From Trichodelitschia bisporula (Eukaryota): a stretch of DNA of 64,000 nucleotides. Numbering within the stretch: the stretch's first letter is position 1; every line of letters starts with the position of its first letter. The notes beneath the pieces are model-generated. The model made no database searches, had not been told where the DNA came from, and worked only from the letters and a program-made list of their open reading frames with translations. Positions 1-64,000 of this stretch are shown here, piece after piece. The stretch spans positions 62,001 through 126,000 of the forward strand of contig ML996706.1 in NCBI GenBank assembly GCA_010356995.1. Reading direction: 5' to 3'. The translations under genes were made by a program, and so were the position numbers.

Positions 1-638
1 TTGAGTAATGCACCTGCCCCGCCTGGTCCTTGGTCATCATCTCGATGTCCGACTCCTGCGTGTCGTTGTAGTACGTGAAGATGCCGGCGCAGGCGCCCGG
101 CGCGCCGGACACGCGGGCGTAGACGCGGATCGATGCATGTAGGACCTGGAACTCTTTGTAGGTTATTTCGGCGGATTCTTGCACTTCGTCCGCAGTGCGC
201 GCTGTGCTGAGGCTCAGGTATGTCTCATAGTCGTGGGACTTATCAGTGCTCTTGGCTGCGCGGTGTTAGGAGGGGATGATGCGGTGAGAGAATGAGAGGG
301 TAAGTACTGATTGAGATGCGCTTCGGAGTGAAGGCTACCGGGATGACGGTCCCGCCGGGGCTCTTGCGCTCGTAGTCGCGGAAGTACCAGTCTTTGGGCC
401 ACTGGCCATCGGCGACGGTCTTGCTCGCTGGGCCCTGGGCAGAGGGCGACGCTGAGTCTAATGGTGCTGGGGAGGCGAGGGTGCCGGTCACGTTGCGGAA
501 GTCGTAGAAGCGGTGGTATTGGAAGGTGGACGGTGTCTTGCCGCTTGTCTTGAAGGCTGTACATGAGTCTGCGATGCTGGCTTTGGCTTCGGTGATCAGA
601 GCGAGGGCAGTCAAGAGGAGGGTGAGCGAGGCCAGCAT
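1..638 (-). CDS. Secreted glycoside hydrolase family 16 protein (5' part; runs off window start)
   Basis: Signal peptide MLASLTLLLTALALITEA. Intron 256-307 (GTACTT...CTAAC...CAG). Spliced frame reads ...GACAGIFTYYNDTQESDIEMMTKD, containing the GH16 catalytic ExDxE motif. Confidence 0.85.
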
Positions 639-3631
639 GATGGCGGATAAGATAGGGGATGGTACGGGATGCTTCAAACATGGGCCAAGAACTAAAAAAC
701 CAAGGCAGGTTACGAACTACAGGAAGTGGGATGGGGGATCTATTGCTATTGTTTGGTTTCTACCCAGCCTGAACGTTAGGGGCCAGAGCCCACAAAGGCT
801 CCACGAAACGAAGTGCTGTGGCCAGGATGAAAGGGGCGGCGGGTCGCGGGAGGCTGAGGCTGGAATCCCTCTTTGAAGCGCTTTGAAAGACTTCGAAGCA
901 ATAAGATGTCAGAATTCTCACCTCCCGCAAATTCTTAGGAGGCAAGAAGAGGGGTCTCCAAAACAGAAATACCCCTTGACTGCACAGCGTCCAGACCATT
1001 CGGGACGTAAATAGAATGTCAATGCCAACGAGGTTCGCATGCTCTAGGTCGTACAGACAGTCACGACAGTGTACCTGTGTCTCTGCCCTACAGACCGACT
1101 GGTGCAAAAATAGCGATGGTGAGTGCCAACGAGAATTATCCTATCGATAGAGGTGGTTCTCGTCACCTTGCATGAGATAATCCCCAGGATACGAGTAATA
1201 GTTGCTACTTGCGGCTCAATACCGATTGGCGGTCTGCGGCCCCACGTTTCACCGAATGGGGTTCTCGCTGGTTGCAACCCGGTCGCTTTGTCTCCGTCAT
1301 CTCTCCTGTCATTTCATCGCCGGAACAGCACTCGCTGCAATCCCTGATCTCAACATCCAGTCGCGATGCAAAGAACCCGAAAACCGGCCACCGGGAAGGA
1401 TTCAACACCATGGATCTGGAGTTTCTCGTACGACGGAGTGAATCCCCTCCTGGGAATGTCGACATTCCAACAGGCCCTTACATCGTCATGCGCGAGCTAA
1501 TCGACGACAAAGCCTCTCGTAGGCGCTATTTTCTGCATTGTCAGTCATTCGATGGTTGGTCTTTCACATTGCTGGTTGGACACCAATATGGCGAATCGCC
1601 TTCAGCCACGAGCAGACTCGCCCGATCCTCGTCCAACCCCGCATTCTGATGATCACAACCATGGCCATGGGCATCGAATAACGAGCCGACAAGAGCATCA
1701 CCCCCGATGACGATTCCAGGGGCAATCGCTAGGAGCTCCAGCGGCACGAATTTCATGTTACACAGGATCCTGCTGTGTCCATCCATCGCGTGCTCCTGCA
1801 GTAAATCCCTTGTCTTGGGCTGATCCATCGATATTTGTTTGTCATAGCATCGTACAACCGCGCAAGTCACGACCGCAAAGTGTCTTGACGCCTGCACGCG
1901 CGGTAAGTCAGCAAATCTGTCAAGCTCCGCAAACACACTACATTGTGCGCGAAATCAGATGCTCTATCTTCTCGCCGAAAGAGCATCGGCTTAGTTGCCG
2001 ATTAGAGCCGCATTAACGTCAAACGACCTGCGACGTTGATGCGCCATAAACCTTACTGGAGCTTTCGCAGAGTTTCAATGTGCGGATTCTCTGAGTACGT
2101 ACCTGTCCTGGGCGCCATTCGGAAACCGGAAGCGATGCACGTCAACTCGCACTCACTCTAAGAATATCCCGAACGGTCTGGATGCCCACGCGATGTGATG
2201 GTCTCAACCCTGGAGCAAATACTTCATTCTGCCCTTTCTATGGCCGAGTTTTACAGCGCCGGTTACTGTGCGTGTTATCCTTTCGAGCACTTCCCACTGG
2301 ATGACTTAGCGCTGGATTCCAACCTATCCTTGGTCTTCAAAACATCGGCCAATCCGGTTTGCCAAGATGTAGTACAGGGCTGGGCGATGGGGCTCAATCC
2401 TGCGGACGTCACGACAAGGGTATCCGGATGTTTGCTCGGAAGCTCTTGCATCTATCCGTCTCTCTGCGGTCCTTCCGGGAGGGCGGAAGTACCCTCCTGG
2501 GACATACAGCATACCTGCCAGGGGCACACGTTCTGCTCCGCTTCACTGGGATATTCATGGCATGTCCCTTTGCCACTTCCCTAATCCTGGCTCTCAGCCA
2601 GGACAAAGGGTTTTCATCGCAACGTGCTAGCTCAAGGCGATTCCTCCTTAGGGATAGGAGGCTAGCGATGGTCGGTTTCGTCGAGGACCATCTTCGTTGG
2701 CTGATACCCGCAACCCGAAGCTAACATCCAGTAGTTTCTCTCTTGTCGTATTCTGGACGCACGTCTTCTCGCGAACTCGGAGTACCTACGAGTATCCCTG
2801 ATGGAGGAGAACTTGATCTTGATTTGCTAGACAGTAACCACCTCAGCCTGAGCTAAACTAAGCGCTCCTTTCGTGAAGCTCTTCACATTTTCCAGGCATT
2901 AACCGCTATCGTGGCGTTGCCAGCACCCGGGGCGGCCGACCAGAATTCTGAAGGCACTCACCAGTAATGCTCGTCCAAAGGGATCACCATGTGTCCAAGT
3001 TCCGATCTGTCTGTGGCTCCTCATGCGCGAGGCTGTACCTGTTGCAATACGGGATCTCCCGGTGGCTCGCTAGTACTTCGGTTGTTGAGACTACGGAACT
3101 ATTTTCGCTTCGCCGAGTTCGGAATCGTCATGGCTCTGAGGGATCCCGTCACTAGCATCCCGCTCCACCTTCAGCTGAGCCTCCATCATGGAGGTACCGT
3201 GCAGTTCTGGATCCTTTTGCCTCTCGCCCTTCGCCTAAGTCTGCTGGCTTCAGGGGAACGGGGGGCGCTTGGGCTTGGGCTCTAGGACAGCTGGCGTGGC
3301 TGCTTGCAAGCTTCATGCTCGGCTTTCAGCCCTCTTAGCCATATATCGAGGCGAGGCTAAGATGGCTTCGGTTCCCACGAACACAAGCTTTTATCCTCGG
3401 TTCTCATCACTCGCTTTCCCATTCGTTTGTGTGCTGTCTGTCGCTTCACGATGATCTGATCTCTCTTTGAGTTTGTCCTTTGCACCCTGCCCCTCGTTCT
3501 ACTAGCTTCAAAGCTTGTCAATCGTTATCCTCTTTCTTTTCTACGTCTGGAGTATCCAGACTTCACACTCGCTCCCAATTGCGTCGTGAAGATTGCTATC
3601 GGCTTGAGCTCGTGTGTAGCCACTCGTGGCC

Positions 3632-6179
3632 ATGAGCTCCACTTCAGATACCCGGGAGGGGCAGCTCATACCTGAGATTCAACCCCACCCACCCGCCGAC
3701 AGTCCTCTGACGAAGCCGATCACCTTTGGACTGTACAAGGCGCACCGCAGAAATGCTTCGCCTCAGACAAATGCTTCAAACCCGTTCACCGATCCGGAGC
3801 CGCCGAACCCGGTGTATCTCCACCGGCCGCCTCCTCTGAGGTTTTATGGGCCGGCGGCTTCATCCCTCAGCGTTGCTACAATTGATTCGGATGTGCTATC
3901 ACCGCCGCAGAGTCCGTGGGCTGTCTCCCGAGCTCCCAGTCAGGAGATGCTGCGACCCGAGAGGTTTCCGTCAGGTATGTGTTCGCGTCAGGTAGCGGTG
4001 GCTTGCCTGACCTTGATAGATCTCCCCGAGAGGCCAAAGAGCGAGAAGAAGCCCTTCTTCACGCGCGCCAAAGAACGCGTGTACAAACATGTCGAGCCGG
4101 CGGCAGTACTGCATCTCATCGACTTCCGTCCTTGGTTCTGGCCCTTCACGATCAAGAAGTACTCAGTCTTGTTCCTGATTGCGTGCGCTATTGCTGGCAT
4201 CATCGTCTCCAACATGTACTTCCACTGGATCGACAAGTCGATGAAGATTACGCGGACTTATATGTTGCCCGTTCTCATCATCTCCGTGTGTGCCGAGCCG
4301 CTTATCATGATCATCATCTTGCTCGTCGCCAAAATGCCCGATATCCCGAAGGAGGAAGTCGACATGATCATGAACCAGAACAAACAAGACGAAGACATTG
4401 AGGCCAGGGCATCGGAGAAAAAGCGCGAGCCGCAAGGCCCCTTTGAAACCGCGCTGGTTATCCCGTGCCACGATACCGACGAGACGGCCATGCGGACGAC
4501 TCTCGAATCGGCCTTTCCGCATTTCCGGCCCCAGGATATCTTCCTCGTTGATAACGGGCGGACGCGGCATCCCAGACACCCAACGTGCAATTTCCGCGCC
4601 TTCATCCGCAGCATCCATCCCGATATTGTTTATATCTGGTCGCCCATTGGGAGCAAGAATGCGGCGCAGCTGGTCGGTACACTGGCCGCGCGGGACTACA
4701 AGTATATCATGACGGTTGACGATGATGTCTGTATTCCGATGAACTTCCGCGCGCCGACGGAGATGATTGATGAGCGGTTCAAGGCCGTCGCGTATCCGCT
4801 CAAGGCCATGGATGCCGATTGCAATGTTCCGTTGTGGATGGTGGCATGGCAGGATGTTGAGTATCGCCTCGCGGGTATCTCGAAGATGGCGGAGGATCGG
4901 CTGTGTGGTGTTCAGTTTCCTCATGGTGCTGGGTGGTATGTACTCCGACAACGACAGTAAACGCAATACTGACAATAGCAGGTTTGTGGAGCGCGATACC
5001 TTTCTAACTCTTATGGAGTACTACCACCCAATGGACTTCATCGCCGAAGATTGTAACGCCGGCCTCGGCATAAACCGCATGGGCAAAGGCATTCGCTGCG
5101 ACGGACGCTCCTACCTCGCCACAGAGGTGCCCACAACCCTCTTCGGCCCCGGGCTGAACTGGTGGAAGCAGCGCCAGAAGTCGTGGGAAATGGGCCGTCA
5201 CGGCCAGCTCTTCGCCTACATCCGGCAATTCCTCTGGTCCATGCCACCACGGCGCACAGTCCAAGGCATCCTCTGGCACAAGCTAACCTACTTCTACCTC
5301 ATCTGCTGCATCGCAATCGACTGGCTGCGCATCCCCACCATCATCGCCCTCGGCCGCACAGCGACCTGGTGGCGCAACGCTGTCCTCCTCATGCTCTTCT
5401 CCGCCATTCCCCCGCTCTACTACTCCTACGTCAGTTGCCGCCGTCGCCCCGACATGAAGCCGCGCTTTTGGGCCTGCTTCACGTACCCCTGGTACAAGCA
5501 ACTCTACACCGTGGTCTCCATCTTCGGCGCCATCCGCGCGGTCGGCTACTTTTTCGGCGGCCACCCCCGCCCCCCCACCATCCAACAAATGCTCAAGAAC
5601 AAAGACGACCGTTGCTTCTGGCTCGACCCACGCTTCGCAACCAACCCCGCCTATCTCGCCGACGAAGGTGAAGCCATCGAGGCTGCCAAAGCCGGGGAGT
5701 CGACGGAAGCGTTGAACGAGAAATCACAAGCCGCCCCGCCGCCCGACCTCGTGAACCCCTTCCTCGATCCTCCTCGCGCGGCGTACCACGCGCGGCGCCC
5801 CTCGGCAAGCGAGATCGAGATTGACGTCACGCCTGAAGTATCTACGCCTGAGCGCCCGGAGTTCCATTTCATGTCAAGTCCGTTCGCGGACTCGAGTGTC
5901 ACGCTTGCTGGGCCTGGCACCGTGACGCCCGGCAGCCGCAGTCGCCCGAGCAGTGGGCGCGGCCCCGGGGCGTTGGGCCGCGAGTGGACGGGTGGGAGTG
6001 AGTTGACGCTTGTGGAGGCGGCGGGGCCTGAACGGTGTCGGACGCCGGTTGTGAAGGCGCCGGTGGGGCCGTTTGTGTTGCGGACTGTGGATGAGGGGGT
6101 GCCTGCGTTGCCGAAGGGGGGGTATTTTGCGTATACGCCTCCTGGGGCAGTGGAGGCGCCGTTGAGGGTTGTTAATTGA
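3632..6179 (+). CDS. Membrane-bound glycosyltransferase family 2 (processive type)
   Basis: Motifs VIPCH, VDN, DDD, AED and QRQKSW (QxxRW-like), with TM helices before and after. Introns 3975-4019 (in frame) and 4936-4981 join the two ORFs. Confidence 0.85.
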
Positions 6180-7202
6180 GGGATTGATTGGGCCTGAGTG
6201 AGGGCGTTTTGGGGGGTAATGTGTTGGGATCTTTGTTTGGTGTTTAAAAAGGGTGGAAATACCCGAGTGTTATCTACGATCTTTGGTTTGGGCTTTCTTT
6301 GTGCCGTGTGGAGGGCATACATGATTTCTGTTCAAGTCAGGCTCGGGTTTAAAAGTGTCTAGGTGGGTAGAGGGTATATATGCATTACATGTTGGAGTTT
6401 TGATAGTGTCTTTGGATTCGTGGTTGGTTCAGCCGGCGTCTTTCGTGGGTCCTTGGTCGCTCATCTGTTTTCATGTCTCGCACTTGCTGTCTACGTCGGT
6501 CCTCACAAAAGAACATCCTATTTCTATGCACTCTTCTCACCGAGAGTTTTCTCTCAACTGAGCTCATCAGCGGCGTTATATCACTTAAAATTCTCATTCT
6601 CGTGACGGGCAGTATATATCAAGGCACAGTATTCACAAGGCATGTCACTTACACCAGTCCATAATTTGTACCGAAGCTCATCATTCATTTTCTCCTAGTC
6701 ATCGGACCCGCTCCAAGGGTCATCACCCTCGTAAGTCACCATCCGGCGCTCAAGTTCCTTCTTCCCGTCCCGGTACCGGCGATACCCCAGACTAACAACG
6801 CGCACCAGCCTCCCCCGTGCCTGCTCCCGAAACCGCTCCAGCCTTGTCCCAGACTCGCCCCCAGCGGACCTCGTCCGAGGCGACTCCCGCTTCTTGGCTC
6901 CGGAGAGCGTGGCATCGGAAGTCGAGCGAGGCGAGGGAAGAGGTGGGCGGCCTGTCGGACTGCGACGCGGCGACGGGGCTGTCGGCGTGCTTGTCTCGAC
7001 GAGGGAAGAGGGGGAGGAGGGGGTGGGTTCTGGGGAGGCGGCGGGGCGCTTAGGAGCGTACTCTTTGTCCTTGCGCGGCGGGTTTGGAGGTCAGGACTCG
7101 GAGTACTCGTGGCGTGGGACGGGTTTCTTTCGGATCTGGAACTCGTTGTTAACGCCGTAGTATCCTGGCTCCCGGGGGACGGGTTTTCTTCGGATCTTAA
7201 AC

Positions 7203-8330
7203 TCACCATTCCGTCCGTAGTACCCAGGTCGGCGTTCTTCCGCAGAAGGAGACTCCAGGTTGTTTCCCTGAGGACACCCGCGCGCCGAACTCGCACCGCG
7301 TTCTAAAGATAGCTCCCGAGTCGAAGGGGCCTGGCGGTGCGGCATTGACTCTATCGGGGCGGCGGCGGCGGCGTTGAGACTCAAGCTCGCTGCCGCTGGT
7401 GCTGTCGTCGGAGTCCAAATCGTCCTTCCACACCGGACGGCGTCTAGGAACCGCGCGGCGGGGCGGCATCGGATCGCGCGGCGCGCGGGTCTCGACGTTG
7501 TAGTGCCGCGGAAGGATGGGATTTGGCAACAGGGTTGGGCCGTAACGGCGGCGAGGCGTGCGGCCGTCACGGCCGTAAGGGGAGAAAGCCGGGCTGCGTG
7601 CCGGAGATTCCCACCCAGTGGGCGCTTCCCAGGCCGGTGGTGCGCGACAGGGCGGCATCGGCTCGCGCGGCGCCCGCGTTTCCACGTCATAGCGGCGGCG
7701 GCGGGCTGGCTCCGGCCAGAATGGGGAGAGAGGGGCGGGAGTGCGGCCATAATCCCGTGGCGGCAGTGGCATCTCTCCAAGCGGCACCCGCGTCTCCACG
7801 TTGTAATAACGAGGACGGCGGGGGGGAGGGGACGGACTGCGGCGCCGGCGTGGAGGAGGCGAGGGGCTCCTGCCGCGATATCCCGTGCGAGGGCGGCGAC
7901 CGTACTCCTCTGCACCTGCCGGGGTGCGTGCATACTCCCAAGGGGGCGGCATCTCTCCTGCCGGCACCCGCGTCTCTACATAGTAGTAGGGGCGGCGGGG
8001 CGCGGGGGCAGGGGATGGACTCCGGCCGCGGTAGCCCGTTGCAGGGCGGCGACCGAACTCAGGTGTACCGTAGTACAAATCGGCGGGGACCTCACCGCAG
8101 GGCATCGGCGGCGGAGCGGGCGGACGGCCGTACTGCTCATCGAAGGCCCTGCGGCGGGCTTCGTGGCCGATGATGGTTTCCTCGGTGGGGTCGGACCGAG
8201 GGAGTTTGCGAGCGGGCTCGCGGGTGCGGGGGGAGGGAGGAAACCTGCGACGGTCAGCCTCGTGAGCGGCGGGGCGCTGAAGGTATGTTGGTGGGGGGCG
8301 CGCTGCGCGCTTGCGTGGGTATTCTTCCAT
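7203..8330 (-). CDS. Hypothetical Pro/Arg-rich internal-repeat protein; 3' end uncertain (probable frameshift or unrecognised intron)
   Basis: 375-aa ORF with four copies of Y-x-VETR(V/A)P..MPP and two of RRPxTGYRGRSPSP. TATAA at ~8391 upstream. Confidence 0.55.
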   Translation of the reverse strand: MEEYPRKRAARPPPTYLQRPAAHEADRRRFPPSPRTREPARKLPRSDPTEETIIGHEARRRAFDEQYGRPPAPPPMPCGEVPADLYYGTPEFGRRPATGYRGRSPSPAPAPRRPYYYVETRVPAGEMPPPWEYARTPAGAEEYGRRPRTGYRGRSPSPPPRRRRSPSPPPRRPRYYNVETRVPLGEMPLPPRDYGRTPAPLSPFWPEPARRRRYDVETRAPREPMPPCRAPPAWEAPTGWESPARSPAFSPYGRDGRTPRRRYGPTLLPNPILPRHYNVETRAPRDPMPPRRAVPRRRPVWKDDLDSDDSTSGSELESQRRRRRPDRVNAAPPGPFDSGAIFRTRCEFGARVSSGKQPGVSFCGRTPTWVLRTEW

Positions 8331-9650
8331 GTTTTCTAATGGAGGAGTAGGCGTGAAGTGGAGAGTGAGATTACGGGGCGGCGTTTCGACTTATAAGGCC
8401 CAAGGAATGTCGACAAAGTGAGCGAAGGATGCTCAGCGTGATGTAGGAAAGCGGAGTATTGTGATGTCACTCAATGAAAGAATCGCGAATAGTGTCATGA
8501 ACTGCGCCAGAAGTGGACAAAGAAACTAAGAACAGGAACACAGAATAACAAAGTGAGATCACAATACGGTCTCCTAGCTCCTCCGCAAAGCGTGGTACAG
8601 ACCGGCTCTCTGATTTTCTTTCTTTCATTCATGAACTTTCAGCTGCTCTCTCCACCCCATCTTCACACACAGTATACTCAACGGTAATTAGTCTCAGAGT
8701 CGACTACAGGGCTTGGGGAAAAGACTGGCATATGAGTCGATCTGGTTCTAGTATTTTCATCTAAGTGGATTCACATTACCATAATAAGGTCTGAAAGCCT
8801 GCCCGAGGCAAATGCCCCAAAATAGGCTCTTCTGGTCCGCTGAAACTGGCTCGTTATCAGTTAGGTTTTTACAACCTGCGCACGAGGCTGAGGGAAGGCT
8901 GAGTTTCAGGTAAACTTACGGTAGGAAGTTGAGGAATGCCAGGTAACGAGCATGAGCTGTAACGCATTACACAAATCAGAGCAGTAAGCGGCTCGTCCGT
9001 TCATGAGCGTTCGTGACCTATCGATAAAAGCGATGAACCAACATAAGATGACAGGATGGCAGAGCTGGCAGAACTGGCCGCGCTGGGGCGTCACTCACCC
9101 AAGCGTTATCGATAAGTACCCCTGTATCGATAAATACCCGATGGGCCGAAGAAGGGCCGAAGAAAATCCGAGAAAATCCCGAGATCTATGGTCCGAGCTC
9201 AACAAGCTGCCAAAGCCCAATTGGCTTCCAGAGTGAACTTCCACCCTCCATTCAGAGCACAGCACACACCCTTGTCTTCCGCAACCACCTTTGTTGTCCA
9301 CCATCACCACCATGCCGAATTTTGAGGTCCTCTTTCGAAACGTGAGCTTTATGGCCATCACGCATCAATATGAACTCACCGAGATAAACATCGAAATACA
9401 ATCTACACGATACGCCTGGATTCCTTCCTGAATACATCGATGCATAGTGCCAGAGCGCGCGGCCCTGTCGCTTTCTCCCAGAAGTGTCCGTCAACCATCG
9501 GAAACTCCGGCGTATAATGCATCAGACGGAACCTTAAAGCCTAAACCAGAAGGTATGTATGAGAATGCAACACAACAAGCTGATTCTGATATAAACTAGA
9601 AGCCCGACTATGAAAGCCAGGTGTGCCGCTTGCTCCAGTCCCATATGCTC

Positions 9651-9704
9651 TCAGAATTGCAATGGTTCTTCATGAAGGTCCAGTACCACGAAGGTAATCA
9701 TCAT
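9651..9704 (-). ncRNA. Box C/D RNA-like unit 1
   Basis: ATGATGA-ttaccttcgtggta-CTGG-accttc-ATGAAGA-accattgcaatt-CTGA; flanking stem 9628-9650/9707-9727. Confidence 0.7.
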
Positions 9705-10056
9705 ATGAGCATAGGACTTGGACGAGCAGTCCCAACCGAAATACGAAAGCTGACTCGAAGGCCGAGTACGAAAGAAGAATACGAAAAGCAAACTCTGAAG
9801 ATCGAGTACAGAAGAAGCATACGAGACGCCGACCCGAAGGCCGAATACGAAGGAAGAATGCCAAACGCCAACTCCGAAGATCGAGTACAGAAGAAGCATA
9901 CAAGACACCGACCCGAAGGCCGAGTACGAAAGAAGAATACGAAACGCTGGTCCGAAGGTTGAGTACGAAAGAAGAATACGAAAAGCTGACCCAAAAGTCG
10001 AGTACCGAAGAAGCATACGAAAGCCAGTTGTGCTGCTTGTTCAAGTCCCTATGCTC

Positions 10057-10119
10057 TCAGAATTGTAATGGTTCTTCATGCAAAAGTCTGTAACCATAAA
10101 CCGACAAACTGATCATCAT
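10057..10119 (-). ncRNA. Box C/D RNA-like unit 2 (D' guide antisense to 18S rRNA UAACCAUAAAC)
   Basis: ATGATGA-tcagtttgtcggtttatggtta-CAGA-cttttgc-ATGAAGA-accattacaatt-CTGA; ~23-bp flanking stem 10033-10056/10122-10144. Confidence 0.75.
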
Positions 10120-10254
10120 ATGAGTATGGGACTTGGACGAGCAGTCCTCAACTGAAGTTTGAAAGCGGACCCAACGGACGACTACGAAGAGCTGGCTTCG
10201 AAGACTGAGCCTGAAGAGGTCTTGAAGCCCGAGTACGAAAGAATGGTACGAAAG

Positions 10255-10405
10255 ATGACCCGACGGTCGCGTACGAAAGAATGATACGAGAGATGACCCG
10301 ACGACCGCGTACAAAAGAATGAGACGAGAGATGACCCGACGGCCGTGTGCGAAAGAATGAGAGGAGGGATGACCCGACGGTCGTGTACGAAAGAATGATA
10401 CGAAA
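10255..10405. repeat. ~38-bp tandem repeat (about 4 copies)
   Basis: GATGACCCGACGGTCGCGTACGAAAGAATGATACGAGA and variants. Confidence 0.85.
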
Positions 10406-10457
10406 GCTGACCCGAAGGCCAAGTACGAGATGAGCCTTATCAAACCCTTGTATCTTC

Positions 10458-10509
10458 TCAGAAAGTTTTCTTCATCAGCTTGATCAGAATCACGAAGGTA
10501 TTTCATCAT
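10458..10509 (-). ncRNA. Box C/D RNA-like unit 3
   Basis: ATGATGA-aataccttcgtgatt-CTGA-tcaag-CTGATGA-agaaaacttt-CTGA; all four boxes near consensus; stem gtatcctc/gaagatac. Confidence 0.8.
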
Positions 10510-10974
10510 TGAGGATACCGGCCATGGCCTTGAGGGACGAAGACTTAGCTGTGCCGGAGATATCAACCTATACCGATGTAAGCGTGTTCGAGACGACTAC
10601 GAAAAAGCTGACCTAAGACAAAGCAGAGGCCAGACCAGGAATATCGAGAACGAGAAGAGAGATGACCCGGAGGTCTACGAAAGAGACGATCTGATATAAC
10701 CCAGAGGCCAGGCCAAGAAGACCGAGTACGAGAAGAGAGTTGACCCGAAGGTCTACGAGAAAGCTGGCCGGATACAAACCCGGATCAGCAAAGAGTGACC
10801 TGAAGGTCTACGAGAAAGCTGGCTTGAGACAAATCCAAGGCAAAGCCAAGAAGATCGAGTACGAAAAGAGTGTTGGCGCGAAGGCGTACGAAAAAGCCGG
10901 CCTGATACAAACCAGAGATCAGACCAAGAAAGTTGTCTACGAAAAGAGAGCTGACCCAAAGAGCCCGTATCTTC

Positions 10975-11028
10975 TCAGAGAATATTCTTCGTCATCGCGA
11001 TCAGAGACGTGCATATGTCTGTCATCAT
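10975..11028 (-). ncRNA. Box C/D RNA-like unit 4
   Basis: ATGATGA-cagacatatgcacgtct-CTGA-tcgcg-ATGACGA-agaatattct-CTGA; stem cctgtatctcc/gaagatacggg. Confidence 0.75.
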
Positions 11029-11386
11029 TGGAGATACAGGCGATAGCCTTGAGGGACATTGACTCAGCATCTCGGAGACATGAACATATACCGATGTAAG
11101 CGCGCTCGAGACTGAGCTGACCCGAAGGTGTACGAAAAAGCTGACCTGAGATAACTCAGATGCCGGACCAAGAAGAGTGACGACCCGAAGGTCTACGAGA
11201 AAGCTGGCCTGCAACGAACCAGAGACCACACCCAGAGGAGAGTTGACTCGAAGGTCTACGAGAAAGCTGACCTGGGAAAACAGGCCAGACCAAGAAGATT
11301 GAGTATGAAAGTTGCCCGAAGGCCGAGTACGATAGTTGACCCGAAAGTCAAGTACGAGATGAACCTTGTCAAGCCGTTGTATCTTC

Positions 11387-11440
11387 TCAGTCAATATCAT
11401 TCGTCAGCTTCATCAGAGACGTGCAAATGTCTGTCATCAT
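11387..11440 (-). ncRNA. Box C/D RNA-like unit 5 (D' guide antisense to LSU rRNA GACGUGCAAAU)
   Basis: ATGATGA-cagacatttgcacgtct-CTGA-tgaag-CTGACGA-atgatattga-CTGA; perfect stem tgtatcttc/gaagataca. Confidence 0.8.
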
Positions 11441-11861
11441 TGAAGATACAGGCGATGACCTTGAGGGACATTGACTCAGCGTATCGGAGACATAAACCTA
11501 TACCGATGTAAGCGTGTTCGAACAGAGCTGATCCGAAGGTCTACGAGAAAGCGGCCTGAGACGAACCAACGGCCAGACCAAGAAGAGTGATGACACGAAA
11601 GCGTACGAGAAAGCCGTACTGAGCAAACCGGAAGCCGGACCAAGAGGAGTTGACCCGGAGGTCTACGAAAAGGCTGACCTGAGACGAAGCAAAGGCCAGA
11701 GAGTTGACCTGAGACGAAGCAAAGGCCAGAGAGTTGACCTGAAGATTTACGAAATGACTGGCCAGAGAAGGATCAGAGGCCAGACTAAGAAGATTGAGTA
11801 CGAGATGACCACCAAGGTCGAGATACGACACAGCTGAGCCATGTCAACCCTTTGTATCTTC

Positions 11862-11905
11862 CCAGAAAAGCTTCGTCAACTTGTTCAGAGCTTATGTTCC
11901 ATCAT
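11862..11905 (-). ncRNA. Box C/D RNA-like unit 6 (degenerate C and D)
   Basis: ATGATGG-aacataagct-CTGA-acaag-TTGACGA-agctttt-CTGG; stem ttgtatcttc/gaagatacaa. Confidence 0.5.
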
Positions 11906-12286
11906 TTGAAGATACAAGGCATGACCTTAAGGGATGAAGATTCACCTGTCTCGGAGACATAAACCTATACCGATGTAAGTGTATTCGCGACGAACGACCC
12001 GAAAAGCTTCCCAAGACAGTTACGAGAGAGGCTGCCCAAGGCAGCTAAAAAGTACGAGACAACTTGTCTTTGGCACGTCCAAAGAAGGATACGAGAGATG
12101 TCGGCCTTTGAGGGCGCAACGGGCGTACGAAAGATGTCGACCTCCAAGGGCGACGGCGTACGAAAGACCTCCCTGACCTCTGGGGTGCGGAGAGAGTACG
12201 AGATGATCACCAAAATCCACTTACCTGACAGGACCACAAAGGTCGAGATGCGAGACCGGTGAGCCATCTCACACCCCCGTATCTTC

Positions 12287-12329
12287 TCAGGAGGGCTTCG
12301 TCAACTTGTTCAAAAGCTGTTTTCATCAT
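12287..12329 (-). ncRNA. Box C/D RNA-like unit 7
   Basis: ATGATGA-aaacagctt-TTGA-acaag-TTGACGA-agccctc-CTGA; stem tatcttc/gaagata. Confidence 0.6.
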
Positions 12330-12650
12330 CGAAGATATAGGCTCTCCCGGAGATACATGAACCTATGCTAATGTACACAGTATTCGAGACAAACGACCCG
12401 GCGGACTCAAAACAATTACGAAAGAAGTTGCCCCAGGCAACTAAAAAGTACGAGACAACTTGCCTTTAGCAAGTCCAAAAAAAAATACGAGAGATGCCGA
12501 CTTCAGAGGGCGCGACGTGGATACGAAATATCCTCTTGACCTCTTAGGACGCGGAGAAGAGTACGAGATGTCTTCCAAATCCACTTACCTGACAGGACCA
12601 CGAAGGTCGAGATGCGAGAGAGGTAAGCCATCTCAAACCCCCGTATCTTC

Positions 12651-12695
12651 TCAGAAGAGCTTCGTCATCTTGTTAAGAAGCTTTTGTTTCGTCAT
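12651..12695 (-). ncRNA. Box C/D RNA-like unit 8
   Basis: ATGACGA-aacaaaagctt-CTTA-acaag-ATGACGA-agctctt-CTGA; stem cctgtatcttc/gaagatacggg. Confidence 0.55.
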
Positions 12696-13000
12696 CGAAG
12701 ATACAGGCCACACTCACCCGTCTCGGAGTGACATAAAACCTATACCGATGTAAAGAGTGTGCGAGATGGACGACCCAAAAATTCCACAAGGGTTACGAGA
12801 AAGGTTGCCAATGGCAATTCCATTGGATAACTGAATAGATACGAGACAACTTGCCAACGACAAGTCCAAAAAAGCGTACGAAAGATTTCGACCTCTGAGG
12901 GCGCGGAGGAGTACGAGATGACTACTAAAATCCACCTACCTGATGGGACCACGAGACTAAGATACGAGACAGGTGAGCCATATCAACCCTGTGTACCTTC

Positions 13001-13042
13001 TCAGAAATGCTTCCTCAACTTGTTAGGAGCTTGCTCCATCAT
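13001..13042 (-). ncRNA. Box C/D RNA-like unit 9 (degenerate C and D')
   Basis: ATGATGG-agcaagct-(cCTA)-acaag-TTGAGGA-agcattt-CTGA; long flanking stem. Confidence 0.45.
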
Positions 13043-13129
13043 TTGAAGATACAGGGCATGCCTTCAGGGTTGAAGTCTCACCTGCCTCGAATTGTCAATG
13101 GCAAGCGAGAGAGCGTTAGTATACGGAAA

Positions 13130-13375
13130 AGCTTGCCAACGGCAAGTGAGAGAGCGCAACAATAAGAGAGAACTTGCCCACAGCAAGTGAGAGAACGCAA
13201 CCATACGAAAGAACTTGCCCATGGCAAGTGAGAACGCAACCATACGAGAGAACTTGCCCGTGGCAAGTGAGAACGCAACCATACGAGAGAACTTGCCTAT
13301 GGCAAGTGAGAGAACGCAACTATACGAGAGAACTTGCCAGTGGCAAGTGTAAGAGCGCAACCATACGAGAGAACT
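13130..13375. repeat. 33-35-bp tandem repeat (about 7 copies)
   Basis: GAACTTGCCnnTGGCAAGTGAGA(GA)ACGCAACCATACGAGA. Confidence 0.9.
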
Positions 13376-13486
13376 TTTTTATTGCAAGTGGGAAAGCGTT
13401 CCCAGGGCAAACGCTTTTAAAGTTTTACGTCAGATAGGTTTATGTTTCTTCAACACAGGTGAGTCAAGTCAACCCTTTGTATATCC

Positions 13487-13527
13487 TCAGAAATGCCCAT
13501 TAACTTGTTCAGAGCTTGTCTCATCAT
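13487..13527 (-). ncRNA. Box C/D RNA-like unit 10
   Basis: ATGATGA-gacaagct-CTGA-acaag-TTAATGG-gcattt-CTGA, inside a ~160-nt hairpin (13433-13592). Confidence 0.6.
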
Positions 13528-13924
13528 TTGAAGATACAGGGCATGCCTTCAGGGTTGAAGACTCACCTGCCTCGAAGAGACACAAACCTATCGATGTAAA
13601 CAGTGACCGTAGCGGCGGAGACGCGAAGTACGAAAGAATTTGTCCCTGACAGGTGTGGCCGTTGCGGCGGAGACACGAAGGTACGAAAAAACTTGCCTAT
13701 GGCAAGTGCGGCCATAGCGGCGTAGACATGATGGTCTCTAAGAGTTGTCTAATGGTCAACTATACGAAAGAACTTGCCAATAACAAGTGAGGGAGCGCAA
13801 ATTTAAGAAAAAATTTGCCCATGACAAGTGAGCGTTGCCTAGGGCGGGCAAAGGCTCTAAAGGCTTACATCAGATAGGTTTATGTCTCTTCCAGAGAGGT
13901 GAGTCAAGTCAAACCTTTATCTCC

Positions 13925-13964
13925 TCAGAAATACCCTTCAACTTGTTCAGGACTGACTCATCAT
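13925..13964 (-). ncRNA. Box C/D RNA-like unit 11
   Basis: ATGATGA-gtcagtc-CTGA-acaag-TTGAAGG-gtattt-CTGA; stem tatctcc/ggagata, a compensatory change relative to tatcttc/gaagata in other copies. Confidence 0.6.
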
Positions 13965-14284
13965 TTGGAGATATAGGGCTTGCCTTGAGGCTCCCCTGTC
14001 TTGAAGAGACACAAACCTATCGATAAACTGTACGAAAGAACTTGCCTATGACAAGTGAGAGAGCCGAACTTTAAGAAAAAACTTGTCCAGGACAAGTGTG
14101 GGCGTAGCGGCGGAGACACGAAGGTCTCTAAGAGTTGTCCAGTGGTCAACTGTACGAAAGAACTTGCCCATGACAAGTGAGATAGCGCAACATTAAGAAA
14201 AAACTTGCCTATGACAAGTGAGTGAGATCAGATAGGGTTATGTCTCTTCTAGATAGGTGAGTCAAGTCAAGCCTTTGTATCTCC

Positions 14285-14324
14285 TCAGAAATGCCCTTCA
14301 ACTTGTTCAGGACTGACTCATCAT
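14285..14324 (-). ncRNA. Box C/D RNA-like unit 12
   Basis: ATGATGA-gtcagtc-CTGA-acaag-TTGAAGG-gcattt-CTGA; near-duplicate of unit 11. Confidence 0.6.
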
Positions 14325-14539
14325 TTGAAGATACTGGGCTTGCCTTGAGGTTTACCTGCCTCGAAGAGACACAAACCAATTGATGAACTGTACGAAAGAA
14401 CTTGTCTATGACAAGTGTGGCCGTAGCGGCGGAGAGTACGAAAGAACTTGCCTATGGCAAGTGTACGAAAGAACTTGTCGATGACAAGTGTGGCCATAAC
14501 GGCGGAGACACGAAGGTCTCGAAGAGTTGTCCAATGGTC

Positions 14540-14706
14540 AACTGTACGATAGAACTTGCCTGTAGCAAGTGTACGAAAGAACTTGTCGATGACAAGTGTA
14601 CGAAAGAACTTGCCAATGACAAGTGTACGAAAGAACTTGCCAATGACAAGTGTACGAAAGAACTTGCCAATGACAAGTGTACGAAAGAACTTGCCAATGA
14701 CAAGTG
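14540..14706. repeat. 27-bp tandem repeat (about 6 copies)
   Basis: GAACTTGCCAATGACAAGTGTACGAAA; the last copies are identical. Confidence 0.95.
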
Positions 14707-14740
14707 AGAAAGCGTGGCCTGAGGCAGACGCTGATGTTTT

Positions 14741-14930
14741 ACTTACCTGGTATTTGGGTCGAAGCCATGACACTGTATGTCGAGGCAGTGTGCAGTCAAA
14801 AGTCGATGGGGGCGTTGGGTGGAGCAAAGAGTGGAAGAAAAGGTGCTGCAGTCAAAGACTGTGGAAGAAGATGTGGATGTGGATGTAAAGGAAAGGTTTC
14901 TGGAGAGCCCCTCGAGGGGTATTTAAGGAC
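14741..14930 (-). promoter_or_regulatory. Putative promoter and first exon of the array's host transcript
   Basis: Minus strand: TATA-like TTAAATA at ~14920-14926, then a CT-rich leader (catccacatccacatcttcttcc), then a consensus donor CAG|GTAAGT at 14746, immediately upstream of the array. Confidence 0.45.
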
Positions 14931-15243
14931 CTGGGGAGCGCTAGTTGATATCGTGGGCACCGCTGGTGGATTCACCACAGCAGGCAGGTACCAGGGGTGC
15001 CAGCATTATGGGAGTGTGGGGAGGGGGACGATGAGGTGAATCGCTAGTTGATTTGCCAGAACGGGCGGGTACGCTGGGGTGGCGGCACGATGTGGGTGTG
15101 CGGAGCGGACGATGAGGTGAATGATTGCTATCGGGTGGGTGCTGCTGCAGCGGGTGATGGGCGGCACACGCTTTTTCCGAGCAGGTGCAATTTGGTACCC
15201 CATTCACTGGCACCTGCCAAACCGGGTCGAGCCCATCGGCCCA

Positions 15244-15345
15244 TGCCGACTCGGTACCGGCTCCATGCCGGCTTGGCACCGGCCCGTGCCGACTCGGCAC
15301 CGTCACATGCCGACTCGGCACCAGCCACATACCGACTCAGTGCCG
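15244..15345. repeat. Five 21-22-bp spaced copies of palindrome TGCCGA-C-TCGGCA
   Basis: Copies start at 15244, 15266, 15287, 15308 and 15330. Confidence 0.8.
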
Positions 15346-16426
15346 GCCATATACCGGCCATAACAACCGGGTGCAAGCGGCAACTTAATGAGTGAGCGGG
15401 CCGATGCTTGAAGAGAGCACATCAAAGGAGATGGGGAAGCATTTCACTGGGTTTGTTCAGCAAACGTATACGAATCGTAATTAGCATCGGATGGCGAAGA
15501 ACACATTGTACATGGAATGGTGAAGAGGAAACCGAGCCTTGAGTTTGATAGCGAGCGAGCAAGTATGCGATTTGCAATGCAATTGTGCTTTACGAACTAT
15601 GAACCATAATGATCTACAAATATAATGCTGCAAGTCAAGCGGAGAAGCCAACCCTCCTTGGCTCCAACAGCATCTACTAGCGTGTCAAACCGTATGATGC
15701 ACGATGCTGAACCGGTTATCATACTGGGGAAGGAAATGCGGTATTTCTAGGGCTCCAGAACGAAATGCTTTGAGAAGAGTTTGCTCTATGATAAAAATCC
15801 ATGGGAAGAGGTGAGGTTGGAGCTCACGGACAACATGTTACCAGTTGAAAATATCAGTGCATGTGATTCAAGGACTCGATGCTCCATAACGAGGTCGTGG
15901 AAAATTTCTTGAGACTCTGAAGCTTATGATGGGAGAGAGTGGTACCCGTATATTGCCTAAAGGCGCTCTCCATGGATAACAATCCTAGTTCATGAGCAGC
16001 GGACGCTTCATTGTGTAGCAGGGTAATAATCTACAGCTTCATGGATGTTCCGAATGGGAAAATCCCACTCCGGTCCAGCCTCGTCCACCAGCACGTGATC
16101 GAGCCTTGCGCCCCAAGGCGGTGATGGACATGTGATGCTGAATTAACAGTGAAGGTCCAAAGGATGGCAAACGCGGTCTAGAGTTCAAGTAATGCAGTTC
16201 ACTCATCTATGACATTTCAAATATATTTCTCATCAACGCCTCTGTGATCCTCCTTTCGAGCTTTTGGTATATGCCGCCGGCCAAATTTTGGCAGCGATTT
16301 TGGTAGAATGCCACGATGGTGCTCAGGAGCATCACCAACTTTCATGGCGTTACGAGCCAGCACTCAACTAAAAGGTTGATGCACTATCACCAAGGCTTCT
16401 AGCATAGCGTCACATATGGCGCTTGA

Positions 16427-16530
16427 TTACCTGCAGTACCTGTTACCCGATGCACCCATTACCCGCAGCATCCATACCCGCAACGCCCATCGCGCTCAGT
16501 CCCCATTACCCGCGGAACACATCACCTGCA
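16427..16530. repeat. Degenerate 16-bp minisatellite with TTACCCG core
   Basis: TTACC(C/T)G at 16427, 16443, 16459 and 16506; variants at ~16474 and ~16522. Confidence 0.6.
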
Positions 16531-16653
16531 AGAATTCATGAACTTCAAGGTCAAAAATCAGCAAACCTTAGGATCAATATTTAGCTCCAGAACACCTAAA
16601 AATGAATTTATTCCCCTAATAATGTCGACGTTCCATCAAATCTCCAATGTCTT

Positions 16654-18203
16654 TCAATGAAGTCCCTTCCGTGCCCAAACCGCCTCCAAAAACGCCGCAT
16701 AGCTCCACGTCAAATCCCGCGCACCACGCTCAAAGCCCTTCTCGCGATCAAACTGTTCGCTCAGACTGCCGGCCTCATCGGTATGCTTTCTGACGACTGC
16801 CAAAAAGTCGTCGCCCACGGCCTTCAGTCTCGCCAGTATCGTGTCAAATTTGGTCTCCCCAGCAGCGAATCCCGCTCCGGATTGTAGATTGTCATCGCGA
16901 AGAAGTGCGCGCCAAAACGGGACACCGATATCCGTAACGTTGACGACGCCTACGCTTTGCGCCCGAGCGGCGCGGAGATAGAGAACCTGGGCAACGGTGC
17001 TTGTGCAGAGAAACCACGGGTTGCCCATACCAGGCACCAGCTCGTAGCCGTCATAGCCATCCTCCGGGTATCGTCCAATTCCGACGCCTCGCAAGGGATC
17101 AGTGTCCGCGGCGTCATCCGCGGCGTTGATCGGGAATCGGGTGGCCATGTCTTTGACCAAGCCCAGTAACGTGGCCAAAACCTCATCGCTGAATACCGGG
17201 AGAGGCAAACTTCCGTCAGCGCGAGTGCCGTGGACAGCGCCGAGCAGAACACCGCAATCCAGTCCACTTCGGTCGCTATCAAACGTCTCGATAATGTAAC
17301 CTTTACTGCTGTCGCGGAAGCGAAGCAGCATGTTGTCCACCTCCGCTGCTTGTTGAATATACCAGTCTCCCGCGCCGGGGTCGCCCAGGACGTAGGCTAT
17401 CTTCGCGCCCTCCTTCAGCGCCCTTGCCTGAACGGCGGCGGTAAAGAAATGCATGCCGGAGACTTCCTCCCAGAGATCGAAGCCTTGCTGGTTCCAGTAT
17501 TGAGCGACGTACTCCAGATCAGCCTTGAGTGGTGAGCGCGGAGGCATTTCTGCCTTGTAGATGTCCGAAAACGTATCGCGGTTGGCAGCCCAGCGCTCCG
17601 GGTACGTCATGTTGAGAGCGTGGATCCATGAGATGAGTGTAAGGGCGCGTAGAGCAGGACCGTCGTGCTGAGGCCTTCCCCATGGGAGAGTGTAGGGCGT
17701 AGCATTTACGTAAAACTTTGGTTCTCCGAGGCCAGCAAGCGAGGGCGTAGATTGTAAGAGACTCGTGAGCGACGTATAGGCAGTAAGGAAAGGATTCAGA
17801 GAATGTTGCGAAAGGTATGAATGCGGATCAGAAGAATAAAATGATACGAGGGTGGAAGCTGTTAAGGCTGCGTCTCGGGTCCCTAAGGCACATTAGACTG
17901 CGGAAGAGACGGGGATTAAAGGATGGAAGTACATTGGTAGTAGTAGTCAGGATGCGCATGAGAGGGGCTTGCGATCACAGTGCCCGGCACGCAATCAGGG
18001 CAATTGGATCCGCCAGGAGCTATATTCTTGAGAAGATTGTCCAGCGCTATCTTCTCTTCCTCTTGCAACCAAGCATCAAGAGACAAGTCTACGTTAAGTG
18101 AGGCTTTCCAAGCATGAGTCGGGATGAAGATTTGAGGCTGAAGGAGAGCGTAGACATCGAGGAAGAGGTAGGCGACAACGATGAACGGGAAAAGGACAGT
18201 CAT
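16654..18203 (-). CDS. Glucoamylase (GH15), no starch-binding domain
   Basis: N-terminal hydrophobic segment. VIASPS..PDYYYQWTRDAAL across intron 17883-17932; GLGEPKF, WGRPQHDGPALRA, DLWEE, GRYPED, LSEQF...DLTWSYAAF. Confidence 0.95.
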
Positions 18204-18899
18204 GGCGCTGACGGATAAAGAAGAGATCTAGGGAGTCACGTCACAGCGTGGGAGGAAAAAGAGGTCTGTACGGGTAGAGGCTTAGCTCAAATTACACTGC
18301 GGTATATCCTTTGAAGCACAGAAAGATGAAGTCATGCGGAGAGCGGAGAGCGGGGAAGCTGGTATGACGGGACACGCGCTCTTTCCGCCAGTAAGATGCT
18401 GAGATAGCTGGTAAGGTACTTTGTACTGCAGTACAAGTTCGAGGAGCAAACAGGGTGACTGAAGAGCACAGGATGCGGTGGCAATGAACACCAGGAGCGT
18501 GAGCTTTACAGTACTCGCATTCGATGGCGTGTGGATGGGTCATGCGCTGATCTCCCATGCAGATCTCAAGGGTGCGGCAGGCGGCCTTTGTTTTCTCCGA
18601 CCCAAGTCTTATATGTCACTTCAAGTCACCAACATCGCGAATGAATCAATCATGATACGATCTCTGTGAATTTGTTCCTGTAAATTTGTTCCGGACGAAG
18701 TTGAGACATTGATGAAGTCAAAGAGAAAGCCTCATTCATCATGTCTACTCGAAAGTCTGGAGCTCCATTGTCGAATTAGATCAATTTTGCAAGGTTTCGC
18801 GAGAGCGCTCAAGTACAATCGCATCGAATGCGTCCCTCCGACAAGCACCGTCTTTGTTTAGCCGTCGATGACATCTTCCGGGCGGACTTCATCGCGCAA

Positions 18900-19768
18900 T
18901 GGCGATGACCCGTGAAGACTGAGTGAAACTTCTCCGGTGCCCAATCCTCCAAAGCTCTCGGCACCCTGTATTCCGTATCAGCAAGTTCTCTCACCGCAAT
19001 ATGTCCGACTGACTCTGGAAAAACTGAAGCGTGGAAGCCCCTGGAGCAACGGGTCCCAGTACGGAAGGACGCTGAAGTAGAAATTGCGCTCTCTAACCGC
19101 ACGCTCAAGGCGGTTAGTGGTGTGATTATCCATATCCCAGTTGGCGGCCATGTAGCACACCCAACCTTCCAAGTTGTTGAGCCCGGTCCAATGGTCTGCG
19201 AAACTGAAGTCCCATTGCTCCTCCAAGTCGGATATCTCCCAGAGGAACGGACGATCGCCATGATAGACGAGGAAAGCCTGATTTATAAGAGAAGAAATAT
19301 ATCTAGGGGCCGACTTACGGAGTATCCCCTTGGGAGACGTCTCTCATGCTGCAACGCATACAGCCACGCACAGAGGTACTGTGGGATGACCAGCGGCGGC
19401 GGGATAGCCATGTTTGTGGCGTTTTCGTCGTCCATTGGAAATGCTAACAATCGTTGTTTGTTGGCAGTGATCAAGGGGCCTCATTGATGGCAGAAGACGG
19501 CTTTCGGTAGCTGCCAAGGTCAGTGGAGCGCGTGGCGGCGACGGCTTGGAGGGGGCGCTTCGGGCACCGCTATCAGCAGAACAGGGTGGGTTTTTGCCCG
19601 GCGGCGGAAGGCGGTTGAGACACGACACGCGGCACAAGCGGCAGGGCACTCGGCTCCGGTGCCGACACCGCAAACAGCGTCGATTTCGGCCTCGGGATCG
19701 GCCTCGAAGTCCACCGCAGGTGCGCCGTCGGGAACCGAGTCGGCGAATTGAACTTCGGCTGCCATATT
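18900..19768 (-). CDS. Possible hypothetical gene or pseudogene (fragmented ORFs)
   Basis: Protein-like fragments MAAEVQFADSVPDG... and MEEQWDFSFADHW...; exon structure not resolved. Confidence 0.25.
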
Positions 19769-20678
19769 GCGTCTTAAAGCACTTCCCAAAGTTGAACGAC
19801 TTCGACCTGGTCCGTTACGCCATGCAATGTCAGGGTTTCCTTAGGCGAAATCGATGATGAAAAGTACGGATGCGGTCAGTGTATCGGAGTATCGGCATGA
19901 AAGCTAACACCCTTAGGCGCAGTCCATCAGCCTATTGAAATGTCTGGACACGAAAATCGCATGAAGAGCCGCCGGCGTTGTTTGTGGCAGATTTCAGCCG
20001 GGCCTTGACCGTACCGTCAATACTCCATTTCAGGGCCGTAGTATCATAATGAGCAGGAGACAGCAGGGCCTCTTTGTGGAGGCCTAGCTTGCCATACTGG
20101 GGAATATTCAGCTCGGCTTCCACAATATGTACCACTTCTTAACCAGGTCCTTCTATGCCAGTCATAGCTTTGTTCCTAGTCACATTCGATTGGAGATATC
20201 CTTTAAAATATGGAACTCGTTATACTCCCTAGGGAACAGCAACTCTGTTCAAAAGAAAGACGAAGGTACGATACGGAAATGGAAGACAAGTGTTCCCTCT
20301 CAAGCGCTTCCCTCTAATTCTTCCATTTAGAAGGTGTGCTGTTACCGCGTCGCAACCGTTGGTCTTGTCGTCTACTACACTTCCATGTGCTTCCAAAATC
20401 AGCAAGCAGCTTAAAGAGGGATCCGAGCAAAAGGATACCTTGATCGTTGCCTCGTGACTCACCGAGAGGCATAAGAGGCGAGAGAAACGGTCAATATTTG
20501 GCGTCCGAGAAAGTTGCGTGGGTTATATCATCGTCTTTGACGGCGGGAGTGGATTCCATGGCAACAATCCTATTCTGAAGGTCTTTGACTTGCTCACAAT
20601 GTGGTTGACCCGACCTGGTAGAGCCCCTCTTTTCGCCGGTATTTATCGCGGTAAACCTGCTTGCGGCCGCTCCCGAGG

Positions 20679-21500
20679 CTAGCAGGAGTCTTGATCATAC
20701 TGGTGCGTCTGCACCATGATAACCCAGTGTGTGGCAATGTCGTGACGGGCCCGCGCCAGCGAGGCTGCAAGTTCCCCTGCCTCCCAGTGCGTATGCGCCA
20801 CTGCGGCGCCCACATTCTCAACTGCTGCACGCACTTTCACCTTCTCGATCTTGAGATTCTCGATCTCCCAGTCATGCCTCGCCAGCTTATCTTCCAAGTT
20901 GTTGTAGAATTCGTTGGTCACATGCTGAAGGAAAGTCTGGACATTCTCAATTGTTTCGTGAACGAGAGCGATTGCCTCGATTATCCAGCGGTCGTCCGGG
21001 TCTAAGGGCGACACTTGTCGCTCTGGTCGGAGGGCTGAGTCGGTCACGATTGGATTCTGGGCTCCGCAGTTTGGATCCTGGATTTCAGGGTTTGGATCTT
21101 GGATTTCAGGATCAGGACCTTGGATTTCAGGGTCAGGATCTTGGTCTTCGCCGTTTGAATCTTCGACTCCAAGGTTTGGGACACGAAATGTAACGATGCA
21201 TGAGCGATCGGGGCCAGCTTGTGAAGCGAAATCTTCCCGTGAGGGATTTTTGCTCCCGCCGAACGGACCAAGGTCTATCTCAATGGGATCGGAGTCCACG
21301 CCTTGCCAATGTCGAATACGAGTGATTGGAGCCGAATCTGGGTCTACCGGATCCGAACCCGTCCGGGATTTGATCATTGTCACTCGTGCTCTCTCTGATC
21401 TTGCTTTTGCCATAGGGGGGGGTTTGGCCATTGTCCGTCGAGCTCTCAGCGCTCTTGCTTTTGTCGGAGACGAGGCTTTTCGTTCGGATCGCTTCGATGG
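20679..21500 (-). CDS. Hypothetical protein with 7-aa (DP)xPEIQ repeats and C-terminal coiled coil
   Basis: ~270-aa open frame with basic N-terminus; 21-bp repeat at ~21075-21145. Confidence 0.5.
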   Translation of the reverse strand, partial: PSKRSERKASSPTKARALRARRTMAKPPPMAKARSERARVTMIKSRTGSDPVDPDSAPITRIRHWQGVDSDPIEIDLGPFGGSKNPSREDFASQAGPDRSCIVTFRVPNLGVEDSNGEDQDPDPEIQGPDPEIQDPNPEIQDPNCGAQNPIVTDSALRPERQVSPLDPDDRWIIEAIALVHETIENVQTFLQHVTNEFYNNLEDKLARHDWEIENLKIEKVKVRAAVENVGAAVAHTHWEAGELAASLARARHDIATHWVIMVQTHQYDQDSC

Positions 21501-22183
21501 CATTGCGAAGGAAGCTATGAAGTGCTGCACAGGTATAGCAATAAATCTATAGATGTGAGAGTGATGTTCTCTTGCAAGTATAATTAGACGATGTCAAGGG
21601 CGAGAGTTGAGAGAAGACAGCGAGGCAGGTTGACTTCATCCCCACGTAGATCTTGTTTCTCAGAGAGCAGGAACCATGAGAGTACGGCAAGTGCGGGCTC
21701 GATGACCAGCATCACCGACAGCAGGACATCAATACTCACACACGGAAAGAGTGTTGGACAAACATGTCATCTCGTCACCGTCACTTTAACTACTGCTCAA
21801 GAGATGCCCAACATCTTCGAAGTTGAGCAGTGCCGAGCCACAGCCTTGCGGCTTTCGAGATCCCCAAAGCCGACAAGGCCCACACAGAGGCAGATGAAGC
21901 ATCCTAGCTCAAATCATACCGACCAAGAGACGGACCGCTCCTCATCCTTCAAAGACACCATCTCCAAAGTCCCATACAGTCGCATACCTCAGCTTCGCAA
22001 TTCCGTTCACCATCCATTGCCAAGTGCGGCCATCGCACGATTGGCCAATTGCGATGACGTGCCACGAGCGGGGCCGGGGCACCACCGCGTTGATCCCCGC
22101 AGTCGGAGCGCTCAACCGCGGGGGCTTACATATCCAGCCGGCAAAGGAAGCCACCCTTCAAACTAAATCCCAACTTTCACCGC

Positions 22184-23190
22184 ATGCTCTCAGCAACTCG
22201 TACTCTTCTCCGCACGTTCCCCCGGCAGATCCGCACAATGACCAGCGCTGCCGCAGCCCGCCTCTCCGGCAAAACCATCCTCATAACCGGCGCCTCGTCC
22301 GGCATCGGACGCAGCACCGCGAAGGAATTTGCGCGTACGAGCCCAAAGGACTTGAAGCTCATCGTCACGGCGCGGCGGCTGGAGAGCTTGAAGAGCCTGT
22401 CTGAGGAGATTAAGACTGAAGTTGGAGAGGGCGTGCAGGTCCTCCCAGTGCAGCTGGATGTGAGCGACCCTCAGCAGGTGGCCGGGCTGGTAGGGAAGCT
22501 GCCGGAGGGGTGGGGCGAGGTAGATGTGCTCGTCAACAATGCGTGAGTCCTCCACTCCCTGTGCGTTTTGGCTAGGTGCTAATCGTGGCACAGTGGACTC
22601 GTAAAGGGCATGGCACAAGCCCCCGCCATAGAAGCAGCAGACATCGACATCATGTTCAAGACAAACGTCCACGGCCTAATCAACATGACGCAAGCCATCC
22701 TACCCATCTTCAAGAAGCGGCCCGACGGCGGAAGGGGCGACATCATCAACATCGGCAGCATCGCGGGCCGCGAAGGGTATGCGGGCGGGAGTATATACTG
22801 CGCGACGAAGGCGGCGGTGCGTACGTTCACGGAGGCGCTGCGCAAGGAGCTGATTTCGACCCGTATACGGGTTATGGAGATTGATCCCGGGCAGGTTGAG
22901 ACTGAGTTTTCGGTTGTTAGGTTTTATGGGGATAAGGCGAAGGCGGATGCGGTTTATGCGTAAGTGCTGAGTGAGGCGAGATGGTGGGGACTAATGGGAA
23001 TAGGGGCTGTGAGCCGTTGACGCCGGATGATATTGCGGAGGTGGTGGTCTTCACCGCCAGCCGGAGGGAGAATGTCGTTATCGCGGACACTTTGGTCTTC
23101 CCCAGCCATCAGGTATGTCTCCGCTCAGACCGAAGGCAAAGCTAACCATCATAGGCCGGGGCAGGTGTGCTGTACAAGAAGCCGGCGTAA
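22184..23190 (+). CDS. Short-chain dehydrogenase/reductase (YdfG / YMR226C-like 3-hydroxy acid dehydrogenase)
   Basis: TGASSGIG, NNAG and YCATK motifs; VETEFSVVRF; three introns (~22543-22593, ~22960-23003, ~23113-23153). Confidence 0.92.
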
Positions 23191-23327
23191 GAAATCAGGA
23201 CTTGTATAGAGAATGGGAGGGCAACCAGCACTGCGTGGTCGTAGAGCGAAGTGTAAATATGCTATCAAGTATCGAGAAGCCGACTACATTTCAAACCTTT
23301 ATTTCGCTCAGCATCGTCCATGTCCCT

Positions 23328-23845
23328 TCACTTCTTCCAAGCCGTCGAGCCCCACTCCTGCGGCTTCCCCTGCATAATCTTCTCGTCATCCTCCCGGAGC
23401 TCCTGATCAATCCGCGCCCCACGGCTAGGCTCATTGCCATGCGACCATGCCTAATACGTCAGCTTCATCTCATCCACAGGGACTCGGGTTACCCACCGGT
23501 GCTCTAGCATCCCTCTGCAAACTCTCGCGGTCCATGTCCGCCTGCGATGGCGGATGGTAGCGCTACATAGCTCATATCAGCTTCGTTCCGCAGTATACAC
23601 GTAAGGATATACCTCTGCCGTCCGGTTGAGCTTGTCATGGACACTCGGGTTCATAGTCTTCGCCGCGTTGCTCCCAGACACGGGCATGCCCTGCTTGTAG
23701 CGCTCGGCACTGTCGATGGTCTCATTGTCGAAGGTGCGCTGGCGGCAGCATTAGGCCGTACAAATGTCCTGGTCAGAGAGCATACCTGTTCTTGCGACTC
23801 GTAGATCCCGGCGGTGCCGACGTTTGAGTTTCCAGTTCCGCTCAT
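23328..23845 (-). CDS. Small hydrophilic fungal protein (4 exons)
   Basis: MSGTGNSNVGTAGIYESQEQ|...|...|...HGNEPSRGARIDQELREDDE...WKK*; canonical introns. Confidence 0.7.
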
Positions 23846-24393
23846 GGTGATAGACTGTAGGGTAGGTGATTCGTAGGTAGTTCCTATGTGAGTGAGGAAG
23901 ATTGTAGACGGCCGGCAGCTGTTATGAACCCTTCGCGTGCGCGGAAGGGCAGGAACGGGAAGGTCGGAGCAGAAGCAGACATGACGTCAGGATGTGCGCT
24001 TAACATACGAGGCTGCAATTGTATAGGTTGTGATGAGAGGGGACACAGGGTCCCGGGTTCCTCTGCGTTTCGATGTCTAGCTAGAGCTCCGATACTGACT
24101 TCCAGGGCTCGTCCGGCCCCCCCTGTATCTCCGCATATCGTCACATTTTCGGCAGCCACGTTCGTGGAGGACAGGGCGCCGATTAAAGTTGATAGATACG
24201 GAAGATATGGCGAGCTGCTGTCGGTGGCCTGTAAACTCGTCTTGGCTTGCGTAAATTGGGGTATCGCGGACGTAGATCATCTGCATGTCTTGACCACGGC
24301 TCCCGGAGCGGACATTCGCTGACGGACCCACCAAAATCATTGCATCACAGCAACACTCAGGGAACAATGGGGCAGTTTTGAGGACAATGTCCA

Positions 24394-25356
24394 TCAACTT
24401 GATTGTCGCAGATAGTCCTTCAGCGCCTCCACGGCCTCCTTGAATCTACCCGCCTCAATAAGGATCAAATGTCCTTGGGGCTCGATCCCAGCATCCGAGA
24501 ATACGCGCTTCGAGTCCGCAGAGCCCTCATCCCGCTGGTGAGTGTACGGGTAGTCTGAAAAGCCTACGGCAAACTTGTGCAGAATCTCGTCTTCGGGGTG
24601 GAAGTAAAAGGTCTCGGGCGAAGCATCCTTGCGCTTCTTCTTTGACGGCCGGCTATCCTCAGCATCTAGCTTTGATTCTACTTCTTTGTAGGTTTTGGAG
24701 AGTACGAGGTAATGTGTGAAGGCGTAGGGCTCGCCGTCATTCAGTGCCCACTCGATCTCCTCCAAGAGCATGGTGTACATTGGAGGTATGATCTCAGAAG
24801 GCATGTTTATCAGGCGCTCAGTAAGAATGAGTCCAACTTGAGCGGGAGAGGAGGTATCGAGCAGAGAGGGAAGTTGGCTAAGGGCGGGAATGGCGGCAGC
24901 CTTGGACGCGATGTACTGCGTGAGGGTCTGGATGACGGGTGTTCCCTGGCAAGGGTCAGCGCGCAGACCATAAGCACGCCAGGCTCACGAACCCTGTGCT
25001 CATGCAGATTCAAAACGGTCAAGAAGGCATAGGGATCGGTCTCATTTCCGTCAACTTTAACCGTAGACCCCAGCGTCGGTTGCGAGAGGATCAAGTCCGA
25101 CAGCGCCGACAAGTCCAGGATCTCCGCATCGCTGTCAAACAGCTGGCGACATAACGTCTTCAGCCCATGAAAGTCGACCTCCGGTTGCGGGTCAAACCAC
25201 TCGAAGTCGACATCAACCATATCCATATCCTGTTGTGCTTAGCCGTGCATAGCGGGGTGTGGAGAGGGGAGGGGCTACTTCATCGTCGCTGCTGTCGGCC
25301 TCGCCACGGCCGTTGCTCGGAACGGACGACTCGGCGGTAGTCTTACGCTTGTTCAT
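24394..25356 (-). CDS. BCP1: Bcp1 / BCCIP family protein
   Basis: VDVDFEWFDP..DFHGLKTL, ERLINMP, YFHPEDE; introns 25230-25278 and ~24947-24991. Confidence 0.92.
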
Positions 25357-26399
25357 GGTTAATGGTGGCGTCAGCGTAGTATACGGAGAAGATTAGAGAG
25401 TTGGTGATGCGGGAGAGTATGTTTCTGTCTCAACTCCAGAAAATCGTTTGCCAAGATTTCGACCTTGCGCCGACAGTGGGCGCGACTCTGATTGGCTGTG
25501 TGAGTCCTCTCGTCCAAGGCCAGCCGAAAAGGTCATGGCCGCCATCGTCCGCACAAACGCCTAGGCAGGGTGGCCACGATTTTCCTGGGGCGGCTCTTGG
25601 TCTCTCCTCGTGGGTGCTGAAAGATGAAAAGTGTCCCGGCGAATCTGGAATCCTTTGCGGGGACTTTGCTCTGGGTTTCTTTTACTCTATCTTCTCGTTT
25701 GCCCACTGCTTCTCATAGACAATGACGGTCGGTTGTTTTTCAGTTCGATGCTTTGGTGACAGCGGTTGGACGAGATTCCATATCCCCGACGTCGGAACGC
25801 AGAGTGAAGCGTGGTAGTAATCATGTCGGCTATAAGATACATAAGATGGCATGCTACCGGTCTCCTATGTTCTCTAGAGATGCATCAGTTTGTGTACCCC
25901 GCAAGTGCGAATCTAACATGTGGGGGCAACGAAGCATGGCGAGCTTGGAATTGCGGGGACGGCTTGACAGCCGAGTGTTTCCTAGGAGATGATGCGCTCT
26001 GCGGTGCGTTGTACGCTCTCCCATGCAGTGCTCAGTGTCGAACAAAGCTCCCTCTGGAAGCAGGATCACTCCATAGACGCTATCCAGCTGTATTTGTTTG
26101 TGGTTATCGCGATTCGCGCTTTCTCCATTGTAGAACAAGGCGAATCACATGAAGGGAATTGTCAACTTGGCGGCATACTGTTTTGGTGGCGCCGCTGGCC
26201 GCTCGTGATTTGGGCTGGCCGCGCGCGATCGTTCCCCCCGTGAACCTCGGGATTCATATCCGCGCCGCTCACCAACCTGTCCCCGGCGACAACGAGCATT
26301 CTAGAATCGCCATCTCACTCCATCATAACCTCTATCACTCCTCACACATCTTTCATTTCAGCGTTCCATTCCTTACATTCCACTCTCTCATCCTCCGGC

Positions 26400-29324
26400 A
26401 TGGGCAAAGCAAAGGCCTCCAAGATCCTCCCTGTCATCCCCCTCGCGAAGGGGCTGGTGCTCTATCCTGGCCAGCACCTGAGCCTCAGCATCGTCGACCG
26501 TCCCGACTTGACGGCCCTCCTTGCTCACATCTACAGCACAGCAAACTCTCCACGAGGGAACATCCCCATTCACATTGGCTGCCTGCCGCTTACCTCATCG
26601 TTACTGAGTCCAGATGGCAAGCTGCTCATTGAAGATGGAAAAGCCGAGAAGACGAAGCTAGCGGAGGTTCTGCCTGCTGCCGCTGAAGGCAAGGACTTGT
26701 ACTCGATAGGCACCGTGGCTAAAATCTCGGGAGTGCAGGGCCGGCGGCAAGGCGAGCTCAATCTGGTGGTGGAGGGCGTGACCCGCTTCAAGACCATCAA
26801 GTTCATCCAGGAACGACCGTACTTCGAGGCAGAGCTTGTGGTGATCGACGAAGAAGGTATGTTACGAAAGTGTCGCAAAACGACAGTCGCTGAGTAGTAC
26901 AGCCATCATAGCCAGTGACACCGTCCTCCAAGAACAGTTCGCCACCCTCAAGCAACTCTCGCGCGAGTTTCTCGCTCTCGTTCGCCTTTCGTCTCTTCTT
27001 CCCCGCTCTCCTTCTACAACTCTTTCTCCACTGATCGCGCGCCGTATCGAGCTGTTCGTTGCTCGGAAGGACATACAAGATGCGGGTGCGCTGGCAGACT
27101 TCATGGCCACTGTGCTCGACTGCTCGCAAGAGGAGAAGCTGCGCGTGCTCTCTGCGCTCCCAATCAAGGAGCGTCTGGCTCTCGTTATCGAAATCATTCA
27201 GAAGCAGCTTGTCAAGCTGCAAGGCAACGGCCGCATCATGACGATCACAACCACGGCCCCTAACACCGAGCTACCAGGTGGTATTGACATTGAGCGCCTG
27301 CGCAACCAGATCCAACAACACGGCTTCAAGTCGCTGGGGCCGAACCTCGCAGGCATCGGGCCTCTGCCGCCAGGCTTCCCCGGCGCCCCTGGACAAACTG
27401 GCGGCGAGGAAGTCAATGAGCTAGAGGAGTTGAAGAAGCGGCTCGACGAGGCCAAGATGTCCCCCGAGGCAAACAAGATCGCCCTGCGCGAGCTAGGCCG
27501 GCTGCAGAAGATGAACCCGGCGCAGGCCGAGTACCAGGTTATGCGCAACTACCTCGAGACCTTGGCCGAAATACCGTGGAGCAAGGTCACGGAAGACAAT
27601 CTCGACACTACGGTCCTGGCCCGGGCGCGCAAGCAGCTGGACAACGATCACTACGGCTTGGAGAAGATCAAGAAGCGGCTCTTGGAGTACCTGGCTGTGC
27701 TTAAGCTGAAGCAAGGTGCCAACGCTGCGCTGGAGGCCCAGATTCAACGTCTGCACGAGAGTGCGAAGGCTAAGGAAGAGGGGGAAACGAAGGCGATAGA
27801 GGAGGACGCCGAGGCTAAGCCGGTCGTGCCCAAGCCGGTCTTATCCGAGGACACTGCAGCGCTGGAGCTTGCGATCCGCGAGAAGCAGCGCATGATTGAC
27901 AAGGCCCCCATCCTGCTTCTCGTCGGGCCTCCCGGCACGGGCAAGACATCGCTTGCAAAGTCCATTGCCCACGCTTTAGGTCGCAAGTTCCACCGCGTCT
28001 CCCTGGGCGGTGTGCGCGATGAGGCTGAGATCCGCGGCCATCGTCGCACATACGTGGCCGCCATGCCTGGGCTGATTGTCAACGGGCTCAAGAAGATGGG
28101 CGTGGCAAATCCCGTCATTTTGCTCGACGAGATCGACAAACTGGGGATGGCCAACTTCCACGGCGATCCGTCGGCCGCTATGCTTGAGGTTCTGGACCCG
28201 GAGCAGAATCACACGTTCGTGGATCACTACGTCAACATTCCGATTGACCTCAGCAAGGTGCTGTTTATTGCGACGGCGAACTCGCTCGACACCATCCCGG
28301 CACCGCTGCTCGACCGCATGGAAACAGTTCAACTGAGCGGGTACACTACGCTGGAGAAGCGTCACATTGCTACACGGCATCTGCTGCCCAAGCAGATCAC
28401 GACCAACGGCCTGGCTGATGACAAGGTGCAACTTCCCGAAGAGGTCCTGGACAAGATCATCATGGCCTATACGCGCGAGTCAGGTGTTCGTAACTTGGAG
28501 CGTGAAATTGGCAGCGTGTGCCGCTACAAGGCCGTTGAGTACGCCGAAGCCCAAGACAGCCCGGAGAAGCTGCAGCAGTACAAGCCGCTGGTAAGCCTTG
28601 AGGACCTCGACGAGATCCTCGGCATCGAGCGCTTTGACGAGGAGCTCGCTGAGCGGACCAGCCGGCCAGGCGTGGTCACGGGTCTTGTTGCGTACAGCAG
28701 CGGCGGCCAAGGCAGCATCCTGTTCATCGAAGTCCAGGACATGCCGGGCAAGGGACGCGTGCAGCTGACGGGCAAGCTGGGCGACGTGCTTAAGGAGTCC
28801 GTTGAGGTGGCGCTGACATGGGTCAAGTCGCACGCCTTTGAGCTCGGTCTGACCGCCGATCCGGCGGAGGACATCATGAAGAGCCGCAGCGTGCATGTGC
28901 ACTGCCCTTCGGGTGCTATTCCTAAAGACGGGCCTAGTGCTGGACTGGCGCATACCATCGCGCTCATTTCGTTGTTCAGCGGACATCCGGTCCCTCCCAC
29001 TATTGCCATGACGGGTGAAATCAGCCTGCGCGGGAAGGTTACGCCCGTGGGCGGCATCAAGGAGAAGTTGATCGGGGCTTTGCGTGCTGGTGTCAAGACG
29101 GTTCTCCTTCCGTATGGTAACAGGAAGGACGTCCGGGACTTGCCCGTGGAAGTGAAGGAAGGCCTGCGGATCGAGCATGTCCAGTAAGTCTACCATTCCC
29201 ATTGCGTTAAGTGGCAGTTGAGGCTAATGGCTACAGGCACATCTGGGAGGCCATGAGGCTCGTATGGCCGGATGTGCACTGGCCTGGCGAATCGCGGTGG
29301 ACCGGATTTGACAGCCGGCTTTAA
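26400..29324 (+). CDS. Peroxisomal Lon protease (LONP2/Pln type)
   Basis: Lon N domain, Walker [17 protein letters not shown], catalytic PKDGPSAG, and GGIKEK. Introns 26857-26902 and 29184-29236. Spliced C-terminus ends in SRL (PTS1). Confidence 0.95.
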
Positions 29325-29875
29325 GCAGTACCGTAGCATCTTATGAGTGGAGAAGGGGTCTTCTAGGACGGTCTTTTCCCCATAACGTGCATATACCAAC
29401 GTAGCATTGTGTTTGCATTGTATTAGCGAGGCATTTGCGGGTGGAACGGAGACATGGAGTTGGTCTTGACTTTGATACATGTGGCTTAAAGTTGATGATA
29501 CTGGGTTTGATTCTCGTGGCCACCCCTGCGAGTTGAGTCTCCGCTGTTCTTTTAGGATAACTTAATCGGATGTAATTATTCCGTGGGATCTCGATGGCCT
29601 CGTTCTCTCGCTCTCTTGTCAACGGCCATAGCTTTTGAACTAGCATGTGAAAGGCGGGCATACTCCCGCCACAGGTGATGTCATGAGCCCGTAGCACAGC
29701 CACACCGCCCCGCATCTTGCCCCTCGCGCGAAGCCCAAGTTAAACGAGCTCCAATCCTGAGTCACCAGCTCTTGCCACCGGTCTGTTTAAAGAGCAACCT
29801 GTTCCTGAAGATCAACCGTATCAACAAGTCACAATCACATCCTCAAGTCAAAAACTCAATTCCTCAACGACCACA

Positions 29876-30079
29876 ATGCCGCTCCCCGTCCTCACAACCG
29901 AAAAGCCTTCCGTCTCGGAGACCAAAGAAACCGCCATTGCGACGACAAGCACTACGGCCGGCACTGGCCAGAGCACCACCTATGCCACGAAACCGAAGTC
30001 TGAGGCCGAGCTTGCGGCGGAGAAGGAGTATGAGGAGCGGATGGAGGAGGAGTATGCGAAGCGCGAGGGAGGTGCTTGA
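29876..30079 (+). CDS. Small fungal protein (67 aa) ending EERMEEEYAKREGGA
   Basis: Good start context CACAATG; the C-terminal motif resembles a small protein family seen in filamentous ascomycetes. Confidence 0.7.
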   Translation: MPLPVLTTEKPSVSETKETAIATTSTTAGTGQSTTYATKPKSEAELAAEKEYEERMEEEYAKREGGA

Positions 30080-30232
30080 GGGTGTTGATGGTTGAATGGG
30101 TGGATTCCTTCGTGTGTTGCTTTTCACTGGGTCTTTGCGCATATCTGTCTTCTGTACATTGTAACCTGTCTTTTATACTGTAAATACCCTCTCACAATCC
30201 AAGCACTATCCTACACGTCCTCACTCAACATA

Positions 30233-30826
30233 CTACGCCCCCTCATCCCCCAAAGCCTTCCTAACAACCCTCATCTCCTCCTCCCCCATCCCCAATCCTA
30301 GTGCCAACTCTCTACCCCTAGAGCCCATCTTCCCCCACGTCTTCCTCACAACCCCCACAACCTTCTCCTCCTCCCACTTCTCCCTAAACGCCGCAAACTG
30401 CTCCTCAAGAAACACAAGACACGCCACATCCTCCAGCACCTGGCACTCGGGATCACTCTTCAACCCTTCCTTCCGCACCAAAACCCCCACCCTTTCCGCA
30501 TCTTCCTCCGCATATCCAGCCTCGCGACATATCGCCATAGCGAGCTCGGCCTGTCGCCGCGCCAGCCCGGTCCGCCACGCGTAATATCCGGCTTTGGTCA
30601 TGGGGTAGGAGGAGCGGGGGACTTCCCACCGGCGCAGGTGCTGGGCACGGACGGCGAGGCGCAGGGTTTCGGATGCGGTGGGTGTGTGGGCTTCGAGGTG
30701 TCGTGTCATGGACTGGGCGTAGGCGAGTTCGCTGGGGATCGGGGTGCCGTTTTCGGTGGTGACGGAGGGGTCCTGGGCGTGGGCGGCATCGATGAGCGCG
30801 AGGGCGCGGAGGTAGGGGGTCGGCAT
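30233..30826 (-). CDS. DUF4202-family protein
   Basis: IDAAHAQDP, RAQHLRRWEVPRSSYP, LEDVACLVFL, KTWGKM; intronless. Confidence 0.88.
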   Translation of the reverse strand: MPTPYLRALALIDAAHAQDPSVTTENGTPIPSELAYAQSMTRHLEAHTPTASETLRLAVRAQHLRRWEVPRSSYPMTKAGYYAWRTGLARRQAELAMAICREAGYAEEDAERVGVLVRKEGLKSDPECQVLEDVACLVFLEEQFAAFREKWEEEKVVGVVRKTWGKMGSRGRELALGLGMGEEEMRVVRKALGDEGA

Positions 30827-31381
30827 GGCGGTGGTTTGAAAGGGCGTCGTGGGTAAGGGATGTCGCTGGCGCGGGATGTCAGCGGAGGTTTCGGCGGAGA
30901 TGGGTTTTGCGCGGGGTGGGGGTCGGGCTTGGCTTTAGACTGGGGTGGCATATTTCAGCCTTGTGAGATTGATGGACGGCGTGTGGCATTCGTGAAGGAA
31001 AGTTGGGATGGTTCGAATCCATGACCATGGTATATCGGAATTCCAGGTAAACTCTATGAAGCAGCACTTCCCCATGAAATTATCTCATGCGTCGACGATC
31101 TAAGTTGTTCTGGAGGCAGGTGCGTTGAATCGTCAGCCTAGTAGAGGAAAAGAACTAATACTGATTCTCTTCGCGGAAGCATTCTGCTGCCTGAATCACG
31201 GTCTCAAAATTCTTAAACGTCGTCGAAGGTGATGGAGTCGAAACAGTGAGGCGTCGTTGGAACATAATGTGGCGTCTCGACCCAGTCCAGCCACACCTGT
31301 TGGGTTCCAGTAGGCGCGACCACGTCAACGCTCCACGACGTCCAACAGCGAACAACTCAGACTTGTGAGTCGCTTTGCAGC

Positions 31382-32712
31382 GATGGAGCCAGTAATGGCC
31401 GCTAAAAGGCCACTTACATTTGGCGGTAAGCTCTCCTAACCTCTAGCCCTTCCATCTTCTGTGTTAAATTCGCAATTGCCAGCTCGCCGTTGCGAACTTA
31501 TAATATTGCAGCAACTCGCAAGATTTTAGACCACATCGCCAACGATCTTGTATCCAAAATGGCTATCCAAGCTCTCACTCGCATGCCTTCAAACTTGTGG
31601 AGCTACATCTCCGTTCGGCAAACCAGAAAGCGTCGTGAGAAGCCATTCAAGATCTCAACTCCTACGAAGCCTATCGCAAAGCAACTCTGCACCCCTCCTT
31701 CTTCCGTTCCACCTACAAAAAGATTCAAGCTCAGCCCCAGAAAGCCCAAGAATGAGCCTGTCACGCCACGTCGCGACTTTGACATCAGCCGCAGGACGAG
31801 CCTAATGACGCCCGAGGAGACGGCGAAAAAGGTGGTTCACGGCAGGATCAAGCAGGAGATCATTGACCTGGACGAGGAAGCGTTGGAGCAACAGAAGCAG
31901 GCGAGGGAAATGCTTGCTGATGGCTGGGCGCAAGACACTATCAACGTGTACCAGAAGCTCGAGCGCCGAGGATACGAACCCCTCCTTCCAAAGGGTTGGT
32001 TGCTGGACTTTCCTTTGCTCCCGGCATTCACTTTCGCTGAAGACGATGATGCTGCATTTTTGAAGCCGATTTATGGCTCCCACTACAGAGGTACGGAACT
32101 TGCTGTAATCTGCACGCACGTGCTAACTGACTTCCTGCAGCAATCAACGCCGTTCAGAACTTCATCGAACTCGGGAAGCGCGTCCGGGACCTATCTTCAT
32201 CGCCTTTTTCTCAGCGCAAGCAGGGGCTCATTATTCAGCAGCACATCAAGGCCTACCTCGACTGGATGTATACTGATGCTCAAATCAAGGCGGACGTGAA
32301 GGCCGGGCGCCTGCTACCCATGATCGCGCTCCATATCGGCCAGCCCAACAAGCCCGACCTCGCAGAACAGAGGATCCACGAAAAGCTGCGCCTCCTTGCA
32401 GACCAACATGATGAGCGCCTCATTCCAGGAGCGGAGAACTCTAATGTCATGGTCCCTCCGACGCTTTATGGGGTTGTCATCACTGGCGCTGTTGTTGGGC
32501 TTGTGGCATACGAGCCTGCTTCGGTGGAAGATGACATTCGCACTTTGGCGGTTTTCAACTACGCCAAACCGCTTATGGACGTGTGGAGCAGTCTTGCTAT
32601 TGCCATCATTGTTGTCCATTGTCGAGGTCACATGCTGCGGGCAAAGAAGATTCTGTCGCAGGCAGAGGGCTGGGAACAAGCTTCGAGTTCGTCTCAGTCT
32701 GAGGATGACTGA
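31382..32712 (+). CDS. Hypothetical fungal protein
   Basis: Two long ORFs joined by intron ~32092-32140 (GTACGG...CTAAC...CAG); probable first intron from ~31426; start uncertain. Confidence 0.65.
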
Positions 32713-33101
32713 GATTCATGGTGTGCGGGGACTTCATTTCCTTTTTATATCCGCACGATGGAAATTTTACGGTGGCATTTCAGCGGGACGGCGTTCTGCG
32801 CGCGGTTATGATACCCTCAGAAGATTGCATTCTGTGTTGAGTCGGGCATCGGGCTGGCTTAGACATCGACGCTCCGTTTTGCTGTCGGTTCACCTCAACA
32901 GCATATAGATTCTGTAAACAGTGATAGACCTTTTCACGTACATCCGAGTCTATCTCACCTCCGTTATTGTTCCGTACAATTCGTCTGTTGGCCTGTGAAA
33001 GGCGAGCACTGAGAGCGTCGAGTACATCTTCGGAAATATGCTAAACAAAAATCAATCATTATATACTCCAAAGAAGCATCCCCTTTCATCAAACCAAAAG
33101 T

Positions 33102-33193
33102 GGTCGCGTGGTGTAGTTGGTTATCACACTTGTCTAACATCTCCTCCGAGACGTGGACACAAGTGGTCCCCAGTTCGAACCTGGGCGCGATCA
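33102..33193 (+). tRNA. tRNA-Val(AAC) with ~18-nt intron
   Basis: Acceptor GGTCGCG/CGCGATC, anticodon arm CTTGT-CT-AAC-A[intron]C-ACAAG, T arm CCCAG-TTCGAAC-CTGGG. Confidence 0.93.
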
Positions 33194-33361
33194 GTTGCTT
33201 TTGCTAAGCTTGGTTCGGAAGATACATTTTTGCCCGCATGGGCTGGAGAATGCGCTAGGTTGGGATCGGAGCTAAGCGATCATGCGGAAAATTCCGGATG
33301 TTTGGAGACGACACTCGGACAGGACGGCGCGATTTTTTATACAACATCAAGTCATATTCCA

Positions 33362-34758
33362 CTACAATCCGAACGGGTATGTGTCCTCGACGCTCAGAGG
33401 CTCATCCGGCTGCGCTGTCTCGAAAGCCTCAACCGCCTGGCTTTTATCAAAGAAAACCACGGCATCAAGCTGTTTCGGCAAGGAAGCCATCATGTAGTGA
33501 CTCCAGAGCTCTGTATCCGGCTTGTAGATCACGCCGATGAACCGTTCCCTTCGCGGAGCAATCAGCTCCTGGCGCACACTCTCGTCCCCCCCAAACTCGG
33601 CGCCTCGCAAATCCAGCATGAAGCGCTCCATCCCGGTGTCATGTAACAACCCCTCATAGCTGTCATCTCGCGCCAGAACAACAGGCATGACCTCCTCGGG
33701 CATGTCCCACTCATCGGCCGCCGCAACCGTACTCCCAGGCCCGCCGTACGTAGCGCATCCAATGATACTTACCTCGCGAGGCGCAGAAAACGTCTGGCGA
33801 CACAACTGGCCGAGATTCAGTTCGCCACGCTTGATCATATCCGTGTGGCGCGCGTCACCAATATGCGAGTTGTGCGCCCAAACGACGGCATTTGCGCCGG
33901 GCCGCACCTTCAGCAGCCGCGCCAGCGTGTCGAACATGTGCGTGTCGCGCAGGTTCCACGACTCGGCCCCGCCGTAGTACATGGCGCGGTAGTAGCGCTC
34001 CGAGTCACGGACGACACGCGCGTTAATCTCTGCGTCGAGGAAGTCGTCGCCGTCTTCCGGTTCCCCAATGAGCTCGAGGCGCTTGAGCAGCAGATCTTGG
34101 AGCATAGCGACCACGCCCTCCTCGCACGGCGCATAGCCCTTGTTCAGTGCGACTCGTCCGTACTTGGCCGGGTTCTCGACCCACGGCTGCAGGCAGTTGT
34201 ACCGCGCCCGCGCAACCTTCGCCGCCTCCGGGTCGTGCCGGTCCAGATACTCCGTCACAGCGGCGATGCTAGCACCCATGCTGTATATGTCGAGCCCAGC
34301 AAAGCGGGCGCGCTCGCCGGCCGGAAGCGCCATGTTGTGCGTGCGCAACCACTCGACGAAGTCGCGGACCTCGGTGTTGCGCCACATCCAGCGCGGGAAG
34401 TGGTTGAAGATGGGCATGTTGCGCATGCTGTGCGGGGTGCGCGAGCCGCGGACGTAGCGGTCGATGGCGCGGCAGTCGGGCCAGTCGCCTTCGATGGCGA
34501 CGATGTTGAAGCCGTGGTGCGCGATTAGGCGTTTGGTTATGGCGGCACGGGCGCGGTAGAACTCTGAGGTTCCGTGGCTGGGCTGTTAGATGATGGGAGG
34601 GTTCGGACGGTAATTCCGCCTTGGTCTTACCTGCCATCGCCGATAAGCACGACTCTGGAGCTCCCGAACTTGTCGAAGAATTGCCCGAACGCGGGACTCT
34701 CGATCTCGGGCAGAACCTGGGCTGCGTTTTTGATGACACTGATGACATCGCGAACCAT
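33362..34758 (-). CDS. Erythromycin esterase (EreA/EreB) family protein
   Basis: VLIGDGSHGTSEFY across intron 34578-34630; EGDWPD, FPRWMWRN, WNLRDTHM, WAHNSHIGDAR, ERFIGVIY, TYPFGL. Confidence 0.92.
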
Positions 34759-36484
34759 GATGGTTATAGTTTAGTTGATTGAGGAGGTAATGGTAAGATG
34801 TACTGTATTCCCGTTAGATGGGTGATGATCGTTGATCATCGTTGGTGGTGTGAGGGTGACGTCATGTTGATGAATGTAAAGTCAAAGAGTTAGACCTTGA
34901 GATACAAACCTTCGATGATATTCAGAGGTGCGTTGCCGGCCTGTCTACCATGATTGTCCGCTTTTCGAATTTTGGCTGCTCAGCGCTGGCCGCTATGGTG
35001 CTGTTCCCGTACCCGAACCTGCTGGCAAGGTTCATCACATAGTGTCACCTAAACACTGCCATCCCACCTTTGATATCATATTCGCTGAACTGGAACACTG
35101 TTCACCGTTGATGCTACTTCAGGACTCACGTCGGCTCCGTACAGCGGCGAGATGAAGGGAAAGGATTACGCCCGCTGAGACAGATCGTAACCGCTTATCA
35201 CGTCTTCTTTGAGAGAATAGACTAGGCACTTTGCAGCTGTCAGAGACCGATCTTTCTGTACCTCCATGCGGGCGCCACAGTACTTGGTTGTAGCGTGTAC
35301 CACAGCAGATGTTGTCGAAGTGAGTGGTCATGAATGTCGCTTCATGCTCCTTGCCGCGGGATGCGCGCTTGACGCCGTGTACCTAGGGCTAGTGTTGGCG
35401 CTCGTCCATTCCGACGACCTCCCATTTCAACCTGCCTTGCCACATACTTTTCAACCTCACTCGTTGTCGTGATAGACCTTTTGACAGTTCTTTCGCTTAC
35501 TTTAACTGCAAAAATAACTTCCATCACCTCCACCGCCTCGAATCCGAACTTCTCTGGATTGTAGTACCTACCTGGAGAAGTCGACGAGCCATACCATGAC
35601 GGGCCGGCCCATATTCACTGCACATTCATCGGCTGCATGCAGCACAGCGGAAAGGCGACAAACGAACAGACGATGGACGAATTGGATTCGATTTCCGGCT
35701 ACTCCCAGCTAACAGCCTCGTTGACGCCTACGTCTGTGCCGCAATGCCTCGTCTGGCCCTCCTAGGCCAACCAACTGCTAGAAAGCCTTGCGTGTACTTT
35801 CATGCTGGGCGTCGAGCGTATCTACTGGATATATCCGATGTATCAAGTGCCGTCGCTATGCCTCTAGCATCCATTGGGTGTGGCCTCAAGTTTCTTTTTT
35901 CCGTTTGTCGCGGGGGAATGGACTGTGGCTTCTTGCCGCTCGCTATCTTCCTAGCTGCTCCCACGCGGTCCACCTCCATGAACCATGAAAGGCTGGAATA
36001 TTTATGCGCGTTCTGGGTTCCGGGATCGTGATGATGTTCGTGGCCGCAGTCACTGTCTTGGACCGATGAGTTGTTCGTCTTGCCTCCTCTCTAACCCCGA
36101 TGGATGTCGGCTGCGAGCAAGGATTAATGCAAACGGCTGGATTTAGATGTCTGTCAAATCGCCCATTTGGTGAAGTCCAGAATCACACTATCGCCTTCTA
36201 AACAGTCGGTGTCCAATCTGCGCCCTGCCGAGCACCCGTCCTGTCTCGCTCCGGGTAATAGCATGAGAGCGAGTGCAATCCTTGGACGGGCGGATTTTGT
36301 CCCATGCTCTGCCGCTTTCAAAGTTGTTGAGGCAGCTTGAGTTAAGGGTGAGACGGAAGGCGAAGATGGGCTAACAACCTGTTCCTTCAACCCCATACAA
36401 TAAGGATAGTCCAGCTCCTCGCTAGCTCCACATCTCCTTTCCTCCACAACCTCCTCTCGGCTTCCGCCATTTTTTCACAGCAGA

Positions 36485-39400
36485 ATGTCGCTGGAGTCAA
36501 TTTTCAACCACCTTGTGCTGCCTCCAAAGCTGCCAGGCAGGGAGGATAGCAACTTGGACGAAATCAATCGCCAGCTCACAACTCGACTTCTCAAAGCCGT
36601 CGACACACTTAGAGATTCAGATGACGAATTCTTTCAAACCCTTGACAGTATTAGCCGCTCCATCAAGCTTTGCGAAGCCATTAACGAAGATGGATGGATC
36701 AACAAATCGGCCCTCATGAATGCCTTTCCCTCAGTCCAGCACTCGGACGCAGTCATCTTGCATATCAGCGGGCAGAATGCTGGTCTCCTGATACGGCCTG
36801 AGACTGAGTGAGTGACATTGGAATCTCATAACTTCATCGACTGATAATCACAGCAAAATCGTCTTTGAAGCTTTCGAAGCTTCACCGGTTTCCGAAGACG
36901 TCTTGGCTTCGAAGGCCGCCCTTGAATGGGATTTCCCTGGCAGTGCGGTCGCTATGAGCCTTCGGGACTTCGTGGATCCCAACTTCCAGGAAGCCATTGC
37001 CGATTTTCTTGGAGAAGTCAGCTCGCAGACATTCGGCAGGTTTGCGGCCAGCACCAAGAAGGCAGGAAAGGACAACGTCGAGGTCCGGGACACTACGGAT
37101 CCAGCTCTCGTGACACAACTGCTCATGAACTTACTGGAGCCTCAAGGATGCCGCGTATTTCCTCCTCTGTTGCGCAAACGTGTCTACGACAACGTGTGCT
37201 GGGACAATTCAGAAATACCTTGGAGGCGGTCTCCATTCTGGCTCGTGCTCCGCGTGTCACTTCAGAGACTACTTTGCCTGTCACTGGGCGACGGGGAAGG
37301 ACGGGTGCATTATAAATTCATCCTTTGCCTTGTATTGGCGAAACTGCTCGATGAATCATTGGCCCACCCCAGCCTCGAGACTCCACATCTCTTGAAGGCT
37401 AAGCTCTGCAGACGTCTCGGGAAGCTCGAATCAGAGAGATCTCAAGCGTTTGGCTCCCTCCATGAGGTCTATGGCAAGCTTTTTGCAGCGCTGGAACCGT
37501 GTTTGCGAGCGTCTGTCCTGGCGGCCACCAACCACATCGAAGTGAAGTGGCGGCAATACAGGAAAGACATTCAGAGACCGATTCCGAAGCTGCCACTTCG
37601 GGTTGGCCCATTGGAAACTCGCCTTTTGCTTCGAAACAGTGGAGAACATCTCGGGGCCATCTTGGACGAGTTCCAACGGTCGAGCAGAATGAGATACATA
37701 TCTTCCGAGGCACGCGACTATGAAATTGCTGTCAGAGATTACATGTCTAAAGCTCCGATGCATCAGCTCTTTACTCGCTACATGTCGCTTGCAGGTCTCA
37801 ACTGTGCTATGGTCCGCTTTGCAAACGAAACACAGGAAGTGCTGGGCTATCATCCTCTAAGGATAGTCAGTGACAACATCCACAAATTCCTCGATGAAGC
37901 TCACGGCGCCTTTGATTCTTGTCCGGAGCAGATGAGTAGCATCCTTCTCACTGTTTTCAGGCTTTGGATGGCCATGGACGAATGCACCACGCGCAGCTTT
38001 CCTCTTTTGAAAGAGTATCATCCTGGCTTTGAACCTGAGATTCTGGATGTTCTGCAGCTGTCTCGCCTTGAGGACATGGTGTCTTTGCGGACAGTGCAAG
38101 AATACGTCATGGAAAGGTGCAAGCATTCCGGCAGGGCGACCATTTTTGCGGATCCTGGACTCGATTGTTTCGCTTACCGCTTTGTACAAGAATCACCCTC
38201 CATGTTCCGCGCCCATCAGCAACGCGTTGAACAGGCTTCAGAGGCGGCGCGCAGTGCAAAGGAGCGTGAATGGCGCCGTTTGGACGCCGAGTATTCTAGG
38301 TTCACGTCGCAGATTGCTGTCTCAACTTGCACCCTAAAGCGGAACCCCGATGGCTCGCACGACATCAAAGGCTGCAGTCAATGTTACTTCCGCCGTCAGC
38401 GGAAGCGACTTCGGATTGATATTCACGAAGAGTTTCTTCCGAATGAAGACACGACGGCGAATATGATTCAGAAGCAAGCAATAATCTTTGAGATGGCAAT
38501 TCCTATGGAATTTGCAATGTATCGAGAGGCCACTTGGAGAATCCTTAGCACCCTGTGCCGTCCGAAAGGGGCCATGACTTCGGAAACTCCGCGAGTACTG
38601 CTCAAGGATCATCCCCCGCTTCAAATATTTATGCCCATGAGTTCGGGCAACTTTGCCTTGGGTTCTAAGACGAAGTCCTTTCTTGTCGCCCACTACAAAT
38701 CTCGCCGTTTCCCCGCGTCCTTGGATGATGTCATCAAGCCTTTAGGACTCAATTTCTCCTACTACGACTCGAGGCTTAAAGGCTGGGCGAGCGACCTAAC
38801 CACTCCGCCGACTCTTGTGCATCATTGCTTGTTCTCTGCTCAGAAGACGCCCTTTACTGGAGTTGATCATCTTACCGGTCCAACTTCGTATGAAATCATT
38901 TCAAACCAGACCAAGTGTCCCTCTGCTCTAACCCAGCAGGAGTTTGCGGCCTATCAAAGCCTCTTAACGGGGAAAGCTGGCCGGTGGATGACAATCATAC
39001 GAGAACTTGGATCCACTAATCTCAACTTCAGCTCCGAAGCTACGATGAACCTGATCAACCAATTGGCGTTGCAGGCCGGACCAACTCATGAATCCGATGT
39101 CCTTCGTGTTCCTCACGTTACCTTTCGAGATACTGATTTCTGCGACAAGCTTTTTCAGTTGCTTAACCAAAAGTTGGATGGCTTGTTCACGAACTGGCGC
39201 GAGACTCACTGCTTGGAGCTCTTGACGACGTTGACCCTTCGCCTCTGCACTCTTGGCGACGACCTCGCTAAGAATAACGGCTTGCGGCTGCTCACAAAGG
39301 TCCGCACTGTGACGCTCAATTGGATTCTTCGACTCCGGGCGGAAGTCTCCTCGGCGTCCGACGCTGATTCCGCCAAAAGAGCTGCTCAATACGCCTTCGG

Positions 39401-42400
39401 GGCTGCTTTGTTGTGTCGCAGAACCTTCTCTGCCAACTGTGACCTTGACATCCAAGTTAATGAGGAGGCGCTTAAGTGCTTCGTTGAGGCCTCTATTGCG
39501 CTACAAGAGAATGCCCCTAGCGATCCTTCCTCACTCCCACTGGCGTTGAAAAACATGCTCTTGCGAGATGTATACTTATCATTCCGGATCACACATCGTG
39601 TTCGTCAGGCCATTCGATCTTATCCAGCCGGGCTGGCCTCCGCTATCGAGACCGTTTGGCCTCTGCCTGAAGGGAGTCCACATAGGGCCTTTGCACAGTG
39701 GAAGTTTTTGCAGCCGCCCGACGATGAATGGGTGATGTCGACTGTTCAAGACGACAAGCTGAAGCCACAGACTGTCCATTACAATTTTGTCCAAGGCCAC
39801 CTTACCGTTGATTCGAAGCCCTTGGGGAAGCTCCCTGCGGATGTACGTGACTCCGAAATTGTCAAAATGCTTTTTGGGAACCAACATCTGCTTTCGGTTC
39901 CTTCTAATGTCCCTGGGATGCTCCATGCCCTGGTTACGCCACTGGAGGACCATGTTGTGCATATTGGGTATCGTGGGGGACAACTTATGCTCCGAGCCTT
40001 GTACAGGAGCACTACGTTGGAGCTTATTAGCTCCAGTATGTTCGGCCATGCTCACAGCCTCGACCTGCCAGCTTCACTAGTCAATGACTGTGTTCACTGG
40101 CTGGATCTCAAGAGCGGGATTATGGACATCAGAAGGAAGCCAGCTATTTGGCGTGCCAACCGCCCGGCAAACTGGGCGCTCGATATTCGCAATTGTCGGG
40201 CTCGCCGGCGTGATGTGTTGTTAGTTGAGCCTTCTTGTCCGGTTGCGCAGGACATTGTCGGCATCTTCAAGCATTTCGCCGCTGCTCAGGATCTGACGAT
40301 ATACCAGCGTCAGAAGCGTGGGGGCACTCTCTCTGTGGATATCAAGCACTTTGATCTCCGGTTCAACGTCAACCACAAACAACTCCTGCAGTCGAGGCAA
40401 TTGACGTCGGAAATTGACCCCGACCAAGACGCGGGGGTGTTCTACGGGCTTCAGAGCAAAATTGTCCTTCGGGACATCGCAAATCCGCTTCTGCGAAGCA
40501 TCATCCTTCCCCTGGGGACTTTGGATTTCAGGCGAACTCCTGTACATGTGTCATCTCGTATTATGTCTACAGCCGGCGTTTACGCGCGCTTCAATATCAA
40601 CGCCGAGCTACAGCGCCTGGAATGCCCCCCCGAGCCGCGCTTGCTCTACACCAAAGCTGAGCTCCACGCTTACACGTCATTTTTCTTGCCGGATCCCTTG
40701 ACAGGGAGAACGGGGGCAGAGGAGGCTCTTCATTGTCTGCATTCGGGCCTGTTCCAACCGTGGAGTTCAACTGAGTTCCCCATCGCGCTGACCAAGTTAC
40801 TCTCCATTGCCAAGCTAACGCCACTCCGCAAGTACTATCCACGCGGGCTGAAGCGACAACAAGAAGTCGGTTGGAACGAAAACCTTACGGCGTCTGTTCA
40901 ACACGAGAGCTACCTACCGGCCGTCGCCGCCATCTACTCGGCCTTTGAAAGATTATCTGCGCTAGCTGAAAAAGATTCAGACAAACCCCAAACGGAGCTG
41001 TCCAAGATAATTGCAGGCTACGTTTCGCACCTCGGCGAACGTGCTTCCGCTCACCAGTCTCGATATGAGCGTCCGCATGCCTTCTCTGGCAGGTATGACA
41101 GACTGCTGGATGTTGCTTATCAACGTCGTGACAACCCGGATCAGTCAAAACAAGGCAAAAATGTGTATGATGTTGCATTTTTGCTCTGCAATCCACCACC
41201 GGCTCAGCTTCGCACGACATTGACTTTGGCGGCGCAGCTAAGCAAGTTTACCCTCATTCAAGGGCACCACAAAACTTACGATGCAACGATCGACTCATCA
41301 CTCAGCGCGGACCTCGCTCTGAGTTGGGGTTCTCTTGTTGAGCTTTGCCGAAAGAGTCGGCCCGAACAAAAGCACCGTTTGATATTTGTTTTAGGGACCA
41401 TTGCCTTTCGCAACGATATCGACATGAATCTCATCAAGACGCTATTGGCCTTCAGCATCTTCGATGAGCTCAAAGACAAGCGCTTGCCGGAGTTCCCTAC
41501 CTTCATGGACTTCAAGCCGAATGAACCCCCAACAGAAGAGGTATTGACCACTTTGGTTTCTGGTTGTCACCCTCCATATACTTCCAGCGATGTAGAAGAA
41601 CACGATGGTTACTTCAAGCTGTCGGCCAAAATGCGAAAGGCGCGGTTGAACGCGCCAAAAGCATATGAAGCGAAATGTGCCGAGGAGAACAAGAGATTCG
41701 TCGGGTTTCTTTTACGCCAGTGGCCCTGCAGGTGCCCGAGCTCAGAAGGGTTTGATGCTGCGAGTCTTGAAGTTTACCAAGCCATTGAACTCATCAAGCC
41801 GGAATGGTTGAGATTGTGGCAAAATCTACAATTCTCGCAGCACCTTGACGATGTTCAAGGAATTCTTAAGGCTCGTTACACTCGGGTGCAAACCCCCCAA
41901 CCGCAATCAGCAGTGCATGATGTTGAATATTTCCGGATGTACTTTGAGCGCATGGCCATGCCGTCACTTTCGCCTAACTTCTTATCAGCATGTGGTACTA
42001 TCCATGCCACCGGTCTTCCAGGAACTTCAGGCGTTGGAATTGCTAGAACCAGTGCCGTCGAAACCCCATTCCATCGAGACATCTGCAAAATACTGCCCGC
42101 CGATCACATGGAATTGGACCAGCTTCTAAGTCGCTTTTCTCATACGGAATCACCGTTGCGGAAGCGGTACGCCCAAGACATGAAACAAAGCCTGGTGGCA
42201 TTGAGCAAAACGGATCAGGAATCGAACCAGCCTCGAAATGAGCCTCCGCCGCATCGTGAATTGGCTGATGCCCAAACGTCTATGCAGCAACGGTTGGAGG
42301 GGATCCAACTTGCTTGCTCCGCAAATGATCCTAGGAGTTGGTGGCTAACAAATAGTGGTCTTTGGCCCTGCATCTCTCCGGTCACCCTGCTTGAGCAGCT

Positions 42401-45400
42401 GCGGTCCACTTCCGAACTTACTATCAGCGAGAACGTGAAGCGGGTGCTGATAGATTATGCTCTTTCAATCACAGCTGTCCAACGTCTGTTGAGAATCAAG
42501 GCTGCCAGCACTAATTATGACCGCAATAAGATAAATGAGGAAAGAGCAAACGTCGGTCACGAAAATTGGAGTCCCTTGCAATATCCCGACTGGCTGCTTT
42601 TGGAGATTGATGCCAACATCCTCCTCCGGAAGGAACAAGTCGATGTTGCCCTTGCGACCATTTCACCAACATCTGGGTCCAACTCTGTGGTGCAGATGCA
42701 AATGGGTCAAGGTATTCAATGTCGTACTGCTTTCGTTGCGGCTTACTGATCTTGATGTAGGCAAAACGTCCTGCATTATACCCATGGTTGCAGCAGTTTT
42801 GGCCGACGGTACTCAACTGACGAGAATCATTGTGCCAAAAACTCTGCTTCTGCAAACGGCGCAAATACTCCAATCCAGGCTTGGGGGGCTGCTCGGCCGG
42901 ACCATCAAGCACGTCCCCTTCTCCCGATTGTCTCCGTCATCGCCGGATGTTATGCAAGCTTACCATTCATTGCATCAAGAGGTACTGGCTTCATCTGGGG
43001 TTATTTTGGCATTGCCAGAACACATCTTGTCGTTTTTCCTCTGCGGCCGCCAGCGTCTCTCTGATTATCTCATGGAAGAGGCTGCAAAAATGGTCCAGAT
43101 CCAGTCTTGGTTTGACTCGGTGTCTCGCGATGTCCTGGATGAAAGCGATTACACGCTTGCAGTCCGCACTCAGCTAATATACCCAAGCGGCTCACTCAAG
43201 ACGGTCGACGGCCATCCACATCGGTGGATAACAGCGCAAAGCCTGTTGAGGATGGTTCACGGTCACCTGGAAGGCCTTCAGAAGGAATATCCACGGAGCG
43301 TCCAAGTGGTTTCGAACTCGGCGAAGGGCTTCCCTGTGCTTCACTTTTTGCGAAGGGATGTCGAAGACGCGCTGCTTGCACGATTAGTGAACGACATCGT
43401 GGATGGCCGCTTGCCTGTACTCCCCATCCAAAATTGTGCCGCAGCCCTTCGGAAAGCCATTAAGTCGTTCCTTTCAGAGGAGCAGGTGGATTCTTCGGTT
43501 GCATCGGCAATTGCCCGCGTTTTCCCAGACAACCCTGCTGCCATGAAATGTTTGTTCCTCTTACGTGGCCTACTTGTTCACCGTATTCTTCTGTTGTGCT
43601 TGAAAAAACGGTGGAACTTTCAGTATGGATTGCATCCGAACCGCGATCCTATCGCTGTACCGTTCACTGCCAAAGGCGTCCCCTCCGACCAAGCGGAGTG
43701 GGGTCACCCGGACGTTGCCATTTTATTCACCTGCCTTGCCTTTTACTACAGCGGCTTGACACTCGACCAGTTGCGTGAAGGGCTGCAACATGTCTTGAAA
43801 TCCGATGATCCTGCGAGCGAGTATGACAGGTGGACCCATGGCGCCATTTCTCTTCCCCACGGACTTCAACACTGGAACGCCATCAATATCGATGATGAAG
43901 GCCAAATTCAGGAAATCTGGTCGCATCTCCGCTTCACCGTAACTGTCATCGATCATTTTTTGAATCACTTTGTGTTCCCTAGGCACGCAACGCAGTTTGC
44001 GATTAAGCTCCAAGCTTCAGGCTGGGACCTCCCTCTTTTCCTTGGGAGCAAGCAAGCTAAGGCCGATGGAACTCGTGAGAAGCGGACCTCCCGAGCCTTG
44101 ACGACGGGTTTCAGCGGGACAAACGATAATCGGCGGATGTTGCCCTTGACTATTCAACAGGATGATCTTCCCGGCCTTTCGCATACAAATGCTCAGGTTC
44201 TCGCATATCTTTTGCAGTCGCGGAACCGGTCGTACGTGCTTGCCGCCACGCAAACCGGACAACATATTTCGGAGAAGGAGCTTCTCATCAGGCTCCGCGG
44301 GAAGGGTATCCGCATACTCATTGATGCCGGTGCTCTAATTCTGGAGATGGACAACCACAGCCTAGCTAGAGAATGGTTGCAAATTGATACCCAAGCACAA
44401 GCTGCCGTTTACTTTGACAACAAAAGTAAGCCATGGGTGCTCTACAGGAACAACAAGAGGCTTCCACTTCTGGCAACTCCGTTTGCCAACAACCTTGAGG
44501 AATGTGTTGTCTACCTCGACGAGGCCCACACCAGAGGGACTGACCTGAAGTTGCCACCGAAAGCCAAAGGTGCACTGACACTTGGTCTCGGCCAGACCAA
44601 GGACCAGACAGTGCAAGCCGCGATGAGACTTCGACAGCTCGGGACAACTCAGTCTGTCACCTTTTTTGCACCTCCGGAAGTACACCAGAGCATCCTGGAC
44701 CTGCGGAGCGACCGAAATACCGACCGGATAGATTCATCTGATGTTGTATACTGGCTTTTGGAACAAACTTGCAACAGCAACGAGCAGCTTCAGAAGTTAT
44801 ACTGCGCTCAAGGCCTCGACTTCTGCCGCCGCGTCAATGCTGGGAAGAAGAATTCGGACTTTTTGACAAGCGAAACCCACAGGGACAACTACTTACGGGT
44901 GCTGCGACAGCCAGAGCAGCAGTCCTTGCAACAGATGTACAAGCCGACCAGTGGAGCCAAGACCAAAGTGACTGTTAGCACATTCTGCTCAGAAGTTCGT
45001 GGGTTTGTGGACCAACTGGTACAACAACGGGACGTACAAACCGAATGGAGCACAACACATACGTCGGCCCTCGAACAGGTTGAGCAGGAAAGGGAGGTGG
45101 CCAACGAAGTCCAACAGGTGCGGCAAGTGCAGAAACCGGTGCACTTCAAACCATTTACTTTCCCTGGCCTGCATCCTACGATTCGCAGCTTTGCAGCTAC
45201 AGGCAAACTCCGCTCCTGCACGAGCTACATACCCGCATATGCCATATTGTGTCAAACCGAACTGGGCATGAAGCATGAAGTTATACTCGGTCCTGACTTC
45301 GAACAACGGCGTCTGTTTGTCTCGGCTCAGTTTATGCGGACGGTAGAACTGAAAGGCGGCCAGTTGAATGACAACTTTATCGTGAGTTACTTCCAGCATC

Positions 45401-46141
45401 AGAGTCTAATCCAACAATACTGACGATATCTAGCGCCCGGTCAACTGGATCCTCTGGTGTCCCTCCACGCAAACGGCTCTTGTCGTTATTCCTGAGGAGG
45501 CCGAAGAATTAATCCCCATTGTCCGGAAAGCCAACCATGCACAAGTTCATCTGGTGATCTATTCAGCCCCGGTCACCAAAAGGATGCTGCACTTCAACGA
45601 CCTCACGTTCTACTCATTGCCATCGCTTCGTCGCGGCTGGAAAGCGCCTCTTTGGCTGAGAATCCATCTCGGAATCCTTGCCGGGAGACTTTATTTCGAG
45701 TTTGAAGAGCATGGCGAGTTGACAAGGGTTCTAGGGCTCGGGGATGATCCCGTGGATGCACACCGCGGAAGTCAGATAGATAGGGCGGACGACGGAGAAA
45801 CGCGACTCAACTCGAGGCTCAGGAGTTTCGTACAGGACTGGTTGGCTATCAGGCGCAATGGGCAGGATTTCACGCACACTCCGATGGGTTACCTTTGTCA
45901 GGGGTGGACACTAAGGCCGGAGCATCCCTTCTTTACGGAGAGTACCCAGAGCGAGGCTGAGCGGCTTGTCGCCGGAGTTGATCGGTTGCGGATCGGACGA
46001 TCCAACCCCAATGCGGAGGTGGATTATGACAGTGGCGACGAGGATTACGAATCCGAGCATGAGGAAATTGACGACGGAGAGGATGGGCTAGAGGATGGGC
46101 TAGAGGATGGAGCTGAGAGTCAACGTGCTGTAGACTTCTAG
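36485..46141 (+). CDS. Very large (~3170 aa) DUF6606/DUF3638/DUF3645-type P-loop protein
   Basis: HLVLPPKLP, FEAFEASP, PWRRSPFW, YPDWLLLEI, QMQMGQGKT (across intron 42712-42760), LDESD, EWGHPDV, GFSGTND, DEAHTRGTDL, QAAMRLR. Other introns 36808-36853 and 45382-45433. Confidence 0.88.
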
Positions 46142-46988
46142 TACTCGTAAGGCAGCTCGGGGATGGCCTGAAATCCAATCTTGATACATGCTGCTTACTG
46201 TCGCTGTGCTTACATCTGTACACTACCGATATCACTTTCCTTACACGGGATAGCGCATTTACGCCACCTACTTGACCAATCACAGCTAGCGAAGCTTACC
46301 CCGTGCATCCATCATCAACTCTTCAGCCTGACGACATCAATGGAGAACATTCTGAGAAAGGTGAATTCGACAAGCAGCAATAATGCTACGAGATCGATGC
46401 ATTGAAGCCTAACGTCGAGAATTGGATCCCAAATGCTCTATGTCCGGGCGGAGAAAGGCAACCGGGTATAGCAAAGTGCAGCGCTCGTTCGGCGCCTTGT
46501 CCGGCACACGGAGATAGAAATAAATGGCACACAGAAGTCCTCTTCGACATTGTGACCGGCATCTCTTGCGACGACAATACGACCGCAACGAACGATACAT
46601 AGATGCATAAAATCAGTCTAGGGGTATAACTGGACAGTAGGAGTACACCTAGCACGTTTGTTAAATTTCTTTGCGTCGTTGCAAGTTGATATTCGTTCCT
46701 ACCTCTACGTGTGTGCCACATATTTTTTATCTCCGTGTGTCCGGGTACCTTGTCCGGTTCCTGGTCCGGCCCGCTAAACCCCGCCCGATGCCCCGTAAAA
46801 GCCGTTTGGCAAGGCTGCGGGATGGAGTTGTAGATGCAGTTCCACAATTGCATGACGAGGGTGTTTCCGGGCTTCAAAATGTATATAAAAGCCTGCAGTT
46901 CCCCAGCTCGAGACAAGGTCAATCAGCTCGATTTGATCCATTGCAAGACCAACACACTCAGAACCAATTCACCAGCACACCCTTCATC

Positions 46989-48287
46989 ATGGACACGGCA
47001 TTCCCTCCTGCCCCTCCTCCGGCCTCGAACCTGGCCTACTACCGGGTCCTGGCCCCCGTAGCCGGCGTCCGCGTCTCGCCGCTGTGCTTGGGCGCGATGA
47101 ACTTCGGCGAAGCCTGGTAGGGAATCTTGAACCTTCTACGTTCGCAGGGCTGACCCAAAGCAGGAAGGAAATTCTCGGCGAATGCTCCAAGGATACGGCG
47201 TTCGAGATGCTTGACTTCTTCTACAAGAGCGGCGGCAACTTCATTGACACGTGCGTCGCTCCTTTCAATTCCCCCCAATTACGTACTAACGCCATCATAG
47301 CTCTAACAACTACCAGAACGAAGAGAGCGAGACCTGGATCGGCGAGTGGATGGCCTTGCGTGGCAACCGCGAGCAGATCGTGCTAGCAACGAAGTTCACG
47401 ACGGGCTACAAGCGCGGTGGCGTCGCAGTCAACTACCAGGGCCAGCACTCGAAGAGCCTGCACATCTCCGTGGCCGCCAGCCTGAAGAAGCTGCAAACCG
47501 ACTACATCGACCTGCTGTACGTGCACTGGTGGGATTTCACCACCGGCATCGAGGAGGTCATGCAGTCGCTCAACCACCTCGTCACCCAGGGCAAGGTGCT
47601 GTACCTCGGCATCAGCGACACCCCTGCCTGGATCGTTTCCAAGGCGAACCAGTACGCGCGCGATCATGGTCTGCGCCAGTTCAGCGTGTATCAGGGCCGG
47701 TGGAGTGCGGCTGATCGTGACTTCGAGCGTGAAATTATCCCCATGGCTCGTGAGGAGGGTATGGCGCTGGCGCCGTGGGGTGCGCTCGGCGGCGGCAACT
47801 TTAAGACTGAGGAGCAGTTCAAGTCCGGCGAAGGTCGCAAGATGGGAGGCCCGAGTGAGAGGCAACTTGCGGTCACCAAGGCCTTGGAAGCTGTTGCTAA
47901 GAAACATAATACGCTGATCACGAGCGTGGTACGTTTAACCGCTTTCCCCTTCGGAATGTGGTGCTGACAGCACAGGCTCTGGCATATGTACGGCACAAGT
48001 TCCCGTACGTGTACCCCATTGTCGGCGGTCGCAAAGTGTCGCACCTGAAGGGAAATATCGAAGCACTCAGCTTGACCCTCACCGACGGCGAGATCGACGA
48101 GATTGAGGGCGCTGCTCCCTTGGAGATGGGCTTCCCGATGGGCTTCATCTTCGGGGAGCCGTACGTGCAGTACAAGAATGACATGAACGTCAGCAACGTC
48201 CCGTTCGTTCAGTCTACCGCTCTTGTCGAGACTGTTGCCTGGCCCAAGCCATTGACTCCGCACGACAAGGTGGAAAATAAACAATAA
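46989..48287 (+). CDS. Aldo-keto reductase, aryl-alcohol dehydrogenase / norsolorinic acid reductase type
   Basis: [49 protein letters not shown]; three introns. Confidence 0.93.
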
Positions 48288-48737
48288 GGGGCGAAGCACA
48301 CGCAGTGTGAGAGTGGGATTTGGCCGGTTTTCTAATCTTTGATGGGATCAGAAGGACTTGAGAGCTAATAATGAATGAATTGGGTTAGATCAATGTCTGC
48401 TTGACTTGTCAGCTTGTCATAGCTTAGATGTAAAATGGCAGTTGTAATAGAACGTGAATGCATTGTCCGTCTGTTTACAGTTGCAGTCTCAATATATGGC
48501 ATGATTCAAGTCCTAAGACATTATACTACGAGACGGCCATTAGCTCTCGGTCAGCTCTCTTCCTGCAGCGATGATACCCTGGATCAGGCGGGAATGCCGC
48601 CAGCCTACTCCACTCACATCAGGCCCCTGAGAACGTCACAAGCAACAGCCTCCCAGAACTTGTGAGCCCAAAACAGCCGCCTACGCCTGGTTTTCCAACC
48701 TAAGGAAGAAAAGAGACCTTATTTGACGTTCGTTTTT

Positions 48738-49039
48738 TTAGATGCCACCGCCTGCACATCCGAATCAGTTTCTGCATCTAGCCACAGCCCTAGCCGAGGA
48801 AGCTTACGTACCCGACCGCGAGGCATCAACGTGGAAGTCGCCCTCGAGGCGCTGTCTCCGTTTGGCCGCCAGTGTGCGAGACTTGAGGACGAAGTATGAA
48901 CCACCGAGGGTGAGGAGGGAGAAGACGGCGAGATTGCGGCGGCTGCGAGATTGGTTAGCCTTGAGCCTTGGGAGGGGCAAATGTGAGGCTAGGTGGAAAG
49001 GAAGACGTACTTGAAGTAGAAGTTGAAAGTTGAAGCCAT
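48738..49039 (-). CDS. 57-aa three-exon single-TM microprotein (absent from the ORF track)
   Basis: Exons 49039-49011, 48942-48812 and 48751-48738 with canonical introns give MASTFNFYFNRRNLAVFSLLTLGGSYFVLKSRTLAAKRRQRLEGDFHVDASRSGGGI*. Confidence 0.75.
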
Positions 49040-49353
49040 TGTCGCAAAGAACGATGTATATAGACGTTAAACAGCAATTGAGGAGATGATTTTGAGGAAA
49101 TGACTCTGTGGGATTGAGTCGTGGTGGCGGAAGAGAGCGGCGGGAGAGGACGGTTGTTGGGAGCTCACCCGCACGCGACCCCGGATTCCGACTGGCGTCA
49201 TGTTCTAGACGATGGAAGCCTGATCCCTGTAGCCCTTATCGATAGCATTCGAGCCAGGCAGAGACGAAATCTTGGCGATTTTTTCGCCGACCCTCGTCTT
49301 GAGTCGCCGCTCCATCACCCGCGAATACACAATCAAACCACCATTCCTCCATC

Positions 49354-51553
49354 ATGTCCTCCCGCCCCAAACAAAAGACTGCCAAAGGGCGTGCAGCTCA
49401 AGAGGGACAGTCCGAGATCAGTTCGTACTCCTAGGTATCCCAATGAACAAGCTAACGCGTTTCCAGCTGATCCCCGATTCCGCTCCATCCAAACCGATCC
49501 ACGCTTCCGCCTCCCCTCCAAGAAACACACACACGTCAAGCTCGACAAGCGTTTTGCCAAGGTCCTTAAGGATGATGACTTCTCCCAGAAGGCCAGTGTC
49601 GATCGCTACGGTCGGAAGATCGACAAGGCCGCTGGCCGCAAAGACCTCGAGCGCCTGTACAAGCTAGAATCAGACGAGGAGGACGAAGACGTGGTGGCAG
49701 ATGATGATGAGGTGCTCAAGGAGCTGAGACGGGCGGATAAGAAGTACGATCCCGCGCGGGACGGCGGCTTCTCTTCGTCAGAGGAGGACAGTGACAGTGA
49801 TGAGGAGGTGGAGGTGGAAGAGGAAGTCGATGAGGCAGCACTCTTCCCTTCAAAGGCCGATGAGGTTCCTTTGGGAGAGATTTCCTCTCGGCTGGCGGTG
49901 GTCAATCTCGACTGGGACAATATCCGCGCCGTAGACCTTCTCGCCGTGGCATCGAGCTTCGCACCCGCAGACGGCAAGATCATCAACGCGATCGTTTATC
50001 CAAGCGAATTCGGGCGAGAGCGCATGGACCGTGAGGAGCTGGAAGGACCGCCGCGGGAGATCTTCAACAATAGCAAGGCGAATTCAGATTCAGATACTGA
50101 GTCAGACGCCCAATCAGGAACCGAGGACGTCGATTCTGAAGACGAGGAAGAGGAAATCAAGAAGCGCCTACTACAAGAAGAGAAAGCGGAAGATTTCGAT
50201 CCCTCAGCCCTGCGACGCTACCAGCTGGACCGGTTAAAGTACTACTACGCAGTGTTGACCTGCTCATCTCCCACTGTGGCAAAGGCGCTGTACGACGCTA
50301 TGGACGGCCGCGAGTACCTCTCCTCCGCTAACTTCTTCGACCTCCGCTTCATCCCCGATGACGTATCATTCGACGATGAGGCCCCACGCGACGAAGCCAC
50401 TACCATCCCGACCGGGTACCGTCCTACCGAGTTCGTAACCGACGCGCTGACGCACTCGCGCGTCAAGTTAACGTGGGACGCCGAGGACACAAAACGCAAG
50501 GAGGTTCAAAAGCGGGCCTTCAGTCGACAAGAAATGGACGAGAACGACCTCCAGGCCTACATTGGAAGCGCATCGGAGTCGGAAGAGTCAGAAGCGGAAG
50601 CCGAGGCCGAGGCTGGGAAGGGAGATCGCCGGGCAGCATTGCGCGCGGCACTGGGCCTTGGAGGAGCGCCGACGAAGGCGAAGGGTCGGAAGCAGGAGGC
50701 CCCGGTCGGCGATATGCAGATCAGCTTCACACCCGGCCTCTCGGCGACGGCAAAGAAGGGCCCTGTATTCGAAAACGAGCCGATTATCGAAGAAACGACG
50801 GCCGAGCAGTACATTCGCAAGGAACGCGAGCGGAAAGCCAAGCGGAAGGAGAAGGCGCGGGCACAGCGCCTCGGCTTGCCGGACCCAACAGAGGCTGCAG
50901 ACGACAAGTCTGCGGACGAGGCAAAGCCCACAGACAAGAAGGACAAGAAGGACAAGAAGACGAAGAAAGACAGGAAGGCCAAGTCGCCCATCCCCGATGA
51001 AGAAGACCCCTTCAACGACCCCTTCTTCACAGACCCCGTCGCCGCTCTCGACGCCGCTAAAAAGGCGCGCAAAGCCGAGAAGGCGCGTCTCCGCGCCGAA
51101 CGCGCGGCAGAAGAAGCAGCGACGTCTGCGCAGCGCGCCGAGCTGGAGCTGCTCATGGACGACAATACGAATTTGCGCCACTTTGATATGCGCGAAGTTA
51201 TGAAGGCCGAGAAGGAGGCTAAGCGCGGGGGCAAGAAGGGGAAGAATCGGGGGAAGAAGGGCGGGGACGATGGGGCTGAGACGAAGCCGGCGGATAATTT
51301 TAAGATGGATGTCCACGATCCGCGGTTCAGTCGCTTGTTTGAGAGTCATGAGTTTGCGATTGATCCCACAAATCCGCGGTTCAAGGGTACGGAGGGTATG
51401 AAGGCGTTGTTAGAGGAAGGGCGGAGAAAGAGGGCAAGGGAGGGGGATGTCGAGGGGGCGCCGGAGGAGAAGAAGGCCAGAGCGAGCGGCACATCACGGA
51501 GCGAGGATATCACGCAGCTGGTGGAGAAGGTCAAGAATAAGTCGAAGCACTAG
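49354..51553 (+). CDS. ESF1: Pre-rRNA-processing protein Esf1
   Basis: TDPRF repeats, VDRYGRK, RLAVVNLDWD, YYYAV, FDLRFIPD, NUC153-like DPRFSRLFESHEFAIDPT; intron 49421-49467. Confidence 0.95.
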
Positions 51554-51649
51554 TTCTAGGGTGCACTTGTATTTATAGGCTCTACATACCATCGTGCTCG
51601 GTGTATCAAAGGGGAATAGGGGCATATTCTGCACCCAAGCGCAACGCCT

Positions 51650-53868
51650 TTAAAAGTTCATCAAATCTGGATACGGTCAGCGCAACTCGAAACCGCGGTG
51701 CGAAACTTGCCTCTCCCAAACAGGCCCCTCTTTGTCCAGTCCATTGCTAACATAAATCGCGTGCGGAAGCTGACGCTCTGCGCGAAGTAGATGCTACGCC
51801 AGAGGTAGACAGCCATGAGGCCGCCGGCGAAGTTCATTCCACCGATGTCGAACACCGCTGCATTGCCGACGTACGCCAGACTGCCGAGGTTGTGGTACTC
51901 AAACGCCTTGTACACCGATTCATCCAGGTCTCCGTAGTCCACCTGATTGAGTTGCATCCCAGGAGCCACTTGCGCCATCCGGTTGAGCTTTTTGGCGAGG
52001 TACGTGCCCTGCTGGTGCGCGCGCTGAGCCGTCGCTGGCAAGCTCGTCAGCTTGCTGTCAATCTGTATCAGCAGCTCTCTCAGCTCGCCGAAATCCAGCG
52101 TCCCACTCTTATCCTTGTCATACTGCTGGAACAGGCGATCTAACCGGCGCAAATGGTCCGCGGCCTGAGGAAAGCGCTGCCGAACCTTTTTGGCCACGGA
52201 TCGCCAGTCGGAGAATGTGATTTGCATGTCCTCTGGGTTCTTGCCCTTCTCCCACGCCAGCGTGCGTAGGAAGGTGACGATATGGTCTGAGACATTGTTT
52301 TGCACGGTACTGCAATCGCCAATGGCATAGACGTCGCCAAGGGGCGCGCCGATGAGGCGGAGATGTGTGTCGGTTTCCAGGGCGTGCTTGTTCTTCTGTA
52401 CCTCGATTTTGTCCGCAAGGCGCCTGCTGAATTCGGTTTGGGCTGTGTTGTTAGCCGGGCCCCATAACATTGGGGTCACTTATCACTTACCGACGCCCGT
52501 TGACCATAGACAAAAGCCCATGGGGATTTCCTTGACAATGTCCTTGCCCTGTTCATCCTTTTGTGAGAACAGAATCCGGTCCGGTTTGACTTCCTTGACT
52601 CTCGCGTTGGTTTGCACATCGACGGAATCGTGGGCAAAGCGCGCCTGATATCATCAGCATATTTCTCTCTCGTCGTCTGGGGAGCATACTTCTGCGTAAC
52701 GCGACAGGGTCTCGTCGTAGGTGTTCAAGATGTGACCTCTGCTCTGAACCAGATGCACAGAAATCTCGCAGCGCAAGATCTTGGGGAAGAATTTGACAAC
52801 ATCTTCGTTGAGCATGTCATACAGCTCGGCGGCAAACTCGACGCCGGTAGGCCCACCGCCGCAAATCACGAACGAGAGTAGTCGCTTACGCTCCTCGTCC
52901 GTCGTTGTAGGGAGAGAGGCGGTCTCGAGGTTCCGAATGACCGTGTTGCGGATCAAGCGCGCATCATTGGTGTCCTTCAAGAAGTGGCAGTTATCGAGGC
53001 CTTTGACGCCGTGCGGGTTCGAGACAGAGCCAACGGCAACAACGAGCTTATCGTACGGGAGGTAGAAGCTCTGGTTTTCGCCATTCGGACCGACGGCGGT
53101 GCATTCCACCAGCTTTTCCGAGAACTCAATATCTTGAGCCATGGCTTTGAGAAAGTGTCCGTCTACGCGCGCTACAATGGGTCGGATAGGCTCAACCAGC
53201 GACCGGAGGTCCAGCGTACCAACGGTGGCGGACGGCAGCATGGGCGTGAAGAGGAAGTGATTCGATGGTGATACAACTGTAACATGGTACTCGTCCGGGT
53301 CGATATTCTTGAGCAAGGACACAGCGCCCCACCCGGTGCCGAGGATTACGAGCTTTGGTTTGTGCTTCTGGTTCTTCTTTGATGGGGAGTCATCATCGTC
53401 AATTAGGTGTTCAGCAATAGGTAAGTTCTTCGGGCCTCCACGCCTAGGATTCAACGCAACCTCTGAAACAGAAACATCTTCATTGGCAGGCCCCATGCGA
53501 TATGTCGTCGCATCGTAGATGAAGACGGCGGTCAGGACACCGCCGAGGGAAAGGACAACGAAACCGAGCGCGGCAAAGCTTCGATATGCGTATCGGTAGA
53601 CGCGCGATTTTGTGTTCGGCAGTGGCCTTGTGGAGAGTGCTCGGCCGGTCGTATAGATAGCAGTTCTAGACCATCTCCTCGTGAGGTGGCTCGCGATTGT
53701 GGGTCCAGAGGGTCTAGAGCGGGAGGTGAGGCTGTACAAACGCGCTGGCGTGACTGGAGACGTGCGCAATCGTGTTCGACATTGAGATGAAAGAGCTTGT
53801 GATACTTTGAAGGTGTTCGATGGTGTGGAAACCCGCGCAGCTCGTGCGAATGCCTGGTGAAATGGCAT
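51650..53868 (-). CDS. Mitochondrial external alternative NADH dehydrogenase with EF-hand (Neurospora NDE-1 type)
   Basis: ILGTGWG, FTPMLPS, CGGGPTGVEFAAEL, AIGDC, EF-hand DKDKSGTLDFGEL, PATAQRAHQQG. Three introns; the last is GC-AG (51667-51710), giving C-terminal GRDLMNF. Confidence 0.93.
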
Positions 53869-54732
53869 GGTGAGAAGGCGCGCGGGGAACGCGCAACGAG
53901 CGGGTTGTTGTTGTCAGAGCCACAACAGGAGTGAGAGGATCAATGGCAAGAAGGGAAGACAACCACAGACTAGGCAAAGAGGCGAGCAAAGGGTGATTAT
54001 GTAAGAGGTGAGAAGATGTCGCGAAAAGAAGATAGCATAACTAGTTCTAGTGGATGAGCTGTGAATATGGCCCACTTGCGCGAATTTCCGGTGACGTAGA
54101 CTCCAGGTTGCCAGGGGTCCGTGGGAGTCTTCTTCCCAGGGTTCCTCGCGGGCAAAGCGGGCCGTCTTGAGGCACGTTCACGGCCAAACCGGAAGCGACC
54201 GCAAACAAGCTTCCAGCTAAGCACCGGGAACGTGTACCGGTAAAACAGCTGATCTGCTCACATCCAAGATAACCCCGGGCTACTGTTGTATGTGCTATCA
54301 GGTTAAGATGTCCTTTCGTTCTTGGTAAAGATCATGAAGCATGATAGTCTCAGTAGTTCCTAAACTCAACGCTGTGTTAGCTCATTCTGAGGTCAGCTAA
54401 CCCATCCTATCTCGGTATCTTGAGCTCGAAGGGAACACCAATCAAGTATGCATCCTGGCAGCTCCGTAAGATGATCATGCAAGCTGAAGTAATGCTCCAC
54501 CTCGCGCCTTGCTGCCAGGTACGCTGTGCTAACCGCTTGAGCGGAGACTGCGTGATAACCGGCCATCCTCTTAGTGTACTTGAGCAAGCAGCATCTGCGT
54601 CCAAAGCGATGCATTAATATACTATGTGTACGCCTCTTCCTTTAAGTACAGCCTTGTTCGCAGTGCCAACGCAGTCTTTTAGCATTGTTATTTGGTTATA
54701 GATTTAAAAAAGTAGGTTTTCATCAGCAAATA

Positions 54733-54820
54733 TCTCCTTTGGTGTAGTGGTTATCACTTTGGATTTTGATGTATATCTTCAAAAGTTCCAACAACCCCGG
54801 TTCGACTCCGGGAAGGAGAT
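54733..54820 (+). tRNA. tRNA-Gln(TTG) with ~16-nt intron
   Basis: Acceptor TCTCCTT/AAGGAGA, D arm GTGTAGTGGTTATCAC, anticodon arm TTGGA-TT-TTG-A[intron]T-TCCAA, T arm CCCGG-TTCGACT-CCGGG, T-run terminator. Confidence 0.9.
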
Positions 54821-55130
54821 TACTTTTTCGTTTCACGATATTTTTCATTGATCCGAGAGGATATCTCTTTTTGTGTAAATTCACAAGAGTCCTAGCCGTT
54901 GATTTTGGGCGGAGGGAGCATCATCAGGACCAGAACTTGTCTCAGCCTTGGACAGCAGCCTTTCGGCAAATCTGGGACACTTCGTTGTTCCAATACGAGT
55001 GTCAACGAAGTTTAAAAAATGGCCTCGAGGATCGATCTCAAAGAATTGAAGGTTCTTGGCAGTCGCTGATTAACGAAGCAAGCATGCACATCCCCTCCAA
55101 ACTCCACCATATCCTCATCACCAACTCATA

Positions 55131-55490
55131 TCAAAACAACCCCCCAACCGCCCCCGATGTCCCTCCAGAACCACTACCACCCCACCCTCCCACCGCCGCA
55201 CTTCCTCCCCCACCACCACCTCCTCCAACAGCCGCAACCCCATCTGCCGCCCCCGCCGCCGCTCCAGTCCCAGTACTTCCCCCATTCAGCTTCTCGAACT
55301 TCCCGCGGTCATCCTGCTTCCTCCCGCCGTCACAGCAACACCAGCATCCATACCACCATGTCGTAAAGATGCCGAGGAGAAGGATGAACACGCCGAAGCT
55401 AACTGCGATGATTATGGTTGCGCGCTGTGAGGCGGGTTTGCAGGAGGAGGGTTCGCATTTGTGGTATGTGCGGAAGTGGAGGAGGGGCAT
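55131..55490 (-). CDS. Small single-pass membrane protein with Cys cluster and Gly-rich tail
   Basis: TM IIIAVSFGVFILLLGIFTTWWY followed by GCWCCC and a Gly/Ala-rich C-terminus. Confidence 0.55.
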   Translation of the reverse strand: MPLLHFRTYHKCEPSSCKPASQRATIIIAVSFGVFILLLGIFTTWWYGCWCCCDGGRKQDDRGKFEKLNGGSTGTGAAAGAADGVAAVGGGGGGGGSAAVGGWGGSGSGGTSGAVGGLF

Positions 55491-55989
55491 CGTTGTGGCG
55501 CGTGGGGGTTGATTGAAGGAGTGATGGGCGATACAGTATGTATTGTGGTGATAGGCGATGCAGTATGGGTTGTGAGGATTTGGAGGTTCGAGAGTGTGTA
55601 TCAAATCTGGCGACCAGGCTGAAATGATCGACAAGGAAGGTGAGATGGCTTGTCAATGGAGATCAGAAATGCAACACCACCAGTAGACGGGCTTCGAAAA
55701 GAACCTTATATGCGCCTTGCGACATGCTTCAAGGGATGGCGTAGGCGAGCTGAATGATATCCAGTGGTTGAAACCCACGATGCGGCTGAGCAACAGAGCA
55801 CACTAGCCAGATTCGGGAATTCCATGCGCGCCATGGCGTTGTGTACGACCTCACGATAGTACGAAAATAGACATAGTCAGCGGAGAGACCGAATTTCCCC
55901 TCGACACGGTGTTCAATACGCTTGATTGTTGTTGGCTCAATGTCATCCAGACTGGTCGTTATTGACCTGCGATGCAATGCCCTTCCACC

Positions 55990-58338
55990 CTAAATCTCAA
56001 CAATCTTCTTCTTCCCCTTCCGATCCACCCTCTCATCCCTCGGATCAAACCCCCCATTCCCCCACAGCGCCCATTCGGGCGTCTCATCGCCCACATAATC
56101 ATCCGGCCCAAACGGCTTCCCACTCTCCAACAACTCGAAGAACCGGCCATAGTCAATGCGCGTGCACCACTTGCCGTCGCGCCGGAAGCGGGTACTCGCC
56201 AGCAAAACACAGCAGCTATGCGCATGCTCCGCCGCAATTCCGTAGCTCAGTCCGCGCCGCGCAAGCGCCGCATCTAGCGCCACGACAAAGGCCTGGACTT
56301 CAGCGTAGAAGGGCACGTTTTGCATGGTCAGGCCAGCGGCGGAAGACGTCGATGTGCCGCAGTATGTAACACCCTTAACCTCCACAAAACACGGCAGGCC
56401 CTTAGCGACCAGATCCGCGTACCCCTCGACCTCTTCGTCAATGTTGAAGCCCTTCACCAGCGTGAGCCGGAAAACGGTGCGTTGCTCGAAGCGTTTCTCG
56501 CGCAGGATGTCGAGACAGCGGTTGAAACGCTCCCAGAAGTCGCGGTGGAGGGGTCGGTCGATTTTGCGCAGGCTCTCCTTGTTGGAGGCGTCGATGGAGA
56601 CGTAGAGTTGGGTGACGTGGTTCAGGGTTGCGAGTTGGTCGGGATGTTGGGCGTTACAGACGAGGAAGGAGGAGATGTGCTCCTTGTGGAGCATGGCGGT
56701 GAACTCGTTGATGTAGGGGTAGAAGATGGGCTCGCCGACGAGGCTGAGTGCGCAATGCCGGATACGCATGGCTTCTGCGAAGCGTTCGGCACGCACGCCG
56801 GGAACGCCTTTCATCATCTTGATCTTCTTGTAGTGGCCCTCCTTGACCCCCTCGAAGATGACCTCTGGCGGGTCGACCTTCCACCTCCACGTCGTTCCGA
56901 CGGGGTTAGTTCCGTGCCGCCAGCAGAAGACGCATTTGTTGCTACATGACAGCGATGGTGTGGATTCCATGCATAGGTGAGACTTGATGCCGTAGAACGT
57001 GAATTTGTAGCAGGATCCTCGGCCACGGAGCGCTGATTTAGTCCAGCGGCAGATTTTGACTCCAGAGTGTGAGCCCACGATCGTGTAGCCTTGCTTTGTA
57101 AGGGACGCATATGTTGGAGAAGACTTGGGAACCATCTCTTTGAGGGGGGCAGGTGCTGGTGCCGGTGCTGAGGCGGGCTTGTTGAAGGTCGTAAAGTCAA
57201 TGGCCATCGGTGCCCACTCCTCTGAGTCCTTTTCAACAGGTCCCCGGTAAGATTTTCCGAGGTCCTCAACATCGTCCAGCGAAGCCTTCGAGTTAGGTTC
57301 TTCCTCTTCCTCGTCACTTGCCACCGCGTTGCCGCTTCCCGCTACGCCCTCACCCAACCCCTTTCCGGCGGCGATGTCGACGAGAGCGTCTTGAATGCCA
57401 GACAACCACTCTCCTAACCGCTCCGCTCCGTCAGTTTTGACGTCTCCCATGCCGAGCGGGAATGCTCTCTTCCTTCCGGTGAGTTTTGCAAGCCACTTGT
57501 CAACCTCAATGGCCTGTGAGCAGAATCCCTCTTCTTCTGTCGACCAGCCCTCCCTATCACCGAATCCGAAAACCGTGTACCCGACAAGGCCAGACAGCGG
57601 AGCTGTGTCGATCCGGAAGTCATGGTGTGTCTCTTGCAGGTGCTCAAGGAACGTGTTCAGAACAGTGTCTATGTCGTATGACGGAATGATGACGATGTAG
57701 AAGTATTTTGTATTCGGCTCATCCTTGGGCGCTGTGATGAAGAAATCATCGTATTCAACGTACGACAAGTCATGGGACTGTGTCTCCAACAGCTTAGAGT
57801 CACCGGCCGTTTGACGATCCCGTATCCAGTGGTTGATATCACTGGCCAGCTTTCCTGCGGCCTTCTCGGTGGTGCCAGCGAGGGAGGAGTAGAATATAAG
57901 CGGGCGTATACTGTCGACTTCTGGGTCGAAGAGCATCTGCCCGGTACCTTTCGGCCGGCGAACCTTCTTGCCCGTAACACGCTTAGGGCTGTGTTTGCGT
58001 GCACTCTTGACAGGCTTGGGTTTCTCGGTATATACCACTGCCTTCTCTCCGGACTCTAATGGACGGATCTTAATATCCACTAGAGGCTTTTCAACGCCGT
58101 CTACCAAACTGGGCCGGGGCGAACCCGGCATCGAAGACACCATAGCTTTCGGACGTCCATACTTGAAGTGTAGGCCGAGACGCACAGCAGTCAGGAGGCC
58201 AAAGGTGGAAAGAATGATCGGGATGCGATACTGGTGCCACAGATCCAGCAGCTCTTTTTGGTGTCAGTTTCTTACAATAAGACCCAATGGACAGGAGCAT
58301 TTACCATCAGGAAGCTCAAAAATACCGAGGTGCGGCAT
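55990..58338 (-). CDS. TYW1: tRNA 4-demethylwyosine synthase (flavodoxin + radical SAM)
   Basis: YSSLAGT flavodoxin loop, HSGVKICRWTK, CSNKCVFCWRH (CxxxCxxC), EVKGVTYCG; N-terminal TM; intron 58254-58304. Confidence 0.96.
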
Positions 58339-58689
58339 CGTGACAGTCCTTGCCGTTCGGAAATGTGAGTGGCTGTCGAAGTATCCTCAACACACCAGTG
58401 AGGCTGACAATTCACTTCTGGCTGACATCAAAAAGTTCAGAATCGCGACACTCGCGTGGGGTCGGAACGGCAGAGAGTTCCCCGCTTGATGTGGCGGTGC
58501 ATTTTTGGTCCCTGCAGGGGCCAAGTGGGTGGCTTGCGGGTCAACTGAACGCGTCGAAAGCGGAGCTCACCTGCTGTTAGCGGGTTGAAGCCGACGAACA
58601 ACAAAACACAGCGCCTACTCCAATACCCCTCCACGAAGACCGTCACCATCGCGATCGGAGCATGGCCCATTGCTTCTGAACTCTACACC

Positions 58690-59623
58690 ATGAATAGCCT
58701 CCTCAACCCCCTCAAGATGAGCTCGGAGCACTGCGATCAGCTCGCCACGCCGAACGGCTTCTCCTTCGGTCTCTCCATCTTCATCGTCGTGGGCATCTTA
58801 GTGTCATATCTCCCTCAGCACCTCAGAATTATAGCGCGACGATCTTCAGAAGGTCTCTCTCCATACTTTGTGCTCCTTGGGACGACGTCAGGCACCTTTG
58901 CGCTCGCCAACATCATCACCCTTCCGACATCTCAGGCCGACATTGGATGCTGTCGTGAGATCAGCCGTGTTGCTTGCGCGGCGGGGCTGCTGGGCATCGC
59001 ACAAGTAGCCGTACAATGGGGATGCTTCAGCGTTATGTACGTCTCCTTCGGGTAGCTTAAGCCCCTTGCTGACCCTATGCAGAATGTTTCTCTTCCTCAT
59101 TTTCTTCCCCACTCCGGGTCCTGAAGAGCATGTCCCTGGATCCCCTCGACCGGCTACCTGGCGCGATGCGCTCACCGTGGCGGCTATCTCCGTTGCGCAC
59201 TTCGTTATCGTCATTATAATTTCCATCGTCTTTCTCCTCTGGTACCCAAATCTCCTCCAAGGATGGGCCACATTCCTGGGCGTCTGCGCGGCGCTCCTGG
59301 CTTGTATCCAGTACCTGCCGCAGCTGTGGACGACATGGAGGCTGCAACACGTCATGAGCTTGAGCATACCCATGATGTGCATCCAGACGCCCGGCAGCTT
59401 CGTGTTTGCGGGCAGTCTTGCGGCGCGGCTGGGGTCGTCGGGTTGGAGCTCGTGGGGCGTGTATATTGTTACGGGATGCTTGCAGGGCTGCTTGCTGGCT
59501 ATGGCTATACGCTTTGAGCTTAGGGATAGGAAGAAGGCACAGCAAAGCGGAGGTCTGCGTGTACCGGATGAGCGCTCGCCCCTCCTCTCTCACGTCTCCC
59601 CGCAGCTGCTTGGTCGCGATTAA
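58690..59623 (+). CDS. PQ-loop repeat membrane protein
   Basis: SYLPQ...SSEGLS and QYLPQ...SLSI repeats; intron ~59037-59082. Confidence 0.9.
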
Positions 59624-59853
59624 CGATACCCAGGATAGGAAGATGGGTTGGTGGATATATCATGGCACACGGGACGAACTGGGACTGTAAATTTTGTACG
59701 ACGAAGAGTATCAGCGCTCTCTTCAAGTCATGACTGTTTCTGGCATAGCGGAATTCATCGTGGTCAGTTCCAGCCAAACACTCTGGACTACAATACATTG
59801 CTCGATATCTGGTGCGCTAGTTGAGTTGAAGGTGCTGCAAATGCGACGGGATA

Positions 59854-60978
59854 TCATGAAACCGGCTTGATAATGATGTTGTCAATCAACCTCACAGGTC
59901 CGTGCCCCCCACCAAGCCCAGTGTCCTCTCCTTCTTGGGGCGCTTCCAACGGGAGCATCTTGATGGCGCCGCTCAATATAGCACCTCTCTCATCGATCTC
60001 CTCAACCTCCTCCAGAGTGTCGGGGTCGGCAAGCGAGATGTAGTCGACCTCAAACCTCGCTCTTTGCTCAGCTGGTAGATCATCTTGCTTCAGCATTTCC
60101 TGGTTGACCACATCGTTCGCCGGCCACAAGATCCCAGACCGCGACCTCTCGCCCTTCGCATACTGCGCCGCAGCAGCACGCAGCGCTCGGCTGAGCACGA
60201 CACCAACCTTCCTCCGGCGCGCTCCGAGATAGACATTACGGCTGCTCATCGCAAGGCCGTCTTCTTCGCGCCTTGTCGGCCCAATCCTGACCTCGGTGTT
60301 GATGTAAAAGTCCTTGACCATGCGCTTAATCACCACAGTTTGCTGCACATCCTTCTGTCCAAAGTACACGCGCTCTGGCTCGACAATGTTAAACAGCTTC
60401 ATGCACACTGTGGCCACGCCGCGGAAGAAGACCGGCCGCGATGCGCCCTCGAGAAGTTCTGCAACCGGCGTGATGGTCACGAAGCTGCCCTTGCCGTTGA
60501 TCTCGGAGCTCGGAGGAAGCGTGGGATACATGACGTTGGTGCTAGGCGCAAAGATGGCTGATATCTTGCCAGATCCGGGCTTCGAATCCAGTTCCTTCTG
60601 CAGCTCGTTGAGCATTCGTACGTCGCTCTCCCACGTCTTTGGGTAGGTCGTCAGGTCCTCGTTGATGCCAAACTGCGTCGGGTTGACGTATATGCTCACG
60701 AAGACATCCGTGTTCTCTGCAGCAGCCTGCCGGACAAGGGAGAGGTGGCCATCGTGCAGAGCACCCATGGTGGGAACGAGGCCGACGGTACGGTTTGCGA
60801 AGAGGAGTGAGCGGCGGAAGGAGCGCAATGGCGGGACACCGTGGAACACTTGAAGAGGCGATGTGTCGGCAACGGCTTTGCTCGTGCTAAACAGTTGCCT
60901 GGAGCGAGCTATAGCGAAATACGTGATGCCACGCCTCGGTGTGCGCAAAGCCGCGGATATCGAAAATGCGAGAGACAT
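59854..60978 (-). CDS. PAN6: Pantoate--beta-alanine ligase
   Basis: VPTMGALHDGH, FGQKDVQQ, GLAMSSRN, RLIDN. Confidence 0.96.
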   Translation of the reverse strand: MSLAFSISAALRTPRRGITYFAIARSRQLFSTSKAVADTSPLQVFHGVPPLRSFRRSLLFANRTVGLVPTMGALHDGHLSLVRQAAAENTDVFVSIYVNPTQFGINEDLTTYPKTWESDVRMLNELQKELDSKPGSGKISAIFAPSTNVMYPTLPPSSEINGKGSFVTITPVAELLEGASRPVFFRGVATVCMKLFNIVEPERVYFGQKDVQQTVVIKRMVKDFYINTEVRIGPTRREEDGLAMSSRNVYLGARRRKVGVVLSRALRAAAAQYAKGERSRSGILWPANDVVNQEMLKQDDLPAEQRARFEVDYISLADPDTLEEVEEIDERGAILSGAIKMLPLEAPQEGEDTGLGGGHGPVRLIDNIIIKPVS

Positions 60979-61348
60979 GTTGCGCGAGAAGGGAGTGCGA
61001 GTGCTAGACAGCTAAACTTCTTCAGCCGGGGAGCCTGAGGGCTATGTAAGCTCGGAGTTCCTCGATGCCGGTGGGAAGTGTAGCTGTATCCATGGTCAAT
61101 GGCTTCGGAAAGGAAGGGGAGGGAGGGGAGGTCGAACCTGAATGTTCGCTGAAGCTCTCGTCCCGAGCCGGTAACGCGACCGGGGGTGGGCACTGGTGCA
61201 TCTAATCTTATCTTTTTACATTTGCGCCGCCACTTTTTTCTGCGGCGCATCGCTAGAAACTTTCCTTCGACATCTTGATCGTCCGAAATCGCCATCCCCA
61301 CTCCCATACCCTAAGCGCAGACTCAGGAACTGTAATACGACAGCCGAC

Positions 61349-63697
61349 ATGGCCGACGACGGTCTCCTGCTCAATTTTTCCCTCGGTGACGGTCCTCTCA
61401 CCACCAAATCAGCCATCACCGGCGGACCTTGGAGGGCCAGAAGACGAGCTCAGAAAGTTGCGGCGTTCAGCAATGGGACGCTCCTTTCGACCCAGCAACC
61501 CAATTCTTCAGAGAATCCAGACTTTGGGTCACGGCCAGCTAAGAGAATACGAGTAGACGATTCCCGACCGCATAGCTCTAAGCGTTCAAGTTCATCCGCC
61601 AACCCCACATATGAGGCGCCGAAACAAGTCGTATCGTCACTATTCTCCTTCAACCCGAAAGCTACCTCTGAGGCCGCAAAGGAGCCGGCCCAGGCTGAAG
61701 ATGAGCCCGTCGAACCGTCCAATGCACCTCTCACCAAGGAACAACTGAACTTCGTGAATTTGGATATCTCCCCCTCTCTTGCGGCGCATCTCACCCAAAA
61801 GATGAACATTTCCGCACCGACAGCTATCCAAAAAGCCACCATTCCCCAACTTATCAAGGAGGACGCCGACGCCTTCATTCAAGCTGAGACTGGTTCCGGC
61901 AAAACGCTCGCCTACCTACTTCCCATCGTCCAGAGGATCATGCAGCTGTCTGAGCTCAAAGATGCCAACGGCAAGGACCTCCTCCATCGGGACTCTGGTC
62001 TTTTTGCCATAGTGCTTGCTCCTACCCGCGAACTGAGCAAGCAGATAGCTGTGGTCCTTGACAATCTTCTTCGCGCTGCGCACTGGCTCGTCGGCGGTAC
62101 CGTCATTGGTGGCGAGAAGAAGAAATCCGAAAAGGCCCGTCTGCGGAAGGGCCTCAACATCCTGGTTGCGACTCCTGGTCGTCTGGCAGATCACCTTGAG
62201 CACACCGAAGCCCTCAATGTGAGCAACGTACGATGGCTTGTGCTCGACGAAGGTGATCGGCTGGTGGAGCTCGGGTTCGAGGCAGACATCAAGAAGATTG
62301 TCAGCAAGCTGGATTTCCAAATGAAGAAGAGCTCTGCAAACCCAATTAAAGGCCTTCCGGAGAAGCGCGTCAACATTCTGTGTTCAGCAACCATGAAAAT
62401 GGACGTGCAGCGACTGGGCGAGATCAGCTTAAAGGATGCTGTGCATATCCACGCCTCAACCACTGACCCTACGGAGAACGTGAATGCTACGACAGACGAC
62501 ACCAAGTTCCTGGCCCCTGCACAGCTCAAGCAAAGTTATGCTATCGTACCGGCTAAACTACGTCTTGTCTCGCTAGCGGCTTTCCTCAAGCGCTCCTTCG
62601 CGCGCCACGGATCTGTGATGAAGGCTATAGTCTTCATCTCGTGCGCGGACTCAGTGGACTTCCATTACGAAGTCTTCACCCGCAAAGAGGAATCCGAAGA
62701 CACCGAGCAGAAAGAATCAACAGAAAAGCCAAAAACTCCAGTAACTCCAGTAACGGCTACTCCGAAATCCCAGAAGATGTCAAAGTTTCAAGGCAAAGCC
62801 GAGCGAAAGCCCCCCGCGCCCCCCACCGAAGTCACCACCTCCGCCATCTCTCCCACCGTCTCCAGCCCCACAAACACAGTAACCTGCTACCGGCTCCACG
62901 GCTCCTTTCCCCAAGCCACCCGCACCAAAACCCTCCAAGCCTTCACAAAGGACACTTCCCCCTCCTTCCTCCTCTGCACCGACGTCGCCTCCCGCGGCCT
63001 CGACCTCCCAGACATCGACGTGGTAATCGAATACGACCCGCCCTTCAGCAAAGACGAACACCTGCATCGCATCGGGCGTACCGCACGTGCGGGGCGCAAT
63101 GGCCGGGCTATGATTTTCCTCCTCCCGGGACCGGAGGAGGGTTATATCCAGGTGCTCGATAAGCTGCGGTCGGAAGGCGCGGCGGGCCTGGCGCGCCACA
63201 CGGCTGACGAGTTGTTGAAGAAGGGCTTGCCGATGCCCACGGCGCCGGATGGGAAGAACGTCGAGGACCGCGCGACGGAGTGGCAGCTGGGCATCGAACG
63301 CTGGGTGCTCGAGCACCCAGGTATGCTCGAGGCCGCGCGGCGCGGGTACCAGAGCCACATCCGCGCGTATGCGACGCATGTCGCGGCGGAGCGGTATATG
63401 TTCAATATCAAGGAGCTACACTTGGGGCATTTAGCGAAAGCCTTCGGGCTGCGTGATAAGCCTGGCAGCATCAACGTGCCGGGACTGCGGCAGAGCGCGG
63501 GTAAGGTTAAGACAGAGAGGGTGCGGGCGGGTGTTGAGGGTGGGAAGCGGAAGAGGGTTGATGGGGCGGGGAGGCAGGCGAGGGATAAGGCGGATTTGGA
63601 TTTGCCGGGGGCGGTGAGCGCGGATGATGCGGCGAGGAGGATGAGGATGAAGGTTAAGAAGATGATGGGGGGGGCGTCGGAGTTCAATATTGCGTGA
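61349..63697 (+). CDS. DBP7: DEAD-box RNA helicase Dbp7
   Basis: MADDGLLLNF start, AETGSGKT, PTREL, DEGD, SAT, HRIGRTARAG, HLGHLAKAFGL, C-terminal SEFNIA. Confidence 0.95.
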   Translation: MADDGLLLNFSLGDGPLTTKSAITGGPWRARRRAQKVAAFSNGTLLSTQQPNSSENPDFGSRPAKRIRVDDSRPHSSKRSSSSANPTYEAPKQVVSSLFSFNPKATSEAAKEPAQAEDEPVEPSNAPLTKEQLNFVNLDISPSLAAHLTQKMNISAPTAIQKATIPQLIKEDADAFIQAETGSGKTLAYLLPIVQRIMQLSELKDANGKDLLHRDSGLFAIVLAPTRELSKQIAVVLDNLLRAAHWLVGGTVIGGEKKKSEKARLRKGLNILVATPGRLADHLEHTEALNVSNVRWLVLDEGDRLVELGFEADIKKIVSKLDFQMKKSSANPIKGLPEKRVNILCSATMKMDVQRLGEISLKDAVHIHASTTDPTENVNATTDDTKFLAPAQLKQSYAIVPAKLRLVSLAAFLKRSFARHGSVMKAIVFISCADSVDFHYEVFTRKEESEDTEQKESTEKPKTPVTPVTATPKSQKMSKFQGKAERKPPAPPTEVTTSAISPTVSSPTNTVTCYRLHGSFPQATRTKTLQAFTKDTSPSFLLCTDVASRGLDLPDIDVVIEYDPPFSKDEHLHRIGRTARAGRNGRAMIFLLPGPEEGYIQVLDKLRSEGAAGLARHTADELLKKGLPMPTAPDGKNVEDRATEWQLGIERWVLEHPGMLEAARRGYQSHIRAYATHVAAERYMFNIKELHLGHLAKAFGLRDKPGSINVPGLRQSAGKVKTERVRAGVEGGKRKRVDGAGRQARDKADLDLPGAVSADDAARRMRMKVKKMMGGASEFNIA

Positions 63698-63715
63698 TTG
63701 GGAGAGGGGTTGGAT

Positions 63716-64000
63716 TCAGTATATATCCCATAAGGAGACCTTTCCGTCCTTGGAGCCTGCTGCTAGCCAGTGCGTGCGCCGCATCTTGTCCTCCCGCCGC
63801 TTGCTCGTCGTCTCTAGACGAGATGCCGCCATTCCCAGCTCCTCACTTCGCGGGGCGAGCAGCTCCCCATTCCGACCCTCCCCCTCCTCCCGCGGGCCCA
63901 CGTCTGCAATTCCTATACCCGAATCCTCCCTCTCATCCTCCTCCTCCAATATATCCGCAAAAGCAAGCGCATAACACCCCTCCTTATGCCACTTCAACAC
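63716..64000 (-). CDS. ASA1: WD40 protein, ASTRA-associated protein 1-like (3' end only)
   Basis: LKWHKEGCYALAF ... HWLAAGSKDGKVSLWDIY C-terminus. Confidence 0.85.
   Translation of the reverse strand: MLKWHKEGCYALAFADILEEEDEREDSGIGIADVGPREEGEGRNGELLAPRSEELGMAASRLETTSKRREDKMRRTHWLAAGSKDGKVSLWDIY

Follow-up and report, generated by a model that had tools for sequence, protein, structure and literature searches.

The question raised by this locus of Trichodelitschia bisporula is whether a fungus has built a family of box C/D snoRNAs by tandem duplication, and what the resulting copies still do. Within the 64-kb window, which is the whole stretch of 64,000 nucleotides that was analysed, a head-to-tail array of about 5 kb comprises 12 box C/D snoRNA-like units on the minus strand, each with a box C, a box D, an adjacent terminal stem of 7-10 bp and an internal D'-loop-C' element (Table 1). 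The units measure 40-63 nt box to box, from the start of box C to box D, and follow one another at 347-519 nt, taken from box C. The C/D'-C'/D layout is that bound by Snu13, Nop56, Nop58 and Nop1. On balance, the locus is best read as a series of compact C/D snoRNA-like genes, some of them guide-less, in polycistronic arrangement and with putative expression from the minus strand. The host is a Dothideomycete, and a neighbouring protein shows 100% identity to one of Trichodelitschia bisporula. The original prediction had placed 12 units here, and the box D ends coincide with its cores from 9651 to 14285.

Table 1. Units of the array, spacers, and plus- and minus-strand transcription features (window coordinates; box D ends in the minus-strand reading)
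Feature	Position	Strand	Box D end	Description
Unit 1	14274..14336	-	14285	terminal stem, box C ATGATGA (14324), box D CTGA (14285); 40 nt box to box; guides 7 and 6 nt
Unit 2	13914..13976	-	13925	near-copy of unit 1; compensatory terminal-stem change (CTCC/GGAG)
Unit 3	13476..13539	-	13487	41 nt box to box; on the longest extended hairpin (13412-13602, -80.2 kcal/mol)
Unit 4	12990..13054	-	13001	box C variant ATGATGG; D' degenerate (CCTA)
Unit 5	12640..12706	-	12651	box C variant ATGACGA; D' CTTA; terminal stem 10 bp
Unit 6	12276..12340	-	12287	entirely within plus-strand intron 12259-12380
Unit 7	11851..11917	-	11862	box C ATGATGG and box D CTGG (weakened K-turn); terminal stem 10 bp
Unit 8	11376..11451	-	11387	54 nt box to box; D' guide 17 nt including ATTTGCACGTC; D guide 10 nt
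Unit 9	10964..11039	-	10975	unit 8 paralog; same guide with one mismatch (ATATGCACGTC); D guide 10 nt
Unit 10	10447..10520	-	10458	D' guide 15 nt, core TACCTTCGTG 3 nt from D'; D guide 10 nt
Unit 11	10046..10131	-	10057	second sub-family (terminal stem ATACTC/GAGCAT, C' ATGAAGA); 63 nt box to box; D guide 12 nt
Unit 12	9640..9716	-	9651	unit 11 sub-family; D' guide carries the unit 10 core TACCTTCGTG in the same register
Spacers	9716..14760	-		pyrimidine-rich short tandem repeats (27, 38/39, 41, 63, 78 nt and others), each a small hairpin followed by TYTCGTAY
Spliced non-coding antisense transcript	9312..14777 (both ends approximate)	+		from RNA contigs
Plus-strand introns (9)	9553-9599, 9694-9774 (alternative end 9777), 10578-10623, 11096-11159, 11303-11352, 12259-12380, 12973-13026, 13459-13512, 14257-14330	+		all GT..AG with branch-point-like CTRAY
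Possible minus-strand start region	14741..14926	-		putative, from sequence: TTAAATA 14926-14920, pyrimidine-rich leader, ATG 14768, then GTAAGT 14746-14741

The consensus in PMC2780460 puts RUGAUGA close to the 5' end of a box C/D RNA and CUGA close to its 3' end. Box C is ATGATGA in nine of the twelve units and box D is CTGA in all except unit 7, with one-letter variants of the consensus confined to units 4, 5 and 7. The pattern ATGATGN{26,56}CTGAG occurs 11 times in the window, where 1.40 matches are expected by chance and 11 were reached in 0 of 100 shuffles; ten of the matches lie in the array on its minus strand and one at 4162-4203, and units 5 and 7 are missed because of their box variants. 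The terminal stem of 7-10 bp lies 1-2 nt before the R of box C and directly after CUGA, and is paired in 90.7% of 108 cells compared with 31-73% when the partner is slid, a value that none of 500 shuffles attained. Five of its nine pairs have changed on both sides in a compensatory manner. Each unit can form a box C/D K-turn closed by a stem of 7-10 bp, and the predicted order of boxes is borne out, as is the K-turn geometry. The D'-C' loop, predicted to be constant at 5-7 nt, is 6 nt in units 1-10, while units 11 and 12 are built differently.

The boxes and the guides have diverged at different rates. In five independent pairs of closest paralogs, 2 of 58 positions differ in boxes C and D, compared with 28 of 110 in the guides (Fisher p = 2e-4). 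The conservation profile of units 1-10 peaks at the stem with box C, at D'-loop-C', and at box D with the stem, with dips at both guides. Constraint on boxes C and D is much stronger than on the guides, as had been anticipated, and from these difference counts the K-turn parts look selected on the minus strand.

An origin by duplication is likewise upheld. Even the most similar units agree at only about 85-89%, which marks the copies as old, and overall difference between copies ranges from 11 to 30%. DNA contig depth is 198-236 across the array and 215-235 in the flanks, which indicates a single copy and favours the reading as a gene array, and a covariance model built from the 12 units, which these match by construction as its own source, detects no 13th copy in the 64-kb window. 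The 89 pattern matches in metagenome contigs included no relative. A dispersed MITE or other repeat family, named with the original prediction as an identity that would overturn it, is rejected as far as contig depth and the 64-kb window can indirectly reveal. A search of Rfam, which had been proposed as a check, returned no family at gathering score; the best sub-threshold matches were SNORD18 (29.2 bits, gathering 41) and SNORD31 (28.1 bits, gathering 40), and such weak matches were to C/D families only.

The array had further been described as a guide library, a description that holds in part. C/D guides are complementary to rRNA or snRNA, the target nucleotide facing the fifth nt upstream of D or D', and their length is quoted as 10-21 bp (PMC2780460). 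Units 8-12 have guides of 10-22 nt, whereas in units 1-7 the spacers are 7-11 nt and 6-7 nt long and largely pair with each other, so that seven of the twelve units offer 6-11 nt and 12 of the 24 guide slots reach at least 10 nt; at these lengths, the guides of units 1-7 are too short to guide. The 17-nt D' guide of unit 8 includes ATTTGCACGTC, an 11-nt perfect complement, at positions 2-12 from D', of the LSU rRNA segment GACGTGCAAAT. Printed fungal LSU sequences contain this segment, as does a universal 28S primer, and it overlaps the LSU site paired by N. crassa CD5 (snR72 family). It is the sole guide with a target match in the partial LSU/ITS text, where 12 other guide strings found none, and the guides of the array are carried by no N. 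crassa snoRNA. Units 10 and 12 have different terminal stems and share a 10-nt guide core in the same register, which supports the favoured reading.

The RNA contigs tell of the opposite strand. Of 11 splice joints, ten show GT..AG borders on the plus strand and not one does so on minus, which counts against the favoured reading; the eleventh is AT..AC on plus and is also non-canonical when read on minus. Contigs join across the plus-strand introns 10578-10623, 11096-11159 and 11303-11352, and by depth arithmetic no further contig covers these. Minus-strand RNA did not appear in the RNA contigs of four runs, which reveal strand via splice sites only and do not report on small RNAs. The introns stand in no fixed relation to the units: units 1 and 6 are intronic, units 3, 4 and 12 are cut through, and units 5 and 7-11 are exonic. 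An intronic, UHG-like host on the same strand was rejected, the canonical introns all being on the plus strand with units intronic, exonic or cut through. The units are not hosted by the spliced plus-strand RNA, which is a transcript of its own, antisense to them.

These observations lend weight to a rival that we consider rather unlikely, namely that the array is a relic of dead or dying snoRNA copies whose sole working product is the plus-strand spliced non-coding RNA, the hairpins supplying splice sites and gene conversion keeping the boxes alike. The plus-strand RNA alone is documented, units 1-7 are without usable guides, box D is broken in unit 7 and box C altered in units 4 and 7, and Rfam gives no match at gathering score. 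Both 5' and 3' splice sites of the plus strand, and its branch points, lie in or beside units, and conserved unit sequence doubles as splice signal, CTCACC being the 5' splice site GGTGAG and the 'guide' GTCAGTC of units 1 and 2 the branch point GACTGAC, which also speaks against the favoured reading. Because the introns have no fixed relation to the units, however, plus-strand splicing cannot explain why stem with box C and box D with stem are the best-kept columns. Nor does decay sit well with boxes that differ so little among copies so divergent overall, and the spliced plus-strand RNA is itself without a long ORF or known function.

Every unit caps an imperfect extended hairpin of 20-45 bp; stretches of 190-213 nt fold with energies of -47 to -80 kcal/mol. 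In 10 of the 12 units folding is better on minus than on plus, in favour of the array being read on minus, and G.U-type mismatches number 54 when read on minus compared with 35 on plus, an asymmetry that is modest and drawn from paralogs that are not independent. The spacers hold 72 copies of TCGTA on the minus strand and none on the plus strand, against 3.6 expected, and the motif is common to repeat families of differing period. The units could be pictured not as guides but as caps or punctuation of a minus-strand precursor, with C/D RNPs protecting RNA ends while spacer bodies present many UCGUA motifs to an RNA-binding protein, a proposal that we regard as quite improbable. It would account for the strand bias of the motif across repeat families and for guide-less units that still retain their K-turn parts. 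We know of no protein that binds the TCGTA/UCGUA motif, which weighs against it, as does the lack of minus-strand RNA in the splice-oriented contigs; degenerate copies of TCGTA also occur inside arrays, so constraint on the motif is not absolute, and the extended stems would favour severing unit from spacer. A precedent exists in the sno-lncRNAs with snoRNA ends of the SNORD116 region (PMC4234469). In its fullest form the proposal becomes a factory of guide-less, ultra-compact C/D RNPs capping or punctuating repeat RNA with about 70 UCGUA sites, a fungal sno-lncRNA-like protein sponge opposed or tuned by the spliced antisense RNA, and this too is a long shot. Least probable of all is a Dicer substrate yielding siRNAs or microRNA-like RNAs with incidental C/D-like motifs, for although the long, stable inverted repeats would suit it and the plus transcript spans the whole array, permitting sense-antisense pairing if the minus strand is also read, it explains neither the selective conservation of boxes C and D with their exactly adjoining stem nor the in-register 11-nt rRNA match.

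If the array is one of compact C/D snoRNA-like genes, a promoter at about 14.8-14.9 kb would drive its transcription into one minus-strand precursor. Each extended stem would be cut by an RNase III-type enzyme, and exonucleases would trim the products to the core shielded by Snu13, Nop56, Nop58 and fibrillarin. Units 8-12 may then act as methylation guides, the predicted target of unit 8 being an LSU rRNA G located 2 nt 3' of the A that N. crassa CD5 targets. Units 1-7 would retain the protein-binding scaffold only, either as guide-less C/D RNPs or as copies on their way out.

Several known systems share features with the array. Yeast clusters of the snR72-78 type also consist of several C/D RNAs on one strand, ORF-free and a few hundred nucleotides apart, with double-stranded structures available for endonucleolytic release. 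They are made of unrelated snoRNAs with conserved rRNA targets, whereas the units here are paralogs, and they are processed by the RNase III Rnt1 at AGNN-capped hairpins, whereas here the snoRNA is itself enclosed in the hairpin and tandem repeats make up the spacers. On the minus strand of the array no NGNN tetraloop sits on a stem of at least 8 bp (shuffle mean 0.56), and the AGNN type of yeast Rnt1 is likewise absent from the spacers. Archaeal dual-guide C/D sRNAs have the same compact, symmetric succession of C, guide, D', short loop, C', guide and D with a K-loop-like internal element. Their spacers are about 12 nt on both sides, whereas those of units 8-10 measure 15-17 and 10 nt and those of units 1-7 measure 7-11 and 6-7 nt, and the host here is a fungus. 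SNORD115 and SNORD116 resemble the array in that a single C/D family is repeated many times in tandem within a repetitive, non-coding transcription unit, and most copies lack a convincing rRNA target. The mammalian copies are of normal size and lie 1-2 kb apart in same-strand introns of a spliced host, whereas the units here are 40-63 nt with a period of about 350-520 nt and their host strand is unproven. Clusters I-V of the filamentous ascomycete Neurospora crassa have UHG-like hosts in which an alternatively spliced non-coding transcript crosses the snoRNA cluster; there each same-strand intron holds one C/D snoRNA, while in the array the canonical introns are on the opposite strand (N. crassa clusters from PMC2780460). 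The C/D snoRNAs of N. crassa are 69-212 nt long and nearly all single-copy (PMC2780460), and the array units are all shorter than the shortest of them, which tells against the favoured reading.

Ascomycete snoRNA genes are described as almost all single-copy, with known clusters made of unrelated, conserved snoRNAs (PMC2780460, PMC5824354), so a twelve-fold tandem array of paralogs would be unusual. What would set it apart is that every unit is smaller than all listed C/D snoRNAs of N. crassa, that protein-binding boxes are retained while guide capacity is lost, and that a spliced antisense RNA runs opposite the units. Were the array expressed, it would offer a natural experiment on the birth, target change and death of C/D RNAs, in which a function of guide-less C/D RNPs in their own right becomes testable; if silent, it would be a well-preserved fossil of snoRNA amplification.

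As read from the sequence, the minus strand of the array contains twelve units (u1 to u12, numbered from the high-coordinate end), each consisting of a terminal stem, 1-2 nt, box C (RTGATGA), a spacer, a CTGA-like box D′, a short loop, a TGAYGA-like box C′, a second spacer, box D (CTGA) and the returning strand of the stem. The twelve minus-strand C/D positions named in the original prediction all correspond to box D ends. Box-to-box lengths are 40, 40, 41, 42, 45, 43, 44, 54, 54, 52, 63 and 54 nt for u1 to u12. Box C is exact in nine of the twelve units, the variants being ATGATGG (u4 and u7) and ATGACGA (u5), and eleven units have an exact box D, u7 having CTGG. The 64 kb contain 11 instances of the pattern ATGATGN{26,56}CTGAG, ten of them inside the array on the minus strand; 1.40 matches are expected by chance, and none of 100 shuffles reached 11. 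The spacers of u1-u7 measure 7-11 nt between C and D′ and 6-7 nt between C′ and D and are mostly complementary to each other, those of u8-u10 are 15-17 nt and 10 nt, and u11 and u12 form a second sub-family with a different terminal stem and D guides of 12 nt. The D′ guide of u12 has a 10-nt core in common with u10, located 3 nt from D′ in both, so that unit halves have been either shuffled or kept in register.

Coordinates of the array and of other features in the window
Feature	Position	Strand	Remarks
Array of C/D snoRNA-like units u1-u12	9640-14336	minus	
Spliced antisense transcript, apparently non-coding	~9312-14777	plus	9 canonical introns; spans the whole array; one contig begins at 9312
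Candidate minus-strand start region	14741..14926	minus	
Tandem repeats	15237-15356		21/22-nt period, ~5 copies; just upstream of the array (minus-strand 5′ side)
Pro/Arg-rich open frame	7203-8390	minus	395 aa; repeated YNVETRAPR-like motifs; no Pfam match; opposite strand likewise open there
Skip with AT..AC ends	13434-13537		104 nt; one low-depth contig (putative RNA run X4, depth 2.6); begins exactly at the first base of the unit 3 terminal stem (minus strand); could reflect an artefact of template switching at the hairpin or unusual processing
Solitary C/D-like candidate	23109-23151	minus	43 nt, ATGATGG ... CTGA; 8-bp G+C-rich flanking stem, internal CTGA; missed by the array's covariance model
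tRNA gene	54733-54820		88 nt and therefore probably intron-containing; sole Rfam match at gathering score in the window

An alignment of u1-u10 with their flanks shows peaks at the terminal stem with box C, at D′-loop-C′ and at box D with the terminal stem, and troughs at both guide regions. The five closest-paralog pairs (u1/2, u3/4, u5/6, u8/9 and u11/12) show 2 differences in 58 positions of boxes C and D versus 28 in 110 for the guides (Fisher p = 2e-4), and the stems differ at 13-16%; D′, which differs at 7 of 20, is not especially conserved. Boxes C and D are thus better preserved than neighbouring positions, the opposite of what had been set beforehand as evidence against the units. Pairing in the terminal stem holds in 90.7% of 108 cells, a value matched by none of 500 shuffles, compared with 31-73% once the 3′ partner is shifted, and five of the nine pairs have changed on both sides. 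The hairpin units are ~70-89% alike without an excess of transitions, which indicates that the copies are old and not RIP-like.

The covariance-model search that had been proposed for this and related genomes was carried through for the window, where the model, built from the twelve units and matching them by construction, detects no thirteenth copy in the 64 kb; apart from weak signals from the opposite strand of these units, it gives three matches at E 6.8-8.7. The depth of DNA contigs is 198-236 over the array and 215-235 over the flanks, and this similarity argues against a dispersed repeat, including the MITE family named at the outset as a refuting case. Introner-like elements, which are associated with Dothideomycete hosts and hairpin introns, were considered on account of the Dothideomycete host and the hairpin plus-strand introns, and are disfavoured by the confinement of the units to one array. 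A metagenome scan with the box-plus-stem pattern returned 89 stretches, none of them related to the array by blastn and some of them unrelated C/D snoRNAs from other organisms. An unrelated family of 69-72 nt C/D snoRNA-like genes is encountered in metagenome contigs L003, L023, L030, L038, L041, L047, L052 and L060, with two copies ~1.0-1.2 kb apart in four contigs; its boxes are conserved together with one guide, the other guide being variable. A protein search for mis-annotated relatives with the 179-aa minus-strand ORF across unit 10 gave no match. A Lon protease ORF close by matches a protein labelled T. bisporula by its source at 100% identity, and its next best match reaches only 77%, so close relatives appear to be lacking among the sequences searched; the Dothideomycete relatives that this comparison brought up include Tothia, Venturia and Rhizodiscina.

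The proposed comparison with Rfam lent no support, as no match on the array, and no C/D family on the units, reaches the gathering score; the sub-threshold matches are to C/D families only. In the D′ guide of unit 8, positions 2-12 from D′ read ATTTGCACGTC, which is perfectly complementary to GACGTGCAAAT. In yeast, snR72 targets A876. The sequence GACGTGCAAAT is present in fungal LSU rDNA as printed in part of one article (PMC12287172) and also within a universal 28S primer (PMC7222323). According to portions of a Neurospora crassa survey, the D guide of CD5, a C/D snoRNA of the snR72 family, pairs with a stretch overlapping GACGTGCAAAT (PMC2780460 supplement 1), and the CD5 target is 26S-Am856, with snR72 as homologue (PMC2780460 Table 1). 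From the D′+5 rule and the overlap with CD5, it is predicted that unit 8 would target the LSU G two nt 3′ of the CD5 target A. Unit 9 has one mismatch in the corresponding guide. Twelve further guide strings are absent from the same partial LSU/ITS text, no N. crassa snoRNA in the published supplements carries these guides, and full-text literature yielded, beyond the guide of unit 8, unrelated primers only.

Transcription at the locus was assessed from contigs of two DNA runs, which may be the source of the stretch, and of two runs guessed to be RNA (X3 and X4; one sample, one study); uncovered parts and depth gradients were not counted as evidence, and contigs are by nature blind to small RNAs. 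Splice joints (n=11) are confined to the contigs of the two putative RNA runs, ten being GT..AG on the plus strand and one, of low depth, AT..AC. Checked against the sequence, the ten represent nine introns of 46-122 nt, one with two 3′ ends, with 5′ splice sites GTATGT, GTAATC, GTAAGC (twice), GTATGA, GTGAGC (twice) and GTGAGT (twice) and CTRAY-like branch points, and they indicate a spliced plus-strand RNA over the array. A coding reading of this strand was rejected, as the longest stop-to-stop frame, once the nine introns are removed, has 221 aa and no Met before residue 206, and the many short ORFs are attributable to strand composition (AT skew up to 0.30). The promoter region of the Pro/Arg-rich open frame on the minus strand may also drive the transcript, in divergent orientation. 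The introns of the transcript follow no consistent pattern with respect to the units: u1 and u6 fall within introns, intron boundaries cut u3, u4 and u12, and u5 and u7-u11 lie in exons. Plus-strand splice signals overlap the units: on that strand CTCACC of the 3′ flank is GGTGAG, and the branch point GACTGAC coincides with the 7-nt 'guide' of u1 and u2. The antisense RNA could itself be the functional product of a relic array, which we regard as unlikely; the selectively conserved parts, boxes C and D and the directly adjoining stem that together make up the C/D K-turn, are meaningful only on the minus strand.

An imperfect, extended inverted repeat of 20-45 bp carries each unit at its apex. 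Unit segments of 190-213 nt have folding energies of -47 to -80 kcal/mol, with 10 of 12 more stable on the minus strand than on the plus, and there are 54 transition mismatches readable as G.U on the minus strand versus 35 on the plus strand, an excess that favours minus-strand folding in a suggestive way only. The spacers between units are short tandem repeats (periods of 27, 38/39, 41, 63 and 78 nt among others), each repeat consisting of a small hairpin and a pyrimidine run that TCGTA closes (consensus TYTCGTAY), in families whose periods differ widely. Within 9716-14760 the minus strand carries 72 copies of TCGTA and the plus strand none; the remainder of the window predicts 3.6. We know of no protein-binding or processing motif that resembles it; degenerate copies are present, and the motif is not invariant. 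Most units are unable to guide, and they might instead belong to snoRNP-capped RNAs that display motifs in the manner of sno-lncRNAs, as described in part of one report (PMC4234469), a reading to which we give little weight. Even less probable is a Dicer substrate locus, for which the extended hairpins would speak and the selective conservation of boxes C and D would not. The Homol-D promoter box, searched by the core AGTCAC of its published consensus, is absent from the candidate minus-strand start region.

Published fungal clusters consist of unrelated conserved snoRNAs (PMC5824354), and no fungal tandem array of C/D paralogs turned up in a limited literature search, in keeping with the initial impression that the arrangement was unfamiliar. 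In N. crassa, part of the survey gives C/D snoRNAs as 69-212 nt and mostly single-copy (PMC2780460), whereas the array units are 40-63 nt box to box and stand twelve in tandem. A same-strand host of the N. crassa type, with one snoRNA per intron, is unsupported since the introns of the array are on the opposite strand. A case where a stem encloses the snoRNA was reportedly described by Giorgi et al. in 2001. Yeast snoRNA clusters are all excised by Rnt1 at AGNN hairpins, according to part of one account (PMC5934358), whereas the array has no AGNN tetraloops of the yeast Rnt1 type and the stem encloses the unit. Given the selective conservation of the K-turn and a single in-register pairing of guide and target, the units are best read as expressed C/D snoRNA-like RNAs, a reading that we hold to be somewhat probable on the evidence of sequence. 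The stems that surround the units point to their release through RNase III-type cleavage.

What the first reader, a model, noticed from the sequence alone, without database searches (positions are those of the whole stretch)
11862..14324. Ultra-short dual-guide units (40-45 nt) resembling TIGR-type guide RNAs, with a polar gradient along the array
Seen: cores shrink from 52-63 nt (guides 10-22 nt) at the promoter-distal end to 40-45 nt (guides 6-11 nt) at the promoter-proximal end. Adjacent units are most alike (1/2, 4/5, 7/8, 11/12), and units 11/12 and the 27-bp repeats beside them are nearly identical. Established: eukaryotic methylation guides are normally about 10 nt or longer, while prokaryotic/phage TIGR arrays yield ~36-nt RNAs with two ~9-nt spacers between C/D-like repeats, bound by Nop-domain Tas proteins. 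Inference: the short units may use both guides jointly on one target, act as double K-turn scaffolds or decoys for Snu13/Nop proteins, or be decaying copies. The most recent duplications appear to be at the 5' end. No Nop-domain ORF is visible in this window.
Basis: partly seen in the sequence, partly recalled or inferred. Interest (0 to 1): 0.75.

Follow-up and report, generated by a model that had tools for sequence, protein, structure and literature searches.

The report
Fungal tandem array of shrunken snoRNA-like units
A fungal non-coding locus holds twelve tandem box C/D snoRNA-like units, seven with guide segments too short for normal guiding but with well-kept protein-binding boxes; it resembles mammalian orphan snoRNA arrays, not bacterial TIGR systems.

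Summary
Twelve box C/D-like units lie on the minus strand between 9651 and 14324. Their cores are 54, 63, 52, 54, 54, 44, 43, 45, 42, 41, 40 and 40 nt. The seven short ones (11862-14324) have spacers of 7-11 and 6-7 nt.

The window is fungal. One ORF is 100% identical to a Trichodelitschia bisporula protein. Units 3-12 are paralogs made by local tandem duplication.

In the short units the C box, D box and terminal stem are much better kept than the flanks (19 of 27 versus 38 of 100 invariant columns). The guide spacers are not. No short spacer matches rRNA better than shuffled spacers do.

Spacer hairpins tolerate G.U only on the minus strand (13 versus 0). A motif, YUYUCGUA, occurs 53 times there.

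The TIGR reading fails four of five defining features: Nop-domain gene, about 36-nt regular array, CCA/UG boxes and prokaryotic host.

One unexpected result: the only transcript evidence is a plus-strand, GT-AG-spliced non-coding RNA antisense to the units. Expression of the units themselves is untested.

The best reading is a lineage-specific orphan C/D snoRNA array. Its miniaturised members are kept for K-turn and snoRNP assembly, not for canonical guiding.

The parts
9651..9704 (-). u1. C/D-like unit, 54 nt, of family A (u1/u2). Its D spacer is complementary to LSU rRNA.
   Evidence: 10 WC + 1 G.U pairs to LSU, anchored shuffle p about 0.016.
10057..10119 (-). u2. C/D-like unit, 63 nt, paralog of u1 (72% identity). 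It has no clear D' box.
10458..10509 (-). u3. C/D-like unit, 52 nt, of family B (u3-u12). It shares a 10-nt D' spacer segment with the otherwise unrelated u1.
   Evidence: Weak Rfam hits SNORD126 (E 0.0086) and SNORD18 (E 0.025), both below gathering.
10975..11028 (-). u4. C/D-like unit, 54 nt, paralog of u5 with one change in the LSU-complementary spacer.
   Evidence: Rfam SNORD31 E 0.0043, below gathering.
11387..11440 (-). u5. C/D-like unit, 54 nt. Its D' spacer has 11 contiguous Watson-Crick pairs to a conserved LSU rRNA segment.
   Evidence: the same site in at least 7 of 14 eukaryotic rDNA loci. (p about 0.014).
11862..11905 (-). u6. Short unit, 44 nt. Its D box is CTGG, the only short unit with a damaged terminal D box.
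12287..12329 (-). u7. Short unit, 43 nt. It lies wholly inside a 122-nt plus-strand intron.
12651..12695 (-). u8. Short unit, 45 nt. C box ATGACGA; D' degenerate (CTTA).
13001..13042 (-). u9. Short unit, 42 nt. D' degenerate (CCTA).
13487..13527 (-). u10. Short unit, 41 nt. C' degenerate.
13925..13964 (-). u11. Short unit, 40 nt.
14285..14324 (-). u12. Short unit, 40 nt. It differs from u11 at 1 of 40 positions.
13425..13590 (-). A 166-nt extended hairpin enclosing u10. Similar outer inverted repeats enclose u9, u11 and u12.
   Evidence: Minus strand -71.4 kcal/mol, z -8.0. Plus strand -60.1 kcal/mol, z -6.5.
14436..14706 (-). Ten 27-nt repeats, each a 7-bp hairpin plus the YUYUCGUA motif, upstream of u12 on the minus strand.
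9742..14687 (-). Inter-unit spacers built from small hairpins plus 53 copies of YTYTCGTA.
   Evidence: 58 copies in the window against 5.4 expected, 53 of them here on the minus strand; 22 ACTTG-type hairpins with 13 stem cells that are G.U on the minus strand and 0 that are G.U on the plus strand.
14745..14931 (-). Candidate minus-strand promoter and first exon: TTAAATA, a CT-rich stretch, an ATG, then CAG|GTAAGT.
   Evidence: Read from the sequence only. Not supported by transcript data.
9312..14700 (+). Plus-strand spliced non-coding transcript, antisense to the units. Its nine GT-AG introns are 9553-9599, 9694-9774, 10578-10623, 11096-11159, 11303-11352, 12259-12380, 12973-13026, 13459-13512 and 14257-14330.
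   Evidence: Contig joints in runs X1 and X2. Splice-site and branch-point motifs, and no long ORF.

Best explanation
This is a lineage-specific tandem array of box C/D snoRNA-type genes on the minus strand of a fungal non-coding locus.

Ten units (u3-u12) are paralogs made by repeated local duplication of a roughly 350-520-bp module. Each module holds one unit plus a spacer of hairpins and motifs. The two remaining units (u1, u2) are a second family.

Inferred mechanism, none of it shown:
1. A minus-strand Pol II transcript starts near 14.9 kb and runs through the array.
2. Each unit's 8-bp terminal stem brings boxes C and D together into a K-turn. In u9-u12 a roughly 45-bp outer stem prolongs it.
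3. The K-turn recruits Snu13, Nop56/58 and fibrillarin.
4. Exonucleases trim the precursor back to the protected particle.

Two long units (u5, u1) can guide 2'-O-methylation of LSU rRNA.

The seven short units descend from the same stock by small deletions in both spacers. They keep the protein-binding parts under selection. Their spacers of 6-11 nt are too short for canonical D+5 guiding. They are therefore orphan 'mini' C/D RNPs whose kept property is assembly, not targeting.

The array is not a TIGR-type system.
For: - Architecture: all 12 units are on one strand with C, D', C', D and a terminal stem. A generic screen finds 9 of them against 0.16 hits expected.
- Common descent: u3-u12 align over about 200 nt at 53-85% identity. 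Tree clades (u3,(u4,u5)), (u7,u8) and (u10,(u11,u12)) have support of at least 99.
- Selection on the short units: in u6-u12 the C box, D box and stems are invariant in 19 of 27 columns, against 38 of 100 flank columns (Fisher p 0.004). Mean pairwise identity is C box 0.95, D box 0.93, stems 0.85-0.88, spacers 0.56-0.67 and flanks 0.66-0.69.
- Youngest pair: the u11 and u12 cores differ at 1 of 40 positions, while their whole repeat periods differ by 16% (binomial p 0.008).
- Terminal K-turn: the G.A core is intact in 6 of 7 short units.
- Strand: 22 spacer hairpins have 141 Watson-Crick cells, 13 cells that are G.U only on the minus strand, and 0 that are G.U only on the plus strand. Both compensated states are present. 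Folds of the units are more stable on the minus strand in 10 of 12 cases.
- Guides: u5 D' has 11 Watson-Crick pairs and u1 D has 10 plus one G.U, both to conserved LSU rRNA and both starting next to the box (p about 0.014 and 0.016).
- Confinement: a covariance model of u3-u12 finds no further copy in the window.
- Background from papers (passages read): fungal C/D guides pair over 10-21 bp and N. crassa C/D snoRNAs are 73-212 nt (PMC2780460). Tandem orphan C/D arrays with kept boxes and varying guides are known in mammals (PMC11028025).
Against: - The only transcript evidence goes the other way. Of the 11 joint rows inside the array, 10 are GT..AG in plus-strand letters (nine introns, one listed with two alternative boundaries) and one is a low-depth AT..AC row. 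None is CT..AC. No minus-strand precursor or small RNA has been seen.
- Rfam gives no hit at gathering score in the array. It gives only weak sub-threshold hits for u3-u5, with single sub-threshold rows at E 1.2 for u11 and E 9.5 for u7.
- Only 2 of 24 spacers match rRNA better than shuffles. Taken over 24 tests this is borderline.
- Terminal-stem covariation is not significant. 93.8% of the 80 cells are paired, with one compensatory change, and 84 of 500 shuffles do as well.
- Plus-strand 3' splice sites overlap the complements of D', the ACAAG loop and the C-box flank. Some of the conservation could therefore serve the other strand.
- The internal C'/D' motif is damaged in 3 of 7 short units, and the D box of u6 is CTGG.
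- No homologous array could be found for comparison.
Confidence: 0.6

Rival explanations
1. The short units are pseudogenised duplicates of a u3-u5-like snoRNA. They are decaying and have no function of their own. The apparent conservation reflects young age, gene conversion or constraints from the other strand.
For: - The spacers are 6-11 nt and none matches rRNA better than shuffles.
- The D box of u6 is CTGG, and C'/D' is damaged in u8, u9 and u10.
- No paired-guide targets were found.
- Plus-strand acceptor sites overlap the units.
Against: - Core columns are kept well above flank level (19 of 27 versus 38 of 100, p 0.004).
- This holds although the units are only 53-85% identical overall.
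- u11 and u12 differ at 1 of 40 core positions against 16% across the repeat period.
- The terminal G.A core is intact in 6 of 7 short units.
Confidence: 0.22
2. The functional product is the plus-strand spliced non-coding RNA. The C/D-like motifs on the opposite strand are relics or by-products of inverted repeats that serve plus-strand splicing or structure.
For: - Nine plus-strand GT-AG introns have good 5' splice sites and branch points. The same joints appear in both runs, but those runs come from one sample.
- The transcript starts next to a divergent neighbouring gene.
- The plus-strand 5' splice site after each unit is conserved in several repeats.
Against: - The plus strand has no known use for the invariant complement of RUGAUGA.
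- The G.U asymmetry of the hairpins is 13 to 0 for the minus strand.
- rRNA complementarity sits correctly next to D' and D only on the minus strand.
- Plus-strand acceptor sites differ from unit to unit.
Confidence: 0.1
3. A TIGR-like dual-guide system. The two short spacers of each unit act jointly on one target through a Nop-domain effector.
For: There are two short spacers of 6-11 nt between box motifs, with palindromic flanks and a tandem layout. This is superficially like the stem-loop TIGR arrays, which have two 8-12-nt spacers.
Against: - No Nop domain in the 102 ORFs scanned, out of 171.
- The boxes are K-turn type, not CCA/UG.
- The units are 347-519 bp apart.
- The host is a fungus.
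- No adjacent spacer-A plus spacer-B match in the window outside the array or in an rDNA unit.
Confidence: 0.02

Closest known systems
Eutherian tandem-repeat orphan C/D snoRNA families (SNORD115/116, SNORD113/114, rat Bsr), as described in passages of PMC11028025
   Same: Paralogous C/D units are repeated in tandem inside a non-coding locus. Evolution is by local duplication. Boxes are kept while guide regions change. There is no convincing rRNA target for most copies.
   Different: This is a fungus and has only 12 units. The cores are 40-63 nt with spacers down to 6 nt. The spacers are built from hairpins plus a repeated 8-nt motif. The only transcript seen is spliced on the opposite strand.
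Fungal UHG-like C/D snoRNA clusters (N. crassa clusters I-VI; the conserved snR72-78-type cluster), from passages of PMC2780460 and PMC5824354
   Same: Several C/D units sit in one non-coding, intron-containing locus of an ascomycete.
   Different: Those clusters hold different snoRNA families of 73-212 nt with 10-17-bp rRNA matches, one per intron on the host's strand. Here ten units are paralogs of one another and most lack targets. The word 'tandem' does not occur in the text of PMC5824354.
Archaeal box C/D sRNAs (recalled, no call)
   Same: They have a compact, symmetric C-spacer-D'-short loop-C'-spacer-D layout. The D'-C' loop here is 5 nt.
   Different: Archaeal spacers are about 12 nt, and that spacing is needed for activity (recalled). 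Here the spacers are 6-11 nt.
TIGR-Tas arrays (PMC12045711, abstract and passages)
   Same: Tandem units with two short spacers flanked by box motifs. The stem-loop TIGR variant also has palindromic flanks.
   Different: TIGR yields 36-nt RNAs from regular arrays. Its boxes are CCA/UG without a K-turn. A Nop-domain Tas gene lies adjacent. Its hosts are prokaryotes and phages, and its targets are DNA.
sno-lncRNAs (passages of PMC11028025)
   Same: Two C/D units flank an internal RNA rich in repeated protein-binding motifs.
   Different: They are known only in mammals, use full-size snoRNAs, and arise from a single intron. There is no evidence for such RNAs here.

Membership tests
Eukaryotic box C/D snoRNA | C box RUGAUGA near the 5' end and D box CUGA near the 3' end | tested here: met
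   The C box is ATGATGA in 9 of 12 units, ATGATGG in 2 and ATGACGA in 1. The D box is CTGA in 11 of 12 units and CTGG in u6.
Eukaryotic box C/D snoRNA | Terminal stem joining the 5' and 3' ends next to the boxes | tested here: met
   An 8-bp stem in u3-u12, with 93.8% of the 80 cells paired. There is one compensatory pair, and covariation is not significant.
Eukaryotic box C/D snoRNA | Antisense element of at least about 10 nt next to D or D' that pairs with rRNA or snRNA (D+5 rule) | tested here: inconclusive
   Met by u5 D' (11 Watson-Crick pairs) and u1 D (10 plus one G.U), with p about 0.014 and 0.016. Not met by any of the 14 spacers of the short units, which are 6-11 nt with p 0.17-0.80. 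The targets tested were one foreign eukaryotic rDNA unit. snRNAs, tRNAs and this fungus's own rRNA were not available.
Eukaryotic box C/D snoRNA | Match to a curated family model | tested here: not met
   There is no Rfam hit at gathering score. The best sub-threshold hits are SNORD31 at E 0.0043, SNORD126 at 0.0086 and SNORD18 at 0.025, for u3-u5.
Eukaryotic box C/D snoRNA | Stable small RNA bound by Snu13, Nop56, Nop58 and fibrillarin | not testable with these tools
   No small-RNA data were available. The two runs laid are contigs.
TIGR-Tas array | Adjacent gene for a Nop-domain Tas protein | tested here: not met
   None of the 102 ORFs scanned, out of 171 ORFs of at least 110 aa in the window, has a Nop domain.
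TIGR-Tas array | Regular head-to-tail array giving RNAs of about 36 nt (edge repeat, spacer A, loop repeat, spacer B) | tested here: not met
   The units are 347-519 bp apart, separated by unrelated repeat families.
TIGR-Tas array | Box motifs CCA ('C') and UG ('D') without a K-turn | tested here: not met
   The boxes here are RUGAUGA and CUGA. The motif definition comes from passages of PMC12045711.
TIGR-Tas array | Prokaryotic or phage host | tested here: not met
   The window has fungal genes and spliceosomal introns. Its ESF1 ORF is 100% identical to a Trichodelitschia bisporula protein.
TIGR-Tas array | Two short spacers (8-12 nt) that pair with adjacent sites on the two strands of one target | tested here: inconclusive
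   The spacer lengths of 6-11 nt overlap the range. No adjacent paired match was found in the window outside the array or in rDNA unit L189. The rest of the genome was not available.
Tandem-repeat orphan C/D snoRNA array (SNORD115/116 kind) | Many paralogous C/D units in tandem within a non-coding transcribed locus | tested here: met
   Ten paralogs plus two units of a second family lie in 4.7 kb. The locus is covered by spliced contigs and has no Pfam-bearing ORF.
Tandem-repeat orphan C/D snoRNA array (SNORD115/116 kind) | Each unit lies in a repeated intron of a host transcript on the same strand | tested here: not met
   The introns seen are on the opposite strand. GT 5' splice-site-like sequences on the minus strand precede only 5 of 10 family-B units (read from the alignment).

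The most novel reading that the evidence does not exclude
The short units may be guide-less snoRNP 'caps'. They would be kept only to assemble a K-turn particle that blocks exonucleases. Pairs of neighbouring units would then define stable minus-strand RNAs of about 350-500 nt, like sno-lncRNAs. The bodies of these RNAs are arrays of small hairpins plus the YUYUCGUA motif (53 copies), and they would hold or sequester an RNA-binding protein. The overlapping spliced antisense RNA could regulate this.

This one model would explain four things: kept boxes, free-shrinking spacers, strand-specific hairpin conservation, and persistence of the motif across unrelated spacer repeat families. It would be the first such system outside mammals.
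Probability: 0.1. Interest if true: 0.8.

Novelty: new variant of a known kind. Interest (0 to 1): 0.45.

Why it matters
Tandem arrays of orphan C/D snoRNAs are so far described as eutherian innovations (passages of PMC11028025). The fungal snoRNA surveys whose passages I read report mostly single-copy families (PMC2780460, PMC5824354).

A fungal array would be a simple, haploid setting for asking what orphan C/D RNPs do. This one has members that keep the K-turn and terminal stem but have lost usable guide length. It would also let one ask how far a C/D RNA can shrink and still assemble. The strand-specific hairpin-plus-motif spacers and the spliced antisense transcript are extra, unexplained features that are easy to test.

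Tried and rejected
- Sequencing runs: no RNA holder listed. The two runs laid are contigs of one sample and guessed to be RNA. Their depth, and the lack of cover right of about 14.9 kb, were not used as evidence.
- Whole genome: none is held for this window. A proteome-wide count of Nop, Snu13 and fibrillarin paralogs and a genome-wide target search were therefore impossible.
119 loci were held in the script box, and only one (L127, at a contig edge) had TGATGA upstream. The covariance model R1 found nothing in 100 of those loci. Earlier findings of this scan held nothing relevant.
- rRNA: the ITS4-primer scan of prokaryote assemblies gave contaminant eukaryotic rDNA pieces. The LR12-primer scan of viral contigs gave only one partial LSU 3' end. 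A family search by handles failed twice. A pattern search then gave a full rDNA unit, L189. This is a foreign eukaryote's rRNA, not this fungus's own.
- Known methylation sites: I could not map the predicted LSU sites to known ones because numbering differs between organisms. My recalled rRNA sequence was not reliable enough to use.
- Repeat-induced point mutation: transition-to-transversion counts between neighbouring repeats are 32:24, 52:24 and 54:47, with no strong signature.
- Homol-D promoter box (PMC4138321): the CAGTCAA repeats upstream of the array lack the invariant AGTCAC core, so I dropped this.
- UUCG-loop hairpins: their strand asymmetry was mixed (13 plus-type versus 9 minus-type cells, several of them spurious), so it was not used.
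- Coding reading: there is no Pfam family in 7 array ORFs. The spliced plus-strand transcript has 54-64 stops per frame, and its longest open stretch is 221 codons.
- The extra screen hit at 23152 (minus strand) has no clear terminal stem and probably lies in a coding exon.
Full report
**What is there**

Minus-strand reading of 9.6-14.4 kb shows 12 units. Each has the layout 5' stem - RUGAUGA - spacer - D' - short loop - C' - spacer - CUGA - 3' stem. Core lengths from C to D are 54, 63, 52, 54, 54, 44, 43, 45, 42, 41, 40 and 40 nt for u1 to u12. The finding's coordinates (11862-14324) are exactly u6-u12. In those units the spacers are 7-11 nt before D' and 6-7 nt before D, and the D'-C' loop is always ACAAG.

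A generic C/D screen recovers 9 of the 12 units, all on the minus strand. It finds one other site in 64 kb and none on the plus strand, against 0.16 expected from 100 shuffles. Length falls with position (rho -0.93), but in steps.

**Context**

The window is fungal. It encodes Lon protease, ESF1, an Spb4-like helicase, a GH15 glucoamylase, BCCIP and other ordinary genes. The ESF1 ORF is 100% identical, over 86% of its length, to an NCBI protein labelled Trichodelitschia bisporula. The next-best hits are 57-60% identical, so no close relative is available for comparison. The array lies in a roughly 5.5-kb stretch without a Pfam-bearing ORF and without a long ORF on either strand. None of the 102 ORFs scanned, out of 171 of at least 110 aa, has a Nop, fibrillarin or L7Ae domain.

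**Relationships among the units**

Aligned with about 80 nt of flank on each side, u3-u12 form one family at 53-85% identity. u1 and u2 form another (72% to each other, 34-43% to the rest). The tree has the clades (u3,(u4,u5)), (u7,u8) and (u10,(u11,u12)), each with support of at least 99. u6 and u9 sit on short branches near the centre.

The array therefore grew by local duplication of a 347-519-bp module. The 'gradient' is a nested series of small deletions in both spacers that neighbours inherited. Against u3-u5, the short units lack 5-9 nt before D' and 3 nt before D. Transition-to-transversion counts between neighbours are ordinary.

**Are the short units decaying?**

The answer is no, at least not at the rate of their flanks. 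In u6-u12 the C box, D box and terminal-stem columns are invariant in 19 of 27 cases, against 38 of 100 flank columns (Fisher p 0.004, Mann-Whitney p 0.0005). Mean pairwise identities are:
- C box 0.95
- D box 0.93
- stems 0.85-0.88
- loop 1.00
- spacers 0.56-0.67
- flanks 0.66-0.69

u11 and u12 differ at 1 of 40 core positions, while their whole repeat periods differ by 16% (p 0.008).

By the recalled structure of the C/D K-turn, the essential G.A core of the terminal motif is intact in 6 of 7 short units (u6 has CTGG). The internal C'/D' motif is intact in 4 of 7. This is the pattern expected if protein binding is selected and guide length is not. Two caveats apply. The terminal stem hardly varies, so covariation is not significant. 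Parts of the units also overlap plus-strand splice acceptors.

**Guides**

I obtained eukaryotic rDNA from contaminant contigs in prokaryote assemblies. One of them, L189, is a complete unit with SSU, 5.8S and LSU.

In an anchored test, the duplex must start within 2 nt of the box and reach position 5. By that test, u5 D' pairs with 11 contiguous Watson-Crick pairs to a conserved LSU segment (p about 0.014). The same site is present in at least 7 of 14 rDNA loci. u1 D pairs with 10 Watson-Crick pairs plus one G.U to another LSU segment (p about 0.016). The other 22 spacers, including all 14 from the short units, do no better than shuffles (unanchored version). Two hits in 24 tests is only suggestive.

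u4 carries the u5 spacer with one change. u1 and u3 are otherwise unrelated but share a 10-nt spacer segment. No site with adjacent matches to both spacers of a short unit exists in the window outside the array or in L189.

Rfam has no hit at gathering score. It gives only weak hits for u3-u5. A covariance model of u3-u12 finds no other copy in the window.

**Strand and transcripts**

Two runs of one sample, held as contigs and guessed to be RNA, carry contigs across the array. Of the 11 joint rows inside the array, 10 are GT..AG in plus-strand letters (nine introns, one listed with two alternative boundaries) and one is a low-depth AT..AC row. The neighbouring gene shows CT..AC. The nine plus-strand introns have good 5' splice sites (GTAAGC, GTGAGT, GTATGT and similar), CTRAY-type branch points and AG ends.

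A spliced, non-coding plus-strand RNA therefore runs antisense to every unit. Unit u7 lies whole within one of its introns and the core of u12 within another, while u1, u9 and u10 are cut by intron ends. No joint of minus-strand polarity was listed.

Several structural signals nevertheless point to the minus strand:
- The box polarity itself.
- The rRNA complementarity.
- The more stable folds in 10 of 12 units (for u10, -71.4 versus -60.1 kcal/mol).
- The 22 ACTTG-type spacer hairpins. Of their 154 stem cells, 141 are Watson-Crick, 13 are G.U on the minus strand only and 0 are G.U on the plus strand only. Both compensated states (C-G and U-A) are present.

Upstream on the minus strand lie TTAAATA, a CT-rich stretch, an ATG and a consensus CAG|GTAAGT. 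This is a plausible promoter and first exon, but it is read from sequence only. Expression of the units themselves remains untested.

**Spacers**

Every inter-unit spacer is built of small hairpins plus the motif YTYTCGTA. The motif has 58 copies in the window against 5.4 expected, and 53 of them are on the minus strand inside the array. This holds although the spacer repeat families differ (27-, 38-, 41-, 63- and 78-nt units). The spacer architecture is unexplained.

**Comparison with known systems**

I took the defining features of TIGR-Tas from the abstract and passages of PMC12045711. They are 36-nt RNAs from regular arrays, CCA/UG boxes without a K-turn, an adjacent Nop-domain Tas gene, and prokaryote or phage hosts. 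All four were tested here and none is met. Only the short dual spacers resemble TIGR.

The units meet the sequence definition of eukaryotic C/D snoRNAs (boxes and terminal stem). The short ones fail the guide criterion. N. crassa C/D snoRNAs are 73-212 nt and pair over 10-17 bp (Table 1 and passages of PMC2780460).

The nearest known kind is the eutherian tandem-repeat orphan C/D families (passages of PMC11028025). The same review notes that understudied genomes might harbour further snoRNA tandem repeats.

I found no fungal tandem array in the papers I read. The text of 'The fungal snoRNAome' (PMC5824354) contains the word 'tandem' zero times. I did not read supplements of these papers, and they may list paralogs.

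**Verdict**

The array is real, non-random and correctly described. It is a lineage-specific tandem array of C/D snoRNA-type units. Its miniaturised members keep their K-turn parts under selection but cannot guide canonically. The TIGR reading is not supported. The decay reading is disfavoured but not excluded. The antisense spliced transcript and the hairpin-plus-motif spacers are new observations that need strand-specific RNA data.

Noticed in passing
window 9312-14700 (+): A spliced non-coding plus-strand transcript with nine GT-AG introns runs antisense to all 12 C/D-like units. It appears to start beside the divergently oriented neighbouring gene.
   Followed up: partly
window 9742-14687 (-): The motif YTYTCGTA occurs 53 times on the minus strand of the array, out of 58 in the window against 5.4 expected. 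There are several copies in each spacer, in spite of different spacer repeat families. No binding factor is known to me.
   Followed up: partly
window 12458-14705: 22 ACTTG-type 7-bp hairpins have 13 stem cells that are G.U only on the minus strand and none that are G.U only on the plus strand. Both compensated states are present.
   Followed up: yes
window 9651-9704 and 10458-10509 (-): u1 and u3 belong to different unit families (37% identity). They still share an identical 10-nt segment at the same place in the spacer before D'. No rRNA match was found for it.
   Followed up: partly
window 14745-14931 (-): A TTAAATA, a CT-rich stretch, an ATG and a consensus CAG|GTAAGT lie just upstream of the array on the minus strand. 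This could be a promoter and first exon.
   Followed up: no
window 9021-9135: Three copies of an ATCGATAA-like motif lie in the interval between the minus-strand neighbouring gene and the start of the plus-strand transcript.
   Followed up: no
window 15237-15356: Tandem 21-22-nt repeats (about 5 copies) lie in the intergenic stretch between the array and the GH15 gene.
   Followed up: no
window 23090-23152 (-): This is the only other hit of the generic C/D screen. It has ATGATGG and two CTGA but no clear terminal stem, and it is probably a chance match inside an exon.
   Followed up: partly
window 54733-54820 (+): An 88-nt tRNA match (Rfam 51.3 bits). It is longer than the 71-position model, so it may contain an intron.
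   Followed up: no
window 36410-45423 (+): A very large gene, or gene pair, with DUF6606, DUF3638 and DUF3645 domains.
   Followed up: no
L189 (G001:C137) and L001-L060: Many prokaryote genome assemblies contain contaminant eukaryotic rDNA contigs. One holds a complete SSU-5.8S-LSU unit.
   Followed up: partly
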